A stretch of DNA of 64,000 nt, from the NCBI GenBank assembly GCA_973895155.1, contig OZ316891.1:15407037-15471036 (forward strand). Direction: 5' to 3'. Source of the DNA: Marsupella aquatica (taxonomy: Eukaryota; Plantae; Marchantiophyta). Numbering within the stretch: position 1 is the stretch's first letter; every line of letters starts with the position of its first letter. Positions 1 to 64,000 of this stretch are shown in pieces. The translations under genes and the position numbers were made by a program. The notes beneath the pieces were generated by a model. That model saw only the letters and a program-made list of their open reading frames with translations, searched no databases and was not told the origin of the DNA.

Positions 1-158
1 TTTATTATTATTTAATAGTATAAGCTCACACACACTGACACTCTACTTTGTGTAGTTGTTGCTCCTCCTAGCCAAGGTTTCATTAATAGGGTTTAAACCC
101 TAAACCCTAAATTGGGGTTTAGGGTCTGACTAGGGTTTTATTTAAAAGCATTCTGAGA

Positions 159-1466
159 TTGTTACATTGTGATGCAGCACCTGAGGCACCGAAGTTCAGG
201 CCCCTTCCACGAGTATTGAAGCTACAACTGGATAATTGTGCCTCAGACAACAAGAACAGATATATGATGGCTTATTTGTCATTGTTGACGGCAAGGGAGG
301 TGTTTGAAGAGGTTCATCTTGGTTTTATGGTGGTTGGGCATACTCATGAGGACGTTGACGGTATGTTCGGGCATTTTTCAGAGTCTATGATGCATAACCC
401 CACATACTCATTGCCTGAGTTAATGTCCTTGTTCATGAGAGCAAGGACACCCAATGCAGTCCCACATTTTCTATAGGAGGTCCCAGATTTCAAAAACTAC
501 TTAGCTCCATTCATGTTGAAGGGCCCTGAGGCATTGGTGGGGCATTTAAAACCCAGGCTGTTTAGGTTCTATGTTCGTCATGATAGTATGCCATGCTTCC
601 AATACAAAATGAAGTCAACTGATCAGGGATGGTTACCCAAGGAAGGTATTGAAATGTGGTCATGGAAAGATGACAAAAGTCCTCACATCCCAATTGGGGT
701 GCCCAAACGGCTACCAATGATGGAGTTGAAAATGCTTCCTGAAGTGCTGACAGGGTTGAAGAAGCATGTGTCATTCTTTGAGTTTATTCTAAAGCGAACA
801 AAAGAGGAAGAACCAAAGTGACGTTGGACAACTCTCATCAATTATTGGAATGACATTGTAGATACTCTACAGGGTGAGCAGGTGCAATATGAACCTGAAG
901 GTGCACACAACTTGGAATACGGGTTTTGGCCTTTATCAATATGGAGAGAGCACGTTCCACCAGAATATCGAAATGTGGCATGTGAGTTGGAGGCAACAGT
1001 GGATTATGTGGGACCAGCAAAAGATAAACCTCCTGAGAGTTTTAACCCTAGGGTTGATGTTGTGAAGGGCTGTTATGTGTTGGTACGGCCGGACGACTCA
1101 CACCTGGATGTTTATCCCGTCCATATGGGGTTAGTTGTTACAGATGTGGTAGAAGGACCAGTGAATGAACAAAACCTTCTTACTCATGTATGTGGCGTTG
1201 AGTGGTTTAGACCATTTATGGCAAAGAAGCAACGTGGTCAATCAGACTGGCAGCCAAGAGAGCGGTGGGCAGATTCTTGGGATAAGAAATGGGAACGTGA
1301 TCCATCTCCAATATACAAGGAAGCTGAGACAATAGATGTTTCCTCTGCCTTGTGGTGTTTCAAAGCACGCAAAGGACCAGTGACAGGGCTGGTAGGAATT
1401 CCAAAGAATGTTGCTGTCAAGGCAAGAGACTATCTCTTGACATGCATAGCAAGTGACAAATCCTAG
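159..1466 (+). pseudogene. Sola-type (DUF7869-like) DDD transposase, C-terminal part, with two nonsense codons
   Basis: ORFs 159-476, 513-821 and 882-1466 are in one frame, broken only by TAG 474-476 and TGA 819-821. Motif LQLDNC..DNKN...GFMVVGHTHEDVDGMF is typical of Sola/DUF7869 transposases. The 5' part lies outside the window. Confidence 0.75.
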
Positions 1467-1560
1467 ACAGTAATGAAGCATGTAGTTTAGCATATAGTTT
1501 AAAAGGCAACTCAGAATAGTAGTAGCCAGAGAACTCAAGTTTAGACAAGTCTTATCGTCT

Positions 1561-2140
1561 AAGTTAGTTAGTTGGTTAGTTTATTTAAGATATAATATTA
1601 GTTAGTGGGGCCTTAGTTTGGTGATATATATTAAGGCATGATATTATTGACATTCAAATGAATGTCCAGTAGACATTGTAATATACAACAATCCTATTAA
1701 TAAATAATAATTATAGTTACACCCTCAAGTGAACTCAACTTTCAATGATTTATGATTTTATATGGTTCCATGCCTGATTGAGTCAAAGCAATAGAAACTA
1801 ACTAATTAAAGGGTGATACTATAATTGTAGGTCACGCACCCTGGTGCGTGTCAATCTTTTTTGTATTCAACCTATAGTAATTAAATAGACAAGTTAGTTA
1901 GTTGGTTAGTTTATTTAAGATATAATATTAGTTAGTGGGCCCTTAGTTTGGTGATATTAAGGCATGATATTATTGACATTCAAATGAATGTCCAGTAGAC
2001 ATTGTAATATACAACAATCCTATTAATTGTTGTAAAGAAACTAATTAATTAAAGGGTGGTACTTACTATGATTGTAGGTCACGCACCCTGGTGCGTGTCA
2101 ATCTTTTTTGTATTCAACCCTATAATAATTAAATAGACAA
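1561..2140. repeat. Imperfect tandem duplication (~330-bp first unit) downstream of the Sola-like gene
   Basis: aagttagttagttggttagtttatttaagatataatattag starts at both 1561 and 1891. gtaggtcacgcaccctggtgcgtgtcaatc occurs in both copies. The second copy has an internal deletion. Confidence 0.85.
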
Positions 2141-2457
2141 TTGAAACAATGAATGATAGTTTAATTAAGGATTTGTGCATGGATCAAGAGGTACTTGATG
2201 TCATTTAGTGATGCATTGTTATAAAGATCTTGCAACAAAATATTTGAAGTTTTTGACTATCCCACCAAATGTTAAAGAGGTTGATCATTCATTAACTAAT
2301 AATATTTAGATAAAATTGTAATTAATCTAATACTTCAGTATTCCTTAAATTGGGGTTCAACGGTTAACTAAGGGTTAACTAGAACTAAGCCGTAGCCAAA
2401 CAGGAATGAGTAATCCACATACAAATAGTCACACGTTGCTAAATAACTCTACTTGCA

Positions 2458-3405
2458 CTACAACTGCAAAACCTGCAAAGTAGCACGGTGTCTTGAGAAA
2501 CTCTCCAAATGAATCACCTTGGTAAAGGCATCAGCGGGATTGAGCTTTCCATCAATCTTGACTAGCTCAAAAGTCTTATCAGACACTACTTGCCTAATAA
2601 AATGGTACCTATATCAATGTGCTTCACCCTGCTATCCATCACTTGGTTAGCAGCCAAGTGAAAAGCACTCTGACTATCACAGTTTAGAGTCATTTTGCCA
2701 TGCTCTAAACCCATCTCCGCGATCAACTTATCCAACCAAATTGCTTCCTTTGCTGCTTCTGCTGCTGCAACATACTCTGTTTCTGTAGTAGACTGAGATA
2801 TATACTTCTGCAAGGTAGATTTCCAATTGATACATCCTCCTCCAAGAGTAAATACAAACCTAGTTGTAGACCTCCTTGTATCCAGACAGCCTCCATAGTC
2901 AGAATCTACATAGCCAACTAACGTTCTATCTGATCTTGCATCAAATAGTAACCCATAATCATGTGTTCCCTTCACATACCTGAGAATCCATTTCACAGTA
3001 TCCCAATGTACTTTCCCTGGATGACATGAATCTGCTAACCTTGCCCATCGCTAGGGCCAAGTCAAGCCTAGTACAAGTCATCAAATACATCAGATTGCCT
3101 ACTGCCTTCTCATAAGGAATCTTAGCCATCAGACCTTTCTCCACAGCATCCGTAGGAGAGAAAGCCGATGATAACTTGAAATATGAAGCTAAAGGAATAC
3201 TCACTGGCTTACAGTTTTTCATGTTGAATCGTGCAAGTACTTTACTCGCATACTTGCCTTAACTCAAGCACAACTGTCCAGTATCAGAGTTCCTAAAAAT
3301 CTTCATCCCTAAGATCCTCTTGGCCTTACCAAGATCCTTCATCTTGAATTTCAGAACTCAATTTTGTCTTGAGTTTGTCAACCTCAGATTGATCTTTAGC
3401 CACAA
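2458..3405 (-). pseudogene. Copia A pol: RT C-terminus and RNase H, with frameshifts/stops
   Basis: EFKMKDLG, LMYLMTCTRLDL, GYVDSDYGG..DTRRSTT, SQSTTETEYVAA, CDSQSA..KHIDI and NPADAFTK motifs; stop at 2458-2460. Confidence 0.9.
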
Positions 3406-4782
3406 AGTGGTGGACCTAGCCACCAAGCGCCCTCACCAATCCCAACACTTGCGCCTAAGTGCCCTTGATGCCCGAACGCATCCACGAAATACCTCGAGCA
3501 AGCATCCAAGTGCCTCTAGCACCACCTGCGGCCACTCCCATACGAAGTCGCACTTGCTCACCTACACGACCGCTACTCAACGGTCCTCACTATCTGCACA
3601 AACAACCAGCACCTCGGTAAGTAACCCCTCCGGATCTAGAACTCGCCCAGTCTAGCATCCTAACTCAAGCTCAACAGATGTTGGTAAATAGGTCAGCGAT
3701 AGGTCCTCCCGATGCCATAAGCTGAAACCAGAACCCACACCCACTATCCGTCCAGGACAGCTCCTTCCTTGGGCGCGGCCCGGGTTCCCCCTCGTACCTA
3801 TCCATCACCAACTGACCGCACTGACCTCAGGACATGATCATGGCCCAAATAGCGTAGCTTGTCCTAAAGCTCGTCCCAAGCTTGTCTCAACACGCCAGGA
3901 CCAGAACGGCCCCAACTCTAACACCCACTCCCGGTTCGCTCCACTGATGGTCTAGGGACCGAGCGCCCTTGGGACTCAACCTCCATACCTACTTGGCCTT
4001 GCCTCCCCAACACAAGCTCTCTTGGGAGGCTGAACACGGCTTGGCTGCTGTTCGGCAGGATTTGGCAAGCGGGCGAGCTAACACCCGCAAACCACGAGAA
4101 CCCATGGCACCCCCAGACCCAGCTGAGCTCAGGAGGGCGTAGCCTTTCTCAAGAGCTTTCCAGCGCACCTAAGAAGTCTTCCAACGGACTTCTCGTTGGG
4201 AAGATATCACCATTTTTGTTTGGCAGTTTCCCTTAGTGTCGCGACCGCCGCGGCTCACGACTTCGGCTCGGCCTTAGCCCCCCAGGGAGACACCACTCCC
4301 CTCATATATGTTTCTGGAGACCTGCCACCCCCAGACCAACTTTGGTCCCTAAACATTTGGCCCCCAACCCGGATCCCATCGCGCATAATGGGCGCGCCAC
4401 CAACTGGCAATGCCCATAACTTTCTTGATAGGCATCCGCAAGCGGAGTGCCGTAGCACGTTGTGACCGGGCTGACCCCTGGACATGCCTAGGCCCTCAGG
4501 TCTGATCGCCGCTCGGGGCCCCCGACCGGCCCAACCTGGATCGGGCCACAACTTCTGCCAATGGCGTCAACTCCATTGGCCTTGGGCCCAAGAGGAGCTC
4601 ACTCTCAAGCCCTCAGAACTCAAAGCCCCTCCGACGGTCCGGATGGCCAACCTCGAGCCCGACCCATTTCTCCTTGACCCTACCAGCCGTAGGCTAGTCC
4701 AAGTCCTTAGTGTGTGTCCTCAGCTTGACCCCTTGCCTCGCTAGTGCCACGTCTCATTGCCCACAAGTCTCCCCATGCTAAG

Positions 4783-5079
4783 TGTAAGAAACCGTCGGCT
4801 CCAGACTAGACAGCAATGCGGAAACATGAGAGAGACTCACTCAATCAGACGCTACACCAACAAGACACCCCGAGTGGAGAAACTCCTGAAGGCTCCATAG
4901 CAAATGAGAGTACATGTGAAGAATGAGGGAGAGAGTGCTCTCCCTCCAGCCTATACCTCCAAGGGGGCCAAGATGAGTGGGCCTAAATAAGCAGATCTTA
5001 TCCAAATATAATCTAGGGTTAAAACTAACCCTAGTAAGGCCAAGCTAACTATGTTAGGAACTAGAGTCAATTCCTAACA
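4783..5079 (-). repeat. Copia B 3' LTR (297 bp)
   Basis: TG..CA ends. Matches 11103-12072 minus the MITE, with 7 differences counted by eye, all transitions. Confidence 0.97.
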
Positions 5080-5146
5080 ATCTCCACCTTGACTCAAGTT
5101 CACACAATGAGTCAGGTGATATACAATATGTAACTAAGTAACATAT

Positions 5147-8100
5147 TTACATAGTCACTGGTTTGGCCCTAACATTAATAATATCCACACAATGACTAAA
5201 GCTACTGGTAGGTAAAACTTTGGTAAGCATGTCTGCCGCATTCTCCTCTGAAGCCACCTTCTCCAGAAACATCTGCTTCGTCTCAATCACCTCACGAATG
5301 AAGTGATAACGAATATCAATGTGCTTTGTCCTGGCATGGAACACAGGGTTCTTAGCCAGATGCAAAGCACTTTGACTGTCGCACAACAGCACCGGTCTTT
5401 CAGGTGAAAGACCCAGATCACTCACCAATCTCCGTAGCCAGATCAGCTCCTTGGTTGCCTCACATGCAGCCATGTACTCAGCCTCAGTAGTAGACAAAGC
5501 AACACAAGATTGAGTTGCCGACTTCCAGCTGATACAACCTCCACCCAGCATAAACACATAGCCTTTAGTAGACTTTCTGTTATCCAAGTTACCAGCATAA
5601 TCTGAATCTACAAAACCTTCCAACTCTAATGTAGAGTCTGCTTTACTGTCAAATAAGATCCCACAATCTAAGGTACCTTTCAGATACCGCAAAACCCACT
5701 TCACTGCTTCCCAGTGAAGCTTACCAGGATTTGCCATAAATCTGCTCAAAATGCTAACAGCATGGGCAATGTTAGGTCTAGTGCATGTCATTGCATACAT
5801 CAAACTACCCACAACACTATCAATGGGAACATGTTTCATCGCCAGTCTATCACTCTCACTAGAAGGGCAATCATCCTTTGAGAGTTTAAAGTGGGAGGCC
5901 AATGGAGTACCAACTGGTTTTGCATTCTCCATTCCATACTTGGCAAGTACCTTCTCCAAATACTGCCTCTGAGACAACCATAATTACCTTTGCTCCCTGT
6001 CACGATGAATCTCCATCCCTAGTATCTTCTTGGCGTGACCCAAGTCCTTCATTGAAAACTCCTTACTCAACATTGCTTTCAGATGGGCAACATCAGACTT
6101 ATTCTCAGCCAAGATCAGTATGTCATCCACGTACAATGCCAGCACAATGTAACCAAAGCGTGAGTAATTCTCCACCTCCTTCATGTAAATACAACAATCA
6201 TGTTCACTTCGTGTGAACCCCTGAGATAACATGAAGGAATCAAAACGCTTATTCCACTGTTTGGGACTCTGCTTCAATCCGTATAACGAGCGCAAGAGCT
6301 TACACACCAAGTGTCTGGTCTTCTCATCAATAAAACTTGGAGGCTGAGTCATATAAATCTCCACATCAAGCAATCCATGCAGGAAAGCAGTAATTACATC
6401 CATCTGATCTAACTCAAGATCATAGAATGTCACAATCGCAAGTAAAACACGGATAGTAGCGAGTTTGACAAATGGTGAGAAAATCTCCGTGTAGTCCAAG
6501 CCCTCCTTCTGGGTGTACCCTTTGGCCACAAGGCAAGCCTTGTAAATGCCATCCTGCTTCTTCTTGTACAACCATCTACACGGAACCAGTGTTTTCCCGC
6601 GAGGCATGTCAGTTAAGCGCCAAGTTGAATTCTTCTTCAAGAATTCATTTCCTTCAACATCGCCTCCAACCACTTATCCTTCTCTGGAGAGGCCATAGCT
6701 TCTTCATAGCTAGAGGGGTCTCCATCTTCAGTAAGCAAAACAACACCGGGATCATCGTCATGTTCAACAACATGAACACGAGGATCTGCAAAACCAAATC
6801 TATTAGGGGGTTGGCCAAAATTGGCCCTGGTGGAGCGCCTTGGTTGAGGAATTGCTCCTCTACTAGAGGGACCAACAGCTTCCTCATCACCACCAAGCTC
6901 CACCGTAGTGGGTTCCTCCACCTGTTCCTCCTGAATATCCTGGGGTCTTGACAACCATTCTTCGTCAAAAACAACATTTTTGCTCACAACTACCTTGCAA
7001 TCGATAGGATCCCACAATTTATAGCCCTTCTGCCCAGGACTAAAACCTAGAAAAATACATTTCTTAGACTTGGGATCCAACTTAGACCTGTGTGTCTGCT
7101 CAATGTGAACATAGGCAGCACAACCAAAAACTCAGAGTCTAGAGTAATCAGCAGGTCTCTTATACCACAACTCAAATGGAGTCTGCATCAACTTACTACT
7201 ATGCGGTGACAGATTGTAGACGTATGCAGCTTGGTTGACAGCTTCAGCCCAAAAGTTGTTGGGCAACTTGGACTTACATAGCATGTTGCGTGCTTTCTCC
7301 AATAATGTCCGATTCAACCGTTCTGCAACTCCATTCTGTTGCGGGGTCTCCGGTACAGTGTAATGACGCTTGAGGCCAAGGTCCCGACCAAATTGATCAA
7401 ACTCATTGGACTTATACTTGCCACCGTTATCGGACCGAACACACTTCAACTCCTTCCCAGTTTGTAGCTCTACCATGGCTTTCCACTCCTTGAAAATCTC
7501 AAAGACTTGAGACTTCTCCTTCATGTAGTACAACCAACACATTCGAGAGTAATCATCTACAAACGTCACAAAATATCTGGCTCCACCCAACGACGGCTCC
7601 GGCGCTGGACCCCAAACATCCGAATGTACATACTCAAGAATTTCATGAGAATGGTATGAACTAGAACTGAAACTCACTCTCCTCTGCTTGCCGAAGATGC
7701 AATCTTCACAGAAAGAGAGTTTACCAGATTGAGCGCCTTGCAACAAATCTCTGTTTGCCAAGGCTGCCAATCCTTTACCGCTCAAGTGCCCCAACCGTGC
7801 ATGCCACAAATCTATAGCTTGTGTGCGACCAGATGTTGAGGGTGCTTCAATTGAAGCAGCCGTAAATGACTCTATAGCAGATGTTGCCGCTGCATCCGAA
7901 CGTTCCACCACAGAATCCACATGCTCCACTCTAGGAGCAATGATATCTCCTTCCAAGATGTACAAATTATTCTGCCGTAGCGCCTTAATCAAAGATACAT
8001 CATCTTTGACGACAAAGAGCGCACCATCACGTGCAGTGAAATGAGATCCACCGGCTTCCAAAGCACCAAGAGAAATCAAATTCTTAGAGATGTCTGGTAT

Positions 8101-9412
8101 GTGTTTGACTTGCGTCAGTGCTCGCACAACACCATCAAACATCCGGAATTTGATAGTCCCCATGCCAACAATCGCACATCGGACTCCATTTCCGATTTCC
8201 ACAGTACCAGTACAAGGTTGGTAAGTGGAGAAATACGATTGCGTTGGACACACGTGATAAGAGGAACCCGAATCCAACATCCATTTATTGTCATATACAG
8301 AATTCACTGCACCAATACATAGCACTTCAGTAGCATCCTCATTATCAGCAATCACAATACCAGCCGACGATGAGGACGCACCATTGGAAGCAGGACGCTT
8401 CTGCTTCGATAGAGAAGGACAATTCCACTTGGTGTGGCCCTTCTCATGGCAATTCCAACACTGAACTTTCTTACTACGGGACTTAGATTTAGACGTACTA
8501 TGTGATTTAGATCTAGACTGATCCGTAGTACGCTCCGTCAATCTGCCTCTAACCACTAAGGCAGCAGACTCATTGTCACGGCCAGAAAGTTGTCGCTTGC
8601 CCCATTCTGCAAGAACGGTAGCCTTCACCTCATCCAATTTCAACGTAGACTTGTCATGTGTGATGACCGTCACCAATGTTGAATAGGTCTGAGGAAGCGA
8701 CATCAACAAATGCATCGCAAGATACTCATCGGGCAACTTGTCTCCTGCCGTGGTCACCTCGTGCACAATCTCATCGAAGAGACTGAGGTGATCACGCATG
8801 TTGCCACCATCCTTCAACTTCAACCTGAACAGCCGCTCCAAGTGATAAATGCGAGTAGTCAACGAAGTACTCTGGTATAGCTGAGTAAGCATATCCCAGA
8901 TCTTCTTGGCATTCCGATCCATCCCCAACACGTTCTTGAGAATGTTGTTTGCCAAGAACAACTCAATTGTGCTACATGCCTGCACTGACATGTCCTCCCA
9001 CTCCTCATCTGTTAGATTCGAGGGTTTCACTCTAGTGAGGGTCTTCTCAAGACCTTGCTGGATCAACACATTGGTCACCTTTCGAGTCCAAGTGATAAAT
9101 GCGAGTAGTCAACGAAGTACTCTGGTATAGCTGAGTAAGCATATCCCAGATCTTCTTGGCATTCCGATCCATCCCCAACACGTTCTTGAGAATGTTGTTT
9201 GCCAAGAACAACTCAATTGTGCTACATGCCTGCACTGACATGTCCTCCCACTCCTCATCTGTTAGATTCGAGGGTTTCACTCCAGTGAGGGTCTTCTCAA
9301 GACCTTGCTGGATCAACACATTGGTCACCTTTCGAGTCCAGAGGCTGAAGCTGACCTTCCCGTCAAACTTCTCCACCTCAAACTTTGGCGCTGCAAGCTT
9401 TCTTGAAGTCAT
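5147..9412 (-). pseudogene. Copia B gag-pol polyprotein, inactivated
   Basis: KFEVEKFDG (gag), CWNCHEKGHTKWNC zinc knuckle, WMLDSGSSYH protease, WHARLGH plus HSDVWG..RSDNGG..QNGVAER integrase, YVDD RT, RNase H. Lesions: 250-bp duplication in gag, stops at 7132 and 5984, frameshift near 6640. Confidence 0.95.
8837..9340. repeat. 250-bp tandem duplication in Copia B gag
   Basis: tccaagtgataaatgcgagtagtc starts at 8837 and 9087. TCCA microhomology at 8837, 9087 and 9337. One mismatch seen between the copies. Confidence 0.95.
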
Positions 9413-11102
9413 TGATGCTGCCACAAACATAAAGGAAATACACAACCGAAATACCTCCACCCAAAAATTCACCAAAAATTGAAAGTTGGCGAAAGTGGAA
9501 ATGGAATGCACCGCCGCGTAGCCTGCAAGGTACACTGCCAAGATCTGAAAATAATTCGGCGAAAAACTTCTTCAGCAAAAACTTATTCAACCCGGACCAG
9601 AGGGTTTTGACCCCCCGTCAGGTATCTTAGGTCCTGAAAAAATTTTGCAACAGCAACGCACAAATCAATTTCACTAGCCCGTGCTCAACTCCCTTGAGTA
9701 TCCCCTTGCAAAGTGTCGCAAAAAAATTCTGCCTCGACGACCGATGAAATTGAAAATTTCAGTCAAAAATTAGCTCTCTGGAAAAGTATCTTTTCCAGGG
9801 AATCAAAGTACAGTCAAAATGTACAGCAGAAAGAACGTGGAGCTAACACCTGTCCGATTGGAAAATAAAAGATCCAAACACGGAAGGAAAAGAAAAGAAA
9901 ACAAGTAAAAACCCTTTGGCTTTTACAAAAAAATTAAGAACAAAAAGACTACAATCGTCCTCCCGGCCTTCAATTTCTTTTCAAAAAAAATACTCTTGCA
10001 CATAGGGTCGCGCGCCTGCCCATCTCCTTGTTCACCTATTTATGTACGCTGTACCTAGCAGAGTACAGGGATATATAATACCCCCTCGTACCCCCTCCCA
10101 AATCTGTATTGTGTAGGTACAGTAGTACCTTTTGTGTCCTTGGCCACCCACCTGATGCAAGCCTTAATTAAAGGCTCCAAAGTGAAAGGAGCCTCGTATG
10201 CTCCCCCTCCTCACTTAAAGTACAAGCATAGGGCCTCGTGCCCATGTTAATAAGTGCTCCCTAAGGAAAGTAGTATGCTCGCTTCCCCTTTCCCCTCCTA
10301 TTGCTTCTGCATAGGGCAATGGCCCCCTTAAAGCTCCCAAGAGAAGGGAGCTTTGAACTCCCCCTCCCCTCACTTTAAAACTGTACTTATAGGTACGATT
10401 GTACCTGCACAGACGTAAGGCTGTGCTCTAGTACCTCATAGGGCCTTGGGCCAGGGGCTCGACTTTCTCCTCTGCTCCTCCTTCAATCCTTTGTATTCCG
10501 AGCCCTCCTGGCTCACTCGCGCGCATAGGGCAACGTGCCCGGGCAATAAAATCTCCCTTTCGCCCTCTCTCCGCACATACGCAAAGAAACCCGTCCGCAC
10601 CGCCGTCTTTTGTTGTGAGGCGGCACAAACAAAAGTATATGAAAAGAAAAAAAATTGCAACATCGGGCCCTCAACGCACGACCTTTTTACAAAGAAAACA
10701 ACTTTTTTCGGCCCCACACAAGATTAAGTCGAAACATATACAAGCCATAACCTAGAGCATCAAGCTCTAAACAGCAACCTCAATCTACAAGATTACTCGG
10801 TACACCAATGATGAAAAGCAGTGAAACCTTCACCAAAACGTAGTGTCCACCGACGCGCATAAGAGATCGCTAGACTGTCCTCTTGACAGTACTTCAAAGA
10901 ATAGAGACACATCCGACACTCCAGGCTGAAGTTTCAATCGGGAAACCGTCACTGTATTCACGAAATCTTCAACGTGAAATGACCAGTGAAACAATCACAC
11001 AATCATCGACGATGATTCAATCTTCCACCACAATCCAACACAACGAACGCTCTCATCACTGCCCAAGCCACCAAACCATGAACACGAAGCTTTGATACCA
11101 CT

Positions 11103-12072
11103 TGTAAGAAACCGTCGGCTCCGGACTAGATAGCAATGCGGAAACATGAGAGAGACTCACTCAATCAGACGCTACACCAACAAGACACCCCGAGTGGAGA
11201 AACTCCTAAAGGCTCCATAGCAAATGAGAGTACATGTGAAGAACCCTGGGCCCCCAGCCTTTGTAAACTAAAGAGGTATACGTGCGTACACCCCCCTCCT
11301 TAGTACCCCTTATTATTTTTGGAAGCCTATAAAAATTTCTCTTGTTATTCTTAAAAACTTAATTTTGGAGAATAAATCTGCCCCTTTGAGATATTATAAT
11401 TTCACATTTTACACCATTTATGAAAGCCTTGAAAAGTTATAAATTCATCATTTGCACACGGTTTTAAAACTGACGGGAGTGTTTTGGAAGGGTTTTGGGT
11501 ACATACATTTTTGTGTTCGTGACCCTTTAACCCCAAACTTCAACTTTGGGGCATTTTTGAACCACACGGCAGGGTAGTCAGGGTTCAAAAGCTCCAAAGT
11601 CCTAAACTACTCTGAATCATAGATATTGCAAGCATAATTATATGTCATATACACATGTTCCAATAAAGGGTGGCCACAAGGACCAATCCTATTGTGACGC
11701 GTGTCACATCCATATTACATCACCTCTTGAAGCATATTAACTTGGGCAACATTTATATAAGCCTATATTAGTTAGAAAGGGTTCTTTGAATAAAACCATC
11801 CCTTGATATTTCTAAGCCAATTATAAAAATTAATCTCAAATCAGATTTTTTGCACCCTTCATCCGTTCGCACGTCCAACCCATTATTAATAATGCTGGGG
11901 GCCCAGGGGTGAAGAATGAGGGAGAGAGTGCTCTCCCTCCAGCCTATACCCCCAAGGGGGCCAAGATGAGTGGGCCTAAATAAGCGGATCTTATCCAAAT
12001 ATAATCTAGGGTTAAAACTAACCCTAGTAAGGCCAAGCTAACTATGTCGGGAACTAGAGTCAATTCCTAACA
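11103..12072 (-). repeat. Copia B 5' LTR interrupted by a MITE
   Basis: 970 bp = 297-bp LTR + 665-bp insert + 8-bp duplication. Confidence 0.95.
11244..11908. mobile_element. MITE, 665 bp, perfect 15-bp TIR, 8-bp TSD
   Basis: TIR ccctgggcccccagc / gctgggggcccaggg. TSD GTGAAGAA at 11236-11243 and 11909-11916. The empty site is visible in the sister LTR. Confidence 0.95.
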
Positions 12073-12625
12073 CTAAGTCCTCCCCGGATGGCCTATCCGG
12101 GCCTGGACCATAAGGGAGCTCGGCGTCAGAGTAAGCGACGCCGGAGCTAAGTGTTAAACCACAACTAATTATATTTAAACTTTGGGTGACCCGGAGTTAA
12201 CATACGAAAAATGCGATAGTCGCGTTTGCGGACGGGCGCTCATCCGTGACCCTGCGATCGCCACTCACAAATATCTCATCCATTCACGAAATCTGGCAAT
12301 CTACGGCTCAAAATGACGCTCTTTCAAAGATCTACGGCTGACAAAAATCAGCACTCAAAAAGCACCCAAAATGAGCTAGAAAAACAAGAAAAACGAATGA
12401 AGCATTTTGATTGGTTTAGGGAGGAAATTTGAATTTTGAATGTTCGGGCAGGACGGGCAGGGACAGGTGGCTTGTGGAACTAGCGGGTGAAAGGTAAGGG
12501 GGCGACGGGGGTAGTGGGCATTGAGCAGGCGCTGACCGGGTTGCAATGGTTGAGGCCGCAGGAACACCCTGGCCTATTGCGCAGCTGATTGTTCAATTAC
12601 AGTTCTTGGTTCATTAGTAACGAAG

Positions 12626-12697
12626 AGTCCCCCTATGCCATTGGTTAGTACATTCGCCTCCGAAGCAACAGGTCCTGTGTTCGAACCTTGCAGACTG
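12626..12697 (+). other. Degenerate tRNA-like sequence (possibly Arg-CCG derived) or SINE head
   Basis: A-box-like tgccattggttagt, loop cgc-ctccgaa-gc and B-box-like gttcgaacc at tRNA spacing. Stems are poorly paired. Confidence 0.4.
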
Positions 12698-13174
12698 CGG
12701 TTCTGTTGCGCATTTGCTTTTGTCCTATGTGGGAACTATTTGTAAATCAGCTGGGTACATGGCAGCCGATGTTTTTAGGGTTTACACACTATAACCCTAA
12801 TTCCCATGGTTTCCGGCCCAACCTCACTCCATGGGGCAACAGCCTGGGGTAGAGGGATTGTGCAAGGAGGAGCAACCTTGTCTCATTCTTCATTCCTCAC
12901 TTTTGCACACAATCTATCTTTACCACCTCCGGTTGTCTTTTGCTGCTTACTTGCTTTCATTGCTTCTTAGGTTTTTCTATTGCTCCTCAACCCTTACTCT
13001 ATCCATTTGGTTGTTACATTTCTTGTTTTGCTGTATTTTTGTAATTTTCTTCATGTGAGTGACAATCTTTGGTCCTTCACCGGGTTTGGCTTGGCATCCG
13101 GTCTCCATTTTTAGGTTAGATTTTTTATAGCTAGGCTCCACATATCTAGGGTTTAGGCTTTGGGGTACAGTAGT

Positions 13175-16100
13175 ATGAGTAATGGGGCCCAGCCTCCTGA
13201 TCTTCCACATGGGAGGCGGAAACGCCCTCCGAGAGGGGGTGGTCCACCTAGACAGTGATACCCGAGTGATGATATAGACTATAAGAAGCGACGGAGACCG
13301 GATGCCAAGCCAGAAATCCGGGTCCCACTTGAGAGGTGGGATGAGTGGGAGAAGCTTAGATCTTTGTTAGGACAGGATACCACACACTCTACTGTTGTGA
13401 CATGGTTAGCGAATTTGTCCCAACCTAGAGTTCAGGAGCTCCGCGCATGGCGAGCAGCAGAGGCGAGGCAGTTTCAGCAAGAGAGAGACAGGGGCCAGGC
13501 TTCACAACCACCACTTCAGGTTGGGACACTACTTCATTTCCCCAAGTTTTGCTAAATGTTTAAGGTCTAACTACTAGGTTTATGTTGTTTTAGATGCAAA
13601 ACTATTGCTTAGGGTTTATGTTCATTCCTGTAAATTTTACCTCATACTACTCACATCCAATAATGACAAAACAAAATATAAACCTACCTTCCTAAATGTT
13701 CCTAGGGTCTAACTACTAGGGTTATGTTGTTTTAGATGCAAAACTATTGCTTAGGGTTTATGTTCATTCCTGTAAATTTTACCTCATACTACTCACATCC
13801 AATAATGACAAAACAAAATATAAACCTACCTTCCTAAATGTAAAACTATTGCTTAGGGTTTATGTTTTGCCAAAAATTCCTGTAATATTTACTTCTTTTG
13901 CATGCAAAACTATTGGTTAGGGTTTGGGTTTTTTCCTGAAAAGTTTACCCAGACTACTCACAACAAGACATATATGAATAAAATTGAAACATTGTACTCT
14001 GGTCTAAGTACTCTGGTTTCTATACTCTTTCATTCACAATTATTAGTATGATTGCTTTTACTGACATTCTTTATACACTATATATTATTGGCTAGGGTTT
14101 TATCTATTTTTTGTAATTTGTAGGCTGCAGGCAGGGCTGCATTGGATTCAGATCTTGAATTTGATGTTGACCTCGAGGAGCATATTGCTGAGCAATATGC
14201 ATCAGATGCAGAAGACGAAGCACTTTATCAAGATGATGACCCAGATGCTCTTGCAGCTTTGGGAGCAAATGACATTGTGGATGAGGAAACGACGGTATGA
14301 CTCTTGCCTCTTACATTATGTAAGAAAAAATTGACTTGGACTACAAGTTACACAATGTCTAACATGCATTTGTGGGGTTCTTTTGTCAGGAGGCATTCAA
14401 TGTACCAGACTCCCAGCCTACTGGACCATCGCAAGAGGCAAACCCAACACCATCTCCACTGGCCAGCACTGGGCCTTCTCATATTCTTGACTCTCAGCCT
14501 ACAGGACCTTTGGACCCACAGCCTACTCGTAGAGCAACACCCCGTATGCCAGCGACAGTAGCGTTCTTTGATCGTGAGTTGTTGGGTACATTTGTTGATC
14601 GGCTACTCCCTCGGTGTCATATACATGGTTGTTTGAGGACACCATCAGTTCAGCGAGTGAGAGAGTTACATCAACTCTGGTCAATTCACATTGGTTGTGG
14701 GGAGGATGGACACAATTGGACTTTTGTTACAGGGGAGAATGAGCCTGGGAGGAGTTCTCCTATGATTACACCCAGGTTGTACCATTCCACCCTTTGCTCC
14801 AGCTTGACCTACACCTCCTTGGCTGCTGTTGCCTCACATCTAGGATTACGTGTCCCTACAGCGGCTCATTGGCATGACTTTCAAAGTGGCCGTGGGCGAC
14901 CACGAGGTGGATGGATAGCAGCTGTCAAAGAAGAGTGGGTTGAAAGTAAAAGGCGCATGTGGGAGGAGTTGAAAGACAACATTGACCGGAGGCGGACAAC
15001 TGAGACAGGTTAGTGATGAATTTTGTTATGGTACTTGAGGCTCAATGACTTATTGGCTTGACCAGGTTCACTTGATGTTTCTTACATTGTCCACTTCCTT
15101 TGGCTTATGACAGATCCTGGATTAGTAGTTTATTTAGATACCCGATGGGATTCATCTAGGAGCGGTTTTCATGGTACCACGTCTATTTTGAACGCTGAGG
15201 ATAACAGAGTAATTGAGATGGTCACAATTACTAGGAGGGAGGAGAGAAATGCCTGGTACATGGAGGATAGGGGTACCAAAAAGGCATTAGATAGCTTGAG
15301 AGAGGCAGGGATATCTATCATGGAGGTCATTCATGATGATAAAGCCACTATTGATAATATTGTGGAGGATATGGGGATTAGGAACCAAAAAGACTTGTGG
15401 CATAAGGCAAAGAACCTAGTCAAAAAGTTTGTGGAACAGATGGTGAGTGTCACATACACTGTTACTATTGACATTGATGCTGCCACGTCTCGTTCCCAGC
15501 TCCAAGCAGTTACTACTAAGAGGTTGCAAGATTGGTTGAAAGCACAGGGAGTGAGAGGGTACTCAACCCTCAGGAAGGAGGCCTTGGTCCATAAAGTCGC
15601 CGACATGCGTGGGTTGCCTAATGAGGAGCTAGTACATTTTCAGACTCGTGGTTTAAAGTATCCAGAGTTGTCACAACATAACTTGGCTACAAAGTTCAAG
15701 ACCTGGTTCTATGTATGTTGCCGTCGTTGTAAGACCAGGTAACTTTCATGCATTGTCCTAACTTTGGATGACTTCTTGGATTTTAATTTTATGTGTAATT
15801 GTTATGATATGGGTTGAGTTTAGGGTTGAGAATTGAGTTATTAATGATTTTTGTTTTGCCAGTTTAGGAAATGCAGAGTCATTGGCCTTTGAGTTGGGAA
15901 ATTGTGCCGATCATTGGGCTGGTGATCATGCATTATGTGCAAGACTATCTGATCGACCTTGTCAGCATCTTGGGAACCCTGGAGCCATTCAGCTTGACCG
16001 TTATTATGAGAGAGGTAATAATTGTTGTTACTTATTGCAAGTGTGAATTCATCTGGATTTTATTATATGGTGACTTTATTCACAAATAAGTATACTTATT

Positions 16101-16507
16101 CATCTGGATTTTATTGTACATGGTAATTTAATTGGGATATTTTGCTTACAGGTTCTGAGACTCATGTAGCGATGCAAAAGTTCATGAAGAAGTATTTTAC
16201 TCCCACAAAGATGAGGTTTTATACCATGGCTCGGGAGAACTTCATGTCCGAGACCTACCACTCTGTGATGGGCAAGTATGCCATCAAGCGTATTCATTTC
16301 TCGGCTAGTCATGAGGCTCGCTTATGTTGTACTGCCTTGGACTGGAATGAGAATATTCGTCGGCATGTGTGGAAGGTATATGATCGCACGCCTGTGAACA
16401 CAGCTGTTAGGGAGCGCCCTGGTTGAACGCGAGTACTGGTGGATCGGACCACCAGTTGGAAGGACCGAACGAGTGAGCGCATTTATGGAGTATCACCTCC
16501 GGCTTAG
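13175..16507 (+). pseudogene. Spliced Kolobok-type DDE transposase (6 predicted exons; two TGA codons probably from CGA)
   Basis: Approximate exons 13175-13519, 14124-14294, 14390-15008, 15113-15738, 15863-16014, 16152-16507, with GT-AG introns. Motifs: YLDTRWDS (D1), YMEDRG, VIHDD (D2), KDLWHKAK (DxxH), HWAGDHALC, SETYHS (E), KYAIKR..F...ARL..ALDWNEN. Stops at 13256 and 16424. Confidence 0.8.
13553..13920. repeat. ~142-bp tandem repeat in intron 1 of the transposase
   Basis: aaaactattgcttagggtttatgtt recurs three times; two nearly full units plus partial copies. Confidence 0.85.
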
Positions 16508-17660
16508 AACCCAGATTAAAGTATTGAGGTAACTGAATTTTCCCAGTGGCAATGTAAGAAGATTGTTATGTGTTGATGATAATTGAAATTAAATCTTTAT
16601 TTGGTATAATTATGTGGGTCATGTTCAGGATAATTGAGCTGTGGTCAACATAGTGGTCAGTATACTTATGGAGTGGTGCCTCCATGAAAGACCTCGGCTA
16701 ACATACTTCATGTGAGTATAGGCAATAAAATTAGTTGATTGAAATAGGTTTCATTTTACTGTAAAGATGGTTGTCATTGTGTACCTCTAAAATGGTTGTC
16801 ATTGTTGCAGGGGTGATTCTCTTGAGGAGGGCCGAGACCTGACTAGAAAAATGATGACCTGACACCAGTAGTATTGGGCTTTCTTTTAGAGCTAGTACAA
16901 GTTGGGACTCAAGGCAAGAGCTATGGATGGAGCTTTTGACTCTCATATGACAGCTAAACAAAACATTGAAATTTTTATTTTGTCTTTTTGGTGTCATTTT
17001 GTGAGTGATGTTGTAACTATGAAGATGCTTATTGTGGTCAAACAAATCTGAAGGAGTTTATTCTACTTTGTTGTCTTGGTGTTCTTTTGTGAGTGATGTT
17101 GTAATTTGAAGGTGCTTATTGTGGTCATACAAATGTGAAGGTGTTTATTGTGGTAGAACAATATTAGAGACTACAAGGAGCCAAGTTTGGAGGGTGCCAT
17201 TTAGAGACTCCAATGAGCCAAATTTTTAGGGTGCCATTTTAGAGGCTCCAATGAGCTGTAACTACAAGGGGTAATGCAATGCAATTTGAACATAAAACAA
17301 TGAGTGTTTGGTGATAAAAGTTGTTTGTCATGCACAGTATTCGTATTCAGACATAGTAGAGTTTACAAAAAAAGTGACTCAAGAACCCTTTCTGTGGTGT
17401 AGCATGTACTACCAAGTTTTGAGAGGTGCAATGGGAAGGAAGAAATGAAGATATATAATATACAAGGGAGAATGTAAACAAGATAGCAAAAACTGTTTCT
17501 AATGCAAATTTGTTATTGTGTTCCTGTAACATGTACTCCCAAGGGGAATTGAACCCCTTATGTTGCCAACCAGCAGGAGTTGTATTCTGCAAAAAACTTT
17601 ATTAGTCATATCAAACATTGAAACAAAATCATGAAGTATGGCAGAAGCCTCTCTAATCCC

Positions 17661-18059
17661 CTAATTAGGAAGGAATCCTACGAATTCCTCTCCTTCATCA
17701 TGCCAAGTTGCTTTCACAGAAGCTTCAACCGGTTCAGGAAACTTAGTTCTATCAGCATACCCTGCTACATATGCCAAGTGAGTGTAGACTTGGTATCTTT
17801 TTCGTCTCATAACAGTTTCAACATAACTATATGCAGCGCACATGATCAACTGTTCAATTGGGACTACGGGGTTGAGATCATCGTGACACTCTGTAACTGC
17901 GGTACAAAAATCTGGAAAATCAGCGTGGACCTCTTGCACAGTGACAGTCCGCATAGTGGGTGGAGTGCCCTCAACATCACTAGGATCCTGCCAGGTGAGA
18001 TTGTAGATCCCATTGCCATTTTCAGTCAACATGGCTCTCAATTTTCGTGGCGGGGCCAT
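17661..18059 (-). CDS. KolX-like accessory protein (~132 aa; P2X7 ballast/Zcd-like C-terminal motif)
   Basis: Likely start MAPPRKL at 18059, just after a candidate splice acceptor. The C-terminus RRKRYQVYTHLAYVAGYADRTKFPEPVEASVKATWHDEGEEFVGF fits the R.R..AY......G...R...P.CV...IR..FP.....Y.GF pattern. It is convergent with the transposase. Confidence 0.7.
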   Translation of the reverse strand: MAPPRKLRAMLTENGNGIYNLTWQDPSDVEGTPPTMRTVTVQEVHADFPDFCTAVTECHDDLNPVVPIEQLIMCAAYSYVETVMRRKRYQVYTHLAYVAGYADRTKFPEPVEASVKATWHDEGEEFVGFLPN

Positions 18060-19620
18060 CTTCCTGACACAATACCAATCATATTCACATGTCACTTGCT
18101 GCTCTTGACCAACATTAGCAACGAATGTAAATTGAAAATGAGACCCTGTTGTCACGGCAAAAATAGCAGCATCAACACCAAAAAATCTCACAGCACTTTC
18201 AACAACTGAAATGGCAGCAACAGTGGGGAGAAATCCTCGAAGAAAGCTCATAGCCAAAATCAGAGCACCAAGAGCAGAACTCCTGGTAGCACTACCTTGC
18301 CACTGAAATCCAACAAGCAACAAAGAGAAATCCACAACACCAAAGGCAGCACCAAGACCTGCAATGCTCACAACTGAATCGCTCCAACATCCGAGAGAAA
18401 TGCACAACAACAATTGCAACATAGAAATCTGAAATCCTCACAGCAGAGAGCGCAACATAGACATATGAGAAACTGCAGCAACTCGCAGCTGAAATTCTAT
18501 GAACAGAAATGGCAGCAATAGCAGAAGAAATGAAGCACAAACCTGAGCAAAGAATGATCAGGCCCAATCGGTATCTCAAACTCGGGCAAAGCTCGGGCAA
18601 AAAGCTCACGCACTCGCAGCAAGAGCATCCAAATCGTAGCCTCAACTCCTGGAGCAAAAATCTGAGTAGTATATTGAAAGGGGAACTCCACCCAGGCCAC
18701 AATAGAATCGAATGAGCACAAGCAAGGCTCACAAACAGCAGCACAGGCTCTGCATCTTCCTGTCGAGCTGAAGGGCAAGAAACAACAACAGTTCTCTCCA
18801 ATTTGAGCTGAAATGATCAGGAGAAATCGAGACAAAATGATGAGGAGAAATGAATTGAAAAACGATCAGCAACCAATAAGCTATGGCATCACAAAGCATA
18901 GCAAGCTTGGCAGCAAGGCAAGCTGCTTTGTTTCCCCATGCTATGGCAGCGAGTCCAGCAGTAGACAATGAGTGGGAGGAGCAGCAAGCAAGCGAGTTCA
19001 GCAGCAGGCAAGTAGCGAGGATGGCTGCAAGGTAAGCAGGATTCAATAAGATAACGAGGTTGGCATCGAGTTGAGCAGCTGGCTATGGCAGACCGGATGT
19101 CTTGGGAGCGGTGGCAGTGAGTCGAGCAGCAGGTGAGCAGCAGGCAAGCAAGTCAAGCAACAGGAGAGCAAGTCGAAAGTAGGCGAGCAAGTCGAACAGC
19201 ATGCGAGAAAGTTGAGCAGCGAGGTTTGCAGCAAGTCGAGGAGTAGGCTCGCAGCTAGCTATGGCCGCCACTAAATCTTGGCAGCAATGGCAAGTCGAAC
19301 GCGAGCGAGGCGACGAGGAGGCGAGTGAGTCTCACAGCATCTCTTGGCAGCGAGGTTGGTGCTCGCAGCTGGCTATGGCAGCCAGCCCATCTTGGCTCCT
19401 TGCAGCAACGGCCGCTGCTACCAAGTGCTAGGGCTGGGAGGGGGGCTGCAGGGAGGGGGGAGCGCTGCAACGACCGGGAGGGCTGCACCGGGTGAGGCAC
19501 GGGTGAGACCAGGGCACCCTGCGCTCTGCCTGACCTGGGCAGAGTGGCCCGTACGCGCGGGCAGGCTTGGGGGGCCTTTATACCCCGAGTGGTGGTTTAA
19601 GGTAGTCGAGTTCCACGACT

Positions 19621-20440
19621 CACAATCAGCATGTCATCCACATAGATAACCAGAATGATGAAACCAAATACATCATTCTTGTCTGATTTCGTATACACAC
19701 AAGGATCATACATCATCCTTGTAAAACCTTGAGCAAGCATGAAATCATCAAACCGCTTGTTCCACTGTCTAGGAGATTGCTTCAATCCATACAAGGACTT
19801 GAGCAATCTACAAACTAAGTTCTCTTGGCCCTTCTTCATAAAGCCTAGTGGCTGTCTCATGAAGATCATCTCTTCCAAGTTGCCATAGAGAAAAGCAGTA
19901 ACAACATCCATCTGATCCATCACCAGACCAAAATATAGAACAAGTTGACACGAGATTCGAATTGTGGAATATTTTGCCACCGGTGAAAAGACCTCATTGT
20001 AATCCACTCCTTTCTTCTGAGTGAATCCCTTGGCAACAAGCCTTGCCTTTTAGATCTTGTCTCCACCCTCTGAAGGACTGTCCTTCAACTTGTAAATCCT
20101 GCAGCTTGCTCCTTTCCTTGAGCCTGAGGCTCATCAAGAGAGACTTCTTGTACAGCCAGTCTGACGCATCTTCCCGCAGTACTTCTCTCTTAGAGCCTTG
20201 AATATTGACGCGCAATCCGCATAATCATCATGCTTCTTGATGATGTGCGGCTTGAGATAAAACATCACTGCATTGACAACAATCACCTGCTTTTATCTCC
20301 ACTGCTTTTCTGAGATCTTCTCTGAGATCTCCTCTTCTCCATCATACTGTTCTCGCGAAGAGAGTAGATGAAATAAGCCCATGGCCCGTAGAACACCCTT
20401 CACTTGCTTCTCCCATAGCAAGTAATCAGTACGACCATCG
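19621..20440 (-). pseudogene. Copia A gag N-terminus fused by deletion to the RT N-terminus
   Basis: gag (KFEVEKYDG..LWEKQV, LYKKSL) runs directly into IYKLK..KARLVAKGF..DYNEVFSPV..QMDVVTAFL..YVDD near 20098. Zinc knuckle, protease and integrase are absent. Confidence 0.88.
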
Positions 20441-22089
20441 TACTTCTCCACCTCAAACTTTACTCCTCCAAATCTAGCCATCTCCCTCTTCTTCCCTACT
20501 ACTGACAGCTCTAGTAGTAGTACAGCTTCCTCCACTGCACGCCGCACCGGTGATCGTACCAATGACACTAGTTCTTCCTCAAACGGTAGTAGCTCCTCCT
20601 CAGACTCTCCGTCTGACCATCGCGATCCTGAAGCTCCACCGATGCCAATTCTTCTAGTATCCTCTGAGTCACTCATATGAAACAATCACGAAAAAACGTT
20701 TTTTTTTGAAATTTCTCATAAAACTCAAAACTCAACATCACCGCATAGCCCACAAAGGTAGGAGTTCAATACTGAAAGCCGAAATCAAAATCAAAATTCG
20801 ACGGAAAAGTTATTCAAATTTTGGTCGGGGTGGGTAAAACCTTGGGAAACTCCCCCATTTTGACCACCTCAGAGAAAAACCAAAATACCCAGTACAACCT
20901 GTCGTCGGAATCACAATGTGATCAGTGCGCCGCGTTGCCAACTTCAATGGCTACCACCACGCCGAAAAAGAACCAAAAAAGTTGTCACCTGCTTATCAAA
21001 CGATTTACACAACAAATACGTGTTTCCTCATACTAAAATCGTTTGTTATCGTATGACGGGAACGTGGAGGGACGCTATTAGGATTCTATTGCATGTAGGA
21101 TGAGTATGTTTGATTCTACTCCCAGAAGTGTAATTTTTGATCAAGTCTACCGACTAGCCCCTCTGCTTTTGATCAAGTCCCATGGACTACGCCACACACA
21201 CACTCCTACTGGTCGCTGGTGGAGTGTTGTCACCACCCCCCCTACTCACACAGTCGACCAATCCGTGCAAGTATTCCTTAGACACTTCTTGGGAAAGAAC
21301 ACAATCGTGAGCCGAAAAAGATAACGCCACAACAAAACTTGAGGAATCAAACGAAATCCATATCTTTTGGCAAAAAGTGGTAACACATTGCAAGGACAAC
21401 CCAGCCTCCTGCCGTCTGCCCAACTCCTGCCTCACTGGGGCAAGCGCTACACCTCTACCTCACTACTCTGGCTTGAATTCCCCTTCTGGCTATGAGCTAA
21501 CTTCTCTAACACCAACACTAGACTGAGTTCCCCCCCCGTCACTACTCTGGGGCTTTCCCCCTAAATACTCAAAATAACCCACCAAAGCACCCCTCACGGG
21601 GTCACAAGGATGGCGGCTTACCCGAGCGGCGCCGCTAAACCCTTCACTAAGAAACCCCTAAACTAAAAGCATGCGTCACACACATGCTTCTAAAACCCTA
21701 AACCCTAAACTAACAATGGGACCGACGGTGCCTTCGACAGCGCCCCAACATTACTCCGTGAACCATGAAATTGCAAGGAACCCAATAATGGCCGAAACTA
21801 GGTGCCCTTCCACCTGCACTTCTGAGTTCACCCCTGGATAGCCTTCCTCCTCCTGATCATGAATCACTCAACCGTTCTTGAAACGGACAACGGACGACCA
21901 AGTTATGGCCGTTTCAGTATCCCGTAAACCCAACTTTGTTGGGCCCTAACTTGCTCATCCTGGCTCCGTTTGAGGAGCGCCGCCTCTTGTTGGAATCAGC
22001 TCCGCGAGCTCTTTCCAACAAGCCTGTGAGTGACCTCTCACAAAAAAGTTGGAAAGTCAAGGGGCCGTACAATCACGTCCGTACGACTA

Positions 22090-23841
22090 CTACTCCTCCT
22101 CCTCTTCACTCATGGTGCCCTGGCTTGAGCCCCGTGAGTGGGCCTCCTCATCACTCTCCACTGGAGTGAGTGCCACTTCACTCCTCTTCTTCTTCACCGG
22201 GGTACTCCTTGTGCTAGTGCTCCCTTGTTTCCTCAAATTGGCCAAGGCCTGCCACGCCTTAATGTACCCCTCACCAATGGTGTTCTTCCATAAGGCCGCC
22301 TCTTCACCGGACCGCAACTCCAACGGTAAAACCTGCCCGGTGGCCATGGGAGTCCCAGGGGTGACAGATCGGGGTGGCATCCCCGAGGTCCCCGTGTTGA
22401 CCTGAGCTTCTCGTAACGATTTACGTACCTCCTTGAGCTTCTTCTCTAAGCTCTTGCTCTTCTCTTGACTCTTCTTGGCTGCATCCAACAGGGGTCCATA
22501 CTTCCCACTGATTTCCTTCACCACCATCTCAATGGCCCTGGAGATCAAATTCGGGGAAAGTGTGGGGCTAGGTGTGCAGGGGCTCTTCCGTTTCCCCAGA
22601 CTCAAGGCCTCACTCCTCTTAGCCCTTGTCTCAAAGATCACCATTTGACTCCGTAGTGCTCCCACCTGGGCTCTTAACTCCACCACTTCTCCAGAATTCT
22701 GCTTCTCTTTGGCCAGTGCCTGTTTCAATACTCCAACCTCTTCCGCTTCCTTGGCCTTGGTGGACAAGGCTCCTTTCAAGTTGGAGATCTCTACGTGAGC
22801 TGCTTGGAGAAGCTTAACCTTCTCATGAATGACCTCCTCCTTGGCCTTGATCACCTCCTTCATAGACAGGGCACTCTGCTCCAAAGTCTCTACTCTGGCG
22901 GTGGCCTGCTTGAGAGAATCTCTCAATGTGTGGCCTAGCTTGAGTCCCTCATGGACTCCCTCCCAAAAATCCCGTAACTCCGCCAGGTAGACATCAGGAA
23001 TGTCGTAGACCAGGGGCTCCTTCGGATTTCCCACAAGTGATTCAAGCCACTCCAATGTGGAGTCCTCATCCTGGTTTTCTTCCTCTCTATTATCATCCCC
23101 AACTGCCGATGATGATCCCTCCGTTAGTTTCCCCAAGATGGTAGTGGCAATACTCCTGATTTCCGTGGTAAGGGATGATCCAAAGTCTTCTTGTCCCAGG
23201 GAAACAATCCACCCTTCTGCTATGGCCAGCAAAAATGACCCCATCAAATGTACAGCCCCACCTGGTTTCACACTCCCGGGATCGGCGTCCAATAGCTTCT
23301 TCAACCCGTAGTACCACCATCCGTACACATGGGCTGGATAGTTCTTGATGTCCATAGCTACCACGAAATGCTCTCCATTCACCACCCCGGATTGTACGTT
23401 ACCAAGGATCCGTTGATGAACCTTGGCCAGAAATCCCTTGTGCTCAGCATCCTTGACGGCGGAAAGAGGAATGGAAGTAGTGGAGGTGGGATTAATCACC
23501 CAACCGGCCACCATTGTCAACGTGAGCTCTCCCCTTATGTTCCGCGGTGTGAATGAGAATTGCTGGTTCTCCAGAAACAAAAGCTTAGCTAACTCCACAT
23601 GGGGCACTACCCATTGGAGACATTCAAAGTAGATTCTTTCCGTACGTAACTCCATCCCGGCCTCAATGTTCCAATTCTTCCCCGAAAGGATTGTAATCTC
23701 CACCTTCATGAACTCCGTGAGCCCGGTGGCTTGAAAAATATTCCTACAATCCTCCATCACCTTGGCGGAGGTTTTGGGATAAATTCGACGGAAAACCTTC
23801 CTACTCACCGGTGTGGAACTTGCCGCCAGCCCAGTACTCAT
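22090..23841 (-). CDS. Uncharacterised transposon-associated protein (~583 aa from the first ATG): globular N-domain, acidic linker, long coiled coil
   Basis: Uninterrupted 1.78-kb ORF. Heptad-like E/K/L-rich segment (LKQATARVETLEQ...VELRAQVGAL). It lies between the PBS and gag of Copia A, on the same strand. Confidence 0.7.
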   Translation of the reverse strand: MSTGLAASSTPVSRKVFRRIYPKTSAKVMEDCRNIFQATGLTEFMKVEITILSGKNWNIEAGMELRTERIYFECLQWVVPHVELAKLLFLENQQFSFTPRNIRGELTLTMVAGWVINPTSTTSIPLSAVKDAEHKGFLAKVHQRILGNVQSGVVNGEHFVVAMDIKNYPAHVYGWWYYGLKKLLDADPGSVKPGGAVHLMGSFLLAIAEGWIVSLGQEDFGSSLTTEIRSIATTILGKLTEGSSSAVGDDNREEENQDEDSTLEWLESLVGNPKEPLVYDIPDVYLAELRDFWEGVHEGLKLGHTLRDSLKQATARVETLEQSALSMKEVIKAKEEVIHEKVKLLQAAHVEISNLKGALSTKAKEAEEVGVLKQALAKEKQNSGEVVELRAQVGALRSQMVIFETRAKRSEALSLGKRKSPCTPSPTLSPNLISRAIEMVVKEISGKYGPLLDAAKKSQEKSKSLEKKLKEVRKSLREAQVNTGTSGMPPRSVTPGTPMATGQVLPLELRSGEEAALWKNTIGEGYIKAWQALANLRKQGSTSTRSTPVKKKRSEVALTPVESDEEAHSRGSSQGTMSEEEEE

Positions 23842-23927
23842 CGTAGCTTTTCTCTCTTCTCTCTCTTGCAATCAATGTCTCAACGTAGTCATGGTAAGCA
23901 GCCTTGTATCTCCGAACGCGTGCCGCA

Positions 23928-24214
23928 CTCGGGGGGTTGACTATAAAAAATCTTAGGAACCACGTGCGATCCAAAATATGTATTTTGGATAGAACTTAAC
24001 TAAATTTTTAAAAAGCGTAGGAGACAAAAGAAGGTATTATAAACTCATGTTTATAGAATATTCTCTAATATATACCTTTTATAAAGTAAAATAGGTTATT
24101 AATATTGAAAATAGAGAATATTCTTGGAATATTTTCTTTATAAAATAGGTCTATTTATATTAGGCTAGGATCGCACGTGGTACCCCAAAATATACACTTA
24201 GTTAACCCCCAGAG
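23928..24214. mobile_element. MITE, 287 bp, 16-bp imperfect TIR, 8-bp TSD
   Basis: TIR ctcggggggttgacta / tagttaacccccagag. TSD GTGCCGCA at 23920-23927 and 24215-24222. Inner inverted repeat accacgtgcgatcc / ggatcgcacgtggt. AT-rich core. Confidence 0.9.
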
Positions 24215-27008
24215 GTGCCGCACTAAACTCCGGTTGATCCAGCATCCATGCATCCAGAAATCAAATCCTCAATCACCAAATCCCGTCACCCGTAGCAATG
24301 TCAATCCCCTGGCCCAAAACGGCCCCCTATCCCAATCAATCAATTAACCTCAATTCCCTCAGAAGCCACTCCGTGCTGCTGCCGCTAATGCCCGGAAGAA
24401 TCATGCCCACAAGCCCCAACAATTGACCATGAGAAAGAGCTTCGAAAATAAGTGTAAGAGCTGGTAGAGAGCTTTCGGCATTGGGGAAATTGCTTTCGGA
24501 AATGAGGGCAGAGTGCTTTCGGCCAAGAAAGGAGTTGCGCGCGCGGAGAAGGAAGCAAAGGAAAAAAAACCAAAGAAAAAAACAAAGGGGAAGGAATTCG
24601 TTCCTCCCCGTTTTACCCCGAGCCAACCTCCATGCGCCTGCCCCCTCGCGGCTGCGCCTGCCTCCTTGCTCCTGCCCGTGGCTGCCACCTGCGCCGACCT
24701 CCCGGCTACCGGGAGCATTTAATGCCCCTCCCGGCCCCGTCACACAGCCCTATGCAGGGCGCGTTTCCTCGCCCCGGCAGCTCCCCCTCGTTTTTTTCTT
24801 TGCAATTCCCATCGTGCTCGCGGGAGGGCATTATGGTCCCCCCCCCTCACTACTCTGCTCGCGGGAGGGCGCGTTGCCTCCTTACTCCCGGCTTGCCCCC
24901 GGTCTTCGTGCCCTATTGCCTTGGGTTCTGTTGGTGGGCTCGCGGCCCTATGCAGGGCTCGCTCCCTCCTTGCGGTACCCCTTTTACTCGCGGAGCCCCG
25001 ACAGCCCATTTTCTCCCCCTCACGGCTGCGCCTTGCCTTGCGCCCCGACAACCCTTTTTCTCCCCCTCGCGGCCCTATGCAAGTCTCGCGGCCCTCTCCT
25101 CCGTTCACTCGCGGGGCCCTTTTAATTGGGCTCCTTAAGAGGGGTTTAATCCCCCGTCCCAACTCCTTCTCGCCATGCGCCCCGGCTGCCCCGCGCCCCG
25201 GCTGACCTTATGGAGATGCTAGGTGGCGTCCACAGGGGCTGCCCCTTATGGACCCCCTTAAGGTTTCCACGTGTCGCCTCCAGGGGTGCTCCCTATGGGC
25301 ACCCCCTATTCCTCGCCCCTTTACTCCAAAAACTTTTAATTTCTCAAAAGAACACATTCTCTTCTTTTGGCCCTTGTTGTGGTTATACCCATTTAACCCC
25401 AAAAAGAAAAGTTAACCTCTTGGACTTATAGGGGAAACTTGACAATGGTTCAAGCGAAATGGCCAGGCCACCTCTTTGCCCCCCCTCCTAGGTTGTCGTG
25501 ACCGTTTAGAACAATTCTGAGAAAAATAAAGTAAAGTCCTCCTGGTAGCACCAACTTGAAAGGACGGAATTAACTCAAAAATTAAAAAACTGCTTATTTA
25601 CAGTGGTTATTTACATAACACAACCCAGTAAACAATTATTGAGGATTTTCGGTGACGGGAACCCCGTTACAAAAGTTATCGTTCGGCATGCAGAATCTTT
25701 ATCGGACGACCAAAAAACAACTCTCTATTTTTTGGGAATATTCTCGCACAGTCCGACAAGTCTCACAGGGGGCCGTTCCCCCTGTTGGAACGGTTAAAAT
25801 AGAGGGCGGCAGGTCCCGGCACAAGGAGAACAAAGGGGAGGAAAAAATGGCTTTAAAAAGGTGTCTTAAAGGGGGTGCTAAGCCCCTTAGACCTTAAATA
25901 CCCCGTAAAGAGCCGGGTATACGTCGACAAGGGGTATAAGGGGCCGCAAAGGGGGTGACACGCGGCCAGCTACGGCTGCATACGCAGCCAGATACGGGAT
26001 AGGGGGCGAAAAAATGCCGTGCGCCGGGGAGGGGCACCGGCAGGAGGCAGGGCAGGGCGCAAGGAGGTGGCAGGGCCGGCAGCCTGAGGCGAGGAGCGCA
26101 GGAGCCCAAAAAAAATTTGGACAATACTGTGCGAGTCGGCCCGGGGTTGGGACGGCTATTATTGCGCCGGTCGGCGCTGCGTAGTAGGCCACGATGTTGA
26201 GTGTGCGAGGAGGGGGATGGCGGGAGGTACGTACGAGGGAAGGGGGCGGAAACGTGTGTATACACACGAAAAAAGTGCCCTTAAAGTAACCAAAAAATAA
26301 TAATGCTATTTTCAAAGAAAAAAGCCGGTTACACACCTAAATCGCCGCTATTTTAAACAAGAAAACAACGAGTTACCGATGGGATATGTTGCCGAATCAC
26401 ACCAGCGCCGTCTACAACTCTAGTACTGTAAAAGCTCTCCGTCGCATCATCTTCACTCCGCGTCAAGTGCCAATCCCGGGCTCAAAACAACCGCCTTGCC
26501 GCGATCAAATTGTTGAGCCGTACCACTTCGCGTTTCTTCCATTGAGTTGGACGCCACGAAGAGAAATCCGGTTCAGATGGGAACAAGCTCCATAGCTTGT
26601 GAAAAAACCTGAACGCCTCCGTCACTCGTCACGTCGCACTCGGTAACAACTCGACAGCAATCCAGCTATCGGAATGAATAGCTCGCTTCAACCTTCAACT
26701 TGAGCTATAATGTGCGATCCCTCCCGCACCGCACAACTCACACCTTTGAAAAATGCAATCTGGTCTCTCCCCCGAAAACCCGTCAAACACGAATAAAACC
26801 TGAACGACGCAAACTTTGATTCCTCCGCACCATGGATACCGATTAGCGAGTTCTAACCACCGTTAGAGAGCCCTCTCACTAACCTATTTGCTCAGCCACA
26901 CACATTTGAGTTTCATGCGACAAAACTCCGAATGTAACACCAACAATGAATGCTGGAAAACTGTCACGAATAAACCTTGTCTCCTCCCAGGTATGCTCTG
27001 ATACCACT

Positions 27009-27352
27009 TGTTGAGCATAGACGATATTTGCAATGGCAAGCCCATGAACCATCCAACGCACAATAGTCGACACAGAGAGATACGTGGTTCACCTCCACAT
27101 GAGGCTACGTCCACAGGAACACACAAGAGCTTTACTGCACTCTAGGCCGAACGGCCATACCAAGCATCCACAACACAAGCTCTCCCTATCTCTCAACTAG
27201 CTCCGTAACAATGAGCCTAAGTTCCACGAGGGTCTGGCATCAGCCCTGGCTTAATACACTACAGCACTACCGCTAACATTAGTTAAGTCCTAACCTGAGT
27301 TAGACTAACTGTGGTTAGCTCATGAGTCACAAGACTAGAACAATATCTAACA
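27009..27352 (-). repeat. Copia A 5' LTR (344 bp)
   Basis: tgttgagc..tctaaca next to the iMet PBS. The same family recurs at 63438-64000. Confidence 0.92.
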
Positions 27353-27609
27353 TCAAGTTAGTGTCTCCACCACCACCTCTGCTCTGAAAGGTAGGCAACC
27401 ACTACCATCTTTATCATGGATTTGTAAAGGTGACAAAACTAAAGTCCCTTGATTGTTCAGATTCTCAATCATAAACAATGCCTCATCTCCAATTGAAATT
27501 ACTGAAGTGAGAAAATTGCTGTAGGATCGACTAGTGGTAGACGAAGCTCTCTGCAAAACAAAAGGTGCTACTGCTTGAACTGGACTATGTCTGATATAGC
27601 ATGGTCATC

Positions 27610-27668
27610 ATTCAAATTTGCAATGTCCCTTCAAATTTGCAATGTCCCTTCAAATTTGCAATGTCCCT
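27610..27668. repeat. 19-bp minisatellite, 3 copies
   Basis: (ttcaaatttgcaatgtccc)3. Confidence 0.9.
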
Positions 27669-27905
27669 AACACGACAAACATATAAAAATCTAACCAAAG
27701 ACAATGAATAAAAAAAAAGAACATTGAATTCCATGTGAACTAAAATAAAGTGCACAGTGAGCAAGAAAGTATCCAGACAAAGAAAATGGGGAGGGTCTCT
27801 ATCAATACACTAGGGTCAAGGAGACTTCCCTTTATAAACTAAGTAAGAAGTGTGAACCAATCCTAGCTCTTCATTAAAATATTGTTTTTCTTGCACTATT
27901 AGATC

Positions 27906-28196
27906 TGGTGGGGATAATCCATATCCCGAGACACCATGCACATGTAAACACTACACAAAATAGTCGACACAACGAGTACGTGGTTCACCTCTCGACTGAG
28001 GCTACGTCCACGGGAAAGCAAGAGACTTTTACTTCTCTCTTGCCCAACTCCAACATTGAACTGAAGATCCACTAGGGGCTAGCATCAGCCCTGGTTATAT
28101 ACAGCATGCATCATTGTTAACCTTAGTTAAGTCCTAATCAAGTTAGCCTAACTACAGTTAACCCTAGAGTCACAAGACTAAGAACAATACTCAACA
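27906..28196 (-). mobile_element. Solo LTR related to the Copia A LTR
   Basis: TG..CA ends, AGATC on both sides (27901-27905, 28197-28201). Shares tagtcgacaca, tacgtggttcacct, gaggctacgtccac and gagtcacaagacta with the Copia A LTR. Confidence 0.88.
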
Positions 28197-28239
28197 AGAT
28201 CCATCCATACCCCTTTAATCTTGAATTTGACCATAGCAT

Positions 28240-28906
28240 GCCCAAACCTTACCAAGATGAAAAATTCATGATAAAATTTAAATTAAAAAAACTGGATATT
28301 AGCTTAATTTTTTTGAGAAAACTGGAGTATTATTTATTATCACTTGGTTGTGCTTGGACTCTAGGATGCAATGGCAGTTATGTGGCTTCTCCAATTTCTA
28401 TGTGCAACGCATGGGTTATTGAACATCATCACAACAACTTTACTTTGCTTTGACATTTTTTATTTTTTTCACATTGATGTCTTTATCTCACTATGACCAT
28501 GGTTTCTATTTTCTCGCCTTCAACATTTTTTCTAACCTTTACATCTTTTATTTATCTTTACAATTTTTTCTCATTTCATGTCTTTTCTCACCTCAACATC
28601 TTACCTTTTTCTTATTTTGACATTTGTATCATTCTCAACATAATATCTTTTCTCATCTCAACATTTTACCTTTTTCTTACCTTGATGTTTGTATTTCAAC
28701 ATAACATCTTTTTTTCACTTAGACATCTTTTATTGATTTATATATTTTTCCTCTACAGGACATTTCTTTTTCTCATGACATCTTTTTTCACCTTAATTTA
28801 TTTTCCTTATTTTTGACATTGTTTTCTCTCATTCACATCTTTTAGTCACCTCCACATACTTTTTCACTTCAACATCTTTTGTGCAACCGCATGGGCATAG
28901 GGCTAG
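28240..28906 (+). mobile_element. Probable non-autonomous Helitron remnant (3' end; 5' limit uncertain)
   Basis: gtgcaaccgcatgggcatagggCTAG followed by T resembles the plant Helitron 3' hairpin plus CTAG. A similar gtgcaacgcatggg lies near 28402, with a T-rich low-complexity body between. Confidence 0.45.
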
Positions 28907-29311
28907 TTATTTATATAGAGTACTCGCGACTTGGGTAAGTTTGGTTCCGTACCGAATTTACGAAAATGGAGTGCGGTAACTTTTAGAAGCTGGAATGCAA
29001 TCGTACATTATGGACAGATCGCAGATTGGGCAGCAGCTGGCCCTTGGCCCGTCGCTTGTAGTCGGCAAAGGGTCACATCTGCTGTTCTCTCCAACGTGTT
29101 CCTCGTCTGTCGATTCCTCATTTCCTCCGCCCGTGCTCGTCCCTGCTCTATTTCTCGTTGGTGAACGATGCTGCCATTAATAACGCCTTGGTTTTTCAAA
29201 GCCATCATTCATCCGTGTTCTTTCGCTCCCATGCTGTTCGGAAGGAAGGACTGTCTAATTTGCCCGGATAAGCAGTTTGGCAACCGATTCACGTGTGAGT
29301 TCGAAATAACT

Positions 29312-29315
<4 letters not shown>

Positions 29316-29350
<35 letters not shown>
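29316..29350. repeat. (GA)n microsatellite
   Basis: Run of about 17 GA units. Confidence 0.95.
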
Positions 29351-29351
<1 letters not shown>

Positions 29352-30496
29352 ATGCCTCGGATACCCCTGATTAATCAGAATCCCGAATCTATTGTTCCAT
29401 ATCGATGTGAACGAGTTTCTTGATTGATCTTCTTGCCCTCAGCGGTGGCAGTTTGCCGAAGAGTAAGTCATGTCGCTCTCCCGGCCGATGCAGTTGGCCG
29501 TTGGACGGAAAAAGATAGACCTGATTGATTGAACGAATGAATACCCTGATGTCGTCTGTCATCCTCTCCAACTTTATCTTTGCGGAATCCGTAGTGCAAA
29601 CGCAAGGGGTAACGCACTAACGCAGTCACGGCTCACCTCTAATTGGGTCCTCCCAACAAATTAATGCTACTAAGCCTGCACTTCCAGCAAAGCCACTCTG
29701 CCAAGAAGATCCGAGATTTACAAGCTCGCGAAGATTACCGGGGCTTCCACAATTACTGTAGCTGAGAGCTGAGAGCTGACGCTAGCTCATTGGATGTCAG
29801 CTCTTTCTGTGACGTTCGTTGCCCCTCAAGAGAATCATTTCAGTGACTGCAGACTGGCAGGTTTTAGTTTTAAAAATTGGCCACTTTTTCTATGCCTCCC
29901 TGTGCTGGGCCTACCATCTCAATTCATGACTACAGTAACTTTCCATCACTTCAGCGGGTTCACCATCAAGCGCTCCAGGTCAATGAGCATAGTCAATTCT
30001 GCAATCGAGGTCCTTTCGGTCTTACGGCATGATTCTACGGCCATAGCTGTCGGGAACTTTTGGAAAATCTGATTCCAATTTCTTTTTTTGATAGAGTCTG
30101 CATTTTACATCATTGTTTCGTCTCATCTTGTCTAACCTATATCCCCTGTCTCAGGATCAAAGCACAGTTTCATATGCTCACTGTTCCCTCCAATGCTTCC
30201 GTATGCTGCTAGCTTTCGACGGGTCTGGTTTCCAACAATTCCATCAACTCGATTCAATTCCGTGTCTGTCCGTTTCTCTTTCTCGTCTATCCAATTAGTC
30301 CCTCTTCGACATAAGATTCACTCATTCATTCGTTCGTTCTCTCGTTCCTTTTGTCTTGAACGGAAATGAGGAAGTACACTTAGTAGACTCTCCCCACCCC
30401 AATAGTGACATACATTCATTCGTCTTAGTCGTTGCTAAGTTGAGGTATATCCTGCTTGACGGTGAAGGTTAGGAGGTACGGGATTGGTGTCCAACA

Positions 30497-31750
30497 ATGG
30501 CGTTCAAGCGATCTCACTTTGAGGTGAACTCAACCATGGCCAATGCTGAGATGAACCCAAAAATATGGAGTCTCTTGCCAGAGCAATTGATAGAGAAGGT
30601 GCTGTCCCGGTTGCCGTTCCATACCTTCGTGACGATGCGGTGCGTGTGCAAGGGGTGGAATGCCCTCATTCTGACGGGGACCTGCCCTCCTCTGAATCCA
30701 AACCCCAAGACCGTCATCCTCTGTACAACCCCTGGTAAATTGTTTCTCACATCGATCCCCTCTCGGCGCAGCCTAGCTCTCCCTTTCCTCCCCAACTCTG
30801 CTCGCAGCGATATGGAGCTGGTTGCCACTCGCAAAGGTCTCCTCTGTCTCGGCAAAGCCTTCACACGCGATCTCATCGTCTGCAATCCCATGACTCAGTG
30901 CTGGAAGAATCTGCCGAGCATTTCTGACCACCGGATTGCCGGACGTGGGTTTTGGTCCGTGGCAGGCTTGTGCTATGACTCCCACCGGAGAACTTTTAAG
31001 GTCTTTGCTGTTTTCTTTGGTAAGGTGGGCGAGACCTCGAATTATGAGCTCCGGTGTACAAAGATCTACAACTCTACCTCTGACTCCTGGACCCTGATTT
31101 TACAGGATGGACCAAGACCAATTGTGGTAGGTCCGGTGACACTGAAGAAGAACTTTAAAGACAAAAGCTTCTTCCATGGTAAATTCCTCTACGTCATGGA
31201 TTCGGACGCCAACGACCAAGTCGCCGGACATGTGGTGCTAATATTTTCCTTGGAAAAGTTGTCATGGGTTAAGCTCAGTGTGGAGGATTTCACCGCAAAC
31301 CACCGTCCTGCATATCTGGTTTGCTGCAAGGGTCGAATCTATCTAGTGGCCGAAGAAGAGCCGACTGTATTCGGATTTGGGACGATTGGAATCTGGGAGC
31401 TGGATGTTTATGGGGGAACTGCCGCCTTGTGGAGCCTTGAGGATTCTTCTGAGACAGAGAAGTGCCTCTGGTTGAAAATGAAGACTATCTATCCTGGCAC
31501 TCTGGTTTCCAAGAACTGCAAAAGTGAAAACTTTCGATGGAGTTGCTTGAGCAGAGAGGATAAATTCTGCTTCTTGGTTACCCAGTCGAATCCAGGTGGA
31601 TCAGGAAGAAACCCAGTGACCGAGGTGGTGGAGTACGACCTGTCCAATGAGTCGTGGGCGCAACGATGGTTAGAAATTCATGATGTGCCAGATGCCGAAT
31701 TTTGTTCATTTCAGCCCTCCATTATTTCGATTGCTGAACCACGCGTTTAA
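30497..31750 (+). CDS. F-box protein with kelch/FBA-like beta-rich C-terminus (intronless, 417 aa)
   Basis: WSLLPEQLIEKVLSRLP...MRCVCKGWNAL F-box; GLLCL..LIVCNPMTQCWKNLP and IYNSTSDSW motifs. Confidence 0.93.
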   Translation: MAFKRSHFEVNSTMANAEMNPKIWSLLPEQLIEKVLSRLPFHTFVTMRCVCKGWNALILTGTCPPLNPNPKTVILCTTPGKLFLTSIPSRRSLALPFLPNSARSDMELVATRKGLLCLGKAFTRDLIVCNPMTQCWKNLPSISDHRIAGRGFWSVAGLCYDSHRRTFKVFAVFFGKVGETSNYELRCTKIYNSTSDSWTLILQDGPRPIVVGPVTLKKNFKDKSFFHGKFLYVMDSDANDQVAGHVVLIFSLEKLSWVKLSVEDFTANHRPAYLVCCKGRIYLVAEEEPTVFGFGTIGIWELDVYGGTAALWSLEDSSETEKCLWLKMKTIYPGTLVSKNCKSENFRWSCLSREDKFCFLVTQSNPGGSGRNPVTEVVEYDLSNESWAQRWLEIHDVPDAEFCSFQPSIISIAEPRV

Positions 31751-33633
31751 CATCCTTCCCTACATCAGAGGGAGGTTACAGTATTCGCATCACTTCATCA
31801 TCGCATGCATTCGAATCCTCTGGAAGCATCAAGGGAACTGAGATGGGCTATACAGGAGAAAGCAAATGTACTCCGATTGACGCTGGACCACCTGAAGCTC
31901 TGAAGGCTTTTCTGTCATCCAAAGAGAGCAAGTTTCTCTCCGACGATGGATGTGATTCGTTGCAGCGATCGGTTAACGACAGTCAGAAGTCTAGAACAGA
32001 AGCCCGGTGGTCTTGTTGTCCGCAATGTGCCGATAAGGAAGGAATAAGTGCGATTCACGGATGCAACTTTGGACAGGTAAGCAACCGTTTTAATTCAGCA
32101 ATCAGATCAGTGTTTCTGCAGTTTTCTACTCGTTGAGGTATACAGCGGATTGTGGGGTCAACAGATGATTGTGTTCTATGGCAGGGATTTCGACCACGGT
32201 TTCCGGACTTTGGAGTCCTGATCTGCCATTTTTGCATCAGCTACCTCATCGGTACTCACAATGCGGACAAGACGGAAGTCAAGTTCTGATCAAGACTGCA
32301 TTAGGGAAGTAATCTTACGATGTCAGACTGTCTACAGCGAAATCCCGATGCAGAATCGAAAGGGCAGGACCCTTTTCCCTCCAACGCGTCACTAATTTCT
32401 GGTTGAAGTTGTGGATGTTAAATCATGCAAGGTGCCCTTCAAATTTGGAAGGAGGACTGCGGCGAGTATCAAAGCACGTTATCGGACTATAAACCGCAGT
32501 AACCCGTAATGAAGAGAACACCCATACAGCAGTTGCCGGTTGGCCAGGAATTTACCTTAGGCAGTTTAACGGAGTAGTCTGAGCTCGTGCACTTATTTGT
32601 GGCAGCCATATGATGATTACATTATGAGGTAGAGGTGCTCAAGAAGGTGCGGAAAGCTAATGAAACCCACCGGCATACCACGGCGATGTCGAGGACTCCA
32701 TCAATCCGTGAGTTATGTCTCTGCCGCCTAATCTTAGTCCAGCAACCGTGGGACTCGAGTAAAATGTACCACTGTACAGCTGAATGTTGAGATGGCTGCA
32801 CTTTCTTCGTTAGATATCCAAATGGTTTTCACTTGCTTTTGAGAAAATCTACTAGTTACTGCTGTAGGTCCTGCTCTATACTAAAAGATGCATTTTTTCT
32901 CGTTGTACATAACTTGGTCTATGTGTTTTGAGTGTCCAGGGTGGTCCGCAGATGTCTATAAAATAATCCGTCGTGAAACGCTAAAATGCACTTCACAGGA
33001 AAGAGTTTAAAGACATCTAGAAATCACAACATGCTTTGGTGAATTCATTGCGGAAAGTAAATCCAAGCTCTGGCAATTGATCTAAGAAGCAAATGGACGA
33101 ACGCTTTTCACCAATACAAGGATACAAAAAGATCTGAAACAGCTAATGTCACTAATTGCAGGAGTGTAATTCCAGTGTGATTAGAGTAGAAGCATGTGAG
33201 CATGAACCACGCCGCTAAGAGGCAAGTACATCAAAAAGTCATTGAGGCCAGAGTTCACCAATACCACACCTAACCCTATCCTCCAACAATTTGACATCAA
33301 AATTTTATGACGCAATTCGCTGACACTGGGAAAGACTGCAGCAAGAATTCCTGTTGTAAATCAACAACTTCGCAATTCGCGATAAGGATGTCCATGAGAT
33401 GTCACGAAGTCCAATTCCCAATTATTGGCCGTTGCACCAAATTCTATGCAATTAATGACATTGGTTACGGCTGAGATGTTTACCGATTGGTATATGAAAG
33501 TCACTCCACAAATCTGAGATCCAGTGTTAGATTTGGTGTCCACAACGAATGCACATGACCCTCACCATTCAGGGGCTTTCCCGAGCACCCTACCAATTCA
33601 GTTTGTTTCGAACCACTTCGCACTCATTAGTTA

Positions 33634-35263
33634 CTATTCTACTTTCTTGGGAGTCTTTGCTTTTTTCAACTTGTATAGAACCAGTCGTGCAATTTTGTAG
33701 AACCAGAAGACGCTCACCACCTGAATACCCACTGCTCCAAACTACAAAACACAAACAGGACAGGTGCTCAGAGCTGGATGGACAACAGGACGGGCCAGCT
33801 GGCAGCGGCTTCGTTCTTAACAAGGTGCATATTGCAGTTGTCTTCCAAATTGACGTGTGGCAATATACATGCAAAGGGTAAAGCTCCACTACAAAGACAA
33901 GAGGAAGTTCACCTCTCAGAAATTGACGTTCTAGTTTAGCAGCTACATTCAGCCATACAAATCAAAAGCAGACACGGTGCACAGAGGTGATAAATACCTT
34001 CACAGCAAACGGACTCTGAGCAGTCAGAGTACTGTGAACGACATAGGGTCCAACCAAAAGTCTCGCAAAAGTGAACACGAATACGAATGATAGCTGCAAG
34101 GTGCAAGCAACAGTTGCCAGATTCTCCATTAGAAAAGAAAGAAACACACCCTGCATGTAATCATCCAGTTCTTTCGGGACAAACATCGTTGTAAACTTGC
34201 AAAGGAAAGAATATCTTCAAGCTTACATCATTTATCATATTAAGAGGTGTGTCTTTCACCCGAAACTCTTTTAGGAGCTCCCGAGCATGCATGAATGGGT
34301 TCGAAAGCTCCATCAACCAAAGACAGGCCACGAGCTCTGGCCCGCACTACACAAGAATGAATTAAACAGAGACAACGAGAGCAATTAATGTGCCGACCTT
34401 CTCCACAGCACAACACCAAATCCTAGATTTGTTAGATTCAAAACTTTTCTCTCTGGTGCTATTTGGCAAATATTCTACTCAAATAAAAAAAGATTTCCTA
34501 GTGTAGGATCGACTAACAAGCTTTGAAACCAAGGAATCAATAAACGGGAAGTTTGAGTATCATATTTGTAACTCTACTTACTGTGGCCGTATAATATCCA
34601 TATGCCAGCCCCAGAATTGTGATCAAATGATGAACTGCGTTTGAATAATCGATAGGAACATCGAAAAGGCAGCAAAAGAAGTCATAAATGAAGTATGAGA
34701 GACTGACTGTAATTGCTCGCATCTGCGCAGATTTAATTGCAAACATTAAAAGACTTCGTACACGTTCCTACCAAAAAGTCTACACACGGTAAACAGCAGA
34801 GCAGATCGGCAGACCTGATACGGAACGAACAAGTTCTATAAAATTCGCCAGTAAAATCAAAAAGATAAAATGACAACAAAGGCAAGCAGAGGTTGACTAT
34901 TTCGGAAGGTATTCCACTTTCCTCCATTCCACCTGCCCTCCATTCGTGGTCAAACTTCCTGACGAGAAGTGGGTTTAAACAGAAGTGCAAAGCATCACTC
35001 ACCTGAAGAGGGGAGGACGGACCTCCGATGCCATCCAACGGGCGTGCCCAGTCTTTCACCGAGGCCATACAAAGGTATACAGCTACGAAAACGTGAACCA
35101 TGGATATGCATCGGTTGCAAAAATCCCAGGATTGTTTCTTCAGCAGCAACCGCATCATCGCAAAGCCCGCGCCCCAAGCTACGATGCCCACCAGCAACCG
35201 CACTATCGCAAAGTCCGCGCTCCATGCTACAATGCCCACCAGCAACCGCAGCGTGTCCGCCAT
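33634..35263 (-). CDS. TLC-domain (TRAM/LAG1/CLN8) membrane protein, TMEM136/TLCD5-like; 5 exons
   Basis: Approximate exons 35263-35003, 34722-34582, 34346-34227, 34093-33998, 33741-33634. Motifs DFCNRCISMVH, SLSYFIYD, HHL, ELSNPFMHARELLKE, FTFARL, SVFWFYKI. Confidence 0.9.
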
Positions 35264-36000
35264 CGCTTGCGCTGCTCTGACTATGCAGAAGGAAGCAATG
35301 CGATGCGAGAACTTTTGTGTCTCAGAAATCAATGACAGTCGACTTAGTCAATTGAAGCGCATTCCCTCTCTTCTTCTCTTGCTAATATGACTCCGGCTCC
35401 ACATCATCATTCGTTCATTCATTCATTCTCGGCGAGGCGAGCCAAGGAAGAAGAAGCCGTCCTCGGATTATCCTGCGCTCCGCTGCTTTCTTACGTGCTT
35501 TTCTTCTTCCTTTGTTGCTCGTGTGTGCTTCCTCACTATCAAAATCCTGAAGTGCGATTCCGATGCAGCTGAGCCAGCCCGCCCGGCCTCAGACTTGCAA
35601 CGCACTGCACTGCATTGGATCCCGAACAGCAGAATAAATGTCAGGTTAGAGATTTTGCAGGTCCTGTATCGCAAAGCGCAGCCTCTGCTCCGATCTTCCT
35701 CTGCAAAAATCTTCTGCTAGCGCTACTGAATCTCGTGAGCCCGCTAAACCTTAGGGGCGAGGGCAATGTCGTACTCTACTGTCAGCGACCACCTCTTTGG
35801 ATCTCCCGTCAGTACATCCTTGTGGACTCTTCGAAATTCACTCGCAAGAATCAAGACAATCATGTGAATTCACCACCTTCATATCATATCATACTAGCTC
35901 AATACCACTCAATACCAGTGCATTGTACAAAATACCAGTGCATTGTACAAAAGAGTTATTCCATAAACAATGACCTCAAGATGTTGGGGGGCAAGTCAGG

Positions 36001-36345
36001 CTATGTTTGGCTGCTGTCATGTCAGGTTGCGCTTGCATCATCATTTTGGCAGCTCTCGTCGACCAACTGAACCTCTCGCACTCGTAATTCCTGTCAGAAA
36101 GAAAGGTTACCAGTGTGTAGTCTTTTTTACTATGTGCTACCATTTCCATAACCATGCCCAGAACGTCTTACCTCGTAATCTTTTTTCCAGACAGGTACTA
36201 AGTATGATAATGACTCTTTGGGCTGGGGTTCTAGTCTGAAACCTCTTCCCACAAAGCTCAGAAAAACTTCCGGGCTGCCACCAGTCAGCATATCCTCACT
36301 TTCTGGTCATAGGTTACAGACTAGTAACTCCAGACCAAACTGTCA
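36001..36345. mobile_element. MITE-like repeat with GTTTGG..CCAAAC ends (PIF/Harbinger-Tourist-like)
   Basis: gtttgg at 36005 and ccaaac at 36335-36340. 36100-36340 is clearly similar to 44400-44654 plus 46897-46943. Confidence 0.6.
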
Positions 36346-39300
36346 TTACCCTATACGTTCTATGGTGTCAAGTGTCGAGGGGTGAGGGGCAAGGTGTTGG
36401 CCATCGAGGCGAAGAGGGAGTCAGGAATCAGGAGTTGGGCGGTGGGCACTACGGGGAGGGAGGAGGGAGGGGAGTTGAGAGTCAAGTGGGAGTTGGTCGG
36501 ACGGAAGTCCCAACTTTGGGCAAGAGTTGGTTGCAGTGCGGCAAGGTCAGGCGCAGGCGGTCGAGGCATTGGAGGCAAGGCCCAGGTCAGTCGCAGCGCG
36601 GTACTATGGAGTTTTTTTCTTCTTTATTGCTTCCAAATATTACCATTGATTTTCTTCACCCAAAACATCCTTGCAAGTTTGAATGATGACCACAACAAAC
36701 AAAGGCACAACAGTGTATTATAGGTTTTGATTCATTTCATAACTTAAGTAGCCCAATGTCCTAGCACAACGTCCCTCCTCTGTTGCACAACACCATTGAG
36801 AATAAGTGATGTTGATTGTAGATGTTATGGAGCATCAGTGAGATGGCCAGGAACTTGACAATTTGGAATGCCAGGGAGGCCTGGTGATTATATTTCAAGT
36901 AGTGTGTGAGCTGCAGGGGAAGTGAGTGACAGGGTGTGTGTGGAAAATTGCAACTAAAAAATGTACCATAATCAAACTGCCAGGAATGGGTTGCGTGTGG
37001 AAAAGGTGCACAGTTGCACTTTTACATTATCTCAAGGTTAGTAAAAATGTCGTCATAATCAAAGTGCCAGGAAGGGTTCCTGCCAAAATGACATTTTGCA
37101 AAATGATCTCCTAAGCATTTTGGATCTCTTGGTTAGTAAAAATGTAGCCATAATCAAAGCATTTTGGATTGTTGGGGAAAAATCTGTGTTAGTTGCCTAA
37201 TCATTCGTACTCTATTTTCTCCATTCATTTAGGAACCATCTTGAAAATCACTTTTTGTTCAGATAATGTCTATCCTTGCATGAATATTTTTGCAAAGAGT
37301 TCTTGGTACATTGAAATCCTCACATCAAATATTATGAATCATTTGACTATCACTTTAATTGGATTTCGTATATTAACATGTTATGGGTGATTTTCATATT
37401 TACAGATCTACGTCTTGCAGCTATGTTTACGTGTTTATTTAGGGAGAAAAGTTCCAAGGGCTTGAAACCAGCATAAGGCAGACAGATGCGCCAACTCCCT
37501 CTTTGGCAATGGAGGGTGCCTCACGTATGATCTGAAACAGGAGCGAATGAACAAACTTAACTTCCACTTTTATGGACTTCCATGCTTTGAAGAGTCACAT
37601 CCTTCTTTGCATGTTAACTCGAGCCAGGATGGGTAGAGCGTAGAGAAATCGATGAGGTCTTCTTGGTGGCATGGAGTTAGACAGACCTTTCTTCCTAGCC
37701 ACTTTGTATATTCCTGCAGAGCTTAATCCCCGGTGTAGGCAGCATGGATCCGTTGGAGGCACCAGAAGCATGGGAGAATCAGAAGCTCCTGTGGACTTCG
37801 GGATGTCAAGTGATTCATCATTTTATAAAAGTGGGGACATTTTGCCAGATTGAGACTTCCAGGGCAGTTCCACAAATGTCCCCTCAATCGCCAACGGAGA
37901 GATGGGCAATCACAATGGTTCAATGAGGTCAACGTGGGCACTATGGATTGGAGTTGATGACTTCTCAGTTTTCAGTCGTTCTACTACAAATCATGAAGAA
38001 CAAGCATACCAATGTTGCCGTAACCTCAATATAGAATTTGGTCACCCTCTACTCAAATCCACGAACTCTTCTCAGTCTAGATCTGACAGACAAAGCCTCA
38101 ACCCAAGTATCCCGACAAAGCTTTCAACGTAAAGAACCCTGGATCAAACAACACTGCGCCTCAGAACTTTTACGAGATCCTCTTCAGACCTTCTGTAACA
38201 TATAAGCCGAGAAATCGTGCGGATGACTGACGACCAAATTTTTCCATTTCAGGCGTTCTCGTCTATCATTCTTCTCTTGCAAACCTTAGAGAGGCCCCCC
38301 ATAAATATCGATATTGACAACAAATACAGTCATTTGCTGTAGCACATCTACATCTGCGTGAGCTGAATAGATACCTGACCTACGAAACATCCAGAATCGG
38401 CGGGTAGACTTCGCATGGCAGGACGGCAATTTCGCTGTCACGCAATCTTTCTCGGCTGGCAACACACCAGAGTCTGAGATCCCATAATAATATCAAGACT
38501 CAACGATATATATATATCTCGAAAATTTCCTCGTACATGCTACACTAGCTCCGTACAGAGCCGGCCCAAAGGCTGAAACGACCCTGCTCAGCCACACTCG
38601 CAAAATCTCTCCGCCACCCTCCAAACCGCTCACCCACACCGTAAATTAACCAATACAAGGGATAAACTGCTTCTCATTAACTTTGAAGGAGCTGCAAGGG
38701 AAAGCTTAGAACATGTCACCAGCGCGCAGACTATCCCTTAAGGTGACACAGAAAAATCAACTCTGATATCAAAATTTACATAGGGAGATTCGTATCAGCC
38801 GGGTTCAGGTGCTGTAACACCTTTTCTGCACTGATCCATGCACCAACGCATCCAAGTGATGTATATTTAATTGATCTCCACCTGCTCGACATAACCAGAT
38901 TCGGTGAAACATCGGTCTGGGCAACTTAGCAGTTCAGCTTCTAATAAGAACAATCGTGACAACATTCCAATTCACTCCAAGTACATGCTTTTGTATACTC
39001 ACCAGCTTTTGTATGGTAAGGCCAGGCAGTGTAAATGAAGATGGTCAACACTGTTGAGAGGTGGTCTGTGAAATCCAAGCCTGAGAGAAAATTTGAAAAA
39101 ATTAACATTTGTAGAAAATCCCACTTCTGTCAGGATGATTTCAACTTGGAAAGGCAATGTAATCATAACAAAAATTATCCAAAGACATTACACCTTGTGC
39201 TCAGGTTAGAATAGTTGGCTCTACATGTAATGTTGCGAAGGAACCTAACTTCAAATTTAAGATACGCCCTATTTGAATGACAGTACATCGATCTAAAGGT

Positions 39301-42300
39301 CTAATTAAAATCCTACCTTTCTGTCATTGAGATCTGACACGAAATTGTCAGGAAGAAATTAAGCAGCAAGGATGATGGACAAAAGAACTCCCAAACGAGC
39401 ATTGCAGATTACAAACATGATGTGCGTCCTACCTTTGATGAGAATTAGGTGCATTCTTGTCCAACAATAACTGGCCAACTTTCTGCATTCGAAGCACTAA
39501 ACCCAGCAAGGTTGCAATTCGTCAGTTCAAACCACCGTGAGAACTCCAAATTAAAAGAAATGTTCGTTTGCTTTCAGGATGCAAGGCAGACATGAAAAGC
39601 AGAAGTCTATAAATGAACAGGAAATCTGTCGCAGAGTGGACATGACGAGGGCTGAAATGAATTCATTTTAAAATTTAGAGGATCCCAATCAGACACTAGC
39701 AGCGTGTAGGGCGGCATACGCGAGCAAATTATTAACCCATTGCAAATGAAACACCAGAGTGAAATGATTTGGCGAAGTTCACCATTCATTCGTTCCAGCA
39801 GAATAAATCAGTAAAAGACGGCGGCAATCATCCCTTCACTACGAATACGAAAAATTTCCACCAGATTTTTCAAGACTTTCAAATGGAAGCGACCCGGTTA
39901 CAAAAAGCACCTAGAGCAAAATCGTCCTCAGATTTCGTGAGGGTTTTCACATTCTTGATGTGAGCAACAGGAATAACGAGGTAGTGCCTGCACCCATGAA
40001 CATCATAGCATAAATTGGAGCTAAAAAGCTTGGTGTGAAGCAATACTTCTGAGTAATCTGCTAACTACGATGAACGAACTTTTTGCAAAGGACTCTCATC
40101 CCAGCAGAGAGTCGTAAACTCTACGGCCCTTGCCCTACCCTTGCCATTCCTTCCTCGTTTATGCGGTGCATTGTAGGGATCCACACAAAATATATGAATT
40201 CAGAGGATTCCTCTTCTACGCCAGCTTGCTTCAATAACTCTCAACCCCTTCCTGCTGTCAAGGCACCAACCTAAAAGCTTGCGGACTGCGATCTTCAAAC
40301 GCAACGACTTGATCATCCTGCATCAAAGCCCGCCATTGCCCCGTTTTCCTTCGTCAATATCCCATCTTACCTGGCCAGAACCTGCATTTCGTCTAAGAAT
40401 CAAGGGACCAAGTAATCAAAATTATTCAAATACAATAACCAATGCAATTATTCACCAGATCCAAGCTAGGACAAAAATTTCGTGTCTACTCTGCGAGGAA
40501 AACAGCAAGAGCCCCAAACTGGACCCTTTTGTACGGAAGTCAAGTTGACCGGTGACTGTGACGCCCTTGAGGCTTGGATGGAAAATGTGAAAAACTTTAA
40601 GAAACTCCATACGGGATGTCTTGTCTACGAAGCAGGAGGGCTTTCAAACAGAGATTCGAATAATTGCGTAGGATGTTGCGCACAAAGGGGAATGAAGTGC
40701 AGTAGTGATATTATCAAGCCCTCTATGGACGTGCATATAAGGCGGAAGGTAGCTTGAGCAACAGAGATTCAAGCTCGTAAACTGCGTCAGAAGGATCGTT
40801 TTTCTTACTACCACTAAAGCGCCACTAAAGCCTATCAGGATGATTCCTCCTCACAATATGAATCCTCCATCTGTATAGCATTCGTATGAGCATCATCTGA
40901 AGCGAGAAAACAGCATCATAGGCTGGTCTCTAAAAGTCCGTCCAATTCGATAGCAATCATTAAATTGAGCCACGCGACAGCAACAGGGTTGGAGAGGTGA
41001 AGGACACACAGACACACAGACCCATACAGCAGAGAGAGAGGGAGAGAGACCTGATACAGAATGGCAGCTGTGCGGCCTTCCGAGCGACCGTCTACAATGT
41101 GGCAGAATGGACATTGCGCGATCTTTGCCATCATCGATTGGATCCTTCGCTAAGTTCTTTCTGCCCACTCTCCTCCTGATGCGTCTCTGCTCGTCCTCCT
41201 GATCACACCTTTCTCGCGCAGTCAAGTCAAAGCTCTTTCTATGCCACCGCTCTTCTGCCCCACTACTGTGGTAAAGCCTTTTGGCTCTTTGGTGTCCTTG
41301 GTTTTCACTTGCTGCCTCCCCCCTCCTTGGCTTTCCCGCCCCGTGGGATGCTGTCTTGTTGCCTCCCCCCCACCCCCCCTTGGGCCACTATCCATTAGTG
41401 TGACTACTAGCTCCATGACCAGTTAGTTGAATGTAAATAGATATGAAAAAAATTATTGCACAATAAAAGTTACACTCTATTTTGTTTAGTCTTTGCCCAT
41501 CTTTGTTTTTTGTCCATCCTCATTTCCCCCTGTCTTTTTTGAGTTCATGTCACTTTTGTCCATACTCATTCAAAATTTTGAATTTATTGAATCTCATTAT
41601 CAGTTTTGTCTATATTGGGAGTTATGGTCTAGAGGCTTCACTCTAAGACCTAGGCCTTAAACCACCACTGTCCATATAAAAGGAGGAGTGTCCAAGACTC
41701 CTCACTTTTTCACATTTCTTTTCTGTGGCTTGAGACTTTGCTCCACAATTTCAGGAAAAGTATGCTAAAAATGGTGAAACTGGTGGAACCAGGTTTTGTC
41801 ATGGTCAGTGGCGCTTTAAGATTAGGCTTCACTTGGCACTTCTATAGTAAGATTCTACTATGGTAGTGGGAACAATAGGGCATCTCAAAACTTGGCCCAT
41901 AACCACCAGTTTTGGTCAGCAGGCAGGAGGGCGTGGACATGTGTTGTAGTGGCCATCAAAAAACTTTTCCGGGAATTTATAGTTCCAGGAATTTGTCTAT
42001 AAACCCGATTGGAGGCACGCAAGAGAGATTTGAGAGGCCCTAATGTATTGGGACCAATGTGGGGTAGGCTGCCCATGTACCGGGCTGTGGGCCATGTTGC
42101 TGCAAGTGAGGAGGCTTAGCTCTACTTTACCCAATGACCTTTCCTAACTGTTTTATGTAGAGGTCTTTGGGAGGTTACACCCAACCTTTGACCACATTTT
42201 TATATCTTGCACAATTCATTATGTTGAGCAGAGGCTTTAGCCACCCCCCTTCCCCTGCGTCCCCACACTACGATACTGCTATCACGACCTTTTTTGACAA

Positions 42301-43022
42301 CGGGTGTTTGTTGTGCTTCAGCAGACATAGAGGTTTAACTATTTTGCATGGAACTACTGGTTTTAGTGACTCTTGTTGGATTTCCTTACTTGACTCTCCT
42401 ATGCAGCTCGCAATGGAGTTCTAAAACTCTTTGGTTTGCCAATAGGTATGCTTAAGGGTCTTTTTGTCCCTGATTGTTCTTGTGTTGTGATTCTGCCTGG
42501 TTCCTTCAGGCTTCCTGGCCCTTTGGTTTTCCCCACTTGTAGGTTTTTTGCCTGTGGGATCATGTCTCCGGGTGAGGCAGCTTTGGTTTTTATGGCAGTT
42601 TGAAATATACTTGATCCCATTTTATTTATTTTTGGCAGTGTGATATATATACTCTTATATAACTAATCATAAAGCTCCTTCAATAAGGGGGAGTGCGGAC
42701 AAGGCACAAATATGTGGCACTCAGGCCAGCATGCCTACATATTTGTTCTTGCCTCTTCAGTTGGGCAATTTGTAGACGAGTGATGATGGAGTGTCGTGTG
42801 GTGGCCTTGTTGTCGTTTTGATCATATCTTGCAAGATGTGTTGTCATTCATGTAGAGCAACCTCAAGAGCAACTACCTTTATTCCCTATTGTTTTTTGTT
42901 GTTGGAGAAGTAAATTTGGTATTTAATGACAGTTCCATCGACTGTGGTCACATAGTTTGCTTGTTAAAATTTTGGACCAACAAAATATTGTAGAGTGCTT
43001 GTGAACTTCAAAAGAGTTTTGT

Positions 43023-43373
43023 TATTAAACAAAGGCAACATTCACAACAACATGCCCATAAACATCCAATTAACAAATAGTCGCTACAAAGAGATATGTG
43101 GGTCACCTTTGATGAGACTAGTACATCCTCGGGAACACACAAGAGCTTTATTGCACTCTAGGCTCGAAGGCCATACCAAGTCTTTGCAATTAACACAAGC
43201 TCTCCTTATCTCTAAAATTGCCCTGCAATAAATGAGCCTAAGTTCCTTCTTACAAGAGACAACATGCTTGTGTATAAAGTGTGTAGCATGGCTAACCTAA
43301 CCAAGTTTGCAACTAAGGTTAGTCTAACTTCGGCTGCAATTGTAACTCGAGACCTAAGAGTAGATACCTAACA
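43023..43373 (-). mobile_element. Old solo LTR related to the Copia A LTR
   Basis: TTTGT on both sides (43018-43022, 43374-43378). Shares gggaacacacaagagcttta.tgcactctagg, ggccataccaag and atgagcctaagttcc. The left TG has mutated to TA. Confidence 0.8.
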
Positions 43374-44379
43374 TTTGTGTATGTCACAAAATTTTCAGAT
43401 CAAGCTTAGAATTTTGTTTACATGACAAACAAAATTCTAAGCCTTTTCTCCCCTTTATTGTGTTTGGTACACTCTTTCTCTGTATTGTCAGCCTTCTATT
43501 CTGGCACTATTTGACATTTCTTTATGTGATGCACTCCCGCTCTGTCTTCTTCTGTCCTGCCCTTCCCTACCCATTTGCTCCCTTTGTGCTTTGAATTCTT
43601 TTATATTTATGTCCATCCTACACTCTTGTCCTTTTGCACTTTTTATGTTTTCTTTTAGTCCTGCCCTTCAGCCTTTTGTTCTTTGCATTGCTTTATATTT
43701 CTTTTAATTCTGCCCTTCTGCCTTTTATTGTTTGCACTACTATATATTTCTTTCAACTTTTAATTACTTCGCCACAAAAGATGTTTGAATTGACAATACA
43801 CATTTTTTTGTATATAAAAATATGGCACTCTTTCTTGTATGGATGGATGACAAGTACACCAACCTAACCATATACTAAAAGCTGGGGCATGTTTGAAAAT
43901 ACAATCTTACTTATAAATTGCAATGAGAAGCTTGAGTTGGGTCTAGGCTTCTAGAGTGGAGCCTCTAGACCGTAACACAAGGGCCCCACCAAAATTTCTA
44001 TTATCATTCGAAGAATGTGTAAATACAATGATAGAAGTGTAAATTGGAGTATCTTTAATGTCAATGTAGTTAAAAGTTGGAATTTCTGTTTGTACTGCAC
44101 TCCTATCCCCCGTGCCCGACCCTGATTCACGATTTAGGTAAAGGGATGGCATCTTACTTCTAAAGCCAGAAAGAAAGCTACAATTGGGGTCTGGACTTAT
44201 TTCAGTGAAACTACTTGGCCGTGATTTTAGGGTCACATCAAAATTATCTACATGAAAAAAAGATGTGCATGGAGAGAATCATGTATGTTAAAATGATGGT
44301 TTGTCATCATTTCATTAACATTCAAAGAGTGTACATTGAGGCTCATGTTTCATTAATATTCAAAGAATGGGTGTTGATT

Positions 44380-46943
44380 CGTAATCCTTGTCAAGAAGAA
44401 AGGTTACTGGTGTGTAACCTTTTCTACTAGGTGCTACCATTTCCTTAACCTTGTGCCCAGAAAGTCTTACTCGGTTATCTTTTTTCCGGGCAGATGTTAC
44501 ATATGATAATGACTGTTTGGGCTGGGATTCTAGTTAGAAACCTGTTCCAACAAAGCTCAGAACACTACCCGATTGCAGCCCGTCAACATTTCCTCACTTT
44601 TTGGTCACAGGGTTACAGAATAGTAACCCTAGATGTTACAAGGGTTAGACTAGTTGGAACTCATTCAAAACAAAGTCTCACAACAGGAAATCTAACCATA
44701 ACCCAATTACCTACTGAGGCAGAAATCGAGAAGATGGTCTTTTCTCTGCCAAAAGAAAAATCACCCTGGATTGATGGAGCCACTACATAAATGCTACTGA
44801 AGGGATGGGAGTTTATGAAACCAGCATGTGTTAAAAGGATCCATGCCTACTGAAAGGACGGGAGGATGACCACCCGGGCTGTTGCGGGAGTCATTAAGCT
44901 TATTCCAAAGAACCTGGAGGTCCTGGAATTAAGCAATTGGAGACCCCTCACTATGCTTACTCTGACAGAAAAATTGATTGTCAAGTTGGTTGCCAATCGG
45001 ATCAAGAAGGTTGCAAACAAGTTGGTGGATCAACAACAGATAGGGTTTCTTGAAGGGCGTGATATCCTGGATAATCTCCTGAATTTCAAGCTTGCTCAAG
45101 ATTATGCTCCAAATAGCAAACAACCACTGGTTTTCCTCAAGTTGGACTTTACCAGAGCTTGCGACAGGCTGGAACACTCTTTTCTGTGGGCTATGATGAG
45201 AGCTATGAATTTTCAGGAACAGGTAATCACTCTGGCGAAGGGACTGTTGAACAAACCCACTCCAAGGTCCACATCAACGGGAGATTTACTGAACCAATCA
45301 GGTTGGACAGGGGAATTCAACAAGGCTGCCCTATGTCCTCGCTCCTTTTTGCCTTGACCACGTGACATCTGATGGCGCTCTGCAGGAAGAAGATTGAGAT
45401 GGGCAAATTGACCGCATTGAAGCTGGCAGACAATCAATGGCTTTGCCATCAGTTATTTGCTGACGATACGGGGCTCTTTTCGGCGGTATCAGAAAGGAAT
45501 TTTCAGACTGCTCGGGAGATCATTCAACAATATGAACTGATCTCTGGAGCATTGCTGAATGTGCAAAAATCCAAGATTATCCCAGTTTATCTTGCGGATG
45601 GAGCCTATCCGGATTGACTGAGAGCCACCAGATGCTGAATTGCACAAGAAGGTGAGATCACTGAATATCTTGGCTGTCCGATTGGATATAAGATCCGCCC
45701 TTCTCACGAAGCAACGTTTCTTGTGGGGAAATTGAGGAAAAAATTTAACCACTAGACAAACAAGAGTCTCTCCATAACGGGCAGATATGTTCTGCTTAAA
45801 CATGTACTTAGGGCTATTCCAACTTATCATTTAATTGATGACACTGGCTCTATACAAGACAGGTTTCCAGGAGATGGAAAAAGTGTGCCGCAGATTTCTA
45901 TGGGGTCCGTCACACAACAATGGTTTCAAAAAAGCTCTCATTGCTTGGGATGTAATTGCCACCCCCAAGGAGGAAGGGGGGGGGGGGGGGCTGGGAATTC
46001 AACCTTTCAACGAACAGGCACAGGCTTTGAAGATGAGACATATTACAAAGCTCATTTCTAAGGCGAACTGCGAGTGGGTTGTAATCGCACAGGAAATCAT
46101 TACGAAGAGTCTTAAGTCTGGACCTGGCAAAAAAGAGAGAAGAAGGCGGATTGCAACGGAAGCTCTGCTCCTCGAAGAAGAACTGAGAGTTCAGGGAACC
46201 CCCACCCTGAATGGAATGCTCCAGTATATGGAAGGAGAGAAATGAAGCTTCTTACTCTGACTTTTTGGGGCATTTACCCGGTTGGGTTGTGCTGCATAAC
46301 ATGGTCACCCATCTGTGCACGATGAGGTCCGGTTGCCATTCGGAGAAAAAATAAACAACTTAACCAGGCCAAATGTGCACAACTCCAGGACACACTGAAA
46401 CCATGGGAGACAATCGAGAGCCCTCTTACCTTGAATTCTGAAGAAACTGATAAGTAACAACCACTCCACACTGAGGCCGGAGTACCACCACGGTCAAGGC
46501 ACTTTCACTGACCTTGACATGGGACAGAACAACTTTCCTAATCCTTGGATCAGTTTTCCTCAGTTTAGAGCCAGTGGCAATTTTAGTTGTTGGCCCACTG
46601 GCTGGTATGACATTGTTAGGAGTAAGGGTCACACTCCTCACAAGAGTACCAGTTTCAGAATTCACATCTCTCTTTGCAACAAACTTATTAGTATTTATCC
46701 GTATAGAAAATTTATTTGCACTCAGAGCAGGTGCCTGTTTAGGGTCCCTTGGCCTGATTAGTTTTTTTTCCTGCTGTTTGTGGGCGCGCTGCCCCCCTCT
46801 GTTCCGTTTGCTTGGGCAGTTTTGTTCCCTTGCCTGGTATTGATGGGCCCTTGCGCCCCCCCTTTTAAAAACAAAAAAAACAGGGGTTAGACTAGTAACC
46901 CCAAACGTCACAAGGGTCACAGACTAGTAACCCCGGACCAAAC
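44380..46943. mobile_element. Second copy of the 36-kb MITE family, split by a LINE
   Basis: Similar to 36100-36340 on both sides of the LINE; ends in ggaccaaac at 46943. Confidence 0.7.
44655..46879 (+). mobile_element. 5'-truncated, degenerate L1-clade LINE (RT region)
   Basis: KSPWIDG, LIPK..NWRPLTML, QQIGFLEGR, KLDF..A.DR, RGIQQGCPMS, LFADD and YLGCP motifs, with frameshifts. A-rich tail at 46867-46880. ~17-bp TSD aca(a/g)gggttagactagt at 44638-44654 and 46880-46896. Confidence 0.92.
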
Positions 46944-47083
46944 ACTATAATGATTCTGCCCTGGCCGTAGGTGTCTTTTATGTCCTGAGCTGTAACTCAG
47001 TTACAAGTGTGCTTTGACACGTCCTATTATCCAAGACTAAAGAGTCGTCACCCTGTACAAAGAATGTGCATTGAGCCTCGTGA

Positions 47084-48209
47084 GAAGATATATGCTTGAT
47101 GGGCCCTTTGGTGAAATTTCTTACCTGATGGACCCCAGCCTATGAAACTGTTTAAACCTAATAGGCCCATACGAAACCTTTTTTATTTAATAGGCCCCCT
47201 CTTAATGAGCTGTACTCACTGTTCTTATGTGGTGCCAAACTATGTAGTTGACCATAACGGGGTTGTAAATAGGACGGGGTGGGTTTAGCCATGAAGACAT
47301 ATATTAATTGCATTATGTATTTGTGTGTTGTGAGGGGTTTAGGATTGTTGCCGCTACCTGTCAATCGTTGCTCTTTGACTCTTTGTGTTGCGGGAGGGAA
47401 GCACTCGAGTTTTATTGATGCTTGGGCTTTTTTGTTGATGCTCAATGCTTGGGTTTTGTCGATACCTTCAGGTTGTTGATTGAAGCCTAGTGCCTAATGC
47501 CCGATGGTCAGTGATAAAAAAAGTGCTCATGGAAATACTAGGATCATAACGACCACACATGTTTCTCCGGACTAATAGTCGTAGATAAAAAACGTTGAGA
47601 AAATCCTGTGTGGAGCACGTGAAAGTAAGCCCCATGACTACCTCGCAATACACCAAAAATTCAAATTCGAAGACATAATCCATATTGTCTTCACTTTGCA
47701 GTTCGTGTAGGGTCCAGGGTTCAAATCTGGCGACATAATCCATATTGTCTTCACTTTGCAGTTTGCATAGCGTTCGCACTTCAAATTCAAAGACATAATC
47801 CATATTGTCTTCACTTTGCAGTTCGTGTAGGGTCCGGGGTTCAAATCCGGCGACATAATCCATATTGCCTTCACTTTGCAGTTTGCATAGCGTTCGCACT
47901 TCCAATTCAAAGACATAATCCATATTGTCTTCACTTTGCAGTTTGGATAGCAGTAGTCACAATTCTGCGGTTCCCCTAACCTTCCGCGGTTCCCCCAACC
48001 GTGTTGTTTGACCTTTTTGTTTAATTGTGCAAGGTTGGGTGCGGGGTTCAATAGTGCAATTGGTCATTGCATAACAAAAAAATTGGTTACAATGACTCAT
48101 ACAAGGACAAGTGACACAAAAGTGTACGAGGGGGCTATTAGGTGAAAAACGTTTCGTAGGGCCATCAGATAAGAAAGTTAGACCAAAGGGCCCATCAAGA
48201 ATATAACTC
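47084..48209. mobile_element. Non-autonomous MULE/foldback-like element with ~85-bp TIRs
   Basis: cttgatgggccctttggt..ttctta.ctgatgg on the left is mirrored by ccatcagataagaaa..accaaagggcccatcaag on the right. Candidate 9-bp TSD gcctcgtga / ggcttgtga (7 of 9 match). Confidence 0.75.
47660..47944. repeat. 60-bp tandem repeat with 120-bp higher-order (ABAB) structure
   Basis: gacataatccatattgtcttcactttgcagtt occurs five times at a 60-bp period, with two alternating 28-bp linkers. Confidence 0.95.
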
Positions 48210-48417
48210 GGCTTGTGAGTGACGAATAGAGCATGGACTCTCCACCCTACCCTAAACTTGGTGCACGATAAACTTCACTCCTACTACTACACTACTTATT
48301 CGTGTACGCGAGGCGAGAGAGTAACCGGACGAACAGCAGAGCGAGCTATCGATCCATCGAAGTAAGTGCTTTGCAAGCTTGTGATTACATCCCTCGGTAG
48401 AAGGAACGCCATTCGCA

Positions 48418-49875
48418 ATGGCTCAAGCAAAATTGGCCAAGACCGCTGTAGAGGCTGTCACGAGGCCCGGCCCCAACCTCATCAAGGAAATCGTCATGGG
48501 CACCTCTCTCGGCATCTTCGGTAACACTTCTATCACCTTCTCTCATGAATTCGTGCGTGTACAGATGCTCACGTAGAGGGCGACAGAGACGAATGATATT
48601 GTTATCTGGTGTCAGCTCCACGCATGACTGTCGTGTGTGTTGTATGGTCTCGATATCGGACTTGACCTAATTAACTTCGTTTTTATCTCTCCGGGTCTAT
48701 ACATCAAAGGAGTGGAACTAGAGAATGTATCCGTGTCTGGCGATGTAAATTGGTCTGCATGTCTCGATATTGGACATGACCTAATCGAGTTGCGAGTACT
48801 TGCCCTCAAACCTAAACTGCGATAGGGAGTCACGTGGAACGGGATTTATGATTATAACCACATGGGAAGAAGAGGAGGAGGTTTTCGTATGGCATCTGTT
48901 TTCGAGATTTCTCTTCATTTCTTTTTTGCCTTTCGGTTTTGGTTAGCTGTTATATCTCCTCCTCTTCCCTTTAATTTTTAGTACACCTTGGAGCAATTTC
49001 TCCATCTATTCGTGTCGATTGGGCGTAGTCGTGAGCGATTTTCCCGATCGATTGCAAAACTTAGTGGGTAACTTCGCCCGAAACACAGGAAAGATCTCTT
49101 CCCTGTAGATGCATTTTGCTGAGTAATAGCGAAACCTTGAAAGCACCTTGGATTGATCCTGTTCTGGTGTTCAAAATCGGTGTTTGAGATGAAATTAGAC
49201 TGGACGTTATGCCGTTGTCCGGGACATGGTCACTCTTGTTTGGCTTAACTTCGAACAATTTCTCCAATTGCGAGATCTGGCTGGCAAGTTGATACCTCGC
49301 ATAGTCTACTGTAGCGTACTTTCGTTGTCCCTATGGCATGAGCAATCGCCGAATTTGTATTTAATGAGGGGGAAGATCTGGTTTAGGGGTCACTGATCTG
49401 GAGAAACGACTACTTCACGCCTGTTAGCATGGTCTGTCCTGCAGGTTCGCAAATTTGAGAAATTGTGGCAGTAGTCAGCAATCGTGAACTTGATCTGCAT
49501 GTCTTATTCTTTGGAATGTCTCACATATGGGTGGTGACCAGAGAGAGCTGTTTGGAAGGAAGGGTATGTCCCTGGGGATATAAAGGACTGATTTTAGGGT
49601 CATGTAAAAGCTTTCAAGGTGGATTTGTTATCGATGAGAATGAATTGTTGGAAATGAGGGGTGGCTGCAAGTCGGTGAGAAACCCGTTGGGTCGGATCGT
49701 GTCGGCACATCAGTTTGAAGGCGTTGAGAGTTCGGTTCCTTATCTGACCCCTTTTTGTTGCTGTGATGGAACAGTGGGCTCATTCTGGAAGATGTATCAT
49801 ATTAACTCGCGAAGGAGGGTCGAGGAATTCTATAGTGCTCTTGAGAAGGGGGAAATCACAGTCGAAGCTACATAG
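48418..49875 (+). CDS. COX5C: Cytochrome c oxidase subunit 5C (67 aa, 2 coding exons)
   Basis: Exons 48418-48520 and 49775-49875 (GT-AG, phase 1) give MAQAKLAK..GPNLIKEIVMGTSLGIFVGSFWKMYHINSRRRVEEFYSALEKGEITVEAT, matching the plant COX5c pattern GPSVVKE..G..WKMHH.N..R....FY..LE.GEI.V. Confidence 0.93.
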
Positions 49876-51979
49876 ATAAATCTGTCGATATCGAGAGCAA
49901 TGAATCTGTCATCCTCTGCTCTCTTCTTCTTGGCCGAAACGAATCCTTAAACTTGCAGGACACTCCTGACGGGAAAAGGGCTACCCATGTCACTCGTTTG
50001 GAAATAGTGTACACAATATTGACGTTATTCCCTCATCAAATAATTACTGAATCCACTTTCTTGCAATCTTCCTGATGATCATCTTCCAGCTATTGTATAG
50101 GTGATTTTGTGTCTCGGACTTTTGGGATGAAGTAGGGGTAGGCAGGATTTTCTCTGCTATCTTGTATGCACGAAAGCGAAGCTGAACTCCCCGTTTTCAA
50201 TCACTGGAGGTTGATCGGGAAAGTTCGTTGTTAGCTACTGCTCTTTTTAAGAAATTCCATTCATAATCCTCAGTGCCTATGTCTCGAGTATCAGTCCATT
50301 CAAGACAATTGGGATCCTTTTTGTTGTGATGAATTCAAGCAATGAACTGCATAATTATGCAAGCTGTGTCCACAGGAGACAGCCGAGGCGATGGGATGTC
50401 GAAAACCTACCGCATGTCAGACAGCAGGATATGCCTGTTTTCATATTTTTGACAATCTCATCTTTGTGCTCTACTCTACATCACGCTGTGCTTTCGTTAC
50501 ATTTGTATTTACTGTGACAATTGAGTTTTATCCCGTGTCTTGAACCGAACTACGCATCTTATAGTATTATCCGTCACCAGGATGTTGAACAGAGATGAGG
50601 GAATTGCGTGTATTTGATTCTGCTGTTTGGAAATTTCGTAGGAGCAACGATTACCCAACAGTTGTGCTAATTATGATTCCTCCAGTGTACATCGTATAAA
50701 GCATCTGTTTCTTAACTCTTTCAACTGGCAGTATGATTGTGCAGACAATTGAAGAGTTTTTGCCATCAATACTCACCTTGGACTGAATTGTCGACTTCCT
50801 TTTTAAAGTTTATGCGTTTCTTAAATTACTTTTTCAAATCTGTTCGTGTTTTCTCAGAAGCAAGAGTTCAAAAATATCACCTTCAGTTGCAATGCTTATC
50901 ACTTAATTTGACCCAGAGCAAACAGTTCTCTCTTATCTTCGGACGACTCAAGATTCTGTAGACACCTACATGTTTGTACGAGTTGCCTATGGATTATCAA
51001 GAAACCATAATCTCTGTACCTTAATTTCGAAATCCGGTTGACTAAAATTCCAGAGGAAATGAAGACCACAGCATTCCGACTCCTCTACAAAAGCTGTCAA
51101 ACGACCGGTTACTTTTTTTCAGTCTTCATATCCTACAGCTAGAAATGTTTGTAAATGTAATACAGTAGTTATGTGATTCACGGCAATTCACTGACAATTT
51201 GCGATCAGAAGCAACAAGTTTCAGATGAGGCAATGTCGGTGGGGAAGGCAACTCTCCCCACGGTGGGCGTTCCCCGTGGTGGGCCTAAGCAAGGCTTGGG
51301 TATTGAGGCTGGTTCACTAATTTCTAACCATTACATATTTTGAATCTGTGGCTATCTGCCACATGTTATGTTTGCCTTTTCAATTAAAAAGGTTGTCCTA
51401 ACATGCTATAATTCTATCTAGTGAGAAAAAGTTGAATGAAGCTTGAATAGCATTTTATAGAGAGGAGAGCGTGTTACATATTTCTAGAGGCATCAAAGGA
51501 ATCTTCTTCCCGTGTCACTTTCCCATGGACTCATGGCATTTGCATTGGCTTTAATAAGTAAGGACTGTATGCACTTGCACTCTCTAAACTCAAAGAACCC
51601 GAACTACAGTGCAGAGACACAAATAGTGGGTCTACAATAGGGAGCCTCAAACCTCAAACCTTGCCATAGGTACTGGTTAAAGGCCACGGACAGAAAAAGT
51701 CATGACCTCTTGTCTCCCAGTTTGGCAAAAATTGCTCTTTGGCAGTAGGTTAGATATAAACAATTGTCACTAATGACAATCCCTTGTCTTTCTGCTCTTA
51801 TGGATAAGAGTACATTGACACTTATAGAGTGATTGTGCTTATATATTTGTCAGTTAGTGCACTTTTATGCACTTATGAAAACTGCAAAATGCAATTCATT
51901 CATCAAATTTGATGCCATTATTTTTAGACCAAGCCTCTTGCCTGTTGAGCTCGAGCTAATTCATGAGCTTGACGAAGAG

Positions 51980-52300
51980 CTGGTTGTTAGAAATGTTTGG
52001 GTTAAAGTGCCACCAGATGCCATCGAGACTCATGTACTAAAAGGGCATGACCTCACTTCGCTGGCTGTTAGAAATGTTAAGCTTAAAGTGCCACCAGATG
52101 CCATGGAGACTCTGTAATAAAGGGCAAAGAGGAGACAAATTGAGGTCTACTGGGTTTACATCAGTTGTGAGACAACGGGTCGTGCTGGAGACACAGTGGA
52201 AGATGAACTTAAATAAAGTTTGTGGAGACCTTAAAATAAACTGTGTGGGTGGTCTTTCTGACAGACTGGACAATGAACTTAAATAAAGTTTGTGGGAGAA
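51980..52300. repeat. Two short direct-repeat pairs
   Basis: gttagaaatgtt..ttaaagtgccaccagatgccat.gagactc twice (81-bp spacing), and atgaacttaaataaagtttgtgg twice. Confidence 0.8.
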
Positions 52301-53081
52301 ACTGTATAAACTCACAAGCATAAAAGAGATGGGTACACAAGCTAATTAGGGTCAAATGTACGCAAACCTCCTAATTAGGGGCGTGTGTTTAGCCCACAAA
52401 ACCCTAAACCCACAACCTCCCATAAACCCGAACTCCATAGTCCATACTCGCTCGCTTTCAGTCTCGCCCTGTTTGTCCCTGTCCACTGCACTGCGCTAAT
52501 CCATAGTTCGATCGACCATGAAGCCAGTATTCTAGGAGGAGGACCCGGAAACATTCGATCGCCTCATTGCAGCGGGTCTGTGATATTGTCTTTGCTTTAC
52601 TATCGTAGCGTCGATGAGCAAGTTGGGCCTTTCATCCTCGTTGGAAATGCGAAGTGCTTTCGCTTGCGGCATATGTTGCGCCGCTTCTGAACATTCTCAG
52701 CGAGTGATTGAATTGAATTGAAATTGAATTGAGTTTGATGAAAGGAAAGGATTCGGTTGCCTCCCCTTCCCTTCCGTGGCTTTGCTTCGTTTGTCTTGAT
52801 TTGATGAAAGTTTTATGCGGTTGGCGCTTGAACATGAATTGTGGTTTCAGGGAATGCCATTAACACTTTATTCGCGCCAGAGATGCCAATTAATCGCCCT
52901 TCATCGCCGCTTCAGACTCTCTCTTCTGAGACAAACGCTGTAGACTATGGGCACCTACTCAGTTCCCACAAAACTTGGCTTCTTTGAGTTACGGCCTTCC
53001 TAGAAGAGCACAATCCGTTCGGTTCCTGGAGTCTTGTATTTCGTTCTGTAGCGTGCATTGGAGTTATTACAGCTTGAATCG

Positions 53082-55541
53082 ATGGCTCTGAGGATGAGGT
53101 CCCAGCTGTCTCTTTGTTGTTGGAGACGGAGCCTTTCGTCGATATCAACTCGAATGCAATCCGAATTGTACAGTAGAAGATCCAGTTCTTCTGATTCACA
53201 GTTGGGGGTTGCCCAGAGCAACTGGAACCAAGGGGCTCACCAAACCTATCTGGTTCCTGCTTTAGCTTCCCCACCAGGAAAATTACCGTCACGGACTAAT
53301 TCTATTCATCGCACTAGAAATGGCTATCTGGACTCTTATGTCCCAGGAATTCGGATTAGCCAATTTAGACTGGATTCTGAAAGTCGCCGCGGCCCTGAAT
53401 GTCCCCAAACAATGCATGGAGTCGACGGAGCCTTCTGCATTACTAGAAATCAAAACCGAGATCGGATGATGCATGGAAGGTTCATGAGCTCCGGGAGCGA
53501 GAATCAATCCAAATCCCTAGAGACTTCACACGAAGCCACAGAGCAGTCCTCGTCGACGGAAAACGATGCTTTCAAAACGTTTGTCGAGGAGGTGGAGAAA
53601 GACCCTTTCCTTCAGGAAGTCAGAAGTGCAAAGCAGTCTATAACAAATATGGAAACAGATTTGGTTTCAAGTGATGAAGAGGAGGAGGACGACGATGCGC
53701 GGTTAGAGAAAGCTGAGAGGGATTATTTAGAGGCTTTAGGAAAGGGGGAAGTGGCGGACTTGGATCTAGAACAGCTCGAGAATCTACTGGGAGCAGCTCC
53801 CACAGGAGATGCGACAGTAGGAGCTCTGTATATTAAACTAGGTCAAGAGTACGATGGTAGTGGAAACAGTGCTGAGCAGATTCTACGTTGTGGTCAGAAG
53901 GCGCTTTCAATTTTTCAAACCAAGAAGGACGATGTGAGACTTGAGGTGGCGATGGCTCTTCATCTGATTGCCATTGCTTATGTAAGACAGGAAAAGTATG
54001 AAGCTAGTTTACCCGTTTTGCACGAAGCCCTGGAGCTTTTTGAAAGTAAAGGGGGAAAGCAGAGCAGGGCGGCGAAATGTGCGGTTTGTTTTCTGCTAGG
54101 AGAGGCCCTTTCCAGCTGCGGGAAGGCAGATGAAGCTCTGGGCCACTTGAGGACGGCTGTGAAGGAGCAGGAACTTCTTCTTGGCGGGGATCATGTTCAA
54201 CTCGGAAAAAGTTATCGGAAAATCGCCGAGGTGCTAGCAAATGTCATGAAGCACGACGAAGCCTTACCTTTCGCGCAGAAAGCTTTGCAAATTCACATCA
54301 AGGCCCATGGGGAGGGTTCTATGGAGGAAGCAATTGACAGAAGGCTCATGGCAGTCATCCACATTGGGCTTGAAGATCATGAAAGAGCTCTAGAGCAACA
54401 CATAATTGTTAGAGAAATATTGTCAGGAAGTGAACATGGTAGTCAAACTGTGTTTGTGGACATTTCGACAGCTGACACCGAAATCACTCTTGGAAAATAC
54501 GATGATGCAATCTCTTCCCTGGAGACAGCCTTGTCCAAAGTGGACAAGGGCAGTGCTATGCATGCCTTGGCTCTCGTGAATCTTGCTAAAGTGTACGAAC
54601 GCAAGAAGCAACCAGATATTGCTGATAAGTATGCTAAGGAAGTGGTTGAGATTTTGGAAAACAAGTTGTTAATCAACGCTGATCCTCTGGCTGTGGGAGA
54701 AGGTTACACAGAGCTGGCCGCTTTGTATGAGAAGATAGGCCAGACGGATAGTGCTATTGACATGCTCACGAAAGCACATGCAATCTACGCCCCAATTCCC
54801 CATCAAAGGAATGCTGTTGCTGGTACGCAAGCGCAGATCGGCATGCTGCTCTTCTTTACCGGGAAAGTTGAAGAAGCAGTTCCCTTCTTGGAAAATGCTG
54901 TGGAAAATCTTGAGGGTGCAGTTGGTGAACAAAATTTTGCTCTTGCAATGGTTCTAAATCACTTGGGGGTGGCAAAAGTGGAGCTGGAAATGCTGGAAGC
55001 CGCCACTGAGCACTTTGAGAGGGCCAAATCTATCTTTGATGAGGTCCTTGGGTCCGACCACGACGATACAATCGCAGTTGCTCGAAATTTGGTCAACACT
55101 TACTCGTTACTTGACCGGTAAGCCTCTCATCCTCGATCTTCGTGTAAATCTGTCTGCCTGATTAGCGTTACTAATTTAGTAGCGAGTTACTCGTGTCTCT
55201 TGGTCCTGTGTAATTTGACGTGCTTCACTATTTGTGGTCAGCCCCCTAGCTACAATTCAATAGGAGCTGTTATCCTCCTTGATGCTATACGCAACCCTTG
55301 TTATGCCTTGCATCTTATTGTTTTCTTTGATATGGAATTGTACTATAGGTTGGATGATGCGATCAAGTATCAAAAGGAAGTGATCAGGCAATTGGGGTTC
55401 AGAGACGATGAAGTAAAAGATATGCTTGAGGAAGCAACGGGACACCTTCAAATGTTGGAACAACATCGTGAGAGTGGCAAACTGGTGAGTGAGACATTAG
55501 GCGCAGACCCTCGTAAATTTGGTCGAATAATAAGTGACTAG
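53082..55541 (+). CDS. Kinesin-light-chain-related TPR protein, probably organelle (mitochondrion)-targeted; 2 coding exons
   Basis: Exons 53082-55117 and 55349-55541. R/S-rich N-terminus, acidic linker, then many ~42-aa KLC-type TPRs (e.g. LGGDHVQLGKSY, VLGSDHDDTIAVARNL). Confidence 0.9.
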
Positions 55542-57223
55542 AGACACGCTCGTACATCTTCTCTGGTACATTTCCACGCAGAAATGCTATGACCCTAAAC
55601 CCTAAATGATATGACCGTCAACCTCGCCAGAGTCGTCTAGTCACCTTGTCTCGTTCGCGATCAAATTCCCGGAATCCGAAGGGCTTAGTTAGGGCCATTC
55701 TTAGTTTCGACTTGCTGTTTGTGCGGTTCATCTGTTGACTGTAAAGGTTCGGATCATCGCCATGATACTCAATAAATGATGCATTAATTGAGTAGGATAT
55801 GATAAGAGTGGGTTTGTAATGCTATTTTATCAGTTTCGCCCTTCAGTAGTCCCTTGAAGGTGTTACTTTGGCGATTCCTTCATTGGTTTAGGTAGCTCTC
55901 GATGTTCCTTTCCGATCTTCCCTCATTAGACGTAGTCGTCAGAGGCTTTAGGACGTAGCCGAGGAAGACTGGACGCTTCTTTGGTATCAATTTTGTACAT
56001 CTTGTCACTCGCCCGTGTTGATTTGAAGGGTGCTTTGAATTGGAATACTATTATCCAATCGCTGTTCCTGGCAGTCCAATGTTACTTATAAAGCTCCAAT
56101 TACAATATAGAGTTAGGGCTTAGGTTTCATGTGAATAAGGAATATATTTTGGTGACATTTTATTATACCACCGCGCTTGCTTCAATGTTGACATTTTATT
56201 ATACTCCTACTCTGCACGTTCAAAGAACAGGTAGTCTGGGCTACTTAGACATAATACCACATGAGACCAAATTGTTGTTGATAAAAAAGTTTACCATCTC
56301 AAGTCGTTTCCCCACAGATGCAAACTTTACTGTGTCAGATAAAACGCTGGCCTTTTCAAAGGGGAGTGAAACTAAAGAATCTCCATGGCTGTCAAGCGAT
56401 GCTGTCGGTCCTATGAAGACTGGGATCGCAAAATGAACATGGCCATCCTAAAGATATAAAATAGTCTAACTAAGGTCCGGACATAGTCTGCTATATTCGA
56501 CTTAGCGACATAAGTTGTCAAAGAAAACCACGAAATGCATTTGGAACACTAGTAAGAATCCCCAGTTTCAACTTTGAAAATTTCCATTTCACCTGCCTCC
56601 GTCTGGATTCGTTGCTGGATTCGTTTTGACAGGGTGGGGTTTAGATGGACATCGCATCCACAAAATTCATATCCTTCTCGAGTAATGATCTTCACGTTTA
56701 ACTGATATAGACCACGCTTTTGGTATTAAAAACTTACATAGTCCTTAAATTAAAACACCTGACCCACTTGTGGTGGAAAGCCTGATACACGTTTCTGGCA
56801 TTTTCTAATCTTTGTACTATTCAGGAGATGGGGTCCTACAAATCACTAAAATGCATCTGTAGGGAATAAGATTATCGCTAGTTTGAATCGGGAAGGTGGT
56901 ATATAAAGCCATCCCGTTGGTCAAACTTCAGCCTACACAATCTCTTCTCTAAGTGGCAATTCAACTCGTAACCAAACTCTGGGGGAAAATATATACATAG
57001 ACAATAAATACCCCTCCGTAGGAATTAACGATTGAGAAATGATGTGATGTTTAATGGAACTGAATCAAATGGAATATACACATGCACTCTACAGAACTAT
57101 CCTGGGATAAACATGTCTGATTCTCTTCTCCTATGACACTGCGGATTCCGTACTCAAGTTTCATATATCTCGAGTACATAATATAGTGTCGAAATCTAGC
57201 TTTTGTATGGCCCGAGTCTGTCA

Positions 57224-60200
57224 TCATGCAGGTTGCTGATATGACCCGTAAACTTCACCTCGCATGATCTCAACTGGTTGATGCTCTTGAGTGTAGCGTT
57301 CAGGTCCATAATACAATCCTGTTTTCTCCAGTATAGACAAAGCAGCAAGCCTTCCATACATGGAAGCATAGAGCTGCAAGTACTCGAAGTCCTGCAGCAC
57401 GCTACCCAAGTCATTGAAAATGTATACCTCTGTTACTAATGACTTGGTATGCTGAAGTTCCTAGACATATAAAGCATTGATATTGCATGTGGTTACAACT
57501 CTTTACCTGCATACCACTCAGAATGCGTTCCAAGCGCACTGAGGCCACAGGTACAGACGAGTTTGGTGTGAATACTTCGCCAGGATAATACAGAACGCCA
57601 TCACCTGGGGGTAGCCCCCGTCGGAACCTAGTCTGAAACAATAGTGAGATCTCTTGCAAATCAGCCTCAAATTTGGTCAGGCACAGTAGCATATTAGCCA
57701 TAAGAATATAAGAATGTAACTCAACAACCCACTAAATACGCTGTAAGGATTCTTCAACACTATCTGAAAATACAGTGTATTCTAAAAATCCTGAAGAGCC
57801 AGATGCGTGTTTGCTTACACTAGCTAATTAAAAAGTGCTCCGATAAACAGCTCTAGACAAGATTCCATCACCTCAGCTGATGATGATCCAGCTCTTTCAT
57901 AACAGTTAGCACCCCAGTACAAGAATCCAGTACCACCTTCTTTCCACACCCGCCAGAAGACTGCTCGGTGCTGTGTACCTTTCATTCCAAGATGCCAGTT
58001 TGGATGCGGATCTGCTGGCCCCATGCACACGTAAGTCCACCACTCCTAAAAAGCAATCATCCAGATCAGTCGAGTGGTAAGACAATACTCTAAAATCCCA
58101 TCGCATTCATAGGGCATTGTCTACGTTCAACACGTACCGTACCCCTAGCTATTATCCTGGCAGGTCAACACCCAGGAATCATAATCGACCTCCAACATAT
58201 ATGACGGTCAAATTTTTCAAGTTCATGATTCGGGAGTTTATCTTCGTTTTTGTACCTCGTGATTGTCTGGCTGCAGTTCTGCAGTTATGTTCTGTATCAG
58301 ATCTTCACGCCCTCCTAAAACCCATTCACTGCAAATCAACTTGTTATGAGACCCCAACAATGTATTGTGAAGAAGCTTGGCAAGACGAACTGTTGTTGCT
58401 ATTCCAGATTGCCAGTGTTAATGTGAACTCGTGCTCGTTTTTCTCTAAAATATTATCGACCCTCAAAAGTGGGCATGAAACATTTTTTACTCTTAGAAAG
58501 CTTTCTTGCCACAGTTGAGGTGGTTACTTCCTACCTGGTACAGAAAATCTGAGTGTGTGGTCGTAAGAAGCTTGGGACTCGTAGAAATGATTCAAAGCTT
58601 CCTGGGGCCCCAGGTACATCAAAGGGACCTGCAAAACCACCCCAAACCTGGTTTTAATATCATCCCATGAGTACCAAAGGTCTAGGAAAATTGGATATGC
58701 AAAGATTAACGTCGTTATTTCATAGTGTTGGATCCGCACACTGTCAGGCTTTCGGGCAAACCTAATCAAACAGTGCGTCGCATCCCCACTGTATGGCACG
58801 AGTACAATTTCGCTGATCGCATGCAGGCTTCATGCCATCCTGGACGTGAGACTCCTACTTAAACATGAATTATAATAGCGAAGAGCTTTTCAAAGAGTTT
58901 AATTAAACTATCCAAGAACAAATAAATGTCGTGAGCAATAACCCCGTTCCATTGTGAATAACCCAAACTCCAGTAACCCGGTTGAGGTTTGTTAACACAA
59001 TGGAGCTATTCACAAGGTATTGAACGCTTACCACAATAATACGTAGTCAGTACACGTGCATCTGGAGCTATTGCTCTGATCTCTTCAGACATGTTGCGAA
59101 TATGTTCATATTGCTCCATCCCCAATGGCTGATTACCAAAGTCAAAAATACTAATTAGTTCTCTGAAACTAGTATAGTCAATAACTACTCACTAAAATGC
59201 ATCAAAGGGCCATTCCGATATTTAGATCATAAGCTCATTTCTCCAAACAAACGTATACCAAAAATGGGACAATAAAGCGGATAATGGATATCAAATAGAA
59301 AGAATCAGACCTCGTCCCATAAGTAAAAGTATGCCTTTTTCCAGTGGCTCTTTTGTCTAAGTATCTCCACTTCCTGTCTAAGGGAATCCTTGGCTGCATC
59401 AGTGCTGTAATATAACATACATGACCGTAGATTAATATGTAAACATGCTATCGCACGAAAGAGATGTATTTAAAACACACTTCAAAGAACCAGCATTAGA
59501 AAGCTTACAATTCAGAAAAAAAAATCGCCACAGACAAAACATCCAACCCAATGGGCTGTAACAATTGCAAGTTTCGTTTTTATCTTCGTACCCTTTACAA
59601 AATTGAAGCGGGACACAAAGACACCTCTGTTAAATTCAAAAGCGGAGGCAAGGAGAGGGTGAACCACCCTAATCAAGCTTAATTAACTAAGTGACAAATG
59701 CTCCCCCACCCGTCAAGTCCTCAGAAAACACTAACGACAATTATAATGGCCAGAATACCTTGCTTTCTTCCACATGAACAGGTCTGAAGAGTCAGGGGAG
59801 GTGGCCCACCTGTTTAGAACAGGAGCATAGGGCACGGCATAAGCTGATAATTTTGGATTAGCATAATACTTTTCTGCCTTGGGATGATCCGCTGAAAATC
59901 ACAATAGCTCTGAAAGTCAATCTCACATCTCATCCCGTTGACGTACTCATTTACTATACCTAATCATTAGACAAAGAATAGATCCAGAAAATTTCTGACG
60001 AGTCGCAACATTTACTACGAGTCCACCCTGTCTTAGATGTGGAGACAACAATTTCAATGCCATCAACGAGCTAAATCTCCAAGTAAGAATTACTTCCGGG
60101 GGTAATATGAATCAGATTCTGGTAGTAAGGAAACCATGTCCTGAGATTCACGGTATTGTACCTGGCCAAGGGCATGTATATGTCAAAACACGCATGTTGT

Positions 60201-62294
60201 CGCCCCATCTGCAGAAGTAGGGGCTCAAGCGATATTGCAGCAACCATTGAAAATGCATGTCTAATGAATTGTACCAGTCACTGCTTCCATGTTCTAACCC
60301 AAAACGGTCCTCGATAACTGTTTCAGATATCTTTAATAAAAGTTAAGGAAAGAGGCCCTGTTGCCTTGCTTAGCATAAAGTACTGAAACGACCGTGCTCA
60401 TCCATAAGGTGAAGTAAAAGGATACGCCGAAGACAGCTGGAAGCGAAGGAGTTTCTGGTAACACAAAATCCCACACTGTTAGCCCAACCTTCACTTGTAC
60501 TGCAAGTGAACTATCAAAGTCTTCGTCAATGTCCATTTTCCTATTCTCACCCTGGGTAGCCGTCAACAAGGACGACTGCAGGACCTGCTGCAACCCTTCA
60601 TAAAGTGCTCGTAGCTCCTCTGGCTAAATTGCAAAAAGAGTTAACCAAATTTAGTACAGAAAGGGGAAAGAGAGGTTTGAGTGGTTGATACCTACACAAG
60701 TTCCCTGTAAGATCTTAACATAAAATCTCACGGGTCCAGGCATTCATTTTTTGTCAAACTTAATGTTTTATCATACGATCCATGAGATGGATTGAAAATA
60801 ACTTACGGCATTGCCTTTCGAGATATCTGTGCCGTCCAGCAGTTGTTGCAATTCCTTTCTAAGTTCTCCTCTTTCATTGTCACCTAGATCATCGTCATCG
60901 TTAATTTTTCTGCATGAACAGCAACATTCACCGATGCGATCAACCTAAGTGACCTTTTGCAAGTAAATGAAAGGCACTATGGAGGGTCGTATGCTCTTGC
61001 AACTTGTTCAGTGCTTGTTAGTAGATAGGAACTTACTCGAAATCACCCTTCACTGCTAGGAAACTAATCTCTCCTTCGTAAAATCCAGGAGGCTGAGAGG
61101 TAGGCACATCCACTGAGAGCCAAAGCCCAAGCGTCTCCCTGAGACACAACAAAGAATTCTAAAGTAAGTCTAGGCCACATTTCAACGGTCTTTCTATCAG
61201 AAAACACTCACTCCTAGGACCAGCTGAGACAACCCTCGAAGGGAATTACCACAGGATATAGTCGTGGCTAATCCTGCGGTATAGTTCTAATCCTCTTATT
61301 AATTCCTGAAAGCGATATGCCCACAAAATACCACATGTGGAGATGTAAAGAGTAGCTCTCACCCGGGTAGCAGGCCTATTCGTGCAGTTGGTAATTCCAA
61401 AGGAACAAGTGCATCAGGCACGCCCAGTACTGGCACAACCTTCCGCAATGTTATTGATTTCCCTGTCTCGAGCCTACAAAATTTCCATTGACATGCCAGA
61501 CATGAGATAGTATCCTGCCTGAGTACGAGGGGCATGCAAAATCTCTTCAGATCTAGAGCTGGCTACTGTGGTCCTCGAACCCTCCGAACTTTTGAGCCAA
61601 TTTGAGAGGATTCTAAGAGAGACGGCGACTCAATCTCGATATCCTTAGATGAGCAGTAAGGCGAAGCAATTTGTGGCAATTACATCTCATAGCTATACGT
61701 CATTGGAAACCAAATGATATATAATTCATTTGAGGCTGCCCTCAACATGGGCTCTCACTTGTGACCAGAGCTGCTACAAAGATCAGAGCATTGAATTTGA
61801 ACATGACCGACAAAACCACCACTCGCCCAAGACAACTTCGGCCGCAGCGCGATTTGAATACTCTCTCGCTCATTCCGTGCCGCCAAAAGGTTGATCTGAC
61901 AATGCATCATATCAACATAACTCAGCAAGAAAGAGAGACACGTTTTCGGTCACTCGACTCGACACAAACAATATTCCGATACTCGACAACCCCAATTTGA
62001 GAGAAAGAAGTGAAGAGTACTGAAACTCTTTTGAGAAAATTTAACAACAATGTGCTTCTCATGAGTATCGCTGGGAAAAATTACTCTTTCGAGCGGTCGA
62101 GGAGGTTCCTGATGCCCGATTGTCGCAGTATTTGGCATGGGCCATACATGCAGTAGATCACCAGTCGGATGCCTCGTAGCTTCGTCCAACCGTGTGGGGT
62201 TCTTCAAAACTGCATCGGTCCACCCATAACCTGTTCCTCCACCCCGGACACCTTCAACTGGTGGCGGAACTACGAATTCCACATTGCCCTGCAT
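57224..62294 (-). CDS. DUF4091 / glycoside hydrolase family 123-like protein, multi-exon; start exon unresolved
   Basis: Exons give VPPPVEGVRGGGTGYGW, INLLAARNERESIQ, GVPDALVP, VWDFVLPETPSLPAVFG, APDARVLTTYYCG, EWVLGGREDL, HPNWHLGMKGTQHRAV..GFLYWGANCY, GDGVLYYPG and SVRLERILSGMQDFEYL; stop at 57224. Confidence 0.9.
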
Positions 62295-63437
62295 ATTCCA
62301 AACACACTCTGCACAACGAAATCAGATGATCATGAGCTTGGATGAAAAATCATGTGGGTGTGAGTTCGTTCGTTTGTTGATCTTGAATACATCTCCTTGC
62401 AGATGACTCTCAGGTGGATGACCTTCAAGAATCACACACGACTCCGTTCGTCATCTACTATAATTCTTAGGACGGGGGATGCTGGACCTTCAGCTGCTGG
62501 ATCCTACCTCTGCTGGATCCTACCTCGATAGGCTTTATCGATGGGCTCTATCGATGGGCTTTATCACAGAATCCGAAAACTTAGTCGGGATCTCTTGAGT
62601 CTGAAATTTGGGTTGATTTTCAGGCTTAAGGGAACTATGATTCTGGATTTTCAAGCTAATACCTTGATTTTGCATATCTGGTACTTTCATTGGTTCACAT
62701 TAGAGCATCTGCAACGGTGTACTCTAATTCCTTAGCGTATACATTGAATTACGTTTTCTAGTACAATGGATGTATATAGTAAGGATGACATGCCAAAATG
62801 CAAGCCCAATGGTCATAGGGGTTTACCTCGTGATATAACTTTAGATACTAATTGTTAGATCTTGTTTTACCTCCCGCTATACCTTTGGATACTAATTGTT
62901 TGATCTTGGATAACCCAGGAATCAATTCTGCATTGAGTCAGTGCTCTATATGGTCATTCAATAGTAGTTTAAATAACCAAAAAACCTACTATAGTAAGCT
63001 CACAACTGAAATCCTTCCACTAATCCATTGGGGTTGCCTTCTTTCTCTGCCTTATTGGGTTTGGTCAACATAGCTTACACTAGACTAACCTAGTAACTGT
63101 TGGAGGTGCTCTTTATTTAAGGTGTTCTTTTTGCATGAATTAATAATTTTGTTTAGCAAATGTACAATTTCAGGTGAAAGTTTTGTTTGTGAAAAAACTT
63201 GAGGTTCTAGCAATGCTGAACTGACACAAGGTTTGTTTATGTTGTGAGCTTGAGGTACTTGTTTTCTAACTTGTTGGTTCAGGTAGTTTTTTAGCTTTCA
63301 AGTGCATTTTTATAAGGTGTTGTTAAAGTGCAACTATTTTTTAGGATTTCCAGGTGCATGTTTTTCACAAAAATTTCTGCTTTTCTTTCAAGAATAATTT
63401 TTTACACAAAACAACTTTGTTCAATTTTTGTCCACAT

Positions 63438-64000
63438 TGTTGAGCATAGATAACAATTATAACGGCAAGCCCATGAACCATCCCAATGCACAAGTATCAA
63501 TATCGAGAGATACATGGTTCACCTTAGCATGAGGCTATGTCCACGGGAACACACAAGAGCCAGCTTTATTGCACTCTAGGCTGACTGTGTTGAGCATAGA
63601 TGACATTCGTAACAACAAGCCCATGAACCATCCAACGCACAAGAGTCGACACAGAGAGATACGTGGATCACGGAGACATGAGGCTACGTCCACGGGAACA
63701 CACAAGAGCTTTACTGCACTCTAGGCCGACCGGCCATACCAAGCATCCACAGCACAAGCTCTCCCTATCTCTCAACTAGCTCCGTAACAATGAGCCTAAG
63801 TTCCACCAAGGTCTGGCATCAGCCTTGGCTGTATGCACAATAGCACTACCGCTAACATTAGCTAAGTCCTAACCCGAGTTAGACTAATTGTGGTTAGCTC
63901 ATGAGTCACAAGACTAGAGCAATATCTAATAGACCAACCATACCAAGCATCCACAACACAAGCTCTCCCTATCTCTCAACTGGCTCCGTAACAATGAGTC
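63438..64000 (-). mobile_element. Copia A-family LTR containing a nested solo LTR of the same family (63588-63931)
   Basis: The outer LTR starts tgttgagc at 63438, breaks at 63587 and resumes after 63931. The inner 344-bp copy is flanked by gactg / gacca. Confidence 0.9.

Follow-up and report, generated by a model that had tools for sequence, protein, structure and literature searches.

The question raised by this locus is whether the interval from 3401 to 19625 of the window (the whole 64,000-bp stretch that was analyzed) is a single giant transposon or several elements inserted one into another. The interval is a stack of four nested insertions and not a single giant transposon. The AGT..ACT repeat that forms its outer boundary entered a Copia gene first, with a 5-bp duplication, and a second Copia element and a TTAA-flanked Kolobok-like transposon entered the repeat later. 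The contig evidence came from four sequencing runs (X1–X4) in two studies, and the best of them may itself be the source of the window.

The outer boundary

The pentamer CACAA occurs at both 3401–3405 and 19621–19625, and the element enclosed by the two copies begins AGTGGTGGACCTAG and ends CGAGTTCCACGACT. The left copy closes the 3′ part of a host Copia pol gene (RT/RNase H; 2586–3405, minus strand), and the right copy is followed by the 5′ part of the reverse transcriptase (19626–20049, minus strand). The open reading frames are broken at the CACAA site, and deletion of 3406–19625 mends them across the empty site, re-forming the Copia reverse-transcriptase frame ...YVDDMLIVAKDQSEVDKLK. Contigs with the joint from 3400 to 19621 (3, 4, 5, and 6 in X1–X4, respectively) represent other copies of the host Copia family. 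An earlier note on this DNA had described the duplication, the AGT..ACT termini, and the restored frame exactly; the imperfect terminal inverted repeats that it reported amount to inverted complementarity at 11 of the first 14 bases (binomial P ~4e-5).

A 5-bp duplication with a short inverted match is by itself not rare. Scanning the whole window for AG..CT pairs that have a 5-bp duplication and match at 9 or more of 12 positions gave 28; four of these, the outer boundary among them, reached 10 of 12. We consider the outer boundary real because of the restored Copia frame together with the contig data, and not because of the end match alone. A Polinton was also considered for the AGT..ACT ends, which we take to be a Polinton motif; the literature search was empty and the sequence gave no support.

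Gene-less copies of the outer repeat

In contigs of all four runs, the outer sequence was a separate non-coding element of 1,477 bp. In the window it is divided into a main body (3406–4782) starting AGTGGTGG, a second piece of 80 bp (12078–12157) whose last letters are the TTAA target, and a final 20 bp (19601–19620) ending ...CACGACT. The main body is 58% GC, its longest ATG frame is 86 aa, and a TATA-like hexamer lies near 4301–4310. A motif near 4150 may resemble the non-coding parts of plant LTR elements.

Many other copies start exactly at 3406. Among the matches listed (24 of 4,686), loose ends at this position were found in 30, 82, 89, and 86 contigs of X1–X4, with agreement of 0.39, 0.36, 0.35, and 0.35, respectively, and the flanks before 3406 were unrelated. 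Toward the other end, at least 51 X2 contigs passed from 12157 directly to 19601–19620, skipping both genes (among the matches listed, 24 of 4,686). The X2 consensus behind 12157 agreed with the window at 19 of these 20 bases and diverged beyond them. Because this consensus likewise ends ...GACT, the CT end is a family trait and not the product of decay. Among the joints listed (15 of 444), the Copia-less joint from 4777 to 12073 was present in 6, 6, 11, and 8 contigs, and hence in all four runs, and a joint lacking the Kolobok-like element, from 12154 to 19599, was present in two of the four. A further such joint, from 12157 to 19603, was found in X3; the Kolobok-skipping joints have short sides of 22–23 letters and 85% likeness.

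The summed depth of bin 3757–4313 was 261, 303, 373, and 523 times the median of 12 bins of the Kolobok-like element in the four runs, summed contig depth not being the same as copy number. Because the outer pieces are joined without the genes and are far deeper, the CACAA duplication and the AGT..ACT ends belong to the outer repeat and not to the Kolobok-like element. These are the gene-less copies of 3406–4782 plus 12078–12157 plus 19601–19620 for which the earlier note had advised a search, and they bear out the second of its two alternatives, in which an element carrying the genes is nested inside a non-coding one.

The 5-bp duplication of the outer repeat is known from one locus only. Searches within the 64-kb window, including word-7 blastn, found no second copy of the repeat. 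The contigs are short, and their flank consensuses, in which unique flanks dominate the counts, revealed neither a paired copy nor an internal region, a PBS, or a PPT. Mirror symmetry of the flank consensus letters at positions 6–9 appeared in only two of the four runs, both from one organism, and was too weak to use. Two metagenome-contig matches to a 20-base pattern were set aside as chance: both lie inside GC-rich bacterial-type genes and show no wider similarity.

The inner insertions

The Copia LTR retrotransposon within the repeat (4783–12072, minus strand) has TG..CA ends, is flanked by CTAAG at 4778–4782 and 12073–12077, and has LTR copies identical at 290 of 297 positions. One LTR contains a 665-bp non-coding insertion (11244–11908) with perfect 15-bp inverted ends (CCCTGGG...) and an 8-bp duplication, GTGAAGAA. 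These two insertions account for the remainder of the interval.

The Kolobok-like DNA transposon occupies 7,439 bp (12158–19596) between TTAA copies at 12154–12157 and 19597–19600. Its ends, ACCACAACT and AGTGGTGGT, form an inverted match at 8 of 9 positions (P ~1e-4), as the earlier note had observed for a TTAA-bounded pair enclosing both genes. When three left TTAA sites were tested with one right site, 12154/19597 was the sole good pair; the other two gave 3 of 9. Gene-less copies of the host repeat have a single TTAA; the TTAA duplication expected of Kolobok is present here, at one locus. Inside this pair the termini are AC..GT, not RR..YY, and we therefore file the element as Kolobok-like and not as a strict Kolobok. 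The outer left end resembles the inner element's right end over 8 bases (AGTGGTGG); we read this likeness as coincidence because the two stretches are oppositely oriented relative to the ends of their elements.

In the contigs, the outer repeat occurs elsewhere without the Kolobok-like element, which has a low copy number, with roughly 8–22 other copies by depth ratio. The from_end values of the variant contigs at 12254 and 12272, 101 and 119 respectively, suggest that these share sequence back to 12154, which would be the left boundary in other copies. At the right end, from_end values of 33 and 37–38 point to ~19601–19602, with more than one reading possible. No loose contig end was found at either terminus among the matches listed (24 of 352). 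A tRNA-like stretch near 12625–12700 was called by neither ARAGORN nor Rfam. The element would have arrived by cut-and-paste, through its own DDD/E transposase, at the TTAA that lies 20 bp short of the repeat's end, and the inserted copy would since have died, with two premature stops in its transposase.

The predicted transposase gene (13175–16507, plus strand) has six exons (13175–13519, 14124–14294, 14390–15008, 15114–15738, 15863–16014, and 16152–16507) and five GT-AG introns. Codons 28 and 729 of the 755-codon model are premature stops, and the model includes a SAP-like insert. Its motifs, YLDTRWD at 385, IHDD at 451, DLWH at 472, and SETYHS at 670, are those of a DDD/E transposase with C/DxxH. 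By eye, their order (D..D, DxWH, HW.GDH..C, SE..HS) aligns with the rows of Data S5, and exon 5 and relatives have a zinc-finger motif, C..HW.GDH..C..C, between DxxH and the last E (PMC9587614). PF20700 was below the cut-off in five of nine Riccia relatives, above it in one of 27 further relatives, and without a match in the window's own transposase exon. We take the Data S5 row KlNi to be Klebsormidium. Relatives of the Kolobok-like element were found in liverworts and streptophyte algae (Riccia sorocarpa, Calypogeia fissa, Chara braunii, and Closterium).

The second gene (17661–18059, minus strand) is convergent with the first and encodes 132 aa. Its KolX-like C-terminal pattern resembles, by eye, that of piggyBac-2_GrCh_2p; the cluster of seven zinc cysteines, which in KolX accompanies a cytoplasmic ballast fold, is absent, as in the piggyBac-borne KolX-like proteins (PMC9587614). 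Pfam and PDB sequence searches gave no match, and matches in Atlas were 0.87 or lower. In fold searches with a model of pLDDT 62.8, Foldseek returned nothing at E ≤ 0.001 and VIA gave no match (best Z 4.8).

With two-gene Kolobok of the Kol0 type (Kolobok-1_XT; Kojima and Bao 2022, PMC9587614) the inner element shares the TTAA duplication, a DDD/E transposase with DxxH and, ahead of its last E, a zinc-finger-like stretch, as well as a small convergent second gene whose C-terminus is KolX-like by eye. It differs in its AC..GT ends, in the SAP-like insert, and in its host: PMC9587614 names only chlorophytes and rhodophytes among plants, whereas this host is a probable liverwort.

Alternative interpretations

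A single 16-kb element of a Kolobok lineage with AGT..ACT ends and non-specific 5-bp duplications, which the earlier note had entertained, is highly improbable. The outer ends are RR..YY and surround both genes, and 5-bp duplications are listed for some KolobokP families, which belong to the Kolobok superfamily (Table S1, PMC9587614). Against such a lineage, at least 51 contigs carry the outer pieces joined without the genes, and the depth of these pieces is 261–523 times that of the gene-bearing part, which refutes it; an exact TTAA duplication surrounds the genes, which an internal deletion giving gene-less copies would not leave in the gene-bearing copy; and other Kolobok-like copies seem to end at 12154. 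That apparent boundary, the first T of TTAA, also counts against an improbable reading of the inner element in which the target duplication would be 2 bp (TA) and the element would have AAC..GTT termini, so that RR..YY holds and the TTAA rule does not. At this single locus the TA reading fits the letters as well as the TTAA reading does, but variant contigs appear to share sequence to 12154, and Kolobok is described as TTAA-specific (PMC9587614).

Within the nested arrangement, the outer repeat might be a non-autonomous cut-and-paste DNA transposon, either large and MITE-like or analogous to a KolobokP solo LTDR. A DDD/E transposase acting in trans, and leaving 5-bp duplications, would have mobilized it. 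We regard this origin as possible but doubtful. Like the KolobokP LTDRs, which have imperfect TIRs of 11–18 bp and duplications of 3–5 bp (5 in some families; PMC9587614), the repeat has RR..YY ends, 11 of 14 terminal bases inverted, a duplication in that range, and abundant solo copies with unrelated flanks, and an internal region was unseen in the contigs. On the other hand, LTDRs are ~450 or 660 bp long and known from animals only (PMC9587614), whereas the repeat is 1,477 bp, has no subterminal repeats in the window, and has no His-Me nuclease partner in sight. Word-7 blastn of the repeat against the non-coding ends of the Kolobok-like element revealed no similarity.

Discussion

The likeliest identity of the outer 1,477-bp repeat, with its AG..CT ends, is a solo LTR. 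It has the 5-bp duplication, short imperfect inverted ends, length of ~1.5 kb, non-coding sequence, and TATA-like hexamer of a solo LTR. An integrase of retroviral type, cutting with a 5-bp stagger and joining CT-3′ ends, would have placed it, and LTR-LTR recombination would have removed its internal region. In duplication length, inverted short ends, non-coding sequence of ~1.5 kb, and high copy number it is like plant solo LTRs, non-TGCA types included, and 5-bp duplications predominate among plant LTRs (10.1101/137141). Its ends set it apart: they are AG..CT in place of TG..CA, and in a survey of 50 plant genomes by LTR_retriever the AG..CT type is absent, all seven non-canonical types being T-initial with an invariable first T (10.1101/137141). 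AGT/AnT terminal trinucleotides do occur in the LTRs of the Drosophila errantiviruses gypsy, ZAM, and Idefix (PMC5408687, PMC3601003). Those elements come from insects and use palindromic 4-base targets (TATA, CGCG, and ATAT), whereas the repeat lies in a plant genome at the non-palindromic CACAA, with unrelated flanks elsewhere, and we found no evidence of descent from errantiviruses.

The locus is not a giant Kolobok that follows a new target rule. The earlier note had held that either arrangement would be unusual, which is true only in part. Nesting of transposons is ordinary, 5-bp duplications are present in the Kolobok superfamily (KolobokP Table S1), and AGT/AnT ends are present on errantivirus LTRs. 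What remains are two modest oddities: a host repeat, most likely a solo LTR, with AG..CT ends in a probable land plant, and a Kolobok-like element in a probable liverwort that breaks RR..YY with AC..GT ends.

The chances are about even that both belong to one picture, in which a liverwort-like land plant has, among its most abundant LTR retrotransposons, an AG..CT family whose integrase joins CT-3′ and not CA-3′ ends, together with a streptophyte Kolobok-like lineage (liverworts, Chara, and Closterium) that has a SAP-like insert and AC..GT ends at TTAA. If so, the AG..CT LTR would have no land-plant precedent in the literature searched and would break the reported invariable first T of plant LTRs (10.1101/137141); a plant integrase would join a CT end in parallel to those of insect errantiviruses. 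Annotation based on TG..CA, and motif-based LTR finders generally, would overlook a very abundant family in bryophyte genomes. The inner element, in a probable liverwort, extends Kolobok-like transposons to land plants and shows RR..YY to be an unsafe guide to their ends.

Outer boundary and nested insertions

The ends of the insertion in the host Copia retrotransposon were read directly. The CACAA duplication claimed in the earlier note was present at 3401–3405 and 19621–19625, and taking out the insert restored a continuous Copia RT reading, YVDDMLIVAKDQ, as had been proposed. The outer ends, AGTGGTGGACCTAG and CGAGTTCCACGACT, matched at 11 of 14 inverted positions. In a control scan of the whole window, 28 AG..CT pairs combined a 5-bp duplication with 9 or more inverted matches out of 12, so that a duplication with short inverted ends is unconvincing by itself; what makes the outer boundary convincing is the reading frame regained on excision, together with the contigs. 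The inner TTAA pair was also found (12154–12157 and 19597–19600, with 8 of 9 inverted bases matching inside it), as was every other letter stated in the earlier note.

Self-comparison and reading of the sequence demonstrated four layers within the host Copia. The first is a non-coding outer element of 1,477 bp, now in three pieces (3406–4782, 12078–12157, and 19601–19620). The second, an inner Copia (4783–12072), has TG..CA termini and is flanked by a CTAAG duplication. It encodes gag-pol domains, its LTR copies agree at 290 of 297 bases, and its gag start contains a 254-bp tandem duplication (8837–9340, 99.6% identical). One of its LTRs carries the third, a non-coding 665-bp element (11244–11908) with perfect 15-bp inverted ends beginning CCCTGGG and an 8-bp duplication, GTGAAGAA. 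The fourth is a two-gene, Kolobok-like element (12158–19596).

Contig analysis of the outer element

Logan contigs from four of five listed runs (two studies) were aligned to positions 3200–19900, and the best 24 of 4,686 loose ends and best 15 of 444 joints were used as evidence; the best run may be the source of the window itself. Among the best-supported loose ends, 30, 82, 89, and 86 contigs in the four runs continued before 3406 with an agreement of only 0.35–0.39, which indicates many loci with unrelated flanks that start exactly at AGT. In run X2, 51 contigs passed 12157 with a consensus matching 19601–19620 at 19 of 20 positions, reached the GACT end, and then diverged. Joints that skipped the inner Copia (4777 to 12073) occurred in all four runs, and those that skipped the two-gene element occurred in two of four (12154 to 19599) and in X3 (12157 to 19603). 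Joints that skipped the whole insert (3400 to 19621) were also present in all four and come from further members of the host Copia family. When contig depth was summed, bin 3757–4313 reached 261–523 times the median of 12 gene-region bins, although such a sum is not copy number.

That gene-less copies of the outer element exist at many loci holds regardless of the selection of rows, of depth, and of the source of the runs. The 5-bp duplication and AGT..ACT ends belong to the outer element itself. Of the two models in the earlier note, nesting is thus supported by outer pieces joined without the genes, and a Kolobok element making a 5-bp duplication is refuted by these gene-less copies.

The Kolobok-like element

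The two-gene element has a duplicated TTAA and AC..GT ends, which differ from the RR..YY ends of the Kolobok rule. The letters at this locus agree just as well with AAC..GTT ends and a duplicated TA; however, variant contigs at 12254 and 12272 in a second contig alignment had from_end values of 101 and 119, so that both appear to point to 12154, and this one column of the contig table favors TTAA. Among the rows listed in that alignment, no loose end fell at the termini of the element.

The predicted transposase frame has six exons, 755 codons, and five GT-AG introns; codons 28 and 729 are premature stops. A first search gave nine matches, all from Riccia sorocarpa (39–47% identity), and searching with a profile brought in 802 proteins with E ≤ 0.001. 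Twenty of these were looked up by name and included seven from R. sorocarpa, one from Calypogeia fissa, seven from Chara braunii, three from Closterium, and one cluster with Pyramimonas and Prorocentrum members. This set of relatives suggests that the host is liverwort-like. PF20700 was below the cut-off in five of the nine Riccia relatives; of 27 further relatives, one exceeded it. SAP-like matches mark an insert in the transposase. By eye, its catalytic motifs have the same order as in the Kolobok rows of Data S5, an alignment from PMC9587614. The second gene is convergent, encodes 132 aa, and has three relatives. Its product resembles by eye the cysteine-poor piggyBac KolX-like proteins in the same source; Pfam, PDB sequence, and fold searches gave no confirmation of this likeness.

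A perfect 20-bp inverted repeat lies upstream of the transposase gene (13087–13106) and inside exon 1 (13293–13312). The element also contains two tRNA-like fragments. Neither ARAGORN nor Rfam called the one at 12625–12700; that at 17533–17580, where contigs step back 52 bases, had weak Rfam matches (E 0.011 and 0.036).

Other features of the window

The leader of the host Copia seems to be broken by roughly 5 kb of unclassified sequence (about 21000–26400), for which no boundary was found in the window sequence. None of 7,993 scored candidates matched the 593-codon frame in this segment (22090–23871, minus strand), and Pfam gave nothing at the cut-off. The host Copia LTR lies at 27009–27350, and self-comparison grouped it with family copies at 63432–63998, 27931–28211, and 43037–43246 (73–98% identical). 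Three consecutive in-frame ORF pieces at 123–1466 match DUF7869 (PF25273, E 9e-31) and are probably another broken DNA transposon; duplicated stretches (1561–2140) follow them.

Nature of the outer element

Kolobok reportedly comes up once each in two repeat surveys of angiosperms and in a genome survey. In the literature searched, with Repbase and most subscription papers outside the search, we found no description of a liverwort Kolobok or of a land-plant LTR with AG..CT ends. Term searches of PMC12885004 and PMC11735767 gave no occurrence of the word Kolobok.

The outer element is 58% GC, and its longest ATG frame is 86 aa. It contains a TATA-like hexamer and, over the 1,477 bp scanned, no poly(A) hexamer. 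LTRs typically combine a 5-bp duplication with short inverted ends (10.1101/137141), and errantiviruses replace TG/CA by AGT/AnT (PMC5408687, PMC3601003). No PBS, PPT, or parent element was seen, and the two ends of other copies were not linkable in contigs. It is possible, if somewhat doubtful, that the outer element is instead a non-autonomous DNA transposon: its AG..CT ends are RR..YY, as are those of the solo LTDRs (repeats of KolobokP elements), which have 3–5-bp duplications (PMC9587614). However, the LTDRs described there are ~450 or 660 bp, in contrast to the 1,477 bp of the outer element. We favor a solo LTR as the reasonably probable identity of the outer element, whose gene-less copies at many loci make it an independent, very abundant family.

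Follow-up and report, generated by a model that had tools for sequence, protein, structure and literature searches.

A 64,000-nucleotide stretch of the genome of the liverwort Marsupella aquatica (the window) was analysed. Positions 12158-19596 are best read as a broken two-gene, TTAA-flanked cut-and-paste transposon, likely from an undescribed green-plant branch of Kolobok (probability about 0.8). A sequence-only reading of the same DNA had placed a Kolobok-like two-gene element at 3406-19620. The Kolobok-like identity was supported, and the TTAA duplication, which that reading had overlooked, adds new support. The boundaries were wrong: the interval is a nest, and the true element lies between the TTAA copies. 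The outer coordinates given there and the 5-bp duplication that splits a Copia do exist, but they belong to a separate element. The features are listed in Table 1.

Table 1. Features of the window; exon borders are from predicted splicing
Feature	Position	Strand	Details
Separate host element	3406..19620	.	1,472 bp without inserts (3406-4777, 12078-12157, 19601-19620)
Inner LTR retrotransposon (presumed Copia)	4783..12072	-	TSD CTAAG; 297-bp LTRs with 7 differences
665-bp MITE	11244..11908	.	8-bp TSD; within LTR of inner Copia
Left TTAA target-site duplication	12154..12157	.	Sequence and empty-site contigs
Kolobok-like DNA transposon	12158..19596	+	7,439 bp; inverted ends ACCAC(A/C)ACT, 8/9 matching
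Transposase exon 1	13175..13519	+	TGA stop 13256-13258, directly upstream of conserved YPSD start motif
Transposase exon 2	14124..14294	+	Acidic, poorly conserved; AG/GT sites in frame; least certain exon
Transposase exon 3	14390..15008	+	Putative C-C-C-H zinc finger, about 14615-14713
Transposase exon 4	15114..15738	+	D387 (15137), D453 (15335), DxWH (15392-15403), SAP-like insert (about 15491-15601)
Transposase exon 5	15863..16014	+	H-H-C-C zinc finger (15912-15962), between DxWH and catalytic E
Transposase exon 6	16152..16507	+	E671 (16250); TGA stop 16424-16426 removes last 27 codons
Convergent small ORF	17661..18059	-	Intronless, 132 aa, cysteine-poor; 12 homologs; predicted structure
Right TTAA target-site duplication	19597..19600	.	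Sequence
155-bp MITE	41661..41815	.	TTAA-flanked; transposon's end motif, 12 of first 15 bases inverted

Ends, target site and nesting

The outer 1.47-kb host element has AGT..ACT ends (11/14 inverted match) and the 5-bp duplication CACAA. Its insertion splits a Copia reverse-transcriptase frame, as had been claimed: deletion of the insert together with one CACAA copy restored the YVDDML-IVAKD run, and the joint from 3400 to 19621 was present in contigs from three of the four sequencing runs. The element is high-copy, with differing flanks at 3406 in 82 contigs of run X2. A clean 5-bp duplication and imperfect inverted ends could suggest that the whole 16.2 kb is one two-gene transposon. This is extremely improbable: many contigs carry the outer element but not the 7.4-kb insert, the contig depth summed over the outer element far exceeded that of the two transposon genes, and the insert has its own duplication and ends, with an empty TTAA site that refutes a single 16.2-kb element.

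This empty site carries a single TTAA, with position 12157 joined directly to the 19601-19620 sequence in 51 contigs of run X2; the empty-site joint (12154 to 19599) was recovered from three of four runs (X2, X3 and X5). For the inner retrotransposon, which we take to be a Copia from its motifs, the empty-site joint (4777 to 12073) was found in all four runs, and the 665-bp MITE that it carries is presumably hAT-like. The 1.47-kb host inserted first, into an old Copia, and the transposon and the younger Copia later inserted into the host.

The inverted match between the transposon ends stops after about 9-13 bases, and no terminal direct repeat was found in their sequence. Under the TTAA reading both ends begin with AC (AC..GT); the RR..YY rule of Kolobok is not followed, and for this reason the transposon was filed as Kolobok-like. 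TTAA is palindromic, and a TA duplication with AA..TT ends is an equally valid reading of the same sequence.

The 155-bp MITE, with ends reading AC (left) and AG (right), is judged from its sequence to be a likely non-autonomous relative of the transposon. The window has three sites that combine TTAA with the end motif, whereas 200 simulations gave 0.065 on average and never more than 1; the motif was derived from one of the three. No second transposase remnant was found in the window by a transposase profile search.

Transposase and its relatives

The predicted transposase gene has six exons and 755 codons, without a frameshift. The earlier description of a six-exon DDE transposase with intact introns was confirmed: all five introns are GT..AG, and D..D..DxWH..E is present and conserved in relatives. 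So was the count of only two nonsense changes, exactly two internal TGA stops being found, at codons 28 and 729. The second (16424-16426) is not an error of the window, since a contig of run X1 over 16382-16708 shows no difference. Because of the two stops this copy is probably dead. Exon 1 matched Riccia N-termini from 13259 onwards (tblastn, E about 1e-6); exon 2 gave no separate tblastn segment.

The catalytic residues are D387, D453, D472xWH475 and E671. In a 35-row alignment, counting rows with letters at each position, conservation was 27/28 for D387, 32/33 for D453, 31/33 for H475 and 27/30 for E671. For the H-H-C-C finger it was 32/33 (H604), 31/34 (H609), 31/33 (C612) and 29/33 (C620). 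The putative finger of exon 3 was less uniform, C275 being kept in 18/18 rows with letters, C248 in 14/15 and C253 in only 8/14. In the sections of the reference survey used here, Kolobok is defined by a TTAA duplication, C/DxxH and a zinc finger between this motif and the catalytic E, and MuDR, P and hAT are without the finger (PMC9587614). Both the C/DxxH signature and a zinc finger before the catalytic E were found in the transposase. Its core could be aligned by eye, motif by motif, with the Kolobok cores consulted in Data S5 of the survey (PMC9587614), among which Kolobok_16_CGi, OwFu and MyEd were nearest (HD at the second D, DxWH, H-H-C-C finger).

The SAP-like insert was found in 34/35 alignment rows, in one of them only partly. 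It matched the SAP domain of Ku70 with E 0.0017, and the Pfam SAP match was above cut-off in relatives P0004, P0021 and P0025. In the window's own exons Pfam gave nothing meaningful, the best matches being at chance level (the SAP-like part, for example, matched Ish1 at E 0.064), and there was no Pfam match to a His-Me nuclease. The sole transposase family matched was the 'Mutator-like' PF20700, above cut-off in relative P0083 only and not matched by the window's own exons.

None of the three outcomes that the sequence-only reading had named as refuting it was encountered: TTAA and 9-bp inverted ends do not fit a plant MULE, the likeness of the small ORF to the ballast is weak but specific, and no copy in which the two genes are unlinked came to light. 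MULEs have 8-10-bp duplications and long terminal inverted repeats, and piggyBac cores are DDD and are not known to carry DxWH. Assignment to either is highly improbable, despite the weak PF20700 matches and despite features that the consulted sections of the survey ascribe to piggyBac (TTAA duplication and, in a few elements, KolX-like proteins); according to the same sections, MULEs have no zinc finger before the E (PMC9587614).

Those relatives that carry a name belong to Riccia and Calypogeia (liverworts) and to Chara and Closterium (algae). Among the top matches looked up, 26/30 were from streptophytes and none from animals. Their spread over liverworts and freshwater green algae suggests a plant lineage that is likely old and has been overlooked. 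The proposal of a little-described plant lineage stands as to its plant host and its apparently undescribed state; the lineage is not specific to land plants, since Chara and Closterium hold relatives. No description of Kolobok in land plants or Chara was found in the open-access literature, an existing Repbase or Dfam entry being possible, and in the plant annotations found the name occurs only as a trace automated label. The plant hosts given in the sections of the survey used here are one chlorophyte and rhodophytes, with no land plant (Kojima and Bao 2022, PMC9587614). In green plants broadly Kolobok is known, because the cores KlNi (inferred to be Klebsormidium nitens) and MicRcc299 come from green algae.

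The streptophyte bias of the matches, AC..GT ends that violate the RR..YY rule and an SAP-like insert absent from the Kolobok reference cores compared would also suit a sister group, or a separate TTAA-targeting superfamily in the hAT/P/MuDR/Kolobok clan. We consider this unlikely: the element has the TTAA duplication, DxWH and also the zinc finger specific to Kolobok, the TA reading gives AA..TT ends, and the right end of the 155-bp MITE is AG.

Support for linkage of the two genes in other copies is indirect. Related copies matched the exons and the small ORF, introns 3-5 being divergent. A joint linking the two genes (15611-17560) was present in all four runs and rests on 22 bases; no contig spanning both genes in another copy was found among the sequencing-run contigs. 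Calypogeia fissa has homologs of both genes on different scaffolds, and therefore at different loci. A two-gene scan of metagenomes narrowed 204 pattern matches to one locus, which lay in a bacterial acetylesterase region and was rejected as a chance match.

Convergent small gene

The convergent small ORF noted earlier was recovered as 132 amino acids at 18059-17664. It is a conserved gene with 12 homologs (50-66% identity), none of them from Riccia, Chara or Closterium. Its predicted structure has a pLDDT of 84 and supersedes an earlier model from four sequences (pLDDT 62). In a structure search with the target named beforehand, P2X7 (6u9v_A) ranked 18 of 48,161 (Z 3.8, rmsd 2.9, 69 residues), a score also reached by unrelated helical bundles, 17 entries ranking higher. 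Residues 53-132 of the model were aligned on 506-594 of the 6u9v_A chain, inside the ballast region and with the C-terminus in register; the N-terminal three-stranded part was unaligned. A gapless alignment by eye of the last 30 conserved residues with the KolX-like protein of piggyBac-2_GrCh gave eight identities.

No HMM match linked the ORF to P2X7 among PDB sequences, no Pfam family fitted, Foldseek gave no match, and no profile similarity to the transposase was found. Atlas matches were all under 0.9, and a search of phages gave none. Formate dehydrogenase was rejected as a relative, its HMM matches (E 0.1 or worse) being chance. The window's protein has three cysteines and the homologs have two to six, of which only C74 is invariant over the 13 rows. 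Inspection by eye showed the claimed KolX/P2X7-ballast C-terminal motif and structure did so weakly, but HMM searches did not detect it.

The small protein is probably a relative of KolX and the ballast that lacks the zinc cluster. Alternatively, in an otherwise Kolobok-like element, it may be a lineage-specific accessory or a captured gene with a chance likeness to the ballast. The failed HMM and Foldseek searches, the variable cysteines, the unaligned N-terminal part and the failure to find the ORF in the algal relatives would fit such an origin, which we regard as the less probable one: it is the expected ballast region that is matched in structure, with the C-terminus in register, the 30-residue motif is matched without a gap in a published KolX-like protein, and, in the sections of the survey used, KolX relatives borne by piggyBac likewise lack most of the cysteines (PMC9587614).

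Proposed mechanism and comparison with known elements

From known DDE chemistry, a promoter at the left end would drive the spliced transposase, which would bind the 9-bp ends with help from the zinc fingers and the SAP-like insert. Residues D387, D453 and E671 would cut, and after insertion at TTAA repair by the host would leave the site duplicated; short MITEs could be mobilised by the same enzyme. A right-end promoter would drive the convergent small protein, tentatively a partner or regulator of the transposase, which is the least certain step.

The chances are even that this is the first land-plant Kolobok, from an ancient streptophyte lineage (Chara, Closterium, liverworts) whose marks are a SAP domain within the catalytic core, ends that are not RR and a KolX without zinc. 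If so, transposons carry the ancestor of the P2X7 ballast domain in plants as well, and liverworts still have near-intact families that mobilise MITEs. With a multi-copy liverwort family that has intact introns and kin in Chara and Closterium, the mobilome of early land plants would gain a superfamily, and many Riccia gene models named 'SAP domain-containing' would be explained as transposases. A zinc-free KolX common to some piggyBacs suggests that the accessory function resides in the helical C-terminal part; KolX function becomes testable through Marchantia genetics, and a native TTAA-specific transposon could serve bryophyte tagging.

The transposon shares with the Kolobok superfamily the TTAA duplication, short inverted ends, a DDE core with DxxH, the zinc finger between DxxH and E, and an accessory gene. 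Its own are the AC..GT ends, the SAP-like domain inserted after DxWH and the land-plant host. KolobokP has long terminal direct repeats and a His-Me nuclease, neither of which was found here. The green-algal rows Kolobok_1_KlNi and Kolobok_1_MicRcc299, as given in the part of Data S5 consulted, have a second CCHC finger after the first D; the transposon is without it and represents a different lineage. With Kol0 (Kolobok0, type Kolobok-1_XT) it shares DxWH and, probably, a small second gene with a ballast-like C-terminus. In Kol0, seven conserved KolX cysteines bind two zinc ions, whereas the small protein has no such cluster, and the transposon is therefore not of the Kol0 lineage; the described hosts of Kol0 are animals. 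Judged by eye, Kolobok_16_CGi, OwFu and MyEd are closer to the transposon than the Kol0 rows compared, both at the second D (HDD) and in the H-H-C-C finger. The closest motif match to the small protein seen in the material consulted was to the KolX-like proteins of piggyBac-2_GrCh and piggyBac-14_PI, which have the same cysteine-poor ballast C-terminus; those are carried by piggyBac transposases, whereas the small ORF here is carried by a Kolobok-like one.

Boundaries and nesting of the transposon

Contigs of four public sequencing runs were compared with positions 2800-20300 of the window. In one run (X2), 51 contigs depart from the window at 12157 and resume directly at 19601-19620. Three of the four runs have contigs that join 12154 to 19599. 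Because these contigs bypass the insert, and because a TTAA duplication and an inward-facing ACCAC(A/C)ACT motif lie at both ends, the two-gene transposon is placed at 12158-19596 (7,439 bp). The sequence-only reading had assigned it the wider interval 3406-19620. An insertion does occupy that interval, with CACAA on both sides, and its excision in silico restores the Copia RT frame as had been proposed, but these are not the boundaries of the two-gene element, which has its own TTAA duplication and lies within a separate host element whose right end is 20 bases further on.

The host element has AGT..ACT ends, a 14-bp imperfect inverted repeat and, at the one site examined, a 5-bp target-site duplication (TSD). 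Its flanks vary at both ends, 82 X2 contigs having differing left flanks. Summed contig depth, which does not equal copy number, was very high at 3384-4551 and low over both transposon genes. The host-element features fit no superfamily that we could name; it may be a non-autonomous DNA element, AG..CT ends and 4-5-bp TSDs being reminiscent of KolobokP solo repeats, or a solo LTR of which the ends are unusual. The LTRs of the Copia element inserted in it differ at seven positions in 297. Within gag of this Copia, 250 bp are perfectly duplicated in tandem (8837-9336), a feature that could be genuine or an assembly artefact.

TTAA sites carrying the end motif number three in the window against 0.065 expected, the motif having been derived from one of the three. 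A 25-bp sequence and its inverted copy (41621-41645 and 43952-43976) may bound a further element, and the 155-bp MITE sits just within one of these arms.

Features of the window (coordinates are window positions)
Feature	Position	Strand	Remarks
Host element	3406-4777, 12078-12157, 19601-19620		1,472 bp, non-coding, high-copy, 58% GC
Inner Copia	4783-12072		Inserted in host element; empty site in 4/4 runs
MITE	Inside inner Copia		8-bp TSD
TTAA duplication	12154-12157 and 19597-19600		Read in window sequence
Open frame, 593 codons	22090-23871	-	Zero Pfam matches
Dispersed LTR-like repeat family	27004-28211, 43037-43246, 63432-63998		Several copies, 73-98% alike
F-box + KIB1-4 beta-propeller ORF	30473-31750	+	Probable host gene; land-plant family
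MITE, 155 bp	41661-41815		TTAA both sides, end motif in common with transposon
Inverted-repeat element	47086-48208		Encloses 60-bp tandem array, 47660-47959
TPR-repeat ORF, 689 codons	53052-55121	+	Probable host gene

The transposase and its relatives

The six-exon gene predicted earlier was recovered at 13175-16507 with GT..AG introns and zero frameshifts, together with its two nonsense changes (TGA at codons 28 and 729 of 755). A search with exon 4 gave six relatives among 678 candidates (five from Riccia sorocarpa and one from R. fluitans; 32-46% identity). Residues 29-749 of the spliced transposase align with the best relative at 39% identity, and the segments matched to relatives break where introns are predicted. 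A profile of the six relatives matched 672 proteins with E values no higher than 0.001. Taxa were looked up for 30 of the best 150, a non-random choice made by length: 11 were from Chara braunii, eight from R. sorocarpa, six from Closterium and one from Calypogeia fissa, the others being one ENA, two JGI and one Logan protein. No moss, hornwort, fern, seed-plant or animal protein was found among these 30. The ENA relative (P0056, 891 aa) may extend the lineage past streptophytes; among its near-identical cluster mates both Pyramimonas and Prorocentrum labels occur, which likely reflects transcriptome cross-contamination.

The core alignment comprised 35 rows: 33 that passed a coverage threshold, among them the window's own, and two Closterium rows named separately, with fragments excluded. 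Across it there is almost no variation in the catalytic residues, in DxWH or in an H-H-C-C finger, and a SAP-like insert, supported by Pfam and PDB, follows DxWH in 34 rows. In a quick tree without outgroup the window transposase pairs with the Calypogeia protein (SH-aLRT 96) within a group (94) whose named members are all liverwort; Chara and Closterium lie apart. The F-box/KIB1-4 ORF at 30473-31750, of a land-plant family, agrees with this placement, and the genome carrying the window is likely that of a liverwort.

At 13549-13962, within intron 1, lies a tandem duplication of 142 bp in which telobox-like TAGGGTTT motifs recur. Seven copies of this motif, distributed over the left end, leader and intron 1, may serve expression.

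The small convergent ORF and its possible linkage to the transposase in other copies

The convergent small ORF was likewise confirmed (132 codons, 18059-17664), 1,153 bases from the transposase gene. Of 3,482 candidates, twelve proved to be homologs (two Calypogeia, one JGI and nine Logan; 50-66% identity). Five contig differences fall within the ORF, a small and filtered sample, four at third codon positions and three silent. The right end of the transposon (18060-19596, 1.5 kb) is probably the leader and promoter of this ORF; it is GCA-rich with strong strand bias and has short internal repeats at 19247-19282 and 19361-19396.

A model built from 13 sequences (pLDDT 84) has three strands followed by six helices. 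The KolX/P2X7 ballast motif claimed for this protein, KolX being a Kolobok accessory protein, stood in part. Sequence profiles and Foldseek found no P2X7 match. In a wide structural search, for which P2X7 had been named in advance as a target, rat P2X7 ranked 18 of 48,161 (Z 3.8, within helical-bundle noise), with model residues 53-132 placed on chain residues 506-594 (rmsd 2.9 over 69 residues), a range within the ballast region (476-595, human numbering) as given in PMC9587614. The final 30 conserved residues can be matched by eye, gap-free and with eight identities, to a cysteine-poor KolX-like protein in Data S6 of that paper. The zinc cluster of KolX is absent from the small protein. We consider homology to KolX/P2X7 ballast probable, at roughly seven chances in ten.

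In all four runs there are related copies, of roughly 80-95% identity, that match exon sequence and small-ORF sequence and diverge in introns 3-5. One deletion joint, also seen in all four runs and based on 22 bases, connects exon 4 with sequence beyond the small ORF. Calypogeia has homologs of both genes, at differing loci among those seen.

The ends, target site and catalytic residues are the observed parts of a mechanism in which, by known DDE transposase chemistry, the element would move by cut and paste. Each gene would have a promoter, the SAP insert would bind DNA and the small protein might act as partner of the transposase.

Comparison with known systems

No published account of a Kolobok family from land plants turned up in targeted literature searches, and a search on KolX found PMC9587614 as the sole paper. 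MULE, piggyBac and KolobokP identities were rejected for the transposon. Membership of Kol0, the Kolobok lineage carrying KolX, was also rejected, since the small protein lacks the cysteine cluster and the core motifs differ by eye. Nor does the transposon belong to the lineage of two green-algal rows in Data S5 of PMC9587614, which have a second finger. Kolobok elements are defined in that paper by a TTAA TSD, termini of the RR..YY type, C/DxxH and a zinc finger preceding E. The transposon shares the TSD, C/DxxH and the finger, whereas its ends are AC..GT, and it is therefore classed as Kolobok-like.
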